Assembly (NCBI RefSeq): GCF_963921235.1
Contig: NC_086097.1
Coordinates: forward strand, 75,642,001-75,706,000
Length of the DNA stretch: 64,000 bases
Reading direction: 5' to 3'
DNA from: Mobula hypostoma
Lineage: Eukaryota
In this document: in pieces, positions 1 to 64,000 of the stretch
Layout of the letters: the number at the start of each line of letters is the position of its first letter
Position numbering within the stretch: the stretch's first letter is position 1
Notes under the pieces: model-generated
Database searches by the model: none
What the model was told of the DNA's origin: nothing
What the model saw: the letters and a program-made list of their open reading frames with translations, nothing else
Program-made: the position numbers and the translations under genes

Positions 1-1003
1 TTCTGAATTTTCAGTAACTGATTCACTTATCCCTCCTTTCCCTCAGGGCAATCCCATTTCGGTGGTCCAAATTCCAGTAAACCCACACACATCCCACATT
101 TGTAGCAGATGGGATTACAGCTGCTAAGAGGCCGTGGCTAGACCTATCCAGTTGCAAAGTACAAATGTATGAATCCTCGGCAAGAGGGCAGGGTTCCCTC
201 ACCGTGATCTAAAACTAATTGGCAAGGGTTTCACCTTTAAATTGTTTGAGCTGTTAAGCAGGCATGTAACATTAGCACCAACAATCAGTGCAGACAATAA
301 TTTCAGTATGGAAGAGGTCAATTTAGTGCATTATTATGAAGATTTATAGAATTGTTATAACAAAGAACAATGCCATTTAGCCAACTATGTGTATGCTGGC
401 AATCTATGCATTTGGGTCCATACAAATTAATATATTTTGCTTACTGAGAGACTTTAAATATGACAGCAGGTTTTGTATTGGTACACTCACAGCAAAGAGC
501 AAGGCTCATAGGAAGTATGAGTGATCAGTAAATCTACAGTACCCGCTCTCTGTAAATATGGCTGACCTACTGCGAACATAGAATTGTTGTATGACCTTTA
601 TAGCATGAATCCATCATGGAGTAATATACTACGCTTGGAGATATGTTGTCAACTTATTTTCAATTTAATTCTGAATCATAGTTTGCTGAACATAAGGTAT
701 GAATATAACTTACTGTGGTTTTATTGAGAAAGGAAGATCCTCCTACAATAACAGATGTAACATATCTCTTCATTTGGAGAATATGAGCCTAACTGATTTG
801 TGTCGTTCTGCTGTGCTCTATGTCTCCACTCACTAAGCATACGCCTTCAGTCTTTTGCTAGGTCCTGTCATGGGCAGCCACTGTTCCTGGTTACGCCAGC
901 TTTTAGGATAATGACCCTGTATAACAGGGCAAGGGTTTTTGCCATTCAAAGCAAAAAATGAAATTCCAGCTAAGGTCAGTAAGCAGATTATCTGGATTGT
1001 AAT

Positions 1004-1675
1004 CACAGGAGATTCTGCAGATGCTGGAAATCCAGAGTAACACAGAGAAAATGCCGGAGGAATTCAGCAAGTCAGGCAGCATCTATGGAGAGGAATAAGC
1101 TGTTAACATTTTGGTCTGAGGCCCCTCATCAGGACTGAAAAGGAAGGAGGAAGAAGCCAGAGTCAGAAGGTGAGTGGCGGGGAAGGAGTACAAACTGGTG
1201 GTGATAGGTGAAGTCAGGTGAGGGGGAAGATAGGAGGGTAGGAGAGAAGTGATGAAGTGAGAAGCTGGGAGGTGAAAAGTGAAAAAAGATAAAGGGCTAA
1301 AAAAGAAGGAAATCTGATAGGAGAGGAGTGTGGACCATGGAAGAAAGGGAAGGAGGTAATAGGCAGGTTAGGAGAAGAGAATTAAGAGGAGACAGTGGGT
1401 GGGGAATGGAAAAAGACAGAGGCGCAAGGGGGGAGAAATTACCAGAAGTTAGAGAAATTAATGTTCATGCCATCAGGTTGGAGGCTACGCAGATAGAGTA
1501 CGAGGTGATGCTGCTCCAACCTGACAGTGGCCTCATTGTGGCAGTAGATGAGGCAATGGACCAGACTGTTGAGGACAAAGCAAGCTGTTCAACAAAGCAG
1601 ACCCATTATCTACATCATGGCTCACTGATTTAAAGGAGGCCGCACGGGTAACACCGGCTACAGTAGATGACCTGA
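1004..1675 (-). mobile_element. Penelope-like element 3'/terminal-repeat fragment, decayed
   Basis: Family end motif (TCTGCAGATGCTGGAAATC), degenerate hammerhead at ~1100-1136, purine-rich tract, GIY-YIG-tail-like antisense sequence at ~1460-1550. Confidence 0.65.
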
Positions 1676-1733
1676 CAGAACTTTTTCAAGGCTCTCTATC
1701 CAACACCTGCCAGAGTAGGAATCTGTGAAGGAA

Positions 1734-1957
1734 GGGGAGGGAACATCGACTCAAACCATGAGAGGCCTGTGTCGGGCATTTTCATGCCTTACAAGGCGCA
1801 GGTTGGAAGTCTGTGTGGGGCGCCACTCCTCGCACAGACACTAGAGCAATGTGTGGTTAAGTGCCTTGCTCAAGGGCACAAACATGCTGCCGCAGCTGAG
1901 GCTCGAAATAGCAACCTTCAGATCACTAGTCAAACACCTTAACCACTTGGCCACATG
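1734..1957 (-). mobile_element. tRNA-derived SINE with CORE-like central domain
   Basis: Reverse complement has A box TGGCCAAGTGG and CCTTGAGCAAGGCACTTAACC; same head as 7322-7631; short direct repeat (TG)AAGGAA at flanks. Confidence 0.8.
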
Positions 1958-2639
1958 AAGGAAACTTGACTCCAATAATCCTATAAACAAATAATGACTA
2001 TACTTTTTTGAGTATGCAAGCTATATGTTTACTTTATTTGATATAATTACACTATAGCTCTGGCTTAAGACATAACATACTATCACCGTTGGCAAGGCAG
2101 CATGTGAGCCAATCATATCTCCTGACTGACTGATGGGCGCTCAAGGCCCGCAACTAACCATAAATACATCCTGCATCTATATATCCCCCTCTTTGTTGCA
2201 GTATTGGAGATGGTGACTGTGACACCCTCAAACTAACCAGCTAGTAATATTATATTAACTCTTGTGATGTTCAGGCCATGTGGCAGTTGTTGGCTGTCTG
2301 AACGAAGAATATCTCAGAAAAGCGTCATGGTAAGTACAGAGGCAATTAGGAGATGCATGTTCGTTCCATCTTCTGATAAATCTGAAGAGATCGGGGGATA
2401 GGGATGTCAGCTATGAATGCATCATCATTTTTAATGAGCGTTAGTGTGTCACTAGTCAGGATCCTGTGGTGGAAGCTTCAGTAATAACCAGCACCCTCTG
2501 CTATTTATAGCATGGAGCACTGTTTCAACTTGTGGTAAATACTTTCGAAAATGAGATTTGTCTATGTGTTCACTGCTTTTGACTGTGTGTGAGTAGCCAT
2601 TAAACTTCTTGTCCTACTGCATCTCTGTCCACATCATTT

Positions 2640-3090
2640 CATGGTTGGGTTGAGTTGTTCTCCAATCTTGGAAATCCATTTGCAAATGTTGTGCCACCAT
2701 ACGTGGAGACATCATCCGTGTGTTGTTCATTTGTGGTGTATCCTCTGAGTGCTTGGCGTTCATATACTTATCAATCAATTGATTGGTTGTCATTACAGAA
2801 GCTCAGTTATGATGTTGGGAGGGGGTCTCATCACTGATTGGTTGCGTGATGAATTTGCGGTCTGGAATTTTGACAACATTAGCTTATAAATATAACTGAG
2901 GTCTACATGTCTGTTTACAGAATTGTTTGGAGAAATCCATGCTTCTAGGAATTCTCTTGCTTGTGTCTTGAGTTTCACTGATGCGCAGTCGAATTCATGC
3001 CCCTCTCGATCTTCATGGGTAGAGACAGTGGACAAATGGATAGTGAAGATCAGAGAACAACCTAACCCAACCATCAAACACCCAAACTAC
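2640..3090 (-). mobile_element. Penelope-like element of a second family (GIY-YIG C-terminus plus 3' region)
   Basis: ORF 2793-3077 contains HEFD...AREFLEAWIS.NNSVNRHVDL..IY, typical of the Penelope endonuclease end; GAGAACAAC..AACCCAACCAT inverted at ~2641-2662 and ~3053-3074. Confidence 0.7.
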
Positions 3091-3499
3091 ACATTCTCTG
3101 AGTTATTTCCAACACTATTTCATTCCTACTATCGATCTCATTAGCCACCCCCGGTCATTGGTTCTTCACAATTGAGCTGGATGGCTTGTTGGACCTCCCA
3201 AACTTTAATGAACCCTCCTTCCACACCAATTCTGCTTCTCTCCAACTTGCAAACTAAGACATTCAAGAGCCACATTAGAAACACAAGATATTGATTCACT
3301 TCAGTGTTCTGCTGTGACTTGTTCCAAAATCATTGGAGTGGCATCCAGCAGTAGCTGGAGGCCTTGGGCACCTCTCCTTTTAGAAGGGACATCATGGCTT
3401 CACTGTGTGCAAACAACATGAAATTTCACTTTCAATAAACAAAGCAATCAAGATAATGACTCATAGACAAACTTCAGATAAGACCCTCACTGGTTTATA

Positions 3500-4040
3500 C
3501 TAGCAAGAGAAAATCTGCAGATGCTGGAAATCCGAGCAACACACACAAATGCCGGAGGAACTCAGCAGGCCAGGCAGCATCTATGGAAAAAAGCACAGTC
3601 GACATTTCAGGCCAAAGCCCTTTGGCAGGACTGGAGAAAAAAAGCTCAGGAGTAGCTTTGAAAGATGGGGGAGGAGACAGAGAAACACCAGGCAGTAGGT
3701 GAAACTTGGAGGGGGAGGGATGAAGCAAAGAGCTAGGAAGTTGATTGGTGAAAGAGGCAGAAGGCCATGGACGAAAGAAAAAGTGGGGGGAGGGGTAGGA
3801 GCACCAGAGGGGGATGATGGGCAAGCAAGGAGATAAGATGAGAGTAGGAAAATGGGATGGGAAATGGTGAAGGGGGTGGGAGGCATTACTGGAAGTTTGA
3901 GAAATCAAAGTTCATGCAATCAGGTTGGAGGCTACCCAAACGGAATAAGTGTGGCGCGATCACAACAGTAGAGGAGGCCATGGATGGACATATCAGAAAG
4001 GGAATGGGAAGTGGAATTAAAATGGGTGGTCACTGGGCAA
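3500..4040 (-). mobile_element. Penelope-like terminal-repeat fragment
   Basis: Same family as 1004-1675; degenerate hammerhead at 3597-3632. Confidence 0.7.
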
Positions 4041-5352
4041 TCCCCCTTGTACACTATGGTGTACTAGAGTGGGTTTCTCACAGATCCCAATTCATGAGTT
4101 TAAGTATGATCCAATCTTTCTCCCATGAGTTCTAGGACAATCGGATGAAAGTAAGGAGAGGAATGAAGAAACCAAATATAAAAAGGACATAATTTTTTGA
4201 AAGAAACAAATCAAGTTCATAGGGAAGAGAGAGAACAAATGGGAGTGAAACCTGAGAGCTTACTTAGAAAAGGCAAATGAAGATAGACAGCACTAGACAA
4301 GAGAAATAAATCTGGGAAAATGAAGGAAAATTAATCACTGTTTGAGTCTAGTAATATGCTTTATTCAAAGAATGAAACCTATCTAGCTGTAAAACCCTTC
4401 AGAATACAAATCCTCTTCATCACTGGAAACTGAATTACTTGAAAGCTTTGTAAAAATGTTTGCGGAAATATGAGGGCAATTTGTAAACAGCTGGAATTTA
4501 TATAGATCTGAGTCATAGCTATACCTAATTTCATTTTATGAAGAAAATTGAAACTTGAGATAAAATTAATTTACATATACAATTTACAACTGTCCTACAA
4601 CATAAAATAAGCATCCATACGAGCTCAGCTTGCAGCTTGCCTGTTGCGCAAAAGATTGTGATTTCTGCATTTGCATTGCCATCCTTTAAAAACACAGGAG
4701 GTTCTGTGACCCGAAAACTAAACAAGAAATCTGCACAAGTACAGCTGCTTTAATCTTCCCCTTAAGATGAGAGAGTCATAAAATGCAACTGGAAGTAGAT
4801 GGAGCACAGGTAGATGCCAACTGGCCCAAAATATCTGTGCAGTGAATAATTCTGTATCTGTATGTCATTTCTGCTGTTCATAGTAATTTTACTGATATAA
4901 GCTCCATTCATTTGCAGAGTAGATGGATCAAGAACGGAGTCATTGAATAGTAAGTCGTGTGATATATCAACTCTTGATTTTCTGGCAGGATTTGTTACGT
5001 GATTATTTGCATGTGTCACACTCTATACTGAAAGAGAAGGAAAAACCTTGGTGGATAAACCAAGTCATATTGTTTTAATATCATCCTATTAACTGGTACA
5101 AATGAGCTCCAGGAAGTTACATGGGTTGGTGAGCCTAAAAGAAAAAAGACAAAGGTTTATAAGACTGGAAAAAATACTCAAAGACAATCTTCAAGTGATG
5201 GTTTGGGTAACTAATTTTGGAAATCTTCAATATTGAGAATACAATAAACTCCCAGTTGTGTACTTCAAAACACCTTCTAATTCCCTGATGTACTTCAGCC
5301 TATTCCCAGAAACCACATACCCAGTCTCTTCCTCATCCTGTTTATAATAGCG

Positions 5353-5354
<2 letters not shown>

Positions 5355-5413
<59 letters not shown>

Positions 5414-5428
5414 TGTGTGTGTCTGTGT

Positions 5429-5462
<34 letters not shown>

Positions 5463-5485
5463 CTGTGTGTCTGTGTGTGTGTGTG
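5355..5485. repeat. (GT)n microsatellite with CT interruptions
   Basis: Direct inspection. Confidence 0.98.
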
Positions 5486-6299
5486 CACGTAGACTGAAAA
5501 TAGGAGCGCAGAAGGGAAAACCTGGCAGCATTTGGAGCTATTTATTTTGGAGAAGTTCAAGCTCGGAAAGGATATGAATGTGGTTTTCTTTAAAATGAAA
5601 GGATTAGATTCAGTGCTAATTAGATGGGTTATTTTATTAGATAGGGATGACAGAAATTACTCTTACTGAAGAAATCTGTGGTAAAGAGTTAGAATAGGTG
5701 CCAAAAAATGTTTCCTTTTCAAAAACTAAGTTGCCTCTGGAAAGAAACTGTGAGAGATGTGGGCACCAATATTTACTTAGATTCATGAAGAGGCATAGGA
5801 GAGGATATCCGGACAGGAAACCCAGAGAAAGGGTTACTATGATGTCCAGCATCATAGTAATTTTTTTTTAGCAACCTTCCCGTGAGGCAGACAGCTTCAT
5901 TGACAAGTTGCTTGCTCGTTGGAGTAAAGTAGCCAAGAAGACGGTAAGCATGCATGTATGTGTGGGAGTAGTTGGTGTCTGAGATCATCAAATCCTGAGG
6001 TTGCAGGGTAAAATGGATTTAAGAGTAGTGAACCAGATACTGAGGGAGGTGTAAGAGGTCAGAGACTAAGTGGAGGTATGAAGACCACTCAAGGACTGAG
6101 ATCGGTATGTAAATTCAGTTTTTAAGCCTGGACAAACATATAGTTCCTTCTACCACCAAAACCAGTGCTTCTGTTGTACTCTGTAGAAAGTTACAGCATG
6201 GAAACTGTCCCTTCAGCCCATCAATACTGTACAGGCCATCACCGATTTTTACACTAATCCTACCATTACTCATTTCATTGTCCCACAATACAATCACTG

Positions 6300-6515
6300 T
6301 CTCCCCCACCCACAGATTCAGCACTTGCCTACTCGTTATGGGCAAGTTGTACAGGGGCCAATTAGTCGACCAATCTGCATGTTTTTGAGACTGGGAGAAA
6401 ACTGAAACACCAGGAGGATGCCCATCCGGTCAGAGGGAGAACATGTGAAGGGAGTAAGGTTTGAACTTGGATTGATGGAGCTGTAGGCTCTATCGGCTGC
6501 ACAGCCGTGCCACCC
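6300..6515 (-). mobile_element. Decayed V-SINE (HE1-like)
   Basis: Antisense V-domain-like sequence GGGAGAAAACTGAAACACCAGGAGG...GGGAGAACATG. Confidence 0.6.
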
Positions 6516-7321
6516 ATCATTAAAATAATAATAAACAAGTTACATCATTGATTGATTAATTATCTACGCAAAGATGCACAGAAACTCTGGTCTGAGCCCT
6601 GTTATGGAAAGACAGAAGTCAAGGTTCAAAGATGAGCATATCCCTCACCCAGTTGTTCAATGTGAAGGAGGAGCACCCAGGATGGCCATGACAGCCTCAA
6701 GGGCATTTATCAGGAACACCCAGAAGCCCTGCATAAGCAGAAGAATTTAATTATGCATGTGCCACATCATTTCAGAATAACCCATCATAGTGACCAAGTA
6801 GGTGGAAAAACTTGCTGGAAAATTGTGACACATTCCTTGCATTTGTAGAAAAAAAACTTATCCTTCTTGGCAACCAGTTACAAACGTTTGTGGCTGAAGC
6901 CATGGAATCAAAGGCAGATGATTGTCTTTCCCTCTAAACATTTTATTGTAATTAATTAGTTTACTTAATGGAAACGAAATAAACTGCTTTTGTGTTTTGT
7001 GTTGGTTAAATAGTGAGAAAATGTTTCTTCTTTGATGGGATAACCACGCCATGTATTTTGCAAGTAGCCAGACACTTTCATCTGAATTCAATATTGACAT
7101 ATACTTATGTAGAGATGCATCTTTCTAAATCTCTGTAGGCTTCACAAGACACTAAGATGCATATTGCCACTGACCACAAACCCCTGACTTACATCACAAA
7201 TAAAATCTGGGCCTTTGGGAATGAAAGTTACCATTTGAATGCAATACTTCGCCAATAAGGATAAGCCAATCAAAATGTAAATGCTCATGCATAGTCTTTG
7301 CTGTCATGCAAAGGTGAAATG

Positions 7322-7631
7322 TGTTGGCACGTGGCCAAGTGGTTAAGGCGTCGGTCTGATGATCTGAAGGTTGCTAGTTTAAGCCTCAGCTGAGACAACG
7401 TGTTGTGTCCTTGAGCAAGGCACTTAACCACACATTGCTCTGCGACGACACTGGTGCCGAGCTGTATCGGCACTAGTGCCCCTCCCTTGGACAACATCAG
7501 TGGTGTGGAGAGTGGAGACTTGCAGCATGGGCAACTGCCGGTCTTCCATACAACCTTGCCCAGGCCTGCACCCTGGAAACCTTCCAAGGTGCAAATCCAT
7601 GGTCTCACAAGACTAATGGATGCTTATAAAA
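7322..7631 (+). mobile_element. Full-length tRNA-derived CORE-like SINE
   Basis: A box TGGCCAAGTGG, TGTGTCCTTGAGCAAGGCACTTAACC, A tail, 12-bp TSD AAAGGTGAAATG (7310-7321, 7632-7643). Confidence 0.88.
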
Positions 7632-7834
7632 AAAGGTGAAATGCAATTCAAAAGCCAATTTTGGACTTTGAGCCCTGTCCAGAGTGTTTGCAATGTTGAG
7701 AAGTTGCCCATCGAGTACATTCTTTGAAGGATTTTCTGTCTCACCATTATATGTTCTAGGTCATGCACAATGCAAATCAGTGAAATACACTGGAGAGTCA
7801 CAGGCAAAAGAATATGGAAGCAGCTTCCATCAAT

Positions 7835-8930
7835 CACATTCTCCTCTACTGCCGCGATAAGGCCACACTCAGGTTGGAGGAACGACACCTTATATTCTGC
7901 CTGGGTACTGTAGCCGCCGACCTGATGGCATGAATATCGATTCCTTAAACTCCCACGAATTGCCTCCTCCTTCATCCCATTCCCATTTCCCTCATCTCCT
8001 TCTCTCCTTACCTCCTTACCTGTCCATCACCTCCCTCTGGTGCTCCTCCCCCTTCCTTTTCTTCCATGGTCTTCTACCCTCTCCTATCAGATTCCCCCTT
8101 CTCCAGCCTTTCATCTCTTTCACCTATCAACTTCCCAGCTCCTTACTTCACACCCCTGACCCCAGTTCACCTATTACCTATTGCAGTGGTCCCCAACCTC
8201 CAGGCCACAGGCCAATACCGGGCCACGAAGCATGCAGGGGTGCAGCGGTAGCCAGAACAAGCTAATTAATTAGGTGCCGCCCGGCACGTAAATGTCGGCC
8301 CAGATCAGAGGCGATTGCCGACTTCACTTGCTCTATGTGATGTTCACTCCTCTTTCCAGGGCGCTGGAGCCTTTAGCTGTTCCATTGTTTGGTCAATTTA
8401 AACGCCAGCCCAGACAGGCTGAAAAGACAGGGTTGTCAGGATCGAGGTGACATGTTGAATCTACACAAACTTCTACTAAAGTATAGGTGCTGCCGTGCTT
8501 TCTTTGTAATGACAGTTATGTGCTAGTCCCAGGAAGGATTCTCTGACACTTTTCAGAGAGAGAAACGTCGATCCTTAATGCCGAAGAATTTAAAGTTATT
8601 GACCTTCTCCACCTCAGTTTGTCTAATGAAGGCTGGCTTCTGGGCTGCACCTAATTAAATGGCTTGTTTATTTTGGCTTTTTTCTTAAAGATGTGCTGGG
8701 TGCGCTCCGGCTACCGCTGCACTCCTGCATACTTCACGGACCAGTATCAGTCCGTGGCCCGGAGGTTGGGGACCACTAACCTATTGTACTTCTTCCTCCC
8801 CAACCCCCATCTTCTTCTCATCTTTTTATCAGTCCTGATCAGAGTCTTGGCCCAAAACATTAACTGCTTACTCTTTTCCATAGATGTTGCCTGGCCAGCT
8901 GAGCTCCTCCAGCATTTTGTGTGTGTTGCA
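7835..8930 (+). mobile_element. Penelope-like 3' fragment interrupted by a hAT MITE
   Basis: RLEERHLIFCLG GIY-YIG tail at ~7871-7906, pyrimidine tract, degenerate hammerhead at ~8831-8866. Confidence 0.7.
8184..8778. mobile_element. Non-autonomous hAT (Charlie-like) MITE
   Basis: TIR CAGTGGTCCCCAACCT...AGGTTGGGGACCACTA; 8-bp TSD ACCTATTG (8176-8183, 8779-8786); subterminal inverted blocks. Confidence 0.9.
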
Positions 8931-9203
8931 GTACTTTGCTTTATCATCCTGAATGGCTTATGGTTCATTTATGATTCCAACCTGAACTGATAACAAGTGA
9001 TATGGTTTTTAGAGTGATTTATCCAATTTCCACAATGTCACGATATTATGAGCTACTCGGTGGTACACATTAAAAATTGAGAAGTGTGTTGGTACTGAAC
9101 CTCTTAACAATGAAGGCGACCTTAAAAAACTATGATCATGTTCAATGCAGACAGGTGCTTGTTATTGTGGAAGAATGTTATCAGTTAACGTTTACAGTCA
9201 ATT

Positions 9204-10845
9204 TCAGAATCAGAATCAGGTTTACAATCATGATGTGTCATGTGTTGTGAAATTTGTTAACTTAGCAGCAGCAGTTCAATGCAATACATAATATAGAAGA
9301 AGAAAAAAATAATAAAATAATAGTAATAAATAAATAAGTCAATTACAGTATACATATATTTAATAGACTTAAATCGTGCAAAAACAAATAATATATATTT
9401 AAAAAGTGAGGTAGTGTTCATGGTTTCAATGTCCATTTAGGAATTTGATAGAAAAGTGGAAGAAGCTGTTCCTGAGTCACTGAGTGTGTGTCTTCAGGCA
9501 TCTGTACCTCCTACCTGATGGTAACAGTGAGAAAAGGACATGCCCTGGGTACTGGACATCCTTAATAATGGAAGCTGCCGTTCTGAGACAACGCTCCTTG
9601 AAGATGTCCTGGGTACTTTGTAGGTTAGTACCCAAGATGGAGCCAACTAAATCTGCAACCCTCTGCAGCTTCTTTCGGTCCTGTGCAGTAGCCCCTCCAT
9701 ACCAGACAGTGATGCAGCCTGTCAGAATGCTCTCCATGGTACATTTATAGAAATTTCTAAATACATTTGTTGACATACCAAATCTCTTCAAACTCCTAAT
9801 GAAGTATAGTCACTGTCTTGTCTTCTTTATAGTTGCATCAATACGTTGGGACCAGGTTAGATCCTCAGAGATCTTGACACCCAGGAACTTGAAACTGCTC
9901 ACACTCTCCACTTCTGATCCCTCTATGAGGATTGGTTCCTTTGTCTTACCCTTCCTGAAGTCTACAATCAGCTCTTTCGTCTTACTGACATTGGGTACCA
10001 GATTGTTGCTGCGACACCACTCCACTAGTTGGCATATCTCACTCCTGTACACCCTCTCGTCTTAACTGAGAGACTACCAATTATGGTTGTATCATCAGCA
10101 AATTTATAGATGGTGTTTGAGCTATGCCTAGCCCTACAGTCATGGGTATAGAGAGTGTAGAGCAGTGGGCTAAGCACACACCCCTGAGGTGCATCAGTAT
10201 TGATTGTCAGTGAGGAGAAGATGTTATCACCAATCTTCACAGATTGTGGTCTTCTGGTTAGGAAGTCGAGATCCCATTGCAGAGAGAGATACAGAGGCCC
10301 AGGTTCTGCAACTTTTCAATCAGGATTGTGGGAATGATGGTATTAAAAGCTAAGTTATAGACGATGAACAGTGTCCTGACATAGCTGTTTGTGTTGTCCA
10401 GGTGGTCTAAGGCTGTCGGAAGAGCCATTGAGATTGTGTCTGCCATTGACCTATCGTGGCGATAGGCAAATTGCAATGGGTCCAGGTCCTTGCTGAGCCA
10501 GGAGTTCAGTCTAGTCATGATCAGCTTCTCAAAGCATTTCAACACTGTAGATGTGAGTGCTACCGGGCAATAGTCATTAAGGCAGCTCGCATTATTTTTC
10601 TTAGGCACTAGTATAATTGCTGCCTTTTTGAAGCAAGTGGGAACTTCCACCCGTAGCAGGGAGAGGTTGAAAATGTCCTTGAATACTCCGGTCAGTTTGT
10701 TGGTACAGGTTTTCAGAGCCTTACCAGGTACTCCATTGGGACCTTCCACCTTGCGAGAGTTCATCGTCTTTAAAGACAGCCTGACATCGGCCTCTGAGAC
10801 GGAGATCACAGGGTCATCAGGTGCAGCAGGGATCTTCACAGCTGC
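9204..10845 (-). mobile_element. 5'-truncated Rex1/Babar-type LINE with frameshifted RT
   Basis: [47 protein letters not shown]; (CTGATT)n tail. Confidence 0.9.
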
Positions 10846-12629
10846 AGTTAATCAATTTGAGAATTGATTCAAAAAGTGCATCCTTCTCAAAGGAAAACAT
10901 TAAAAAATGATGTCTTTGTAGCAACGACTAAATCCTGAAAGAAGTAAACTAAAAGCTGTAACTGGATTTTAATAAATTTTGTGTAAAGTGTTCAAAAAAT
11001 GAAAATTTTGTAATCTATATATCAACAACATAACTTACATTTCAGAACCAATTCATTACTTGGAAATCATTTTACAAAATCTTGAAAATGCAATAAGATG
11101 TTCCATTAATGCATTTTCATTAACTCTATTTTAGATAACTTAGTCTATCATAATCAGCTGATTTCAATTCCAGTAAATGTGAGTCTATAGATGTAAATAC
11201 TAACTTGCATTAATAATGTAATAACCTTTATAAACCCCTGAAGACAGTGCTCGAAATGATTGTTATAGAAAGAATTCATAAAAAACAAAAGCATTTCCAG
11301 CTCTAAAAATCAAAGATAAAACGGCTAATGTAGAAAATCTAAAATGAAAACAGAAAATGCTGGAAACACTCTGAAGATAAGCCATCATCTGTGGAAAGAG
11401 AAACTGAGTTATTATTTCAGGTCACAGAATTTGGAAACAGGTAAAACAAGTTAGGTTTCAGTAACAGAGATTGTGAGATGGAGGAAATGGATGGAGACAG
11501 AGAGGCCCAAAACGGCAGGGAAAAGTCAGATATGGACCATCTCTGGTAAAATGAGGGAGGAAATTAGCAAAAAGTAAGGACATTTTGAGTTGTGAATGAA
11601 TACCAAAAATAGCATCAATACAGTTTTGGTTTTTCATTCATTTTACAAGTTCACAAAATGATTTTGTTTTTTTCATTTCTACATCCACTTTTATCACGTG
11701 CCAAAACATGGAGTTCAGCATTTGTGTGGAAAGCAGCACACAGGTTCCATAGCAAAGTCCGGTAATCTTGCTCCAAAATTCTTCTGGATATTCTTCTATA
11801 ATATATCCAACTTTGTCCATTCTGCTCTGCTTAAAGTGGTTTTTCGTGTCTTCACCAACCTCCCTTTCTCCCAAACGTGAAGCCCTGACCATCACGACTC
11901 TGGCTCTGGGTGTTCAGATGAAACCCTTCCTTTTGCTTCATTTTAACCTTCAGGAACATCCTCATGGCTATGTTTTCATCTTTGCCTTTTGTGCACACTA
12001 GTAACTTACTACAACTCGTGAACTATATTTACGTTTTTCCCTTTTTGACCAACGTATATTGAGAGTCTGTATTTTGATAGGAAAACTTATACTGCAATAA
12101 CTTGGATTTAAGTGAAAGCAGAAATTCCAAGCATTTAGTCATCATGTTAAACTTACATCACATTTATCTCCTCAAATCCCATGCCACTATTGTTTCTTGA
12201 TGAAGTTCCATATTTGTTAAGTATTTATCTAATCTCCAGTTATGACTGGCTTTACTTTTACAGCTCACCGCAAAAATAAATACACAAAACTTCTCTTTTG
12301 ATAAATATCTTGGTGTTTTCCTCTTTGAAATAAATGTTCAATAGTCCATTGACTGGAAGAAATAGATCTACCACATATTTTCTCTGTTTTTTTCATTCAG
12401 ACTTTATTATTCCACATTTTTTCAACAAGTGTTTTTTTTTGTTGTATAAACGTTACCACGAACTTGCAACTGAATGCAGTGGAGTGGATTTTGCTTATGA
12501 TGGCTCTTCCACAAATTAGTCGTAGAATCTTTGAAAATTAGTGTATTGGCCAGACCATTTTAAAAGCTGTATTGACCAAATATTAACTGTGAACCTTTTT
12601 GTTCCAGATATAGATCAATAATCATGTTC

Positions 12630-15600
12630 TTATCCAATCAAAAGCTGGGGGACTTGCATTACTGATTAGGGAGAACATCATCGCTGGACTTAGTGTAGAT
12701 ATCTAGTAGACCTCATCTAGTGAGGCCTTATGGGCAGAACTCAATAATAAGAGTGGTGCATTCACAACAATGTTGCTATACTATAGGTCTTCACAATAGC
12801 CATCAGGAGCTAGAGGAACAGGTATGCAGACAGTTCATGCAAAACAGTGAAAGAAACGAGGTTGTTATAGTGGATGATTTTAACTTTTCCTACATTGATT
12901 GGGACTTTTCTCATGCCAGAGTTAGAAGAGAAAGAGGTGCATCCAGGAAGGTTTCTTGAAACAACATGTCAGAATTTCAAATAGGGATGAGGCAGTACAA
13001 GACTATTCATTAAGGGATGTGCCTGGTCAATACTTCAGTGAGGGACAATTTTGAAAGCAGTGATCATAATTCTGTAAGTTTTAAGGTAGTTGTGGATAAT
13101 GATAAGACTGGTCCTCAGGTAAAAGTGCTAAACTGGATGAAGGCTATTTAAGGAGGAACTTGGGCAAGTTGATTGGGAGAGGCTGTTTGTGTACAAATCC
13201 ATATTTGACACATACAAGATTTTTAAAGACCAATGGATTGGAGTTCAAGATCAACAATTCCTGTGCGCATGAAACACAAGGATGGCAAGGCTTGTAAACA
13301 AGAGATATTGTCGGTTTAGTCAAAAAGGAAAAAAGAAGAATATGTAAGGTTCAGGAAGCTAAAATCAGACAAAGCCTTTGAAGAATAAAGGAGCTAGGGA
13401 AAAATAAACAAGTATTTAGGAGAGGCAAAAGAACCAATGAAATATTCTTGACAGAATTAAAACAATTCTCAAGGAATTTTATATGTATATTAGAAGCAAG
13501 GGAGTAGCTAAGGAAAGAACAGGTCTACTCAAGAACTGTGGACGGAATTTATGCGATAAACCAGAAGTGAACGAGGCCATAATTGAGCACTTTGCCTCAG
13601 TGTTTACCAAGAAAGACATGGATGATGGTGAAATTAGGGAGAGGTTTGTTGACATTCTAGGGTGTATTGATACCGAGAAGGAGTTATATGTATTGGAAAT
13701 ATTAAGATGGATAAGTTCCCAGAGCCCGAAGGAATTTATCCCAGAGTACAGAGGAAAGCAAGGGAGGATATCTTGAGCTGTGATACAGACTTTTGTATCC
13801 TCTTTAGCCAGAAGACTGAGAAATAGCTGTACTGATCCTTTGTTGAAGGGGAAAAAAACAGGAAATTATAAACTGGTGATCTTTATATCAGTGGAAAGAA
13901 ATAATTAGAGAAGATTCATAAGAACAGGACTTACATTTGGAAAAAAAACATGAAATTATAGGGAAAATCAGCATGGCTTTGTATGAAAGAGTTTGTGTCT
14001 CACAAATCCGACTGAATTTTTTGAGGGTATGGCAAAGATGATTGATGGACATAAGGCTTTTATTAAAGCATTTGACAAGATCCCTTTTGATAGGCTAGGC
14101 AAGAAGATTGTCACTTGAGACCTATGGTGAGTTGATAAGATGGACACAAAATTGGCTTGATCATAGAAGTGGAGGGGTGTTTCTCTGCCTGGAACTCTAT
14201 GATCAGTGGTGTTCTGCAAGGCACTCTGTTCAAATCAAGTCAGTCAAGTCACTTTTATTGTCATTTTGACCATAACTGCTGGTACAGTACACAGTAAAAA
14301 CAAGACAATGTTTTTCAGGACCATGGTGCTACGTGAACAATACAAAAACTACACTGAACTATGTAAAAAAAACAACACAAAACTACACTAGACTACAGAC
14401 CTACCCAGGACTGCATAAAGTGCACAAAACAGTGCAGGCATTACAATAAATAATAAACAAGACAATAGGCACAGTAGAGGGCAGTAGGTTGGTGTCAGTC
14501 CAGGTTCTGGGTATTGAGGAGTCTGATGGCTTGGGGGAAGAAACTGTTACATAGTCTGGTTGTGAGAGCCAGACTGCTTTGGTGCCTTTTGCCAAATGGC
14601 AGGAGGGAGAAGAGTTTGTATGAGGGGTGCGTGGGGTCCTTCATAATGCTGTTTGCTTTACGGATGCAGTGTGTGGTGTAAATGTCTGTAATGGTGGGAA
14701 GAGAGACCGCCGATGATCCTCTCAGCTGACCTCACTATCCGCTGCAGGGTCTTGCGATCCGAGATGGTGCAATTTCCGAACCAGGCAGTGATGTAGCTGC
14801 TCAAGATGCTCTCAATACAACCTCTGTAGAATGTGGTGAGGATGGGGGGTGGGAGATGGACTTTTCTCAGCCTTCACAGAAAGTAGAAATGCTGCTGGGC
14901 TTTCTTTGCTATGGAGCTGGTGTTGAGGGACCAGGTGAGATTCTCCACCAGGTGACCACCAAGAAATTTGGTGCTCTTAACGATCTCTACGGAGGAGTCG
15001 TCGATGTTCAGCGGAGAGTGGTCCTTCCGTGTCCTCCTGAAGTCAACAACCATCTCTTTTGTTTTGTTCACATTCAGAGACAGGTTGTTGGCTCTGCACC
15101 AGTCCATTAGCTGCTGCACCTCCTCTCTGTATGCTGACTCATCGTTTTTGCTGATGAGACCCACCACAGTCGTGTCATCAGTTCTTTGTTATACTGTATA
15201 TATAAATAATCTGGATGAAAATGTTTGATTTATAGGTTTGCAGATGACATACAAATTAGTGGATTTGTGGAAAGTGATGAGTGTTTTCAAGTGGTACAGC
15301 AGGTTACAGATCATTTGAAAATTTAAATGGAGAAATGGCAAGAAGTACTTAATCTAGACAAGTGTGAATATTTTGGGAGGTTAAGTGCAAACGGAAAATA
15401 TACAGTGAATGGTAGGATCCTTAGCAGCGGGATCTTGAGGTGCAAGTCTATAGTTCACTGAAAGTGACAACACAAGTGGATATGATGGTAAAAAGATATA
15501 CTGCTTGTTTGCCTTCATCAGGTAGCATACTTGTATAAAGGTTGGAAAAACAGGTTGCAGCTGTATAAAACTTTGGTTAGGCCACATCTGGAGTATGTGG

Positions 15601-15950
15601 CATTCTGTTTGCTGCACTTTCAGAAGAATGTGGAGTCTTTGGAGATGGTGCAGATGATGCCTGGGTTGCAGTGTGCTACCTATAAGAAGAGGTTGGGCAA
15701 ACTTGGATTGTTTTTGCTGAAGCTTTGGAAGCTGATACGTCCCGATAGAAGGACGTAAAATGATGAGAGGCATAGATAGTGTAGATGATCGGAATCTTTT
15801 TATAGGATTAAAGTGAGAGGGAGCAAGTTTAAAGGAGTTTTTTTACACAGAGTGGAATGCCCTGTCGAGCAAGGTGGTAGAAGCATTTATGATAGCAACA
15901 CTTGGACAAACCCATGAAAAGGCAGAGATGGATACAACCACGGGCAGACA
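12630..15950 (+). mobile_element. Old decayed CR1 LINE, split by a Rex1 insertion
   Basis: Endonuclease and RT remnants (DFNF..IDW, FASVFT, QHGF, LYKTLVRPHLEY); tail resumes at ~17016-17100. Confidence 0.8.
14232..15180 (-). mobile_element. Rex1/Babar-type LINE 3' fragment nested in CR1
   Basis: DDTTVVGLI...KTKEMVVDFRR; (GACTT)n tail; interrupts the CR1 PQGS/YINxLD region. Confidence 0.85.
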
Positions 15951-16018
15951 GATGAGCAACACACAAAAAAGTTGCTGGTGAATGCAGCAGACCAGGCAGC
16001 ATCTCTAGGAAGAGGTAC

Positions 16019-16054
16019 AGTCGACATTTCAGGCTGAGACCCTTCGTCAGGACT
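16019..16054 (-). ncRNA. Hammerhead motif with CpG decay in helix III
   Basis: Reverse complement AGTC CTGACGA AGGGTCTCAGCCT GAAAT GTC GACT. Confidence 0.65.
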
Positions 16055-16879
16055 AACTGAAAGAAGAGATAGTAAGAGATTTGAAAGTGGGAGGGGAGGG
16101 GGAGATCCGAAATGATAGGAGAAGACAGGAGGGTGAGGGATGGAGCCAAGAGCTGGATAGTTGATTGGCAAAAGGGATATGAGAGGATCATGGGACAGGA
16201 GGCCTAGGGAGAAAGAAAAGGGGGAGGGGGAAGCCCAGAGGATGGGCAAGGAGTATAGTGAGAGGGACAGAGGGAGAAAAAGGAGAGAGCTGTGATAGCC
16301 AGTCTGAGTCAAAATGTGGTCGAAAAGTTGAAGAGCCGAAGAAATTGCAGATGGAGAGCAGTGAGACATGGTTTCACTGAACTCCCATCGAAGCGAAGAT
16401 TTAAACTTCTTCAGTGTAGGCATCACCGGAAGAGGCTTCGCAGTAGTGAATTTAAAAACGCAAACACGAGGAAATCTGCAGATGCTGGAATTTCAAGTAA
16501 CACGCAAAAAAGTTGCTGGTGAACGCAGCAGGCCAGGCAATTTCTTCGGCTCTTCTACTTTTCGACCTCACTGCTCCCCATCTGTAATTTCTTCAGCTCT
16601 TCATCTTTTTGACCACATTTTGACTCAGACTCGCTATCACAGCTCTCTCCTTTTTCTCCCTCTGTCCTTCTCACTATACCCCTTGCCCATCCTCTGGGTT
16701 CCCCCCCCCCACTTTTCTTTCTCCCTAGGCCTCCTGTCCCATGACCCTCTCATATCCCTTTTGCCAATCAACTGTCCAGCTCTTGGCTCCATCCCTCTCC
16801 CTCCTGTCTTCTCCTATCATTTCGGATCTCCCCCTTCCCCCTCCCATTTTCATATCTCTTACTAGCACTTCCTTCAGTT

Positions 16880-16915
16880 AGTCCTGACGAAGGGTCTCGG
16901 CCCAAAACGTCGACT
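16880..16915 (+). ncRNA. Hammerhead motif with mutated core (GAAA to AAAA)
   Basis: AGTC CTGACGA AGGGTCTCGGCCC AAAAC GTC GACT. Confidence 0.65.
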
Positions 16916-17959
16916 GTACCTCTTCCTATAGATGCTGCCTGGCCTGCTGCGTTCACCAGCAACTTTTTTGTGTGTTGCTTGAAATTCCAGCATCTGCAGA
17001 TTTCCTCATGTTTGTAGACAGATGGGATTGGTTTAGCTTGGCATATGATCAACACAGACATGCTGGGCTGAAGGGCCTATTCCTGCACTGTAATGTTCCA
17101 TTTTCTTAATTTTCTTGGGGACTTGCTGATTCAGAGGTTCCATGAAATTATAGCAGAGGTATGTTGCAAAAATACAGCTTTTTTTGTCATCTCCAGCCAA
17201 GGCTAATTCTATTCATAGTTCAGTTATCATATACCTGCCTCAAAATAAACTAGAATTTAGTTTTGCAGCTAATTGAATTCGATGACAGTGATTTATTCCA
17301 GAAAACTGAAGGTAAATTAATGATGGAATGCGATAGGTCATGTAATTCCTCTCACATTAATACTATTTACGAATATAGATAGCTCTTAACAGAGGCTCTG
17401 CATCAGCATGCAGACCAGCATCTGAAATCATATATACATGCACATATGCATTCACAAGCAGCGTAGAAAAGCTTAGCCCTATATAGAACATGCTGTTATG
17501 AGTCATTCTTTATAGCTTAAAACAGGAGATGCTGAGACCTTTCCAGTGTGACACTGTTCAGACAGCAATGTGCAATTACACTCTGATATTACTCTCTGAC
17601 TAATGTAATCTACACCAATAAGTCAATGAACAATCTTTGAAACTTCGCTCAAAGTAATTTTATTTTGTTGCAATCATACTTCCAATAGTAGCAGAACTGT
17701 AACAATTTACTTCTTACACAAGTTTATAGGAATGTTCCTAAGATATAAAGCAGACTATCATCCATGACCTCAGGATGACCAAAAACCAAGAAGGTATGAA
17801 ATGTAATCACAATTGTAACTTGAGAGATATCACAACTTTTACAAAAAAATTCAAATTTACTCTTCTGCATTAAATATTCTCCATGTGTTTTGGAAGCAGG
17901 CATTTACAGAAATTGAATGAAGCAGGTGCTAAAATATATATCTTAAGGTTGGCAAAGGA

Positions 17960-18369
17960 GAGCGAGGAACGATCTGAAGGTTGGACAATTTAAATGCCAG
18001 GCCAAAATGAAAAGGTCAGGGTGTCGGGGCCAGAGGGAAGGGATGAGCTAGTTCAGCTCACTGGTCCGCAAGGTTTTCTCATCTCTGCGCTAAACTGAGG
18101 CGATGGTCTGCAACTAATGAGCTCCTGAATCAGCTGCAGTGATGACTGGCTTTGTGGCTGTTGACTCATTTTAATAAACTCCATTTCTAAATGTTATTGT
18201 ATTGTTTGCCCAATTTGTTTTTTTTTCCCTGCACAGTGGGTGTTTGACAGTATTCTTTCCTTCAATGGGTTCTATTGGGTTTTTTAGTTTTGTGGCTGCC
18301 TGTAAGGAGATGAAGCTCAAGGTTGTATATAGTATACATACTTCGATAAATAATGTACTTTTAACTTTG
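17960..18369 (+). mobile_element. Non-coding interspersed repeat with Rex1-like tail
   Basis: Similar to 41090-41465; tail matches the LINE end at ~40250-40315. Confidence 0.6.
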
Positions 18370-18571
18370 GATAGAAGGCTATCTGGGAATTGTACACTAT
18401 TTATTTTATCCAGTAGTCTCATTACATTTTGTTCCATGTGCAATAACTTCCAGCAACTTGTAAGTCATTTTGATAATTATGTCACCATATTTGAATAAAA
18501 AAACTTTAATATAATTAGAGTACCTACTTATCATTGAACAAACAGCAGCTCTATGCAATTTGAAATTCAAT

Positions 18572-18740
18572 AACCATATAACCATTACAGCACGGAAACA
18601 GGCCATCTTGGCCCTTCTAGTCCATGCCGAACTCTTACTCTCACCTAGTCCCACCGACCTGCACTCAGCCCATAACCCTCCATTCCTTTCCTGTCTATAT
18701 AGCTATCCAAGTTAACTTTAAATGACAACATCGAACCTGC
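18572..18740 (-). mobile_element. CR1 3'-end fragment
   Basis: (TATGGT)-type tail and GAAGGGCC...GGCCTGTTTCCGTGCTGTA stem in antisense. Confidence 0.7.
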
Positions 18741-19407
18741 AATAAGTTCCCAATATGCTGTGCTTTAATTCCCCACTGAACGCAAGTGGGAAATATTCAG
18801 CTTTTCTTTCCTTTACTTTTTTTGGTAAAATTTTGAATTAATTGGTATATTATTGGATAGTTATTATTTGCTTTCACCCTCTGATTATTATTTCAGAGGT
18901 TTGAAAAGAATACAACTGAACAACTTATTCCTGAACAATTTTATCTCTTTTGCAGAATAACATTGGAAGAAAAGTGGCAAAATACTGCCTACGTGCGTGC
19001 ATCAGGAAAAAGTTAAAAGAACAAAAGAATATTTGTGATTTTCCGGTTCACTATGGAAACAGATGCAAGTGCTAAAAAATAGAACACTTTTGCACTCTCG
19101 TTTCCCTCTAAGGTAGAAGATGAGCTAATTATAAAATATAGAATATCCTTTCATTCCAGATCTACTCCTAAAGATCTAGTGTCACCCTTCTTCAGCTTAC
19201 ATTTTCACCCTGGCTAAGATTCATGATTTTGCATCAACTGGTCCAGCCTAAAACTGATTCTGTACCGTGAATGTGTAGCGATAGTAATCTGGATTAAAAT
19301 CACTTAACACCTTGCATCCATACACTACCAGGGAGAAAACATTGTACGCAATTAAACCACATTAAATTTATGTAACATTTACAAGGAAAGGTACAGTAAT
19401 TTATCTA

Positions 19408-19621
19408 CAAACCCCATTTCCAGAAAAGTTGGGATATTTTCCAAAATGTAATAAAAACAAAAATCTGTGATATGTTAAGTCACGTAAACCTTTATTTAAC
19501 TGACAAAAGTACAAAGAAAAGATTTTCAATAGTTTTACTGACCAACTTAATTGTATTTTGTAAATATACACAAGTTTAGAATTTGATGGCTGCAACACAC
19601 TCAACAAAAGTTGGGACAGAG
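19408..19621 (+). repeat. Left terminal inverted repeat of Tc1
   Basis: About 12 mismatches (hand count) against the reverse complement of 20798-21011; AAAAGTTGGGA at outer and inner ends. Confidence 0.95.
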
Positions 19622-19724
19622 TTAAAATAAGATTGAAAAGTGCACAGAATATTCAAGTAACACCGGTTTAGAAGACTCCACATTAAGCGGGCTAATTGAT
19701 AGCAGGTGAGGTATCATGACTGGG

Positions 19725-19731
19725 TATAAAA
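19725..19731 (+). promoter_or_regulatory. Putative TATA box of transposase
   Basis: TATAAAA 44 nt upstream of ATG 19769. Confidence 0.45.
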
Positions 19732-19768
19732 GTAGCGTCCATCAAAGGCTCAGTCTTTGCAAGCAAGG

Positions 19769-20791
19769 ATGGGTCGTGGCTCAAGCCTTTATGCCAAAAT
19801 TCGTGAGAGAATTGTTAGTCAGTTCAAAAGGAACATTTCTCAACGCAAGATTGCAGAGAATTTAGGTCTTTCAACATCTACAGTATGTAATATTGTGAAA
19901 AGATTCAGAGAATTCAGAGACATCTCAGTGCGTAAAGGGCAAGGTCGGAAACCACTTTTGAATGCACGTAATCTTCGAGTCCTCAGGCGGCACTGCCTAA
20001 GAAACCGTCATGCTACCGTGACAATTATAGCCACCTGGGCTCGGGAGTACTTCGGAAAACCATTGTCACTCAATACAGTCCGTCGCTGCATCCAGAAATG
20101 CAATTTGAAACTATATTACGCAAGGAGGAAGCCATACATCAACTCTATGCAGAAACGCCGGCGAGTTCTCTGGGCCCGAGCTCATCTCAGATGGACCGAA
20201 AGACTGTGGAATCGTGTGCTGTGGTCAGATGAGTCCACATTTCAGCTAGTTTTCGGAAAAAACGGGCGTCGAGTTCTCCGTGCCAAAGATGAAAATGACC
20301 ATCCAGATTGTTATCAGCGAAAGGTGCAAAGGCCAGCATCTGTGATGGTATGGGGGTGCATCAGTGCCCACGGCATGGGTGAGTTGCATGTATGTGAAGG
20401 TACCATTGACTCTGAGGCGTATATTAGGATTTTAGAGAGACATATGTTGCCATCAAGGCGACGTCTCTTCCCCGGGCATCCATGCTTATTTCAGCAGGAC
20501 AATGCCAGACCACATTCTGCACGGGCTATAACAGCGTGGCTTTGTAGACACAGAGCGCGTGTGCTTGACTGGCCTGCTGCCAGTCCAGAACTATCTCCTA
20601 TTGAAAATGTATGGCGCATCATGAAGAGGAGAATCAGACAACGGAGACCACGGACTGTTGAGCAGCTGAAGTCTTATATCAAGCAAGAATGGACAAAATT
20701 TCCAATTTCAAATCTACTACAATTAATATCCTCAGTTCCAAAACGATTAAAAAGTGTTATTAAAAGGAAAGGTGATGTAACACAATGGTAA
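19769..20791 (+). CDS. Tc1-family transposase, 340 aa from first ATG
   Basis: Uninterrupted ORF with N-terminal HTH region, GRKP hook, WSDES, VMVWGC and FQQDNARPH...SPELSPIEN; 34 residues between second D and E. Confidence 0.95.
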   Translation: MGRGSSLYAKIRERIVSQFKRNISQRKIAENLGLSTSTVCNIVKRFREFRDISVRKGQGRKPLLNARNLRVLRRHCLRNRHATVTIIATWAREYFGKPLSLNTVRRCIQKCNLKLYYARRKPYINSMQKRRRVLWARAHLRWTERLWNRVLWSDESTFQLVFGKNGRRVLRAKDENDHPDCYQRKVQRPASVMVWGCISAHGMGELHVCEGTIDSEAYIRILERHMLPSRRRLFPGHPCLFQQDNARPHSARAITAWLCRHRARVLDWPAASPELSPIENVWRIMKRRIRQRRPRTVEQLKSYIKQEWTKFPISNLLQLISSVPKRLKSVIKRKGDVTQW

Positions 20792-20797
20792 ACATGC

Positions 20798-21011
20798 CTC
20801 TGTCCCAACTTTTGTTGAGTGTGTTGCAGCCATCAAATTCTAAATTTGTGTATGTTTACAAAATACGATTAAGTTGGTCAGTAAAACTATAGAAAAGATT
20901 TTCTTTGCTCTTTTGTCAGTTAAATAAAGGTTCACGTGAATTAACATATCACAGATTTTTGTTTTTATTGCATTTTTGAAAATATCCCAACTTTTCTGGA
21001 AATGGGGTTTG
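20798..21011 (-). repeat. Right terminal inverted repeat of Tc1
   Basis: Reverse complement of 19408-19621, followed by TA. Confidence 0.95.
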
Positions 21012-21134
21012 TACAATACCAACTAGTTCTACACAAATACATTCGGCATGCATTTTCATCTTTTAGTTTATTATTTAACTAAATGTATGCCATTCACATA
21101 AAATGCAGTTTTGAAACAGTAATTATGATGGCAT

Positions 21135-21360
21135 CATTTATTTATTTATTGAGATACAGTGTGAAGGAGGCCCTTCTAGCCCTTCATGTCACACCGCCCA
21201 GCAGTCTCCTGATTTATTCCTAGCCTAATCATGGGATAATTTATAATAACCAATTAACTTACCAACCGGAACATCTTTGACTGTGGGAGGAAACCGGAAA
21301 ATCCAAAGGAAACTCACACAGTCACTGGGAGAATATATCAGCTCTTTACAAACAGTGATG
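21135..21360 (-). mobile_element. Decayed V-SINE
   Basis: Antisense V-domain (CTTTGACTGTGGGAGGAAACCGG...GGGAGAA) and (AATA)n tail. Confidence 0.65.
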
Positions 21361-21369
21361 AGAACTCAG

Positions 21370-24300
21370 GAGCATAAGTTAGGAACAGATGTTCTCAGGG
21401 GAAATGTGCAGCAGAAAATGTGGAGGCTGCTTAGAGAACACTTACATGGGTTTCTGGATAGGTTGGTCCAATTGACGCAGGGAAAGGATGGTAAGGTGGA
21501 GGAAACCTGGTTGACAAGGGAGGTGGAATATTAAATCAAGAGGAAGCATAATTGAGGTTTAAGAAGCAAGGATCAGAGAAAGCCTTGAGAGTTATAAGCC
21601 AGCCAGTAAGTAGCTTATGAAGGGGCTTATAAGGGCTAGAAGTGAACATGAGGAAGTCTTGGCAGGTAGGATTAAGGAAATCCTCTAGGCGTTCTACAAA
21701 TACGTGAAGATCAGGTGGATGACTAGAGTGAGGGTATGACTGCTAAGAGATAAATGGTGAAACATGTGTGGAGACAGAGAAAATAGGGGACATCTTTAAT
21801 GAATACTTTGCTTCAGACTTGACCGAGGGAGGGACTTTGACGTATGTGAGTTCAGCATAAAACAAGCTAATGTGCTGGAGCCCACTGAAGTTTCAAAAGA
21901 GGCAATGTTGGTGCTTTTAAAAAATCTTAGGATAGATAAGTCCTAGGACCATATGGGACATCCCCTAGATTCCTACTGGAATTAATGAAGAGACTGCTGG
22001 GTCACTGTTGATGATTCTTTCTTCCCACAGAAATAATACCAGAGGATTGGAGGATAGCAAATCTTGTTCCATTGTTCAAGAAAAGTAAAAAGGATAATCT
22101 TGGGAATTATAGGCTCATCCATAAAGGCAACTTGATTGGACCTTCGAAAAATAACAGATGCAATTATGCTGAAATATTGTAGGCTCCCTAATAGCCACTG
22201 AGAAATAAAGGAACTTTCCATAATCTGTCTACAGTATTGATTGGATCTTTCTTAATACAAGAAGCTTAGATGGGGCAGTATTTCTTCAATGCATCCAAGA
22301 GGGTTCTTGAAACAGTATGTGGAGAGTCCAATCAGTGGAGAGAACATACTGGACCTAGTTTTGAGAAATGAGCCAGGCCAGGTGATAGATCTGGTGGTGG
22401 GTGAACTTTTTGGGAATAGGGACCACAGCTCATTATGGTTTAAGATATGAGTATATGAACAAGGATACTATTGGATCTTTTGGAAAGGTACAAATTTAGA
22501 GGAGAGAAAGTACAACAGGATAAGACAGGAGCTAAAGGATATTGATTGGGAGTAGCTGCTGCCGGATAAGTCCATGTCTGACATGTGTGAGTTGGTTAAA
22601 GATCAGCTGATCAAGGTGCAGGATTGGCATGCTTCAGTAAGAAGTAAAGAGAAGAAAGGTAAGGTAAGCGAACCTTGGATGACCTGAGAGGTCCTTAATT
22701 TAGTCATAAATAAGTACAATATATGCAAGGTTCAGTAAGTTAAAATTATACTGGGCTCTTAATGGAATATAAAGATAGCAGGAAAGTGCTCAAACAGGTG
22801 ATTAGGAAGGCCAGAAAGGGCCAGGAAATGTCATCATGAGCAGGATCAAAGAGATACCCAAAGAATTTTAAAATTATATTAAGAAAATGAGGATAACTAA
22901 GGAGAGGGTAGGTCCACTCAAGGATAAAAGATGAAATTTGAGCTTGGAGTCAGAGCAAGTGTTTGTGATGGTGTTTACCAAGGGGAAGGATTTGGAGGAT
23001 AGCAAAAGCAGAGTGAGACATCCTAATGTGATGGGAAATTTTGTGATTAAAGAGGAGATAGTGCTGGGTCTTTTGAAAATCAATAAGGTGGATAAGTCCC
23101 AGGTCCTGCTGGCAGCTGTGTACATACATCTATTGATGCTTCTGGACACATCTTCAGTGATGTTCCTGGAATCATCGGGTGTTTCGGGTCTTTCAACATC
23201 ATACAACCTCCTCCAGGTGACCCAGCCGGGGCTGATCAGACCCCATCCTCTAGATGGCTAGCTACTTATGACTCCATGGCTCCTCTCTTTTGAGCCACAG
23301 CCATCTTGAGGCCCTCTCTGCCGCATCGGTGGTACTGCGGATGGCTCTCCTCTTCCTCTCTCCCTCAATGCCCAAAATGCTGAAGGCTCTAACTAAAGAA
23401 CGGGCTATGAATCCCCTACAACCAACCTCCACTGGGAGACACCTCGCTCTCCATCCAGCCTGCTGACAGTTGCTGACCAGTCCTGCGTACTTGGAGAGCT
23501 TCCTTTCAAAGGCCTCCTCCAAGCTATCTTCCCATGGGACTGTCAGCTCCAGCAGCACCACTTGCTTAGTAGACTCAGACACTAGGACAATGTCTGGTCG
23601 CAGGGTGGTGGCTGGCATATATTCTTTCAAAATATTGTAAGAAGCAAGTGTTAAGGTTGCTGGGCTTGGACAAGGATCATGTGTCCTGGCTATCCACAGG
23701 TGAGTTCCCCAAGAGTAGCAAAGATAGTGCCTTGGTTCAAGAAGGGAAATAGGAAAAAAATCTGTTAAGTGTAGGCCAGTGAGCCTTATGTCTGCAGTTG
23801 GGAGGCTATTGGAGAGTATACTGAGAGATAGGATTTTGTATATTTGGAAAGCCACAGTCTGCTTAGGGACAGTTAGCATGGCTTTGTGCAGTGCAGATCA
23901 TATTTTACAAACTACACTGAGTTTTTTGAGAAGGTGATTAGACGATTGATGCTAATGTAGTGGATGTTATGTACATGGACTTCAACAAGCCATTTGATAA
24001 GATCCCTCATGGTAGATTGTTCAGAAGATAAAGATGCATGGGATTCAGAGTGAATTGCAAGTTTGGATTCAGAACTGACTTGTCCATAGAAGACAGAGGG
24101 TAGGGTGGAAAGCTGTTATTCTGATTGGAGATCTGTGACCAGTTGTATTCTGCAATGATCAATGCTGGAACATCTATTGTTGGTGACATTTATCAATAAT
24201 TTGGATTAAAATGTTGATGGGTTGTGATTATCATGTCTACAGATGGTTGAGTTGCGAACAGTGTAAAGGACTATCGAAGAATATAATGGTATATAGATCT

Positions 24301-25105
24301 GTTACAGATATGGGCAGAGAAGTGACAAATTGAGTTTAAGCAGGGCAAATATTATGTTTTGCACTTTGGAGGTTAAATGATAAGGGGAAAAAATTACAGT
24401 TAATAATAGGCCTTTTACTAGCCTTGAGGTACAGAGGGCTCTTGGGGTCCAGTTCACTGCAAGTGGCTACATAAGTGGATAAGATAGTAAAGGAGGCACA
24501 TGGAATGCTTGCCTTCTTTGGCGAGGTTGTTGATTATAAAAGTAAGGTAGTCATGCTGCAGTTATATAAAACTTTAGGCAGACTGCTCTTGGAGTATTGT
24601 ACATCATTTTGGTCACTCCATTACAGGAGGATGTGGAAACTGTGGAGAGGGTACTTAAGAGGTTTAGCAGGATGCTGCCTATGTTGAAGGGTATGAACTT
24701 TAAGGAATAGTTGAACAAACTCGCGTAGTTTTCCCTGGAGCATTGGAGGCTAAGGAGACACCTGACAGAGGCTTTTAAAATGATGGGAGGCATAGATAGG
24801 GTAGACTGCCAGAATCTTTTCCCTAGGGTAGAAATGTCAAACACTGGAGGACATGCTTTGTAGGTTAAAGGAGGGAAGTTTAAGGGTGATTGAGGGGAAA
24901 GTTTTTTTATGCAGAAAGTTGTGGGTGCCTGGAATGGCTTACCAGGGGTAGAAGTGGAAGCAGATAGTTTGGTGAGTTTAAGAGGCTTTTTAATAGACAC
25001 TTGAATATGAACAGAATGGAGGGATATGTATGATACACAAATTAGCCGCAAGAGCAGCACAACATTGTGAGCAGAATGGCCTGTCCATTACTATACTGTA
25101 CTATT
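21370..25105 (+). mobile_element. Decayed CR1 LINE fragments (at least two copies)
   Basis: PWLT, VFT, DKS(P)GP, QHGF, LYKTL..LEYC remnants; CR1 3' end at ~25060-25100. Confidence 0.8.
23115..23610 (-). mobile_element. 5'-truncated RLE-type non-LTR retrotransposon (Hero/NeSL-like)
   Basis: LRPDIV...LLELTVPWE...ERKLSKY...GW...PVEVGCRGF restriction-like endonuclease, open to stop at 23262; 7-bp direct repeat GCTGGCA (23108-23114, 23611-23617). Confidence 0.88.
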
Positions 25106-25391
25106 AGCCACCGGATCCATCAATGAGACCAGCAGCAGTTCAGGATAATTCTGAGTTAAGGAACTGGATGTACTTTGAATCGTGACGCAGTATCTTGACC
25201 TAAAACTTCAACCATTCTTCTGCCTGTCACAGGCCGTCAAAGAAAAGCAAAGTATGATTGTCTGCAGCACAATGGATCCTGTGAAGTTCAAAAAGTTACA
25301 GCAACCATAGGATCATGCGGGGCTTGAAAGAAACATGATAAATAGGCCATGTCAGGAATTGTCCTGCTGGCAGTGAATGACACAAACTATG

Positions 25392-25527
25392 GACACAAGA
25401 GATTCAGCAGATGCAGGAAATCTTGAGCAACACAAAAAAAAACGGAGGAACTCAGCAGGTCAGACAGCATCTATGGAGGGAAATAAATAGTCAACCTTTC
25501 GGGCTTGAGACCCTTCATCTGGACTGA
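25392..25527 (-). mobile_element. Short Penelope terminal-repeat fragment
   Basis: Family end motif and degenerate hammerhead at ~25489-25525. Confidence 0.65.
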
Positions 25528-25844
25528 GATAAACAAAGGCATTTTGGAACTTAATGTGGGGTGGTTCAAGTTCTTTCATCTTGGATCACGTCAGTATACT
25601 TTCCTAATTGCTAAGAAAGTTAGGACTATAGAAGGCATAATAATTTAGATGAGAAAGTACACAAATTATTTCAACCTTATTGACAGATGCACTGTGAACT
25701 TAGAACCATGAATAAAATACTGGTTATTTCAAAAAAAAAATCTAGATTGCAAAAGAGTGAAATTTATACTAGTTCTATTATCAACTTAATCAGTGGAGCC
25801 CCTTATTAAGTTCTGGATACCAATACATAAAATATTCTCATAAT

Positions 25845-26420
25845 TTTATTAGTGAGGCCACACCTAAAGTTTTGTGTCCAATTTTGATCTCATTACTTAC
25901 TATTAATTCCTTGCTTACGGTTTAGGTTTCCTTATTTGCTATAAATGGAGTCCAAGAAAGATTCACCAAACTATTTCCAGAAGACAAGTATTGAGTAGAG
26001 ACTGAATAGGGTGCGCCTGCCTCCCTTTTCTAATGTTTATAAGAATGAGAGATATTCCCACTGCAATACACAACCCTTCAGAATTTGTCCAAATAACTCT
26101 TAGTAGGGTCAGCTGGATTGATACAAGGCAGAAGCTTGTCAAATCAAAGTTCCTAGAACTAATAGTGAAATAAGGAGAAATGTCATCTCAGTGTGACAAG
26201 TCTCTAGAATTCTCTATTCTGGACAGCTTTGAAGATTTAGACATTGCTTACATTTTAAAAAAAAGTTTGGCAAATTTCTGCACATTAGAGAATCAAGAAT
26301 ATGGGAACTATATTGAAAAAATAGTATTGCAGTTGAAGATCAGTTATGGTTTTCTCGAAAAGAAGGGTGGGCTTGAGAAGTTGACTGGCCAATTCCTGTT
26401 CCATTTTTTTATGTTCTTTC
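25845..26420 (+). mobile_element. Highly decayed CR1 3' fragment
   Basis: LVRPHL..CVQF and VQERFTKL remnants. Confidence 0.6.
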
Positions 26421-27524
26421 ATAGGGCTTGAAGCACTGTTTCACCAGAATAGTATTGAAACATACAATAAATTAACAAGACTATTAGCATACATTTAGTT
26501 TTTTATGCCTTTAGCTACAGAAGAATATGGACTGGTCTGTCAGAGGTACACAAAAGGTTTCATAAAAACCTATTCACAATAACTATTTAATCTGATAGGG
26601 AAATAGAAAATCAAAGGAATAAATTCAAAATTAGAGTTATTTACAAGGAAAATCAGAATTATTTTTAAACAAAGGCTAGCAGAATATGTTGGAAATCCCA
26701 AAAGTTTTCAAATAATTGCCTTTGTGATGCAAGATTTTAAAATGATATATCAAAAAGATACTGTAGACTAGTTGTACAGAGTGTTAAGTCAGTCTCTGAT
26801 CAATTCTGGTCAGCAGATCTCAAGAAATACTCAAAAAATACTCTGACTTTCCACAACAATTGAAGGTGAAAGGAGAACTAATAAAATTAGAATCAATGGA
26901 AAAAAATCAGAACTGTCAGGTAAGAGCTACTCATTAAAAGGAGTGCTGTCTAATTTCATTGATCATGTCAGCAAAATTTCAGTCAACAAGATTTTAATCA
27001 CATTTATCCCCATTTGATGAGGATTTTGAAGAAGTTTCAAGCACGTATCCTGTCTGATAAATCCTTTATCCTTCTACTCCTGCTGCAGTTATCTCAGCAT
27101 TGATTCATTTCATACTTACAACAGACCACCCAATGATATTTCCCATTCATAACATTGGATCACTTTGATATATTTCTTCTCTCCAGTGAATGACCATTGC
27201 ATCCCAAAGTTTCCTACTACAAGTGGTATTTTCTGAATATTCACCTCATTGCTTCCTCTCCCCCCTTTCACTTCCAAAATCTTCACTTTCCATCAATTTT
27301 ACTCACCTTACTTTTCTTCCTGGTCTCTCCATTTTCCTTTCTCACTCCCACCCTCCCTCCCTCCCCCCCTCCCCCTCTCATTCTATGCACTACCATGTCC
27401 CTTTCCTTTCCTCCATATTGGTTCCATAATTACTAACATTGTTTTATCAGAAGAAAAAGATCCTTAAGTGCATTTCCACAGTGATCAACTAACATTATAA
27501 GACCTATTTCTCCTCAGATTTTCC

Positions 27525-29405
27525 AGTGAACAGTAGGGCACTGAGGAGTGCTGTAGAACAGAGAAATCTGCGAATACAGGTCCACAATTCACACAGGAGA
27601 TTAGTGTGCAAACTTAAAGCACACGTTATTGGGGGTAAGGTATTGGTGTGGGTGGAGAATTGGTTAGCAGACAGGAAGCAAAGAGTGGAAATAAACGGGA
27701 CCTTTTCAGAATGGCAGGCGGTGACTAGTGGGGTACCACAAGGCTCAGTGCTGGGACCCCAGTTGTTTACAATATATATTAATGACTTAGATGAGGGAAT
27801 TAAATGCAGCATCTCCAAGTCTGCGGATGACACGAAGCTGGGCGGCAGTGTTAGCTGTGAGGAGGATGCTAAGAGGATGCAGGGTGACTTGGATAGGTTG
27901 GGTGAGTGGGCAAATTCATGGCAGATGCAATATAATGTGGATATATGTGAAGTTATCCACTTTGGTGGCAAAAATAGGAAAACAGATTATTATCTGAATG
28001 GTGGCCAATTAGGAAAAGGGGAGGTGCAACGAGACCTGGGTGTCATTATACACCAGTCATTGTAAGTGGGCATGCAGGTACAGCAGGTGGTGAAAAAGGC
28101 GAATGGTATGCTGGCATTTATAGCGAGAGGATTCGAGTACAGGAGCAGGAAGGTACTACTGCAGTTGTACAAGGCCTTGGTGAGACCACACCTGGAGTAT
28201 TGTGTGCAGTTTCGGTCCCCCAATCTGAGGAAAGACATCCTTGCCATAGAGGGAGTACAAAGAAGGTTCACCAGATTGATTCCTGGGATGGCAGGACTTT
28301 CATATGAAGAAAGACTGGATGAACTGGGCTTGGACTCGTTGGAATTTAGAAGATTGAGGGGGGATCTGATTGAAATGTATAAGATCCTAAAGGGATTGGA
28401 CAGGCTAGATGCAGGAAGATTGTTCCCGATGTTGGGGAAGTCCAGAACGAGGGGAAACAGTTTGAGGATGGAGGGGAAGCCTTTTAGGACCAAGATTAGG
28501 AAAAACTTCTTCACACAGAGGGTGGTGAATCTGTGGAATTCTCTGCCACAGGAAACAGTTGAGGCCAGTTCATTGGCTATATTTAAGAGGGAGTTAGATA
28601 TGGCCCTTGTGGCTACGGGGGTCAGGGGGTATGGAGGGAAGGCTGGGGCGGGGTTCTGAGTTGGATGATCAGCCATGATCATAACAAATGGCGGTGCAGG
28701 CTTGAAGGGCCAAATGGCCTACTCCTGCACCTATTTTCTATGTTTCTATGTTTCTATGAAAGTGGTGTCACAGGTTGATAGGGTTGTAAAGAAAGCTTTT
28801 GGCACATTCACCTTCATAAAGCAAAGCACTGCAGTACAGGAGATGGGATGTTATGTTGAAGTTGTATAAGACAATGGTGAGGCCTAATTTGGAGTATTGT
28901 GTGTAGTTTTGGTCACCTGCCTACAGGAAAGATGTAAATACGGTTGAAAGAGTACAGAGAAAATTTACAAGGAAGTTGCTGGGAGTGGAGGACCTGAGTT
29001 ATAAGGAAAGATTGAATAGGTTAGGACTTTATTGCATGTAACATAGAAGACTGAGGGGAGATTTGATGGAGGTATACAAAATTATGAGGGGTATAGATAG
29101 GGTAAATGCAAGCAGGTTTTTTTCCATTGAGGTTGTCTAGCACTACAACTAGAGGTTATGGTTTACTGGTGAAAGGTGAAAAGTTTAAGGGGAACATAAG
29201 GGGGAAACCTTCACTCAGAGGGGTGTGAGAGTGTGGAACCAGCTGCCAGCACAAGTGATACACGTGAGCTTGATTTCAACGTTTAAGAGCAGTTTGGATA
29301 AGTACGTGGATGGTGCAGGTCGATGGGAGTAGGCAGTTTAAATGGTTTGGCATGGAATAGAAGCACCTGTTTCTTTGCTGTACTTTTCTATGATTCTATG
29401 ACTCT
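27525..29405 (+). mobile_element. Older CR1 3' fragment hosting the young CR1
   Basis: 27525-27590 (VEQRNL.IQVHNS) continues at 28757 (KVVSQVDRVVKKAFG); (TTCTATGA) tail at ~29386-29404. Confidence 0.8.
27591..28756 (+). mobile_element. Young 5'-truncated CR1 LINE
   Basis: RT C-terminus (SGVPQGSVLGP, KSADDTK, LVRPHLEYCVQF) in one frame with a single TAA at 28063-28065; (TTCTATGT)n tail. Confidence 0.93.
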
Positions 29406-29553
29406 TTCAGTTTTTGCTGTCATAAATTAACATCTTCTCACATAGTGGAAGTTGCCAACAACAGGAATTCAGCAGATGCTGGAAATTCAAGCAACACACA
29501 TCAAAGTTGCTGGTGAACGCAGCAGGCCAGGCAGCTTCTCTAGGAAGAGGTAC

Positions 29554-29589
29554 AGTCGACGTTTCAGGCCGAGACCCTTCGACAGGACT
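29554..29589 (-). ncRNA. Hammerhead motif with mutated CUGANGA box
   Basis: Reverse complement AGTC CTGTCGA AGGGTCTCGGCCT GAAAC GTC GACT. Confidence 0.65.
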
Positions 29590-30256
29590 AACTTAAGGAA
29601 GAGTTAGTAAGAGATTTGAAAGTGGGAGGGGGAGGGGGAGATCCAAAATGATAGGAGAAGACAGGAGGGGGAGGGATGGAGCCAAGAGCTGGACAGGTGA
29701 TTGGCAAAGGGGATATGAGAGGATCATGGGACAGGAGGCCCGGGGAGAAAGACAAAGGCGGGGGGGGGGAACCCAGAGGATGGGCAAGGAGTATAGTCAG
29801 AGGGAGAGAGGGAGAAAAAGGAGAGTGAGAGAAAGAATGTGTGAATAAAAATAAATAACGGATGGGGTATGGGGGGGTGGGGCATTAGCGGAAGTTAGAG
29901 AAGTCGATGTTCATGCCATCAGGTTAGAGAAGTCAATGTTCATGCCATCAGGTTGAACATTGACTTCTTTAACTTCCGCTAATGCCCCACCTCCCTCTCG
30001 TACCCCATTCGTTATTTATTTTTATTTACACATTCTTCCTCTTTCTCTCATTTTTCTCCCTCTGACTATACTCCTTGCCCATCCTCTGGGTCCCCCCCCC
30101 CTTGTCTTTCTCCCTGGACCTCCTGTCCCATGATCCTCTCATATCCCCTTTGCCAATCACCTGTCCAGCTCTTGGCTCCATCCCTCCCCCTCTATCATTT
30201 TGGATCTCCCCCTCCCCCTCCCACTTTCAAATCTCTTACTAACTCTTCCTTCAGTT

Positions 30257-30292
30257 AGTCCTGACGAAGGGTCTCAGCCTGAAACGTCGACT
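30257..30292 (+). ncRNA. Minimal type-I hammerhead ribozyme motif, intact core
   Basis: AGTC CTGACGA AGG-GTCTCAG-CCT GAAAC GTC GACT: helix I AGTC/GACT, CUGANGA and GAAA boxes, GUC triplet at 30286-30288. Confidence 0.8.
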
Positions 30293-31083
30293 GTACCTCT
30301 TCCTAGAGATGCTGCCTGGCCTGCTGCGTTCACCAGCAACTTTGATGTGTGTTAGTGGAAGTTGCCTGTGGAATGACTAAGAGGATAATGTAAATAAGTA
30401 ATCTTCACAATCAGCATGGTATGAATACATAATGTATATGTACAGATACAATATACAGGGCAAATCAATCATTCCGGACCCAACTGATTGCCTGGGCTTG
30501 ATGGCCATGGCTCCCACCCACCACACTTACCTCTTCCTGATATAGAGAGCCAGACAGGCAAATTCTCTGCACCCAGCTCACATCCTGTGAGGCAGAGCGG
30601 GCTCCAGACTGCCTTAAGCCACTTATGCTGATGCCCTGATAGTCTTTGGCATCTTGCAACTTATTACAAGCCTTTTAATAGTATATAAATATCCCGTGTC
30701 AGTTATCAATCTTTTAAAACTATTCAAGTTTATTTAAATAATTTTAAAAACTTAATTGAAAGACCTGAAAGCGTATTTACCTTTAAATGCATCAAACATC
30801 AAAAAATAATTTAAAACATTAAAATAACTACAGCACTTACTTGCACTTAACATATTTTGTAGTTCCTTCTTTTAGATTCTATACATGCCTAAAAGATGGA
30901 CTCTATGCAACTCTGTGTGCCTAGTCGCTAGTGAATCAGATTTACCAGATAACATAAAGAACAATTGTTGGAAGAAGATGAACAATCTTCTACTGTGGCA
31001 GTAAACAGTGTGGAACAACACAGGATAAGCTGGGGTTTCCGAGAAGAAGCAGGAATGGGCAGGTTTCTTCTTGCAGCCTTAAT

Positions 31084-31086
<3 letters not shown>

Positions 31087-31114
<28 letters not shown>
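31087..31114. repeat. (AC)n microsatellite
   Basis: Direct inspection. Confidence 0.95.
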
Positions 31115-32150
31115 TGAGTACATTATAGGAGAACCATATCTAAATTATCAATGTTAATTAATTTTATACATAGTTTATGCTTATGCTTCACCACTATTGA
31201 GCACATTAGAGGTCTTTGACCCATCACAAAATTAATTGTCATGCTATGCAAAATTTTACAATATATATTATATATAACAGATAGAGACACAATTACATTT
31301 TCAGTAAGTTCTTTGTGAAATATCTTAATAATTTAAATAGCATGCAATCAATAACTTTCCAATGCTGTCATTTTCACTAATGCATTTAGCAGGGCTGCTA
31401 CATAGTCATGATTTCTTGCTTTTAACATATATTTAAGTTTTTACTACAGCCTGCTCTTCAGAGCTGTTCTGGACACCATGGGAATGAAAAAGAGGGAAAC
31501 GGGAATTCAGCAAACACAGAATCTTTAAATCTGTAAGTCATTGGTAAAATGAATCATAAAATGTGCTAAATATGCTACGGGATAACGTCTTACATCACAA
31601 ATATTTGTCGTGGTTAAATGAAGATTTCACAGTTTTCTAATTTATTACATTCATTCCGAATTCAAAACAATAGTCTCCCTCAACCTTATCTTACTTTTCA
31701 ACAATATTCACACTTTCCGATCATTACCCACTTTCATCTTTCAGTCTTTCAACCACAGCAGCATCAGATATCATAAGTCTCATACTTTCAACATGGATCG
31801 CTAATAGATTAAAGATTAAATCGAACCAAAATGAAATGAATTTGAAATAATCACATTTCCAGCTGACAGTGATGCAACTTTTCCAAATGCAAAGGTTTTA
31901 ATTTAACTTAAAACTCTTATTAGCTATAGGGACACGGAATAAATAGGGTGCGCTAGTCAAAAGGGGAAGAACAAAATTCAAGAGGCATGTTTATCATGGT
32001 AAATGCATGAGAAATAATATATGCATATATTCTAATGTGGAAGAAACTTAGGTAATAGATTGAAAATGTGATGTACAATGGTCTGATACTGATTGATTGC
32101 TAAATGCAAAACAACAAATTCACTTTATGTAAGTCAGTGATAATAAATTT

Positions 32151-32277
32151 AACCGTGCTGGAGGAACTCAGCAGGTCAGGCAGCATCAATGGAAAAGAGT
32201 AAGCCTGGCCTGCTGAGTTCCTCCAGCGTTTTGTGTGTGTTGCTTGGATTTCCAGCATTTGCAGATTTTCTCATCTT
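32151..32277. mobile_element. Miniature fold-back Penelope-end element
   Basis: 25-bp inverted arms GCTGGAGGAACTCAGCAGG(T/C)CAGGC; 13-bp TSD TGATAATAAATTT (32138-32150, 32278-32290). Confidence 0.8.
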
Positions 32278-33789
32278 TGATAATAAATTTGATTCTGATT
32301 TTCTCTCTGTGGTGATCAATGTTTTGCTGCTCTATGAGTTTCCGGGTATTCGATCAGAATAGGTAATTATCTGCCATAAAAAATACATCACTTTTTAATG
32401 TTACCAAACCTTGTTGCGTTTATTTATCGTTGCTTTAGAACTAATTATTTACTCATTTATTTCCTAGCTAAGAGGCCAATTAAGTTCTTCGTTATTGTGA
32501 GGAGATGCAAGTGAGCCGTGATGTTTGACATTCGACTCAGTTTCTGTGATTTAAAAAAAACCTACCTTAGACAAGGAACTAATCGTACAGGGAACCGAAA
32601 GGGAGAACCCACATCCTTTTTTTAAAAAAAAGTTTATCTAGTTTGAAATGCAGTTATTGTCTTTCCACGTTAAAAATGTATTTCCGCATTAGCTTCAGAT
32701 TGTTTTAATTTCAGGACCAAATTGGTGAATTAAACCAGAAGAAACTACAAATTCAAAATTTACTTCAAACTTCTAGGAAAAGATTAATTGGGGATAGAAA
32801 TAACCAGCAAACTCTAGCCCTTGATCCTTCTGCATCTTTTTATAATGGCTTTCAGACAATATGCTTTCAAAGTGGCCCTTATAAATAAAATCATCATAGT
32901 TGTTAAACATCAAATTAACTGATAATGGAAGGGCACCCGTATTTTTTCACCGAATGGGGTGGCTTGCAGCGCATCGTCCGGCTAGCGATGCCTTTTCCAG
33001 CACCCAGGCTTTCCCTTCCCAGCTCACTAACGTATAGCCAGCTCGCCGAGCCAGAGGCTCGTACAAAAACGCTGAAGGAAATCAGCAGATTACACAGCAT
33101 CCATGCAAGAGAATAAACAGTCGACTTTCCTGGTGAAGTGCCTCGGTCGACTGTTTATTTCCTGCCATAGACGCGATGCGGCTCGCAGGGATCCTCCAGC
33201 GATTCCCGCGCGCAGCCCAAGCTTCCCAGCATCTGCAGAATCTCTTGTGCCTTTAAATTACTGCGCGCTACCACTGGGAAAGAGGGAAGGACTACTTCCA
33301 CGCGGCTCACATTGACAGAGAGAAAACTAACCTTTCAGCAGCACGCGTCGGGCTTTAATTACTGACCAGTTCTAGCGGAACTGAGTGAAGAGAGAGCGAA
33401 GCAGAGAGAGGGGCGAAAGGTAGGGAGGAAGGTGGATCGGTCTGCAGGACTTGTTGTCGGGGCGGAGGAGGGATACGGGTTTCCCAGGGTGCGTGCGACG
33501 TCCATTGCTTCCGCCCGGACGCCAGGCAGCGTCCCCCTCCCTCCCTCCCACAGAGACGGCCCAGCGCCCCTCCTCCTCTTCTCGCCGACTGAGAGCGGGA
33601 TGGAGCTCCAGAGTGGAGCGGTGCCACTGGACAGGCCGGGGTCAGGCCACTGAAGACAGGCCACGAGTGGTGCGCTTCTCCCTCTCCCTCTCCCCCCCTC
33701 CCCCTCACTTTCCCACCCGGTGTGATGTGGATACCAGCGGCCGAGGCGCTGCCCGGCCCGGGACAGGCAGCGGGAAGGGCGGCTGCAAC

Positions 33790-33858
33790 ATGAAGAAGTG
33801 GTGTGGCGTGCCGGGGATGCTGCTGAGGATTAACGTGGCGATGATCGCAAGGCGCTGA
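33790..33858 (+). other. Putative uORF MKKWCGVPGMLLRINVAMIARR
   Basis: GCAACATGA Kozak context; TGA ends 3 nt before ATG 33862, same frame. Confidence 0.4.
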
Positions 33859-33861
33859 AAG

Positions 33862-33887
33862 ATGAGCGAGGAGGCAAACCAGACCGA
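33862..33887 (+). CDS. Probable coding part of exon 1 of an unidentified gene (MSEEANQT, phase-2 intron)
   Basis: AAGATGA start (A at -3) within the CpG island, followed by donor GA|GTAAGG; no convincing exon 2 found in the window. Confidence 0.5.
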
Positions 33888-34274
33888 GTAAGGGGACTAC
33901 ATCAAGGCATAAATAAACAAATGGTAGCCGCCGGCGCTCGCACCCGGGGGCTCGCTTCCCAGCACTGTCGTCCGACTACCATCATGATTCCGGCGTAATC
34001 TGGGGACGCAACCGCAGCCCAACCCCGGCATGGACCACTTGGGTCCCTACCATTACTCCCTCTGCCCCCCTCCCAGACCCCTAACCCAACATCCACCCCT
34101 GACCCACCATCCCTCCACTGCCTCCCGATCAACCCCACACCCCCGATTGATCCGTCATGCCCCCGACCCGCCAGTCACCTTCGCCCACCCCCGGATACGA
34201 CAGCAACCTTTCTTTCTCTCCGTAAGCCACCAATTGCCCTCTTACCAACACTGACCCAACAATTACCCGCTTAC

Positions 34275-35230
34275 CGGCCCCCGATCCGACAGTTACCCTC
34301 TCCACAGCCCTCCGACCCACCAGTCATCCTCTCCCCAGCCCTCCGACCAGTCATCCTCTCCCCAGCCCTCCGACCAGTCATCCTCTCCCCAGCCCTCCGA
34401 CCCACCAGTCACCCTCTTCCCAGTCCTCCGACCCACCAGTCACCCTCTTCCCAGTCCTCCGACCCACCAGTCACCCTCTCCCCAGCCCCGATCCGACAGT
34501 CACCCTCTACCCAGCCTTCCGGCCTACCAATTGCACTCCTCCCACCCCACCCCCCCATCCGACTCCTCACCCATCCCCCCAATCCGACTCCTCACCCATC
34601 CCCCCGATCCGACTCCTCAGTCACCCCCCCGATCCGACGTCACCCACACCCCCGATCCGACTCCTCACCCACACCCCCGATCCGACTCCTCACCCACACC
34701 CCCGATCCGACTCCTCACCCACACCCCCCGATCCGACTCCTCACCCACGCTCCCGATCCGACTCCTCACCCACGCTCCCGATCCGACTCCTCACCCACCC
34801 CCCCGATCCGACTCCTCACCCACACCCCCGATCCGACTCACCGTCCCCCCCGATCCGACTCACCCTCCCCCCGTCCCCCCCGATCCGACTCACCCTCCCC
34901 CCGTCCCCCCCGATCCGACTCACCCTCCCCCCGTCCCCCCCCGATCCGACTCACCCTCCCCCCGTCCCCCCCCCGATCCGACTCACCCTCCCCCGTCCCT
35001 CCCCATCCGACTCACCCTCCCCGTCCCCCAGATCCGACTCACCCTCCCCGCCCCCCCATCTGACTCACCCTCCCCCATCCCCCCAATCCGACTCACCCTC
35101 CCCCATCCCCCAATCCGACTCACCCTCCCTGTCCCCCATCCGACTCTCACCCTCTCCATGCCCCCTCCATCCGACTCGCCCTCCCCATCACCCCGATCCG
35201 ACTCGCCCTTCCCCTCATCCGCACTTCACC
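34275..35230. repeat. C-rich compound minisatellite (~23-29 bp units built on TCCGAC...TCACCC)
   Basis: Direct tandem repeats such as CCCCCGATCCGACTCCTCACCCACAC. Confidence 0.92.
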
Positions 35231-37539
35231 CTCTCCCTCATCCGCACTTCACCCTCACCCCCATCCACACTTTACCCTCTCCCCCCTCGATCTGACATTC
35301 ACCCTCTCCCTGCACCCTCCCCCATCCGACTCATTCTCCCCATATCCCCATCTGCCATTCACCTCCCCACCCCCCCATTCAAGATTCACCTCTGACCATC
35401 CCATCCAACATTCACCCTCTCTGCACAACCCCACCCCCCAGTCTGACATTCACCCCCTCCCCACACTCCTCCTGAATCGACATTCAACCTCTCCCCACGG
35501 CCAACCCGCCTTACACCCTCATCCCTCATTCCCTACTGACCTGAAATTTACCCCTAAGTAATCCTGCTCCTGCCAGAAATGCCTTTCCGTGCTCTCACCC
35601 AGACACACTGTCCTCAAGATCTGTTGTCCTTTCTACCCACCCACCTCAACCCCTCTGTCCACTCTCCTGCCACCTATCCCTTTGTCTCCATCTCCTCCTC
35701 TCACCCCTCCTGACCCTTAACCCCACTTACGCCGTCCCAACCTCTAACTAACCCAAGCCCTGCCACTTCCTTTAAAGCTTACGTGTCAACCATCCCAGTA
35801 TCTCCTTCCGTTCCACTGTTGCCCCTACACCCTTCTCCTTCCCCTTCACCAGCTCCCACCACTTTTCTCATTCTACCTTTTTTGTTGAATACTATGGATG
35901 TGATGGTGACTGTACAGTGGTCAAATGCTGTGAATGTTGAATGCAAAGGTTACTCTGTTTCATCTGTACCAATGGAATGGGACAAGATGGAAGTCCATAC
36001 TATGTAGAGGGATAAGGAGTTGCATGTCATTGGCACATTGGGCGGATGGAGGACTATATTTCACACGCACGGATAGGGTGGCAGATGTGTGTATATATTT
36101 TACCACAGAACAAGGAGAGGTGGTTGTGTACAATCGTAATACCCAGGTTGATGGGGGAGTTGGTTTAGAAATGGAAGTGTTTGCGAAAATACGAATTGTA
36201 TTTTGTTTGGTATTTAAGAGGCCTGAGTTATTTTGTGCTTAGTGTTGGAGGTGATTGGGGAAGGCTGGTGTGAGCAAAACCTGTCCTGAGTGGGTTGGGG
36301 GCCAGGTTTGAAAATGAGGGGGCATACATCCAGCCTCCGCCCTGTATTTGGAAATGGGCTTCTTTGCTTGGCAGGGGTTGGGAGGAGGGGAAAGGATAGA
36401 TTTAATTTAAGTAGTGCCAGGCTTTGCAGTTGCTGCAGATGTGGAGTTGGGTGCAGTTGGAAACAGAATTCTGCCTCCTACATATTTGAAACAGTCTTCA
36501 TTTTTGTTCTCTTCTAGTTGCCCTCGGGTGGTTTGATAGGCTAGATTTCCGCTATGCAATGACCCTCCAACGGACTCAGCCATCCTGCTTTTTTGTCAAT
36601 CATTCTTTTCTGCATTGCTTTTTCATTCATAAAAGAAGCTCTGTAATATGTCATTTCCCTTCTCCTTTCAAGCCTGTGGTAAAGGGGCCGTTTTAGGCGA
36701 TACATAAATTACTCACTGGCCTTGTCACATCCGTTATTGGTAGCAATGGTAACATTTCGAAATCTTGGTTGTGGAGAAGCGTGTGAAAGGAGAACAGTTT
36801 GCCGGATGCACTCATGTGGTGAGAAATATTAGCATGGGAGGTGCAGCAGTCATGTGACTACCCCATTCATAAAATACCTGTTGTCCATTCACAACCCTGC
36901 ATTCACTTGCATTATACAGTAAGATCAGTGGCTCAGGAAAAAAGCCGACTCGGGATTTTTTTTGCCAGACAGTATACTTTGCAACATTTTAACAATAGCC
37001 AAGAAGTTGTATCTGTAACTTTAGCTTTGTGAATAGCTAAAGAGAGAGCAATATTATACTCTGAACATGAGTTTCCAAATGTAAGGTTAATTAACTTGCA
37101 ATATATGAAACTTGTAGAACTGCCATTATGTATTATATTACCAGTTTCCTACAGGTTTTGTTACATTGGGAATTTGCTGCAAGGTTTATCCCCCCCCAAA
37201 AACAAGCTTTTGTTGGCAAAATGTCTATCTTCCCTGATATTGTTTCCTTTCTTAAGGGCTTTCATTCTTTCTAGAAAAGTTGGCAAATTCCTGGCAGTAA
37301 CTGTAATCATTGTTCAAGATACAGTATTTGTAATTCGAAGGTGGCACTGGTGAAACTCAGTGACGTTCTGTGAACAGTTTACAAAACTTCTAAATATACT
37401 TCTTCTGAAGTACTCTCACTGCAATCTGCATCCTGTAATTTCCCTTTAAGTAATGTTCATTTGAACCATTGTTAAAGAAAAACAGTTATTTCACAATCTT
37501 CTTAAGGACTTGATGGACTTCTCTCAGGAATACGGGTAT

Positions 37540-40315
37540 GCCACCTTTAAGCGAATGAAGGTACAGTGCCATGGCCTGAGGAGGGAAGGACTCCAAGCCA
37601 AACTAGAACGGTGGGGTGTCCTCTACCCAGTATTTTGATAGCAAACGTAGTCACTGGCGAACAAGATTGAGGACCTAAGGGCAAGATTGTAGTATTGGAG
37701 GGAAATGAGAGATTGTTATGTTCTGTGTTTCATGGAGACATGGCTCACTTTAGACATGTAGGATACATTGGAAAGACCTGAGGGCTTCTTAATACACAGG
37801 ATGGACTGGACAGCTGATTTGAAGAGGGCAAAATGTGGGGTCTGTGTTTCATGGTAAACTCTTTGTGGTGCTTGGACGTAGCAGTCTTGTTGAAATCTTG
37901 TTCCCCCAACCTAGAACATTAATGACTATGTGCCAATCGTTCTATTTACCAAGAGTGTTCTCCGTGATTCTGATGTCAGTTTACATACCGCCAAAGGCAA
38001 GGTATTAAGTACAGCGATTACCTAACAGGAAACAACCAACCCCAACACCTTTCAGTTCATTATTGGGGCCTTCAGTCAGGCTTGTGTTTAAGAAATCTCT
38101 CTCCAAATATCATCAACGAGGGGTCCCAACACACTTGACTACTGTTATACTACAATTAGGAATACCTGCTGTTCCATCCCTTTTGGGAAATCTGATCATC
38201 TGGCTGTCTTCCTACCTGCATGCAGGCAAAGGCTGAAAAGCACGACTACGGAGATAAGGGCAACAAAGAGGTGATCATGGAGGCAGAGGAGCGCTAGTGG
38301 GATTGCTTCAAGTTGTACTGGACTGTGTTCAGGGACACATCAGAGAATCTGAAAATGTCACGGTTGTCATGGACTTTATAAAAACCAGCCATGGACGAGT
38401 GAGTCCCCACAAAATCATTCGCTGTTCTCCAACCAGAATTCTGGATGAGCCAAAAGATCGCAGTCTTTGGTTAAGGGCTAGATCAGTGGTGTTCAGATCT
38501 GGCAATCAAGTAAAATACAGAAAGTCCATGTATGACCTCTAGAAAGCATTCTCATATGCAAAGTGCTAATTCTTGACCAAACTTGAATCACTGAAGGATG
38601 CTCGACAGCTGTGGCAGGGCTTTAATGCTATCACTTCCTACAAAGTGAAATCAGGCGACATAGCTGACAGCAAGATTTCACTCCCAGATGAGCACAATGC
38701 CTTTTATGCTCACTTTGACTGTCAATGCATGGAGGCACCTTCACAAACTCCCACAGTCCCTGGTGACCTTGTGATTTCAGCTTCTGAGACCAATCTGAGA
38801 ATATCCTTTAGGAGGATGAACCCATGGAAAGCATCCTGACTCAGATAACTGGCCAAGTACTGAAGTCCTGTGCTGATTAACTGGCTGGGTGTTCACTGAA
38901 TTCTTTAACATGTATCTTTAACTTTTCACTTCAGCAGTCTGAAGCAGTCCCACCTTCTTCAGGCAAGGTCAATGGTACCAGTACTTAAGATGAATGTGGT
39001 AGCCTTTCTCAATGACTATTATCCAGTAGCACCTAGAACCACAGTGATGAAGCATTTTGAGAGGTTCTGGTGATGAAACAACTATTGCTGCCTGAGGAGT
39101 GACCTGAATCTGCTCCAATTTGTCTACCATCACAACAGGTCAACATCAGATACAATTTCATTGGCTCTTAACTCAACCCTGGACAGTGAAGATGCATACA
39201 TCAGGATGCTCTTCATAGACTACCGTTCGGCATTCAGTGCTATTTGTCTCCTCAAAACTAATCGGTAAGCTCCAAGACTTAGGCTTTAATGCTTCCTTGT
39301 GCAACTAGATTCTCAATTTCCTCACTTGCAGACTTCAGTCAGTTCAGATTGGCTACAACATCTTCTCCACAGTCACTATCAGCACGGGTGCTTAGTCCCT
39401 GCTCTACTAGATAAATACTTAAGACTGTGAGGCTGAGTACGGCTCCAATGCTGTATTTTAGTTGCTGATGACACCACTGTCATTGGCTGATTCAAAGGCT
39501 GGCGATGAATCAGCATATGGGATGTAAATTGAAAATCAAGCTGAGTGGTGCCGCAACAACAATTTCTCATTCAGTGTCAGCAAGACCAAGGAGCTGGTTA
39601 TTGATTACAGGAGGAGGAAACTGAAGGTTCATGAGCCATTCCTCATTGGGGATCAGAGAAGGAGAGGGTCAGCAACTTTAAATTCCTTGGTTTTATCATT
39701 TGAGAGGATCTGTCCTGAGTCCAACACATATGTGTCATTACAAGGAAAGCACGGCAGCGCCTCTACTTTTAGAAGTTTGTGAAGATTCAGTATGTCATCT
39801 AAAACTTTGACAAACTTGCATCACGGCCTGGTATGAAAACACCAATGCTCTTGAACAGAAAAGCCTACAAAAAGTAGTGAATATAGCCCAGTCCATCACG
39901 GGTAAAGCCTTTCCCCACCCCATTGAGCTCATCTACGTGGAGTGCTGTCACAGGAAAGTAGCTTTCATCACCAAGAAACCCCACCATCCAGGCCTTGCTG
40001 TTCTCATTGCTGGCATCAGGAAAGAGGTACAGGAGCCTCAGAACCTGCACCACCAGGTTCAGGAGCACCCTGCAACTATCAGGCTCTTGAACCAGAGGGG
40101 ATAACCACTCAACTTCACCCACCCCAACACTGAACTGTTCCCACAATGTATAGACTCACTTTCAAGAACTCGTCATCTCATGTTCTCAATATTTATTGCT
40201 TGCTTATTCATTTATTATTTGTTTCCTTGTATTTACTATGTATACCCACAGAAAATTGAATCTCAGGGTAGTATATGGTGATATATGTATTTATAATAAG
40301 TTTACTTTGAACTTT
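37540..40315 (+). mobile_element. Near full-length decayed Rex1/Babar-type LINE
   Basis: Endonuclease remnants (CF.ETWL, SDHLAV), ARQLWQG, LNDY.PVA, ADDTT, KTKEL; TGAACTT tail. Confidence 0.85.
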
Positions 40316-40839
40316 GTAAAGTGGGGCCTTTGCTATCTGTGGCTGAACAGCACAGAAAATGGAAGGAATTGTGGATATCCAAAAGATGTGGTTTGCATAT
40401 CTATTGTTCTTAAGATTTCAGTGAATGTGCAACAGATTAATTTTTTAAAAATCTGTCTCTAAAGTGAGCAACAAAATCTATGACTCAGCTTGTTCTGAAA
40501 GTGTTGCACTAGGTACTGGTGAGAATGCAGTCTAATCTGTAGATAATAGTGTAAACTTCTACATTAAAGCCCAGTAAGAAATAGTCTGGATGCACACGCT
40601 GCCCCTTTGTGAAGTAATGACTTGGAGTTTGAGATGGTGCTGGTGAAGCTCAGAGACTACTTATCGGTGGCAAACAAAACAAAGGAAACAACTAAATACT
40701 TCATTGATAAACACTTTTTCTGGTTAATGATCACCACAAGCAATAGTCTTTAACTTCCCTTTTGGAGTTGAGCTTTTGAACCACCTGTGTGACCTGGCAT
40801 TTTTGATGTTTCAGTGAACATCAGGAGGTGAAATAAAGT

Positions 40840-41465
40840 TGCAGCATGGAGGCTGGAGAGCAGGGAATGAGTCAATGTATGTCCATTGTTGGCGTAGACT
40901 TAGAGGTGATTTGGTGTGGCAGAACTGAGGCAAGACAGTGTTGAGGCAGAGCTCTAGCACGTCCCTGAAAGCAAGAAAAGGCCCAGAGTTGGATCGATTT
41001 AAGCGCTGGGCTGAATTAGGTCAGGTACTGGCTGCATTGAGGCAGCGGACCTAGGCCCCAGACCGTATCAAAGTGACAGACCCTGGGTCTGAGAGCGAGG
41101 AGTGACCAGATGGTTGGACAATTTAGGCACCAGGCTAAAATGAAAAGGGCAGGGCGTCAGGACCAGAGGGGAGGAATGGGCCATTTTATTTTGCTGCTCC
41201 GTGACAGTTACTCAGCTCTGCGCTGAGCTGAGGCTGTGGCTTCCTGTCTGTGGATGGACTCCCTCTGGTAAATTTTGGTTCTGAATGCTATTTGCTTCTA
41301 TTGTTTGCATAATCTGTTCTTTTCTCTCGGCATATTGGGTGTTCAACAGTCTTTTTTTTAATGGGTTCTTTGGGTTTCTTTGTTTTGTGGCTGCCTGTAA
41401 GAAGACAGATCTCAAAGTTGTGTATAGTATACATACTTTGGTAATAAATGTACTTTGAACTTTGA
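40840..41465 (+). mobile_element. Non-coding interspersed repeat with Rex1-like tail
   Basis: Homologous to 17960-18369; ends AATAAATGTACTTTGAACTTTG. Confidence 0.6.
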
Positions 41466-43741
41466 GATTATATTGCACTATTCAGTCTGTGCTCTATTGC
41501 TATACCTGTTGTGTGAATGTATTGTAAATGTCTATTGATCAATTTGAATTTTGATTTTTGAAGAAATTAGGAATATGCATAGGAACTGATTTAAAATATT
41601 ACCTACGTATATACAATTTCAGGGAAAGTACATTGAAAATTATGAGTGTAGGATTGATTAGTAGCCATACAGATCATGAATGTATTTATTTTGCTTTTGC
41701 TGAAAGCATATGTTTTATTGGGGTTTATATTGTTAAAATTATGGAACAGTTGTTTTAAGTGTGTGACACAAGTTCACAACTTTAAAGTTAGTTTAAATGG
41801 ATTTCATACCAATTGGGTTAAGTTCTTAAATTTAAACATGCATTCAAAAAGATATGCTGATTTAAGAATCAAGGGCAAGAACTGATAAAACTTGAAACAT
41901 TTTGGTATTTCACACACCCACTTGCCTCAGGCACCAGCTTTTTTGAACTGGAAACAAATGGTTACTGCAATTCAAAGCCACTTCCTGATACCAAATGAAT
42001 TTGCCCAATGTTGTATAGGATATCTGCTGTGCTATTATCTGTGCACCTAGCTTTGAAACTAACTTTTCCATAAATGTACTCAAACATGCTGAAGACATGT
42101 TCACTGCTGCTAGAGAACTGAGCAGAAATATTGTCCTTAACTTTTTGTTCTCCACTGTCTTCCCTATTTAAGAGAGATTTAAAGATGGATGTCAGAGATA
42201 CAAATAACTGAGGTTCCTGTCACATTTTAAGTAGTTGCAATACAGCTTTGAAAATGTGCCCAGAGTATTTTGATCTTATTTGTGCAAGATATCAACAGAA
42301 AATAAATCATGAGAGATGCATTTTGATGTCATTTTCTTAAAGGCAGTAAAATGACGCATGCCTACAAATAACACTTTTTTTTTGCAGTTTATGTGATACT
42401 ACTTTTGGTTTTGTGTTAGTTTTCATGACCCAGCCCTCTTTGGTCAAGTATAACGAAGTATTTGCTTGTTTTCCAAATGCCTTTGACTAATTTGAACTTA
42501 TAATTTGTAAATAGAATTTTGAGCAAAAGAATTCATGACCTTGTGAATGAACATTTTGAATAATTTTCCATATGCAAGACTATTCTAAAATGAGCTTTAA
42601 AAATACAGTTGTTTACAGGAAGCTTGTATTGTGAGATTCTCAAGACTTCTGATTTCAAAACTATTACTAGTTTGGTTTTTGGAAGTAGTGAAAACATTTT
42701 ATTCAGGAAATTTTTGGGGATCTTTTATGGAACATTTTGAATGTTTTGCATAGATTTAAAATACATTTTTGAAATGGTAGCTCTCACTGGCTTACTGTAA
42801 TTGAACTAGTATCTCAGAGATGCCAATTTTTTTTATTACCGTTACTTCTTGATGATTATTTTCCCTTCTTTCCCTTCCCATTTTCCGAATTCCACTCAAA
42901 TTCAATTGCTCCCCCCAGTCAACATTATGAAAGTGTTTGCCTCCATGGTTTGAAAACCATGTTAATGTAATTTGAATACAGAGTGCTTTTTGTGATAACA
43001 GATCAGTTACACTGCTTGTCAATTTCTGCCTGATTTTCACAAGCTTTTCTCTTTGCAAGATATTTTTGAATACTTTTCTAATGAAAGTAGATTTTGTATG
43101 TAGTTTCTGAATTTTTCATTCCCTTGAAACAAAATGGACATGTGCTATCTCACAATTTATTAAACTAATTGTATGACCAGCATCATTCCTGACACTACAT
43201 TTGCAAACAGAATGTAAAGGTGCATTGTCAAACTTTTTGATTATGTGAATAAAGTTATGAATATAGTGACAAAATCCTCCAAGCCATCTTACAGGTAGCA
43301 ACTCCAAAAATCTGGCAAGCTGATATTTACCACTTTGAAAGTTAAGCAGCATTTACTGCTTAGGAATTAGGGGGGAATGATTTTTTTAAACATTTGCTCA
43401 ACCACTCCACAAGCCATAAAACTATTCCATTGTTTTCATGTAATATGTAGAATAATAATATAAGGGTATTAGGAACTGTTCTTGAAGTCTTTGTGATAAT
43501 GTCCTCATAGATCAGTACAGCATAGTACAAGCCTTTCAGTGTATGATGTTGTGTGAACCTATATATAATCTAAACCTTTCTTCCTACACATCCATGTGTC
43601 TATCTAATATGACTTGTCTTTGCTCTGAAATCTTAACTGCTTCCATTTCCACAAATGTAGTGTACTCTGCTTCTGGCATTTTCTGTTTTTATTTCAAGTA
43701 CCCGTGAAGATTTTGACTTTCAAGTCATTTTCATCGTACTC

Positions 43742-44385
43742 TTAAAGTTTATAAGGCCAAGCCCTATAAAGCCTCAGCATTACATCCTTGCTCTTATATT
43801 CTTGTCCTCTTGAAATAAATGCTAATATTGCATTTGCCTTCCCTACCACAAACTCAACTTGCAAGTTAACCTTCAGGGAATTCTGCACAAGGACTTCCAA
43901 GTCCTTTTTGCATCTCTGAGTTTTTTGCGTTTTCTCCCCTTTTAGAAAATAGTCTGTATCTTTATTCCTTCTACCAAAGTGCATTGCCGTACACTTCCCT
44001 ACACTGTATTCTTTCTGCAGACTCCCTGCTTCCTCAAAACTACCTGCCCCTCCACCTATCTTTGTATCGTCCGCAAACTTGGCCACAAAGCTTTCAATTC
44101 CGTTATCTAAATCATTGACGTATAACGTGAATAGAAGTGGTTCCAACACTGACTCCTGCAGCACAGCATTTGTTACCACAGCCAACCAGAAAAAGCTTCT
44201 TTTATTCCCACTCTATGCTTCCTGCCTGTCAGACAATCTTTTATCCATGCTAGTATCTTCTCTGTCATACCATGGACTCCTATCTTTTTCAGAGCCTTGT
44301 GTGGCACCTTGTCAAAGGTCTTTGGAAAATTCAAATGATCAACATCCACTAACTCTCCTATGTCTATCCTGCTTGTTATTTCCTC
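43742..44385 (-). mobile_element. CR1 RT fragment
   Basis: FDKVPH, YVNDLD, KFADDTK. Confidence 0.85.
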
Positions 44386-44448
44386 ATGTTGTGCAGTGAT
44401 TGATATTTTATTTTTGAAGAACAAAATTAATATGGTTTAAAGAATTCA

Positions 44449-44900
44449 TAAACACAAGAAATCCTGGAAATCTTGAGCAACACGCACAAAATGCTGGAGG
44501 ACCTCAGCATGTCAGCAGTATCTGGAGGGAAATACACGGTTGATGTTTCAAACTGAGATTCTTCAATAGGACAGGAGAAGAAGGGGGAAGAAGCCAGAAT
44601 AAGAAAGTGAATGGAGAGGAAGTAGTACAAGCTGACAGGTGGTAGATGAGACTGGGTGAAAGCAAAGGTGAGTGGGTGGGTCAGCTGTAAAAGGCAGGAT
44701 CTCCTGGTAGCTACCCATTTCAATTTGACTTTCTATTCCCGTTCCCATTCTGATATGTCTGTCCTCCACAGCCATGATGAGCCCACACTCAGACTGGAGG
44801 AGCAGCACTTCATATTCCACCTGGGAGCCACAAACCTGATGGCAGGTGGCATCAAGTAATTACTCCTCACTCCCCCTTTTCTCTTTTTTAACATTTCCCC
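44449..44900. mobile_element. Penelope-derived fragments in opposite orientations
   Basis: Terminal repeat on minus (44449-44690); RLEEQHFIFHLG on plus. Confidence 0.6.
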
Positions 44901-45508
44901 TTTTTGGTTACTCTCGCCCCATCAAGTGATCTGAAATCTTATGTTGCTGAACAGCAGAAAAAATGTTGATGGAGTGGCTGATTCCTTAAATGATTCTGCA
45001 AGATTGGGAAGATAATATGAAGAGCATTTGATGGCTCTGGGCCTGCAACTCGGTGTTCAGAAGAATGAATGAATTGCAACCTCCTGAATACTGAAATATC
45101 TGGATAAAGTGGACTTAGAGAAGATACTTGCATTAGTAGGAGAGTCTTAAGATGTGAGAATAAAAACTTACCCCTTGAGAACTGGAATGAGATGCCATTT
45201 CTTTAGCCTGAGGCTGGTGACTCTGGAGCTTATTGCCTCAGAGGGCTGTTGGTGTGGCTGGCTCTGTAGTGTAGTGTAGCAGTTAGCACAGTGCTTTACA
45301 GCAGCAGCTGTAAGATCAGGGCACAATTCCCTACTGTTACCTGTAAGGAGTTTATGCATTCCCCTCATGACCACGTGAGTTTCCTCCAAGTGTTGCTGTT
45401 TTCTCCCACATTCCAAAGATAAAAGGTCTGGGTTAGTGAGTTGTGGACATGTTATGTTGGTGCTAGAAGCACAGTGGCACTAATGGCTACTCAACACAAT
45501 CCTCACTG

Positions 45509-45689
45509 CAACACACATCAACGTTGCTGGTGAACGCAGCAGGTCAGGCAGCATCTCTAGGAAGAAGTACAGTCGATGTTTCAGGCCGAGACCCTTCGTC
45601 AGGAGAGATGCTGCCTGACCTGCTGCGTTCACCAGCAACTTTGATGTGTGTTGCTTGAATTTCCAGCATCTGCAGAATTCCTCGTGTTT
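45509..45689. mobile_element. Miniature fold-back Penelope-end element with hammerhead in the loop
   Basis: ~50-bp inverted arms; 13-bp TSD ACAATCCTCACTG (45496-45508, 45690-45702). Confidence 0.85.
45571..45604 (-). ncRNA. Truncated hammerhead motif
   Basis: Reverse complement TC CTGACGA AGGGTCTCGGCCT GAAAC ATC GACT; 5' strand of helix I is cut by the fold-back junction. Confidence 0.55.
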
Positions 45690-46974
45690 ACAATCCTCAC
45701 TGATTTGATTTGATGCAATTTAAGCGTTTCACCGTATGTTTTGACGTACATGTGGCATACAGCTGATATTTAAGTCATTGGGTGTATTTAAGGCAGAGGT
45801 TGATAAGTTTTTGATTGCTAAAGGAGATATGGTTTATGTAAAGAAAAAGAAAATGGGGTTTAAAAAGCACAATTGAATGGCGGAGCAGACTCAATGGGCT
45901 GAGTGGCCTTATTCTGCTATTTTGTTGTGGTCATATGGATAATGAACCATGTTTTTATGTCATTTATACATTTGGGTTTTAATGTTTGTGGGTTTGACAG
46001 AGGCTGAAATAGAACTGTAGGATAGATGAGTTCACAGCTTGGCAACAACCTTTTTAGAGAAAGGATGTTAGATACAGGCAGTTAATTGTTAGCAAGTGCA
46101 GAGACTAAAAGTAATGCAGTGAAGAAGGAACTACTTAGTGTTGGGATTGAGTGAGTAGGAGGAGTGATTTTTACCTTAATAAAGGAGTTAAATACCTTTG
46201 TGTTAATTTTCTCTTAATCTATGTGTTAGCACAAATGTGATGGACTGCTAATCCCACTTCTGTACTCGACAACTCCTTTACTCTATTCCATGAACATTCA
46301 AAGTAAGACATTTACAAATTAGCTGTATTAATGTTTCAGAATATTATTTTGTGGTTTGAATTTTGCACTTTAATTGTCAGTATAGATGAGCAAACAAACT
46401 GCTGTTTAGATTCCTTCTGTAATAACTCATATTTTTAACCGGTCACAACGGGGGAAGCAAAAATGCACTGTATGAGTAACTGTATGGGCACTATTTCATG
46501 TAAAGTGGTGTTCTTCAAAAAGTTGGCTTTCATAGTTTCTGGAAAAAAGCTATATTGCACATTAACTGATCTTTGCATAATTCAGTTTCTGTGAGTTTTG
46601 TTGGTTTTCGAATATATAGCTAGTTACCAGAGGCTTAAGTTACATGTTGGATTACCTGATCAAAGTTAGGTCAGAAGGGAGAAGGCCCCTATTCTTCATT
46701 GTGTTTAATATCTTTAAACTGTCTGTTTTAATCATGCGAGGTTTTGATTTTTTTTAAGTTGCTTATAACTTAAACAAAAATATTGAGATTTTTTTCCTTT
46801 CTTATTATTACACACCCAGGCATGAATTTAAAAGTAGAAGTATTTTCTTATGAAGGGAAAAACCATCTCCTTTTGACACAATTTGTTAATGTTTGCCTTT
46901 TTTCCCAAAACTTGTGTTCAATTGCCTTTTGTTTTTGAACAGTAAGTTCCAAAAGTCAGTGAAAAATATTAAGT

Positions 46975-49170
46975 AACACAGAAAATGCAGGAGAAACTCA
47001 GAGGGTCAGGCAGCATTTCTGGAGAGAAAGAATAAACAGCAGAGACCCTTCACCAGAACTGGAAAGGAACGGGGTATAACCAGAGTAGGGTGGTGGGGAG
47101 AGGGGAGGATTCAAGTTTGCAGATGATAAGTGAAACCAGGTGAAGGGGATGGTGGGCTGGTGGGGGAGGAGGGTACTGGGAGGTCATAGGTGTAATAGGT
47201 ATAGGGCTAAAGAACAAGGAATCTGATAGAGGACTTCAGATCATGGAAGAAACAAAAGTAGGAGGGGCCCTGAGGCCAATCAGTTGGCAAAGAGCAAAGA
47301 AGGGGTAAGAGAGGAACCAGAATGGGAAAAGAGAGAAGGGGAAGGGGGAGAAATTATCAGAAGTTAGAGAAATCAAGTTACTGCCATCAAGTTGAAGGCT
47401 ACCCAGACAGAATACAAAGTGTTACTCCTTCAGCCCGAACGTGGCCTCATTGTGGCAGTAGAAAAGACTATTGACTGACATAGAATGAGAAATTGTAATG
47501 GGTGGCCACAGAGAAATTTTGCCTTTTGCAGTGGACAGAGCAAAGGCGCTCAACAAAGCAGTCCCCCAATCGACAAAAGAAGGTGACACCAGACTGGGAG
47601 CACCAGTTACAACAGATGACCTCGACAGACTCACAGGTGAAGTGTCATTTCACCTAGAAGGACTGTTTAATTGGTGGTGAGGGAGGAGGCGTAGGAGCAG
47701 GGCTGGTGTATCACTTGTCACACTTGCAGGAATAAGTGCCAAGAGGGAGGTTAGTGGGGAGGGATAAGTGGACAAGAGAGTCACTAGAGAATCCCTGTGG
47801 AAAGCAGAGAGTTGGGGGAGGAGGCAAAGCTGTGCTTAGTGGTAAGATCCCGTTGTAGATAGTGGAAGTTACGGAGAAGGATGTGCTGAATACAGGTCTT
47901 CATGGGGTGGTTCATGGAAGGGCAAGGAGAACCCTGAGCCTGTAATGGTGGCGGGACAATAGAGTGAGGGCAGATTCATGTCAAATGGAGGAGATATGGG
48001 TGGAAGGGAAACCCTGTTCTTTGAAAATGGAGGACATTTCAGATGTTATAGAAATGGAAAGTATCTTGAGAACAGATGTGGTAGAGATGGAGGAACTGAG
48101 AAAAGAGAATAGAATTTTTACAAATGACGGTGTTTAAAAGTATAGTCAAAATAACTATATGCCTAGCCCTGATTGCCTCATTTTCACTCTGGACAAATGG
48201 TTCCTATACATTTCTATCCTGCTTCAGAAAGGCCTTAACGCTCTCCAGTTCATTCTATACAACAGACTTCACCAGTTCCCCTCCACCACCACTTTCTGCA
48301 TAGTGGAACTGGTTCCCACCCTCACTCAACAATTTTTCTTTTGTTTCCTCCCACTTTTTCCAAACCCAATGTGTAGCCATGGGCTCCAGCTATGCCTGCC
48401 TTTTCTTTGGCTACATGGATGAGTCTATGTTCCAGATTGACATTAGTACCACTCCCCAACTTTCTATGCTGCATCACTGATTACCTTGCTGCCTTTTCCT
48501 GTACCCATGCTGAGCTTGCCAATTTCAGCAAATCTGTCCCTTGCTTCCACTCTGCTCTCAGATTTACTTGGTCCATCTCTGACACCACTCTCCTCTTTCC
48601 CAATCTCTGTCTCCATCTTAGAAGACAGACAACTGATACGTACTGACTCACACAGCTATCTTGACTATACCTCTTCCCACTCTGTCTTTTCTCTTTCTCA
48701 GTTTGTCTCTGCCGTATTTGTTCTCAGGATGAGGCTTTCTATTCTAGAACATCTGAGATTACCTCCTTTTACAAAGAATGGGGTTTCCGTTTCACGAGTA
48801 TTGACTCTGCCCTCAATGACATGTCCTATTTTCCACACATCTGTCCTCGAGTCATCCTCCCATCACCATCCCCTTTTCCTTACCTCACCTACCACCGCAT
48901 GAGCCTCCATATCCAGCATATCATTCCCCATAACTTTCGCCATTTACAATGGATTTTACCATGAAGCACATCTTTCCCTCCCGCCTTCTCCCCCTCCCCT
49001 TTGCTTTCTGTTGGTCTCCTCGTGACTTGTTTGTCCACTCATCCCTCCCCACTGATCTCCCTCCTGGAACTTAGCTCTGTGCAAGCATGACGAGTGACCT
49101 GCTGTACTCTTCTTCCCTCACCACCATTCAGGGTCCAAAACTGTGAGGTGATACATCACCTGAGAGCTTA
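46975..49170. mobile_element. Decayed Penelope-like element: minus part to ~48160, plus RT part after
   Basis: TDSHSYLDYTSSH and (G)VAMG..YA.LF.GY RT remnants; terminal repeat at 46975. Confidence 0.7.
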
Positions 49171-49779
49171 TCGGGGTCATCGGAAAGAATTCAAGAAGCA
49201 AGTGGGGGCAATCAGGACATTCTACATGCCAGGGTTCTCAGGGAGACATTGGATTATGTATAATCAGGCATCTCACAAGTGCCAATAAAAAGAAGTTAGA
49301 TTTAAATGGAGTGGCCATTGTGGCAATGGGCCAGTGTTAGAGTGGGGAGCTCAGGCTTTGCTCATACAAGTTTTGTTGAGGAGAAGTGAAGGTCATTGGT
49401 AGATTTTTAATTTTTTTCTTTCTTATTGCACAATTAGAGCAGTGGGGATGCCAGGCAAATAGTGTAATGTTCATCTTGCTGGTTATGGGATGGCAAGGAG
49501 ACCTCCCTTCCCCTGCGACCCCCCCCCCCCCAACCAGGGTCCCTGTTGACCACACCAGCAAGAAATACGTCCAGCTGCGGCTTCTTACAGATTAAGGAAT
49601 TGGATTGAACACAAGATCATTTGGCAGGCAGGAGGTAATGCAGATGTGAAAGAGACATCCAGATAGTATGTTGTCTCCCAGGTGCTATGGTCAAGGATGT
49701 CTTGGATTGGGTCCACAGTATTCTAAAGCGGGAGAGTGAGCTGCCCAAAGTTGTGCTACATATTGGTACCAACGATATA

Positions 49780-52700
49780 ACCCGATAAGATTTAGGAACA
49801 TAATTAAGCCATTTGGCCCAGTGAGTCTGCTCTGCCATTTCATTTTGGCTGATCTAATTTTTCTCTCAGCCCCAATCTCCTGCGTTCTCCCCACATCCCT
49901 TCATGCCCTGACCAATCAAGAATCTATCAACCTGTGCCTTAGATATATATAAATACTTGGCCTCCACAGATGCCTGTAGTAAAGAATTCCACAGATTCAC
50001 CACTCTCTGGCTAGAGAAATTCTTCCTCACCTCCATTCTAAATAGACACCCCTCTATTCTGAGGCTGTGTCCTCCCATCATAGGAAACATCCTGTCTACA
50101 TCCACTCTATCAAGGCTTTTCACCATTTGTTAGGTTTCAATGAGGTTACCCCTAATTCTTCTGAATTCTAGGGAATATAGGCCCAGAGCCATCAAGCGCT
50201 CTTCATATGACAGATCATTCAATCCTGGAAACATTTTTGAGAACCTTCTTTAAACCCTCTTCAGTTTCAGAACAGCCTGCAAGTGAGGCCCTGCCGGTGT
50301 TTATAAAGTTTCAACATTACATCCTTGCTTTTATATTTTAGTCCTCTTGAAATGAATGCTAACATTGCATATGCCTTCCTCACTACAGACTCAACCTGCA
50401 AATCAACCGTCAGGGAATCCTGCACAAAGACTCCCAAGTCCCTTTGCACCTCAGATTTTTGTATTTTCTCTCCATTTTGAAAATAGTCAACCCTTTCATT
50501 TCTTCTGCCAAAGTGCATGACCATACACTTCCTGACTCTGTATTCCATCTGCCACTTCTTTGCCCATTCTGTTAATCTAAGTCCTTCTGTAGCCTATCTA
50601 CTTCCTTAAAGCTACCTGCCCTCCATCTATCTTTATGTCGTCTGCAAACTTTGCAACAAAGTAATCAAATCCATCATTCAAATTATTGCCGTATAACATA
50701 AAAAGAATCAGTCCCAACACAGTCTCCTGTGGAACACCTCTAGTCACCGGCAACCAACCAGGAAAATCTCCCTTTATTTCCACTTTTTGCTTCCTGCCAA
50801 TCAGCCACTGCTTTATCCATGCTAGAATCTTTCCTGTAATACCATGGGCTTGTAGCTTGTTAAACAGCCTGATGTGTGGCACCTTGTCAAAGGCCTTCTG
50901 AAAAATCCAGGTACACAACGTCAACCGATTCTCCTTTGTCTGTCCTGCTTGTTATTCTTCAAAGAATTCCAACAGATTTGTCAGGCAGGATTTGCCCTTG
51001 AGGAAACCATGCTGACTATTCTATCATGTGCCTCCAAGTATCCCGCTTAACAAACGACTCCAACATCCTCCCGGCCGCTGAGGTCAGACTAATTGGCCTA
51101 TAGTATTCTTTCTTTTGCCTGTCTCCCTTCTTGAAGTAACATTTGCAATTTTCCAATCTTCTGGAGCCATTTCAGAATCTAGTGATTCTTGAAAGATCTT
51201 TACTAATGCTTCACAATTTCTTCAGCCACCTCTTTCAGAACCCTGGGGTGTACATCATCTGGTCCATGTGATTTATCTACCTTCAAATCTTTCAGTTTCC
51301 CAAGAACCTTCTCTCTAGTTATGATAGCTTCACACACTTCATGACCCCTGACACCTGGAACTTCCACCATACTGCTAGTATCTCCCACAGTGAAGACTGA
51401 TGCAAAATACTTATTCAGTTCATCCACCATTTTGTTGTGCCCTATTACTACCTTTCCAGCATTGTTTTTCCAGTGGTGCAATATCCATTGTCGCTGCTTG
51501 TTTACGCTTTATGTATCTGAAGAAACTTTTGGTATTCTCTTTAATATTATTGGCTGGCTTGTTTTCATATTCCATTTTTACCTTCATAATGACTTTTTAG
51601 TTGCCTTCTGTTGATTTTTAAAAGCCTTCCAATCCTCTAATTTCCCACTAAGTTTTGCTCTTTTTGGTTTTTATGTTCGCTTTGACTTCTCTTGTCAGGC
51701 ACAGTTGTGTCATCTTTCCCTTAGAATACTACTTCCTCTTTAGGATGTATATATTCTGTGCTTTCTGAATTGCTTCCAGAAATTCCAGCCAAAGGGACGG
51801 GTTGCACCTTAACAGGCAGGGGACCAGTATTTTGGCAGGCAGGTTTGCCACTGCAACACGGGTGTGTTTAAACTAAGCAATGAGTGGGGGGAGGAGAGGA
51901 AATATAAGAATGGAGTTAAAGGGAAAGAGAGAATAAGGAAAGTTAAGAAAGATGACAGAATTAACGGGGCAGAAAGCTCAGGAAGGGATCGGAAAGTATG
52001 GGCAAGTGCAATAGGAATTGATGTGAAAAGTGAGGGGAGTAATGGATTAAAAGTATTATATATGAATGCACGAAGTATAAGAAATAAAGTGGATGAGCTT
52101 GAGGCTCAGTTGGAAATTGGCAAGTATGATGTTGTAGGAATAACAGAGACATGGCTGCAAGAGGACCAGGGCTAGGTAATGAATATTCAGGAGTATACAT
52201 CCTATTGAAAGGACAGACTGATGAGCAGAGGGGGTGGGGTGGCTCTGTTGGTGAGGAATGAAATTCAGTCCCTTGCGAGGGGCAACATAGAATCAGGAGA
52301 CGTAGAGTCAGTATGGATAGAACTGAGAAATAGTAAGGGCAAAAAGACCCTAACAGGAGCTATTTACAGGCCCCCAAACAGTAGCCTGGATATAGGGTGC
52401 AAGTTGAATTAAGAGTTAAAATTGGCATGTCGCAAAGGTAATGCTAGGGTTGTTATGGGGGATTTTAACATGCAGGTAGACTGGGAAAATCAGGTTGGTA
52501 CTGGACCCCAAGAAAGGGAGTTTGTGGAGTGCCTCCGAGATGGATTCTTAGAGCAGCTTGTACTGGAACCTGCCAGGGAGAAGGCAATTCTGGATTTAGT
52601 GTTATGTAATGAACGGGATTTGATAAGGGAACTCGAGGTAAAGGAACCATTAGGAGATAGTGACCATAATATGATAAGTTTTAAACTACAATTTGAGAGG

Positions 52701-55314
52701 GAGAAGGGAAAATCGGAAGTATCAGTCTTGCAGTTGAAGAAAGGGGTCTATGGACCCATGAGGGAGGAGCTGGCCAAAGTTGTCTGGAAAGATACCCTAG
52801 CAGGGATGATAGTGGAACAACAATGGCAGGTATTTCTGTGAATAATACTGAAGGTGCAGGATCAGTTCATTCCAAAGAGGAAGGAAGATTCTAAGGGGAG
52901 GAAGGGGCGACCGTGGCTGACAAGGGAAGTCAAGGGTAGTATAAAAATAAAAGAGTAGAAGTATAACATAGCAAAGACGAGCAGGAAGCCAGAGGATTGG
53001 GAAACTTTTAAAGCGCAACAGAGGGTAACTAAAAAGGCAATACGGGGTGAAAAGATGAGATACAAAGGCAAGCTAGCCAAGAATATAAAGGAGGATAGTA
53101 AAAGCTTCTTTAGGTATGTGAAGAGGAAAAGATTAGTTAAGACCAAAGTTGGGCCCTTGAAAATAGAAACGGGTAAATTTATTCTGGGGAACAAGGAAAT
53201 GGCAGATGAGTTGAACAGATACTTTGGATCTGTCTTCACTAGGGAAGACACAAACAATCTCCCAGATGTAATAGTGGCCGGAACACCTAGGGTAACAGAG
53301 GAACTGAAGGAGATTCATATTAGGCAGAAAATGGTGTTGGATAGACTGATGGGACTGAAGGCTGATAAATCCCCAGGGCCAGATGGTCTGCACCCCAGGG
53401 TACTTAAGGAGGTGGCTCTAGAAATCATGGGCGCATTGGTAATTATTTTTCAATGTTCTATAGATTCAGGATCAGTTCCTGAGGACTGGAGGGTAGCTAA
53501 TGTTATCTCACTTTTTAAGAAAGGAGGGAGAGAGAAAACAGGGAATTATAGACCAGTTAGCCTGACATCAGTGGTGGGGAAGATGCTGGAGTCAATTATA
53601 AAGGATGAAATAGTAGCACATTTGGATAGTAGTAACAGGATAGGTCCGAGTCAGCATGGATTTACGAAGGGGAAGTCATGCTTGACTAATCATCTGGAAT
53701 TTTTTGAGGATATAACTATGAAAATGGACAAGGGAGAGCCAGTGGATGTAGTGTACCTGGACTTTCAGAGAGTCTTTGATAAGGTCCCACATAGGAGATT
53801 AGTGGGCAAAATTAGAGCACGTGGTATTTGGGGGTAGGGTACTGACGTGGATAGAAAATTGGTTAGCAAACAGGAAACAAAGAGTAGGGATTAACAGGTC
53901 GCTTTCAGAGTGGCAGGCAGTAACCAGTGGGGTGCCACAGGGCTCGGTGCTGGGACCGCAGCTATTTACAATGTACATTAATGATTTAGATGAAGGGATT
54001 AAAAGTAACATTAGCAAATTTGCAGATGACACAAAGTTGGGTGGCAGTGTGAAATGTGAGGAGGATGTTGAGATAACACAGGATGACTTGGACAGGTTGG
54101 GTGAGTGGGCAGATGCATGGCAGATGCAGTTTAATGTGGATAAATGTGAGGTTATCCAGTTTGGTGGCAAGAACAGGAAGGCAGATTACTATTTGAATGG
54201 TGTCAAGTTAGGAAAAGGGGAAGTACAACGAGATCTTGGTATCCTTGTTCATCAGTCACTGAAAGTAAGCATGCAGGTACAGCAGGCAGTGAAGAAAGCT
54301 AATGGCATGTTGGCCTTCATAACAAGGGGAGTTGAGTATAGGAGCAAAGAGGTCCTTCTGCAGTTGTACAGGGCCCTAGTGAGACCACATCTGGAGTATT
54401 GTGTACAGTTTTGGTCTCCAAATTTGAGGAAGGACATTCTTGCTATTGAGGGAGTGCAGCGGAGGTTCACGAGGTTAATTCCCGGGATGGCGGGACGGTC
54501 ATATGTTGAAAGATTGGAGCCACTGGGCTTGTATACACTGGAATTTAGAAGGATGAGAGGGGATCTGATTGAAACATAAAAGATTATTGAAGGATTGGAT
54601 ACGCTAGAGGCAGGAAACATGTTCCCGATGTTGGGGGGAGTCCAGAACCGGAGGCCACAATTTGAGAATAAGAGTAGGGATTAACAGCCATTTAGAACGG
54701 GGTTGAGGAAAAACTTTTTCACCCAGAGAGTAGTGCATCTGTGGAATGCTCTGCCTCAGCAGGTAGTGGAGGCCAATTCTCTGGATGCTTTCAAGAAAAA
54801 GTTAGATAGAGCTCTTAATGATAGCGGAGTCAAGGGATATGGGGAGAAGGCAGGAATGGGGTACTGATTGTGAATGATCAGCCATGATCGCAGCGAATGG
54901 TGGTGCTGGCTTGAAGGGCCGAATGGCCTACTGCACCTATTATCTATTGTCTATTGCTGCTCTGCCATCATCCCTGCTATTGTTCTTTTCCAATCAATTC
55001 TGGCCAACTCCTCTTTCATGCCTCTGAAATTCCCTTTACTCCACTGTAATACTGATACATCTGATTTTAACTTTTCCTTCTCAAATTTGGGGGTGAATTC
55101 GATCATATTACGATCACTTGCCCATAAGGGTTCTTTTACCTTAAACTCTCTAATCAATTCTGGTTCATTGCACAATACCCAATCCAGAATAGCTGATCCC
55201 TTAGTGGGCTCAACCACAAGCTGCTCTAAATTTTAACTATCTCGTAGGCATTCTAGAAATTCCCCTTCCTGGATCCAGCACCAACCTGATTTTCCCAATC
55301 TAACTGCATATTGA
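49780..55314 (-). mobile_element. Middle CR1 (antisense), split by inner CR1
   Basis: ORF2 remnants at 49780-51791 and 54953-55314 rejoin as ...TTCCAGCCA|TTGCTGCTC. Confidence 0.88.
51792..54952 (+). mobile_element. Inner near full-length CR1 (end of ORF1 plus entire ORF2, disrupted)
   Basis: DGLHLN; YMNARSI, ITETWL, GDFN, SDH; NYRPVSLTS, QHGF, KFADDTK; several stops and a frameshift at ~53830. Confidence 0.95.
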
Positions 55315-56704
55315 ATAGGTCAGAAAAGAGAAGAGGTCCTGAAAAGAGAAAGCATAGAGTTAGGTAGATAACTGAAAAGCCAGGACCTCACGGGTGGGGT
55401 TCTGTGGATTGCTGCCTGAGCCACACGCCAGTGGGGGTAAGAATAGGATAATTTGGAAGATGAACGCATGGCTGAGGAATTGGTGCAGAGGCAGGGTTTT
55501 TTGATTTCTGGATCATTGGAATCTCCTCTGGGCAAGGTATGAACTGTGCAAAAGGACGGCTAACAACTGAACCCTAGGGAACTGCTGTCCTTGCAAGAAG
55601 ATTTGCTAGGACTGTTGGGGACGATTTAAACAAATTTGGCAGGGGATGGGAACTGGAGTGATAGGGCTAAGCATGAGGCAGTGTGTAGTGAGATTGCGAG
55701 GAAGGACAGGCAGATGATAAGCTAAAATAGCAATGGGATTAGTTGAACTGTAACATGGGAGCAAAATCAAAAAGGGTGATGAATATGGAAATCTAATGAA
55801 TTAGATTTGATTCAGGCAGCTTAAGGTAAAGGGACCCTTGGGAGGCAGTTGAGGTAGAGAGGCTAAAGTCATATATATCAGTGGTATTACAGGAAAGATA
55901 CTAGCGTGGATAGAAGATTGGCTAACTGGCCTGCGGCAAAGAGTGGTAATAAATGGGGCCTTTTCTGGTTGGCTGCCCGAGACTAGTGGAGTTCCACAAG
56001 GGTTGGTGTCGCAACCACTTCTTTTCACAATAGATGTCAATGATTTGGATGATGGAATTGATGGTTTTGTGGCCAAGTTTGTGGATGGACAATGTGAAGG
56101 TAGATTGGGGGGGCGGGTAGGGGTATTTGTCAGACTGTATTTGGAGTATTGATGAGCAATCTTGGGCCGCTTATCTAAGAAAAGACGTGCTGGCACTGGA
56201 GAGGGTCTGGAGGAAGTTCATGAGAATGATTCTGGGAGTGAAAGTGTTAATGAACAAGGAGTGTTTGATGGCTCTGGGCCTGTATTTACTGGAGTTTAGA
56301 AGAATGGGGGGGGGGAATTCTCATTGAAACCTATTGAATATTGAAAGACCTAGACAGAGTGGATATGGAGAGGATGTTTCTGATAGTGGGAGAGTCTAGG
56401 ACCGGAGGGTACAGCCTCAGAATAGAGGGGTGTCCATTTAGAACAGAGATGAGGAAGTTATTTTGCCAGAGGGTAGTGAGTCTGTATAATTCATTGCCAC
56501 AGACAGCTGTGGAAGTCAAATCTTTGGGCATATTTAAAGCAGAGATTGATAGGTTGTTGGTTAGTCAGTGTGCCAAATGTAATGGGGAGGAGACGGGAGA
56601 ATAGGGTTGAGAGGGATAATAAATTGGGCGTTATGGAATGGCAAAGAAGACTCGATGGGCCGAATAGCCTGACTCTGCTCCAGTGTCTTATGGTCTTATA
56701 AATT

Positions 56705-57208
56705 GTGTCTGGTGCTTCTAGTGTGGCATCCTCTACACTGGAGATACCACTGTGTCAAACAGCTTTGCTCCTTTCATCACAAAAGGCAGGTTTTCCTGGT
56801 GGTGACCCATTTCAGTTTGATTTCCCATTTCCATTCTGACCTGTCAAGCCATGGTCTCCACAATGAGCCCACAGTCAGATTGGAGGAGCAACACCACAAT
56901 CTAGTATGTTGAAAACTGATTACTCTATCATGTGGTAACTTATCCCACTCCACCCCCCCTCTCTTTTTCCATTCCCCATTCTGATACCATCTCACCCTTC
57001 CATATGCTCACCTCCCTCCCTTTCTTCCATGGTCCACTGTGCTCTGCTTCTTCGGCCCTTTACCTTTTCTGTCTATCACTTCCCAGCTTTCATTCTCCTA
57101 TCAACCTGAAACATCAACAGTTTATACCTTCCATAGATGCTCTTGACTTGATGAGTTTCTCCAACAATTTACTTAAGATTTCCAGCATCTGCAGGATTTC
57201 TTGTGTTT
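56705..57208 (+). mobile_element. Penelope 3' fragment, decayed
   Basis: HF...SHFHSDLS.HGL...RLEEQH GIY-YIG tail, then family end motif. Confidence 0.65.
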
Positions 57209-57954
57209 ATGAAAAATATTAGTTTTGCATAAAAATGTAAAGGCCAAAGTCAGGATTTTGAGATGATATCAGGTCTTTAAAAATATGTTTTAATAAGTTA
57301 ACAAAAGGCAATATTTGCAATTCGGGGGACATATTTAATGAAGAAGGGCATTTATTAATTATTATTTAAGTTCTTATTTTGGATTGGAAATATATTGCCA
57401 GTTCAGGAATGCTGGATTAAAAGTTATTTTGGAAAGCTTTTTGAGTGATTTGTTAGGCTCCAGTAGCCATGCTTAATTGTTAAATATCTCCATATTTTAA
57501 ACCACTGAAGTGGCGTAATATCAAACTGAATAACAGTAGGGCATGTAGCTAAATTTTCTGTAAAACCTGACCTTTGTACAGAATGCATTTATAAGTAGAT
57601 ATTTATATTCATTCATTTATGTGGTCATGGGACATTACAAAGTATAGTGAAAATTGGACAAATTGGCATGACATTATACGTTAGTCATTCTAAGATTAAC
57701 ATTCCATTTTTAATCAATACACTTGTCACTTAATAGATTAAATTGGGAATTTTAAAAATAGTCGGGCATTGACTTGCTAGCACACATTACAATGGGAGGT
57801 GTTGCCATCCTAAAGCATGAAGCAACAACATGACAAATTTGCAAGCTATTTCCATTCTATATTGTAGGCATTGAAGAAGGTTGATAAACATGATCATTAG
57901 GAAAGCAGGAAGCAGGATGCATGTGTGTGAGATTTAAGCTATAGCTATGAGATG

Positions 57955-59625
57955 TATTTCAACCAGTGGAAAGACTGATTAAGGATAAAGAAGGACAAGT
58001 TCTGACAGGAGTTGAGGACCAGACAAAAAGATGGGCTGAACACTTTGAACAGCTTCTAAACAGACCATCACCACCAGAACCACATGTCATCCCACTAGCA
58101 GAGAACAACCTAGAGATAGACCGTGGCACTCCTACCAAAGAGGAGATCAGAATGGCAATCAAGCTCCTAAAGGATGGTAAAGCTGCAGGACTTGATGGTA
58201 TACCTCCAGAGGCAGTCAAGAGCAGTATAGACATATCTATTGAAATAGGGCACAACATCATAAAAAAAGGTCTGGTAAGCAGAAGAAGTACCCAAGGACT
58301 GGTGAACAGGACATCTAGTTAAAATCCCTAAGAAAGGAGATCTCCAGGAATGCAAAAACTACAGAGGGATAATGTTGCTTTCAGTGCCAGGGAAAGTTCT
58401 GAGCAAAATCATTTTAGAGAGATTGAAAAATGTAGTGGATGAGAAGCTTAGAGATGAACAAGCAGGATTTCGACAAAACGGGTCTTGCACTGATCAGTTT
58501 ACAACTCTTAGGATTATCATTGAACAGTCACTGGAATGGAGCCACTGTATATTAATTTTATAGATTATGAAAAAGCATTTGACAGCCTGGACAGGGAGAC
58601 ATTGTGGAAACTATTGTGGCATTTTGGGATTCCAGAGAAGTTAACTGACTTGGTAAAGAAGATTTATGAAGATATGGAATGCAGAGTAATCCATATAGGT
58701 CAGTTGTGAGAGACTTTCAAGGTGAGCACTGGGGTATGACAGGGATGCTTACTGTCCCCTTTTCTCTTCCTGCTAGCGGTAGACTGGATTATGAAGCAAA
58801 CAATAGATGACAAGAAGAATGAAATACAGTAGACATTGTTCAGACATCTAGATGATCTTGACTTTGCTGATGATTTGGCACTGCTGTCACACAGCCATGC
58901 CCAGATGCAGGAGAAAACAGACGTAGACTCCACATAGCAGAAAATAGGGCTACACATCCATGTAGGGAAAACAAAGTTACTAAAAGTAAATACAGGAAAC
59001 AACACAGTTATCCTGAGAAATGCTCCTCCAGAAGTTGTTGAGTCAGTTGTCTCATTGTCAACAAGGAAGGAGGTACAGATGAGGATGTAAAGACCAGGAT
59101 CCAAAAAGCCAGAGGAGCCTTCATAATACTACGTCCAGTTTGAACAACAAAAGAACTAAGGTTAACAACCAAATTGAGAATCTTCAACTCAAATGTCAAA
59201 TCTGTCCTCCTATATGGCTCTGAAACTTGGAGACTGACATCAGAAGTAATCAGAAAAATCCAGACCTTCATCAACAAATGCTTGCATCAGATTTCACATG
59301 GACAGATTATGTGAACGATACAGAATTATGGCAAAGGACCAACCAGGCACCAATTGAGGCAGAGATCAAGAGAAGAAAGTGGTGCTGGATAGGACACACG
59401 TTGAGGAAGGCCCCAAATAGTATCATCAGTCAAGCTCTCACATGGAATCCTCAGGGCAAGCGAAATCGAGGTAGGCCCAAGTCCAGATAGAGGAGGGAAG
59501 TGTTAACCGACTCCAGGAGAGTGGGAATGACATGGTCACAGCTGGAGAGATATACACAAGCCAGGTTGATCTGGAAAGAGGTTGTTGCTGGCCTATGCTC
59601 ACTAGTGAGTTGAAAGGCAGAAAAA
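57955..59625 (+). mobile_element. RTE-clade LINE, 5'-truncated and decayed
   Basis: [63 protein letters not shown]. Confidence 0.9.
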
Positions 59626-60235
59626 GATGGGATGTATTTGACGAAGCTGTTAGCTTCCCTTCAGTTTATTGTTTTTTTTTGTCTGATGTGCTTTTTTGTG
59701 AAGCACCTAGGAATAGCCTTTCTTAATAAAGCTGAAACGTAAATCAAATTATATTTGTGCTGCAATTTGTTTATTGGAATTGGTTTAGTATTATCACATA
59801 CACTGAGATACAGTGAAGATCTTGTCTTACATACTGTTTGTACAGATCGTATCATTACACAGTGCATTGAGGAAGAAAAAAAGTAGAACAATAACAATGC
59901 AGAATAAACTTAACAGCTACAGAGAGGTAAACAATAAAGTGCAAGATCCTGATGAGGAAAATTATGAGTCGAGAGTCCATTTTATCATACTAGAGAACCA
60001 TTTTAATAAACTTAACAATGGGGTAGAAGCTGTCCTTAAGCCTGGTGGTATGTGCTTTCTGGCTTTTGTAACTTCTACCCAATGGAAGAGGAAGAAGAGG
60101 GAATGTCCAGGGTCTTTGATTATGCTGGCTGATGACTGAGGCTGCGAGAAGTGTAGACAGAGTTCATTGAGAGGAGGCTGGTTTCATTGATGTGCAGGAG
60201 AATTCAGAAAGCAGAGATACAACAGAACTTGGGAA

Positions 60236-60330
60236 CAACACACATCAAAGTTGCTGGTGAACGCAGCAGGCCAGGCAGCATCTATAGGAAGAGGCGCAGT
60301 CGACGTTTCAGGCCGAGACCCTTCGTCAGG
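60236..60330 (-). mobile_element. 95-bp Penelope-end insertion consisting mainly of the hammerhead
   Basis: Direct repeat ACTTGGGAA (60227-60235, 60331-60339); interrupts a CR1. Confidence 0.8.
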
Positions 60331-60333
60331 ACT
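60298..60333 (-). ncRNA. Minimal type-I hammerhead ribozyme motif, intact core
   Basis: Reverse complement reads AGTC CTGACGA AGGGTCTCGGCCT GAAAC GTC GACT. Confidence 0.8.
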
Positions 60334-61469
60334 TGGGAATCCTAGTGCAGGATTCCCTAAAGGTTAACTTGGAAGTTGAGTCGGCGGTAAGAAAAGCAAA
60401 TGCAATGTTAGTGCTCATTTCAAGAGGGATAGGATATAAAAGCAAGGATGTAATGCTGAGGCTTCATAAGGCATTGGTCAAACTGCACTGTGAGCAAATT
60501 TGGGCCCCTTATCTAAGAAAAGATTTGCTGACATTGGAGGGTCCAGAGGAGGTTCATGACAATGATCCTGGGAGTGAAACGGTTAATATACTGTAAGAGG
60601 AGTGTTTGATGGCTCTAAGCCTGTACTTGTTGGAGTTTAGAAAAATGAGGGAAATATTTCATTGAAACCTATCAAATATTGAAAGGCCTAGATAGAAATG
60701 GATTCGGGGAAGATGTTTTCCTCTGGTGGGGGAGTCTAGAACCACAGGCAAGCTCAAGACAGAGAAATGTCCATTTATCACAGTGATGAGGAGGAATCTC
60801 TTTGCCAGAGGGTGGGTGAATCTATGGAATTCATTACTACAGACAGCTGTGGAGGCCAAGTCATTGGGTATATTTAAAGTAGAAGTTGATAGGTTCTTGA
60901 TTAGTAAGGACATCAGTTGTATGGAGAGAAAGTGGGAGAATGGATTTGAGAGGGATAATAAATCAGCCATGATGATATGGTAGAGGAGACTCAATGGACT
61001 AAATAGCCTTATTCTACTCCTGTGTCGTGTGGTCTTAAAATGGAGTTCAGATATATGGATGCATCTCCCTCCCCCCCCCCCGCCCCATCCATCCTTAAGT
61101 CAATGACCCACTTTCTTGTTTTGCTGACATTGAGGTAAAGGTTGTTGCCATGACATCAAAGCTACTATGTCTTTCCTGTACTCTGACTTACCATTATTTA
61201 AGATACAGCCCAATGCAGTGGCATCATCTGCAAACTTGTACATGGAATCACAGCAGAATTTGGCCATGCAGTCGTAAGTGTACAGAGAGTAGATTAGGGA
61301 ATGAAGTCATCTAGAAATATGGCTCCAACATATATCAGCGACTCCCTGTGGGCTGCAGAAAATTGTACCAGTTTTACTCCTAGACATACTTCTTTTAAAT
61401 TACTTTCACTACAATCTGCAGCATGTAAATTTCCTCTTAACAACAGAATAAGAAATTACATCAATGATC

Positions 61470-64000
61470 TTCAGATCTAACGATTGATGATCAAATGTGG
61501 AGCAGAAGGTATGAGCTCCAGTGGATTAGTTAAGCGGGGCATCTTTAAGGATCAACGCTATGGCTGGAGGTGTGGCAGGAGAGGCAGAATTCAAACCAGG
61601 CTGAAGCACAGAGGAAACCACAGCTCCTCTACCCATCATCTTATTGGCAAGTGTGCAGTAGCCGGAAAATAAGATCGATGATCATACCGCAAGACTGCTG
61701 TATCAGAGGCATATGAGACAGATCTCAATTGTCTCTTGCATTGAAACTTGGTTAACAGAGAATACGCCAGACACAGCGATCAGATCGGAAGGTTTTACTG
61801 TTTTCAGAATGGATCGAACCGCAGACACTAGTAAGGAAAAAGGTGGTGGCTTGTGCTTTTTTGTCAATTCTCGTTAGTGTATGGACATTAGGGTTATGTC
61901 AGCCTCTTGTTTCCCTGACTTAAAACACTTAACAATTAAATGTAGACTATTCTGTTTGCCTGTGGAATTCTCAACCGTGATCCTGACTGTAATTTATATA
62001 TCACCAGCGGCTGATTATAAACAAGATCTCGCTAAACTGCACGATCTTGCCCATCCTGATGCATTTCAAATTAATTAGCCAGGTCTATTTGAAGAAAACT
62101 TTGCTCAGATATCACCAGCATGTAACCTGTTGCACCAGAGGTCCCAATACACCAGACCACTGCTACACTACGATACAGAATGCCAATTGTTCCTTTCTGA
62201 GACTGTATTTTGGCAAGTGGAATCACTTGGCTTTACTCCTACTACCTGCATATAGATAGAGCCTAAAGAGCAAGGCTCCAGAGATCAAAACAAACAAGCA
62301 GATGTTATGGGAGGCAGAGGAGTGGTTACAGGTTGCCTTGAGTCAGAACTCATCTCAGGACCTGAATGACTGCACCCAGGTCATAACAGACTTTATTAAA
62401 AACAGCTGTGGATGAGTTTGTCCCCACAAAATCATTCAAGGCTTTCCCCAATCAGATGCCCTGGATAAATCATGAAATCAAAAATTTGCTGAAAGCCAGA
62501 TCAGAGGTATTCAAGTCTGGAGATCAAGAATGCTACAAGAGGTGCAGGTATGATCTCTGGATAGTCATCTCTTGGGTGAAGTGGAGATTCCAGACGAGAC
62601 TGGAATCAATGAGGGATGCTCAACAGCTGTGACAGAGTTTGAATGACTTAACCTCCTACAAAGTTAAATCCTGCAACAAAATGGTCAGCAGAACTTTGCT
62701 TCCAGATGAGTTCAATGCCTTCTATACTTGCTTTGACTACCAGTACAGGGAGGAATCTTCGCGCATTCCCATGTCTCCCATTGATCCTTTGGTCTCAGCA
62801 TCTGAAGATGGCGGGCTACCTTCAAGAGAGTGAATTCAAGGAAAGCATCCGGGCCAGATAGATTACATGGCCAAGTACTGAAGACCTGTGCTGACTAACT
62901 GGCTGGTGTGTTCACAGATATCTTCAACCTTTCGCTCTAGCAGTGTGTGGTACTCACCTGCTTCAAGCAGGCTTCAGTCATGCTGGTACCAAAGAGTGTG
63001 GTAACCTGTCTCAATGACTACTGCCCAGTGACACTTGCATCCACAGTGATGAAGTGTTTTGAGAGGCTGCTGTTGAAGCATATCAGTTTCTGTCTGAGTG
63101 GCAACTTGGATCTGCTCCAATTTGCCTAGTGATGTAACATGTCTATATCAGATGCCATCTTATTGGCTCTTCACAGAACCCTGAAATATTTGGACAGCAA
63201 AGATGCATTAATCAGGATGCTCTTTATAGATTACAGCTCAGCATTTAATACCATCATCCCCTCAAAACTAATCAGTAAACTGCCAAGACCTGAGCCTCAA
63301 TACCCATTTATGCAATTGGATTCTGGAATTTCTCACTTGCAGACTCCAGTCAGTTCCGATTGTCAAAAACGTCTCCACAATCTGCATGAGCACAAGAGCA
63401 CCACAAGGATGTGTGCTTAGCCCCCTGCTCTACTCAGTTTATACATATGCTTGTGTGGCTAACTGCAGCTCCCAACACCATATACAAGTGTGCTGATAGC
63501 ACCACTGCTGTGGGCTGTGTCACAGGTGGTGATGAATCAGCGTACAGGAGGGAGATTGATTGAGAATTTGGCTGAGTGGTGTAATAACAACAACCTCTCA
63601 CTCAATGTCAATAAGACTAAAGAACTGATTGTAGACTTCAGGGGAAGGAAGCCAAAAGTCCATGAACCAGTACTCATCGGAGGATCAGAGGAGGAGAGGG
63701 TCAGTAAGACTAAATTCCTGCATGTCACTACTTCAGCGGACCTGTCCTGAACCCATCATATAAATATAATTGCAAAGAAAGCTCAACAGCACCTCTACTT
63801 CCTCAGGAGTCTGCAGAGTATTAGCATGTCACCAAAAGCTTTGGCAAACTTCTATAGATGTGTGGTGGAAAGTGTGCTGACTGGATGTATTATGGCCTGG
63901 TATGGGAACATCAATGCCTTTGAGCAGAAAATCCTACAAAAGGTAGTGAATTTGGCTCAGTACATCACAGGTAAAGCCCTCCCAACCGTTGAGTGCATCT
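61470..64000 (+). mobile_element. Decayed Rex1/Babar-type LINE running off the window end
   Basis: [40 protein letters not shown]. Confidence 0.88.

Follow-up and report, generated by a model that had tools for sequence, protein, structure and literature searches.

Several described DD34E/Tc1 systems bear comparison with the element considered here. Sleeping Beauty (SB100X, PDB 5cr4) encodes a 340-aa transposase, targets TA and carries IR/DR ends. In the catalytic region it is reported to be 68% identical to SB-like transposases and 58-61% identical to ZB (PMC9777934). ZB, an active native Tc1 element of zebrafish, is also of the DD34E type, with ends of about 200 bp and a transposase of about 340 aa; 19 intact copies are reported to be more than 99% identical, with ends 100% identical (PMC7913693). 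A further DD34E/Tc1 clade is found in fish and amphibians, its named members coming from carp, pike, grouper and clownfish, together with a Polypterus "TCB1 transposase" and Xenopus tropicalis entries. More generally, DNA transposons are described as drifting neutrally in genomes and persisting mainly by transfer (PMC7070016), and the Tc1/mariner content reported for rays is 2.30% vs 0.14% for sharks (PMC12361510).

The locus examined here lies in a 64,000-nucleotide stretch of the Mobula hypostoma genome (NC_086097.1, 75,642,001 to 75,706,000), hereafter the window. An original prediction made from the letters alone had proposed a structurally complete and possibly recent Tc1 transposon at this place. 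The element is most probably (about 85%) a full-length, ageing copy from a DD34E/Tc1 family abundant in rays; the copy has drifted and its frame is open by chance.

Architecture of the element

The element proper occupies 19408-21011 (1,604 bp), the span 19406-21013 counting both TA dinucleotides. The features are collected in Table 1. As is usual for Tc1/mariner elements, a TA duplication flanks terminal inverted repeats and, as in the IR/DR subgroup, the arms are long and harbor two direct repeats each, one outer and one inner, with a spacing of 182 bp in both arms (repeat families D6 and D7). With these ends and an open 340-aa DD34E frame all present, structural completeness was correctly anticipated, the TA duplication included. 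The repeat ends had been called perfect, which holds for the outer 34 and the inner 47 bases, where the arms show no mismatch, but not for the whole repeat, in which 12 of 214 positions differ (94.4% identity).

Table 1. Features of the Tc1 element (window positions)
Feature	Position	Strand	Remark
Left TA target-site duplication	19406..19407	.	
Left terminal inverted repeat, 214 bp	19408..19621	+	IR/DR type; 12 mismatches vs right arm
Outer direct repeat, left arm	19419..19434	+	Putative transposase binding site; family D6; role by analogy with Sleeping Beauty (PMC8151067)
Inner direct repeat, left arm	19601..19616	+	Core also in fish-type relative L001
TATAAA, putative TATA box	19725..19730	+	44 bases 5' of start codon
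Transposase ORF, 340 aa	19769..20791	+	Two helix-turn-helix subdomains, GRKP motif (aa 59-62), DDE domain
Catalytic D154	20228..20230	+	
Catalytic D244	20498..20500	+	
E274, private change making SPEL	20588..20590	+	Relatives: D 184/186, E 0/186
Catalytic E279 (DD34E)	20603..20605	+	
Right terminal inverted repeat, 214 bp	20798..21011	-	
Right-arm direct repeats	20803-20818 and 20985-21000		
AATAAA, putative polyadenylation signal	20923-20928	+	In right arm
Right TA target-site duplication	21012..21013	.	

Of the 16 frames in the window that start with ATG and reach at least 120 aa, the transposase frame is the longest. Second comes, at 260 aa, a fragment of a CR1 reverse transcriptase, and the claim that the window holds only one full-length uninterrupted transposon frame is borne out. 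The best named matches for a CR1 frame in the window come from Hypanus sabinus, Callorhinchus and Leucoraja, which, together with the closest named relative of the transposase (below), points to a cartilaginous host, most likely a ray. Likewise, the frame has kept CpGs in a CpG-depleted background, as had been noted: the observed/expected ratio is 0.76 vs 0.25 for the background with the CpG island left out, and 40 CpGs are seen where 13 are expected (p ~1e-9). No other Tc1 copy or remnant was found in the 64 kb.

Pfam HTH_23, HTH_Tnp_Tc3_2 and DDE_3 all match above cut-off, giving within some 340 aa the bipartite paired-like DNA-binding domain and DDE domain of Tc1/mariner transposases. The predicted triad D154, D244 and E279 is in place, its last two members separated by 34 residues as in DD34E/Tc1 enzymes, and SPEL stands instead of SPDL at residues 272-275, again as stated. 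In an AlphaFold model of low confidence (pLDDT 66.6), weak around the active site, the protein would fold like Sleeping Beauty and Mos1.

Regarding the surroundings, no host-gene domain was recognized near the element in 150 frames scanned with Pfam (148 taken from the 253 non-repeat frames of at least 48 aa, including two that rank below the top 150; the others are a longer frame and another listed one). A CpG island in 32000-36000, with observed/expected values up to 1.3, is followed by C-rich tandem arrays with units of 25-31 bp at 34285-35285; the island is probably a promoter, and Pfam recognized no coding exon by it. The frame at 33358-33975, considered as a lipid phosphatase exon, was dropped, having neither a Pfam match nor a start codon. 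Two short Pfam matches to ALKBH8_N at 14661-15188 (minus strand) lie among LINE remnants; they probably stem from a LINE and not from an exon of the host. A 211-aa frame without Pfam match lies within a CR1 remnant at 23262-23897 (minus strand); it may resemble the end of a different non-LTR element, the part with a restriction-type endonuclease.

Comparison with known transposases

The closest named relative of the window transposase is XP_072136370.1 from Mobula birostris, a member of the same family: over 214 aligned residues its identity is 90% with the family centre and 87% with the window protein. It is broken after about aa 204, and its 14 own changes within aa 1-204 include none in common with the window. 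In this entry (P0344), the ~204 aa of decayed transposase are fused with some 500 aa of sequence that is unrelated and rich in lysine; the fusion is either an annotation artefact or an exonised DNA-binding domain.

The fish and amphibian clade likewise has 340-aa transposases, 58-73% identical to that of the window over their full length, and the fish-type DNA relative L001 shares the core of the inner direct repeat; the ray family forms a separate branch inside this clade. With Sleeping Beauty, to which the original prediction had likened the element, IR/DR layout, size of the ends, TA target and protein length are alike, and D154, D244 and E279 align with D153, D244 and E279, the last two at equal positions. 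However, Sleeping Beauty is no close relative: identity in the catalytic region is about 38% (86 of ~224 columns, counted by hand), and the ends begin with CAAACCCC rather than CAG, which places the element outside the SB/SB-like clade as it has been delimited (catalytic domain about 68% or more, CAG ends). Two motifs at the start of the ORF were not found in the portion of the PMC9777934 supplement that was covered.

The element may also resemble Minos of Drosophila hydei (CAP09075) and Xeminos of Xenopus tropicalis, presumably in its N- and C-terminal motifs, its IR/DR ends and its C-rich termini. Xeminos is listed as one of seven Xenopus Tc1 lineages (PMC3144230), and one X. tropicalis protein is 60% identical to the window transposase. 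In the literature searched the ray family is not described, though repeat databases such as Repbase and Dfam may already list it. Rfam gave no match for the element.

Copy number, divergence and age

Seventeen public sequencing runs under ten organism labels hold the element's words at a share of 0.42-0.61, and three metatranscriptome datasets at 0.08-0.17. Four of 23 listed runs, including X1, X2 and X21, were compared over 18740-21200. In X2 the flanks match those of the window without a single difference over 689 and 173 letters, so that X2 is in effect the host species and its 43 difference places must lie inside the element. They put the window copy at 2.68% (1.95-3.59) of the 1,604 bp from the family majority; at the 26 places listed inside the element, nearly all depth shows the other letter in every covering run. 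This figure agrees with two others. The arm mismatches equal 2.8% divergence per arm (5.6% between ends), and with 43 differences a word share of 0.43 is expected, where 12 of the 17 main holders show 0.42-0.47.

The family has thousands of copies. Depth over the element relative to the flanks is about 3,700-8,500x in X2 and 3,400-11,600x in X1, values from summed contig depth that are not true copy numbers and are read for the order of magnitude only. If the genome is taken to be 3-5 Gb, the raw reads of X21 translate into ~900-2,700 copies; their coverage is about half-fold, at which the zero depth in the flanks carries no information. One common divergence from the window copy, of about 5%, fits the read identities (a typical copy lying ~2.3% from the centre), while a two-part mixture permits 32-56% young copies; a subfamily sharing the listed changes of the window copy would make up at most a few percent of these reads. 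Copy number and divergence, the check attached to the original prediction, are thus available from public runs: thousands of copies, with the window copy about 2.7% from their majority.

X1 is a second organism, its flanks differing from the window at 11 of 689 and 7 of 211 places (18/900, about 2%). In both X1 and X2, contigs enter the element from both flanks and stop at the same bases, 19428 and 20990. Because the X1 contigs run into the element at both junctions, the insertion is older than the split of the two organisms (about 1% per lineage), on junction contigs that carry just 21 and 22 element letters against a bridging rule of 31. The comparison covers 40 of 73 differences and 15 of 26 joints, so an empty-site joint may exist.

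The family would be about 2.7 times as old as the X1/X2 split. DNA transposons may transpose again once they have mutated, and the 2.7% divergence therefore dates the family and not strictly this site. At yearly rates of 4e-9, the zebrafish rate used in PMC7913693, to 3e-10, it corresponds to ~6 to 90 million years, of which the older part is favored because sharks are reported to mutate slowly (PMC10587355). A pedigree rate of 7e-10 per generation from the same source was rejected, its direct use giving an implausibly old date. For orientation, a separation of ~20 million years is cited for two mobulid species (10.64898/2026.10.27.761883).

The runs also contain family members with internal deletions, whose joints lie at window 19645-20632. 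Three such deletions are common to X1 and X2; one of them removes about 357 bases (19649 to 20007/8), and the derivative that carries it stands at ~60x flank depth in X2.

These data bear on whether the window copy is a recent insertion, autonomous and currently active, as the original prediction had suggested. The open frame, the intact triad, the identical terminal 34 bases of the arms, the TATA and poly(A)-like signals and the CpG retention would all suit such a copy, and three of the word-holding runs are guessed to be RNA. However, the second organism has the same junctions (21-22 element letters per contig) where a recent insertion would be absent from a sister species, the ends mismatch at 12/214, no X21 subfamily with the listed changes exceeds a few percent of reads, and at positions H40, D68, K188, T254 and D274 the window residue occurs in none of 184-189 relatives. 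Recently active ZB copies are more than 99% identical with identical ends, whereas the window copy is 97.3% identical to its majority and its ends are 94.4% identical to each other. Recency is therefore not supported: the copy is 2.7% from the majority, its ends differ by 5.6% and the insertion is common to a second species. A recent, active insertion is very unlikely. Diverged copies common to relatives, which the original prediction had named as the outcome that would speak against it, are largely what was found.

Private changes and the open frame

Twelve amino-acid changes are private to the window protein (aa 6, 8, 40, 68, 71, 188, 237, 254, 263, 274, 314 and 320). Three near-identical full-length proteins, which may represent majority paths of the assembly and not individual copies, are 1-2 residues apart from each other and 12-13 from the window protein. 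At aa 8, 40, 68, 188, 254, 263 and 274, the window residue has no occurrence among 189 more distant relatives. Judging from these comparisons, SPEL is a mutation private to the window copy and not a family trait.

The private changes do not avoid conserved sites, which again speaks against recent activity: six of the 12 fall in columns conserved in the clade, where unconstrained drift predicts 5.6. Among 167 conserved columns, judged against 13 lineage majorities, the window copy departs from 15, the family centre from 9 and other lineages from 2-13. In two of the changed codons, at 19784-19785 and 19886-19887, two adjacent bases differ; the latter change can be read as two steps via a CpG and would fit a long residence.

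Regarding function, the YSPDL motif positions the DNA for cleavage in Mos1, where mutants of Y, P and L, not of D, are named as hypoactive (PMC4344528), and the change of D to E at 274 is conservative. Residue 188 aligns with H187 of Sleeping Beauty, at which some substitutions are reported to be tolerated (PMC4820933). One conserved-site change, at aa 40, falls within helix three of the first DNA-binding subdomain. Because six changes, that at aa 40 included, strike conserved sites, the window transposase is probably impaired, and it is unlikely that the protein is still active. The ends of the element may still be movable by the enzyme of another copy.

A frame held open by host selection, i.e., domestication, has also to be weighed. 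The site looks fixed, being common to two organisms, and the frame is open. The 19 listed coding differences comprise 12 nonsynonymous and 7 synonymous changes, and the protein comparison adds two nonsynonymous ones. With 14 nonsynonymous against 7 (seen) to ~16 synonymous changes, depending on the differences beyond those listed, dN/dS ranges from ~0.9 to 0.3; the low end, reached if most other differences are synonymous, would depart from neutrality (p<0.01). On the other hand, the private changes strike conserved columns at the neutral rate, and both ends and the TA duplication are still present. Chance is also sufficient: after 21-30 substitutions, the probability of no stop is 0.17-0.37 and that of no frameshift 0.04-0.34 (assumed indel rates), i.e., about 1-13% jointly per such copy; among thousands of copies, tens to hundreds should then keep an open frame with no selection at all. 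Domestication is very unlikely, and the frame of the window copy is most likely open by chance.

For the ageing, drifted copy that we favor, a course of events can be proposed by analogy with Sleeping Beauty and Mos1. Insertion would proceed by cut-and-paste, the transposase binding the four direct repeats and pairing the ends, then excising the element and integrating it at TA. The family spread in one or few bursts to thousands of copies, before the host parted from at least one sister species. The window copy has since drifted by ~2.7%; its frame would have stayed open by chance, and its transposase has probably become impaired.

Origin of the family

In a tree of 36 sequences picked from the matches, the ray family is nested (support 99/98) with elements of carp, pike, grouper, clownfish, bichir and Xenopus, and within this clade the bichir and frog proteins are almost identical. 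The family itself is star-shaped, with branch lengths of 0 for the centre, 0.035 for the window and 0.067 for the Mobula copy and no private sites in common, which implies a single founder. Its sister consists of fragments 82-87% identical to the family centre (P0510, P0517 and P0609, from ENA contigs). This sister subfamily is the best lead to a possible transfer partner.

It is rather probable that the founder entered rays horizontally from a bony-fish-type donor, probably more than 10 million years ago. The nested position, the single founder and the sister subfamily all point this way, as do the excess of Tc1/mariner in rays over sharks (PMC12361510) and the reported persistence of DNA transposons mainly by transfer (PMC7070016). 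Against it, no donor was found: the best named full-length bony-fish relative is 71% identical and the best named fragments 75-77%, no near-identical element was found in a named non-cartilaginous host, and dS to the fish-type DNA relative L001 is ~1.3 (dN 0.23). Nor did viral contigs yield a relative among three pattern matches. Horizontal movement, as first proposed, is therefore plausible for a founder long ago, but nothing supports a recent transfer. Such an entry complements the reading of the window copy as an old one and does not compete with it.

Outside animals, plasmids gave one weak IS630 match only, and prokaryote genomes 10 loci on short contigs, best read as animal contamination. 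L001 itself, a fish-type Tc1, comes from a Flavobacterium assembly, where its contig measures 1.1 kb. Two Vibrio entries (P0155, P0156) group with grouper and clownfish transposases; in both cases contamination with host DNA is the most likely explanation.

A more far-reaching view is unlikely: that the family was transferred from a bony-fish lineage of which the sister subfamily is the trace, was one of the drivers of the ray-specific Tc1/mariner expansion, and keeps intact near-founder copies, probably Minos-like, that are still active somewhere in ray genomes. The read identities of X21 would allow a young fraction of copies. If true, this view would mean that vertebrates have a natural element, from a lineage other than that of Sleeping Beauty, which could serve in gene transfer.

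Implications

Recent activity cannot be read from an open frame, an intact triad and retained CpGs when the genome evolves slowly and the family counts thousands of copies. As to the suggested use in gene transfer, the window copy would be a poor choice; if the protein at the family centre were active, it would add one more tool to a well-stocked toolbox. For the biology of rays, the family offers datable orthologous insertions and a handle on the reported expansion of Tc1/mariner elements in skates and rays (PMC12361510).

Follow-up and report, generated by a model that had tools for sequence, protein, structure and literature searches.

We found that the hammerhead motif at 30257..30292 of the plus strand of the window (the whole stretch of 64,000 nucleotides of Mobula hypostoma DNA that was analysed) is intact, and a joint explanation that we consider likely is that it represents the pseudo-LTR hammerhead of a young autonomous Penelope-like element (PLE), that the copies in the window are likely inert and that the ribozyme would act through the weak-cleavage mechanism proposed below. 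This kind of motif is already described, being in print since 2014 (the type of Cervera and de la Peña 2014), and the motif is an ordinary member of it, with the exception of an older lineage that carries a C at core position 6 (A6C). Its kind being known, the motif alone changes little; the notable parts are the A6C lineage and the result obtained on the 5' junctions of the insertions.

The motif consists of helix I (AGUC/GACU), the core CUGACGA, an extra A, helix II (GGGU/GCCU, 4 bp with a G10.1-U11.1 wobble and the 4-nt loop CUCA) and GAAA, followed by a palindromic ACGU which replaces helix III, loop 3 being absent. The hammerhead position numbering and the pairing scheme of the double hammerhead are assumed to apply to this 36-mer. 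The predicted cut site lies 3' of C30288, which is position 17, as proposed in the earlier note, and the description given there, a minimal type-I hammerhead derived from Penelope in which the palindromic helix III has no loop, was borne out. A degenerate string for the 36-mer is matched without mismatch at 30257-30292 (+) and 60298-60333 (-), the two copies that had been claimed to be intact. Four other copies had been claimed to differ at single sites, which holds for 16019 (-, C15.2U), 16880 (+, G12A) and 29554 (-, A6U) with 1 mismatch each, but not for 45571 (-) with 3 mismatches, where the 5' strand of helix I is gone at an inversion junction and G16.2A is found in addition. The 16880 copy deviates at 11.1 as well. 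The five sites that had been called degenerate are all family members by nhmmer, with E values of 3.6e-12 at ~1100 (-), 3.7e-22 at 3597 (-), 4.6e-8 at 8831 (+), 1.8e-11 at 25489 (-) and 2.5e-6 at 44537 (-). A chance origin of the motif is ruled out by the complete absence of matches, both for the degenerate string in 100 shuffles and for reversed patterns. A 264-kb stretch with the window at its centre contains 35 ungapped copies of the motif, of which 16 keep the core letters and 5 pass a strict test on core, helix I, helix II and palindrome; within the window only 30257 and 60298 pass. Rfam, to which the earlier note had looked for a hammerhead match, gave no hammerhead family in the whole window, nor in 30230-30330 at E up to 10, and the motif thus escapes the Rfam models; neither was a sequence match present in the PDB at E 0.01. 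Rfam miRNA-family matches at 29813-30056 were rejected, being far below the gathering scores and a mere reflection of inverted arms. The motif and its relatives are located in the window as follows.

30257..30292, plus strand: intact minimal type-I hammerhead motif, by string match, folding and strict test
29954..30353, plus strand: direct arm of one insertion, with the last codons of the ORF, the 3' untranslated region, the hammerhead and a tail-less end; 86% to 3161-3581 of the full-length unit
29458..29929, minus strand: inverted, 5'-truncated arm of the same insertion, with an extra tail and the hammerhead 29554-29589 (A6U); 90.5% to 3145-3616 of the unit
29443..29456, plus strand: left target-site duplication of the insertion 29443-30366, 14 bp
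30353..30366, plus strand: right target-site duplication of the insertion 29443-30366, 14 bp
60236..60333, minus strand: 98-bp solo 3' end with the hammerhead 60298-60333 as its exact start; target-site duplication of 9 bp
15955..17014, unstranded: complex inverted insertion with a 9-bp target-site duplication and the hammerheads 16019-16054 (-, C15.2U) and 16880-16915 (+, G12A)
45508..45689, unstranded: short inverted insertion with a 13-bp target-site duplication and the hammerhead 45571-45606 (-), which lacks the 5' strand of helix I and carries G16.2A
3504..4043, minus strand: older copy of lineage D, hammerhead 3597-3632 with A6C plus decay
1005..1671, minus strand: older copy with endonuclease remnants and a degenerate hammerhead at 1101-1136 (nhmmer)
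8831..8929, plus strand: older degenerate hammerhead and element end (nhmmer)
25402..25525, minus strand: older, lineage C-like degenerate hammerhead and element end (nhmmer)
44460..44573, minus strand: older degenerate hammerhead and element end (nhmmer)
47355..49144, unstranded: older PLE remnants with broken reverse transcriptase (RT), thumb, endonuclease and two opposed arms (tblastn 41-62% in pieces, E to 8e-48)

The stretch 29443-30366 is one insertion, built of a duplication, the inverted arm with its tail, the direct arm and the second duplication, and its two arms are 95-96% complementary. Target-site duplications of 9-14 bp flank all four young insertions of the window and three of the four are inverted pairs; 5' truncation, an inverted partner and a one-ended tail form the published layout of PLEs (10.1101/2021.04.23.441226). 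The hammerhead at 60298-60333 is identical to that of the open-frame copies. RNA read through 29443-30366 is predicted to form a duplex of about 400 bp in which the 30257 hammerhead is buried (-803 kcal/mol, z -56), and no same-strand hammerhead partner was found near 30257. Because of its inverted arms and the lack of such a near partner, the 30257 copy is likely inert in place, and the motif is likely inert in the copies of the window in general, which are truncated insertions. More widely, many inverted pairs would give long double-stranded RNA if they were read through. As a separate observation, two loci 1.4 Mb apart (L031:4077-7761 and L032:1810-5431) have one inversion junction in common, 97% identical over 3,636 bp, while their adjoining flanks do not align, a sequence pattern which suggests that the inverted-pair structure itself was copied as a unit.

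Homology around the motif extends upstream for more than 1 kb at many loci and leads into a frame with RT and GIY-YIG domains. The protein of the element counts 1,016 aa in a unit of about 3.5 kb and displays DKG at 421, YIDD at 662, the linker CKRNKCYTC (CX4CxxC) at 883, GVIY at 919 and YIG at 933; with Pfam, RVT_1 (E 3.6e-5) and GIY-YIG (E 0.001) were recognised, both below the curated cut-offs. Judged by these sequence features, the carrier is an autonomous PLE with an RT plus a GIY-YIG endonuclease at the C-terminal end, and its clade, read from motifs, is likely Neptune. In the published account of Neptune a CX2-5CxxC linker between RT and endonuclease is the criterion (10.1101/2021.04.23.441226), and this linker is present here, Nematis having the same one. 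The element further resembles the endonuclease-bearing Neptune PLEs of that account in the order RT then GIY-YIG, a CxxC between GIY and YIG, partial tandems, an inverted 5'-truncated partner and a one-ended tail, with no difference in kind.

A genome search with 500 residues gave, for the best 86 of 96,111 candidates scored, identities of 98-100%; 83 of these 86 are stop-free and 18 have frames of at least 1,000 aa, 14 of which were analysed as long-frame loci. The hammerhead lies about 300 nt past the ORF stop in 14/14 of these loci and in 9/14 a second one is present on the same strand, 3.5 kb upstream and about 170 nt before the ATG, which is the pseudo-LTR location typical of minimal hammerhead ribozymes (min-HHRs); the upstream pseudo-LTRs reach 1.5 kb and the first conserved ATG is found about 140 nt past the cut site. 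Nine colinear frames deviate by only 0.5-1.5% from their majority, and the family is therefore young and, as far as these sequences indicate, probably still mobile. Selection on the ORF appears in these nine frames as a weak trend only (21 synonymous against 26 non-synonymous shared changes, 44 against 82 private ones). The closest named proteins are from Chiloscyllium punctatum (an uncharacterised one at 72% and another at 69%), in keeping with a host that is likely a cartilaginous fish; no named entry for the element family occurred among the protein matches, and a literature search with limited coverage (few subscription journals, no Repbase or Dfam) yielded no paper devoted to its members in sharks and rays. 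Contigs resembling the element also occur in the sequencing runs X1, X5 and X13, of several different organisms, which makes the family common to relatives. No pile-up of starts or ends was listed for four runs, which consist of contigs and so speak neither for nor against expression.

Genome-wide (3.48 Gb, 200 contigs), a 30-nt pattern of the motif has 31,387 + 31,409 = 62,796 exact matches and a 35-nt CpG-tolerant pattern 47,991 + 48,263 = 96,254, against 0 for reversed control patterns in the same genome; both totals are lower bounds for the family and not numbers of working ribozymes. The very large genome-wide family that had been claimed is thereby confirmed, and around the window the element covers 21,880 of 264,000 bases (about 8%). 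For min-HHRs of the Cervera type, about 4,000 were reported in coelacanth and 9,000 in X. tropicalis (PMC4209133), compared to at least 62,796-96,254 here, with different search methods, while 126,247 retrozyme hammerheads were reported for axolotl (PMC7229834; 10.64898/2026.07.22.740005). The epithet 'retrozyme-like' in the earlier note did not survive: what is found are insertions, 5'-truncated or inverted, that stem from an autonomous element whose RT-endonuclease frames are open, and short tandem units are absent. That the family would be a non-autonomous retrozyme, spreading via small circular RNAs, is very improbable. Most copies are indeed short and non-coding, one insertion of the window is internally deleted, and retrozymes were reported in the one chondrichthyan genome of Li et al. 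(10.64898/2026.07.22.740005), but the 5' ends of the copies vary along one 3.5-kb unit, open autonomous copies exist, and the closest motif neighbours are mostly on opposite strands, with one same-strand pair less than 1 kb apart (483 bp) among the 35 copies in 264 kb. In the internally deleted insertion, 15955..17014, the arms show the ORF start fused directly to the 3' untranslated region with about 3 kb missing, and this deletion junction was absent elsewhere in the 891 kb of partly overlapping DNA compared; the deleted copy at 16.2-17.0 kb was accordingly rejected as a family of its own. For the copies analysed, which are dispersed truncations of a coding unit, the retrozyme reading is thus largely refuted. 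The non-LTR retrozymes (PMC7229834; 10.64898/2026.07.22.740005) do share type-I hammerheads, a very high copy number and a relation to PLE pseudo-LTRs with the present family, but their units are described as short, non-coding and arranged in tandem, and the tested examples have canonical hammerheads. As an aside, 16279-17006 forms a unit of roughly 650 nt with one hammerhead, which could seed a retrozyme.

According to nearest-neighbour prediction, the isolated 36-mer prefers a closed hairpin (-10.0 kcal/mol) over the open form (-6.0 kcal/mol), in which hairpin the core GACG is paired with CGUC at the cut site. The double hammerhead is predicted at -9.5 kcal/mol compared to -20.0 for two closed monomers, in a model that omits the tertiary energy of the core, and for helix II the register that bulges the A is favoured over the alternative by 1.4 kcal/mol. 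On these models the bare RNA should cut poorly. This prediction matches the activity published for relatives, in which min-HHRs cut weakly and only as dimers (PMC4209133), and the hammerhead of a PLE from anole cuts only in the presence of protein, mutants of it still inserting in vitro (PMC11167929).

When 231 contexts were sorted by their flanks alone, 127 fell into lineage A, 14 into B, 21 into C and 34 into D, with 35 unassigned and left out; as many loci were chosen by patterns, these sizes are not frequencies. A seeming fifth lineage (L147, L148) was dropped, its flanks being shared and the pair likely a segmental duplicate. The majority 36-mers of the four lineages are 0.86-0.94 alike, against 0.51-0.69 for the 36 nt upstream. 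Between lineages a short spacer is 0.47-0.81 alike and the distal 45 nt 0.77-0.98. Conservation at 15-60 nt downstream (0.77-0.98) almost reaches that of the motif itself, and some of this constraint may be due to protein binding or the RT start. Every catalytic letter, the extra A and the palindrome are kept in three of the four lineages; ACGU stands in the majority sequence of A, B and D, and its loss in C is likely CpG decay. The earlier note had tied its proposal to conservation of the core and covariation of the helices across family copies. The motif is indeed kept between lineages, but helix covariation was not found, none of the 8 helix pairs being changed on both sides across the four nearly invariant sets of helices. 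The sole helix change between lineages is C11.1U in A, a one-sided change of G-C to G-U: G10.1-C11.1 is present in 13/14 copies of B, 27/34 of D and 12/21 of C, and G-U in 103/127 of A, and U stands at 11.1 in the 3' hammerhead of 14/14 long-frame loci. Neither was protection of the core seen at the level of copies, since in 15 young copies from the 264 kb non-CpG mismatches amounted to 11/390 in the motif and 35/819 in the downstream flank; decay at about the flank rate is what is expected of dead inserted copies. In 45 copies from loci picked by their ORF, the values were 3/1170 for the motif and 91/4304 for the flanks, with inherited changes counted many times. By these comparisons the signal of selection lies between masters or lineages and not among inserted copies.

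The A6C lineage came forward as three copies in the 264-kb alignment with CUGCC in the core and distinct flanks. A pattern with a non-A at position 6 has 1,171 matches, of which the first 100 listed comprise 65 C, 23 G and 12 U, an excess of C which is the reverse of the preference of random decay. With the older upstream context 3,430 matches were obtained, the first 100 listed having 93 C and 7 U, from which about 3,200 A6C copies or more are extrapolated at strict matching. C6 is found in both arms of several inverted pairs and with both loop variants (18 and 13 of 31 A6C copies). Upstream of the lineage D copies, endonuclease remnants show about 50-80% identity to the young protein, and mean divergence is 0.051 in D compared to 0.031 in A and 0.021 in B. 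By analogy with another hammerhead, in which A6C lowered kobs from 0.3 to 3.55e-6 per min at 0.3 mM Mg2+ while activity in Mn2+ was spared (PMC7151607), A6C is a core change predicted to cripple self-cutting. The simplest reading, which is not proof, would be that a nearly silent ribozyme did not stop lineage D from spreading, although a wild-type A6 partner could cut A6C RNA in a mixed dimer, which weakens the argument. The phage Bcep176 hammerhead (PMC3088659, PMC7151607) has the same core change, but is a single ribozyme reported to be weak in Mg2+ and active in Mn2+ in vitro, whereas lineage D is a retroelement of thousands of copies known from sequence. A literature search of limited journal coverage found no paper on A6C in Penelope hammerheads, which is weak evidence of absence.

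These observations bear on the idea that the motif is kept as a structure for protein binding, promoter function or RT start, without any cutting in the host. We hold this to be unlikely. Its support comes from the predicted ground state in which core and cut site are paired, from the U that replaces the conserved C at 11.1 in the 3' copy of all 14 long-frame loci, from the amplification of the A6C lineage and from the similar conservation of the neighbouring downstream region. Against it, three of the four lineages keep the complete set of catalytic letters, extra A and palindrome, related min-HHRs cut in vitro (PMC4209133, PMC11167929), and the A6C lineage, with 3,430 pattern matches compared to 96,254, makes up a minor part and exceeds A and B in divergence.

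The element terminates about 65 nt past the cut site, or about 100 nt with the tail, and ends of this kind coincide with RT start sites in the anole element (PMC11167929). With an RT start downstream of the cut site, copies that hold the whole motif would have arisen by reverse transcription across the scissile bond. A pile-up of 5' ends at the cut would be expected if linear cut RNA commonly served as template. Patterns for 5' junctions with a preceding purine matched 1,043 times at the cut site, compared to 798 at a position ten bases upstream of it and 663 at one eight bases downstream; among the first 100 matches listed for each, non-element sequence upstream was recognised by eye in about 36, 34 and 11, respectively, which extrapolates to roughly 375, 270 and 75 junctions. 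Cut-site junctions are thus highest, yet only about 1.4 times the upstream control and less than 1% of copies, and nearly all scored junctions join an antisense arm through 2-4 shared bases. A pile-up of 5' ends of insertions at the predicted cut site was not seen in the first 100 matches of each listing, in a test whose scope is that of counts by eye on purine-preceded junctions with patterns of unequal looseness. Uncut and re-ligated RNA templates give the same outcome in this test. Taken by analogy, the absent pile-up and the amplification of A6C fit published in vitro work in which cleavage is not needed for insertion.

An absent pile-up is also expected when circular RNA is the obligatory template for transposition, a reading that we find rather unlikely. 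Pseudo-LTRs up to 1.5 kb, the passage of the RT over the cut site twice in 9/14 long-frame loci and the motif held across four lineages speak for such circles; the spread of A6C, in two loop variants, to some 3,200 copies or more, with a change that reduces kobs so strongly in another hammerhead (PMC7151607), and the insertion of hammerhead mutants in vitro (PMC11167929) speak against them, although an A6 partner could cut A6C RNA in a mixed dimer. In the mechanism that we prefer, two same-strand hammerheads about 3.5 kb apart in full-length tandem copies would pair via their ACGU palindromes, and the double hammerhead would have a weak cutting activity that, judging by published relatives, probably depends on refolding of the RNA by the protein of the element itself. 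Reverse transcription would begin downstream of the cut site, at a distance of about 65-100 nt as the two element ends indicate, and would pass through that site, with most insertions arising from RNA that is continuous at the scissile bond, either uncut or re-ligated. Cleavage would likely trim or circularise some transcripts and aid the persistence of a lineage, and is likely not required for each insertion. A more far-reaching proposal, serious but held just short of probable, is that the A6C lineage is a natural knock-down which spread via at least two masters without an excess at the cut site, so that cleavage would be dispensable in a vertebrate germ line while lineages with an intact core win in the long term. 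Next to this, inverted partners were seen to stop often at the 5' strand of helix I (about 15/100 of the upstream-control rows and 8/100 of the cut-site rows), and two window copies start at that strand (60333 and 45604); at this strand the hammerhead cDNA could fold back on itself and prime its own synthesis.

Compared to the min-HHRs of PLEs as described (PMC4209133), the present hammerheads are alike in being type I without loop 3, with a palindromic 15.2-16.2, an extra base between 9 and 10.1, a short helix I, a spacing of about 3 kb between the two copies of full elements, numerous solo copies and pairs on opposite strands at distances of 100-700 bp. They differ in a helix II of 4 bp, compared to 7-8 bp in the Schistosoma min-HHR, in G10.1-U11.1 of the young master instead of the conserved G10.1-C11.1, and in the A6C lineage, of which no mention was found in that account (PMC4209133). 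With Poseidon PAc of Anolis carolinensis (PMC11167929) they share a hammerhead that lies upstream of two element ends with a tail between them, but the clade differs and the ORF of PAc starts inside the hammerhead instead of past the cut site. The family is useful for being young, with many open frames and lineages in different hammerhead states (G10.1-C11.1, G10.1-U11.1 and A6C), which allow cleavage rate to be compared with transposition success, a comparison that touches on whether PLE hammerheads are template makers, RNA regulators or dispensable. If the natural knock-down is true, the family would be well suited to test what these hammerheads are for.

Next to the PLE copies, the window contains a number of other features.

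19406-21013: Tc1/mariner-type DNA transposon, its 216-bp inverted ends 94% complementary
19736-20791: stop-free transposase frame of 351 aa of this transposon (DDE_3 E 8.6e-19)
33300-35560: CpG-rich stretch, then a C-rich minisatellite of 1.3 kb with units of 23-31 nt
23262-23897, minus strand: frame ending in a PD...ELTVPWE-like motif
27500-28900 and 52400-55200: LINE fragments with RT (RVT_1 E 8.9e-12 for 52959-53837)
7330-7392: tRNA-like head of 22.3 bits, under the Rfam cut-off

Pfam gave no match on three frames at 33300-35560, nor on the frame 23262-23897, the end motif of which we take to resemble the restriction-like endonuclease of R2/NeSL-type retrotransposons. The LINE fragments are presumably CR1-like, and the tRNA-like head at 7330-7392 is probably that of a tRNA-derived SINE.
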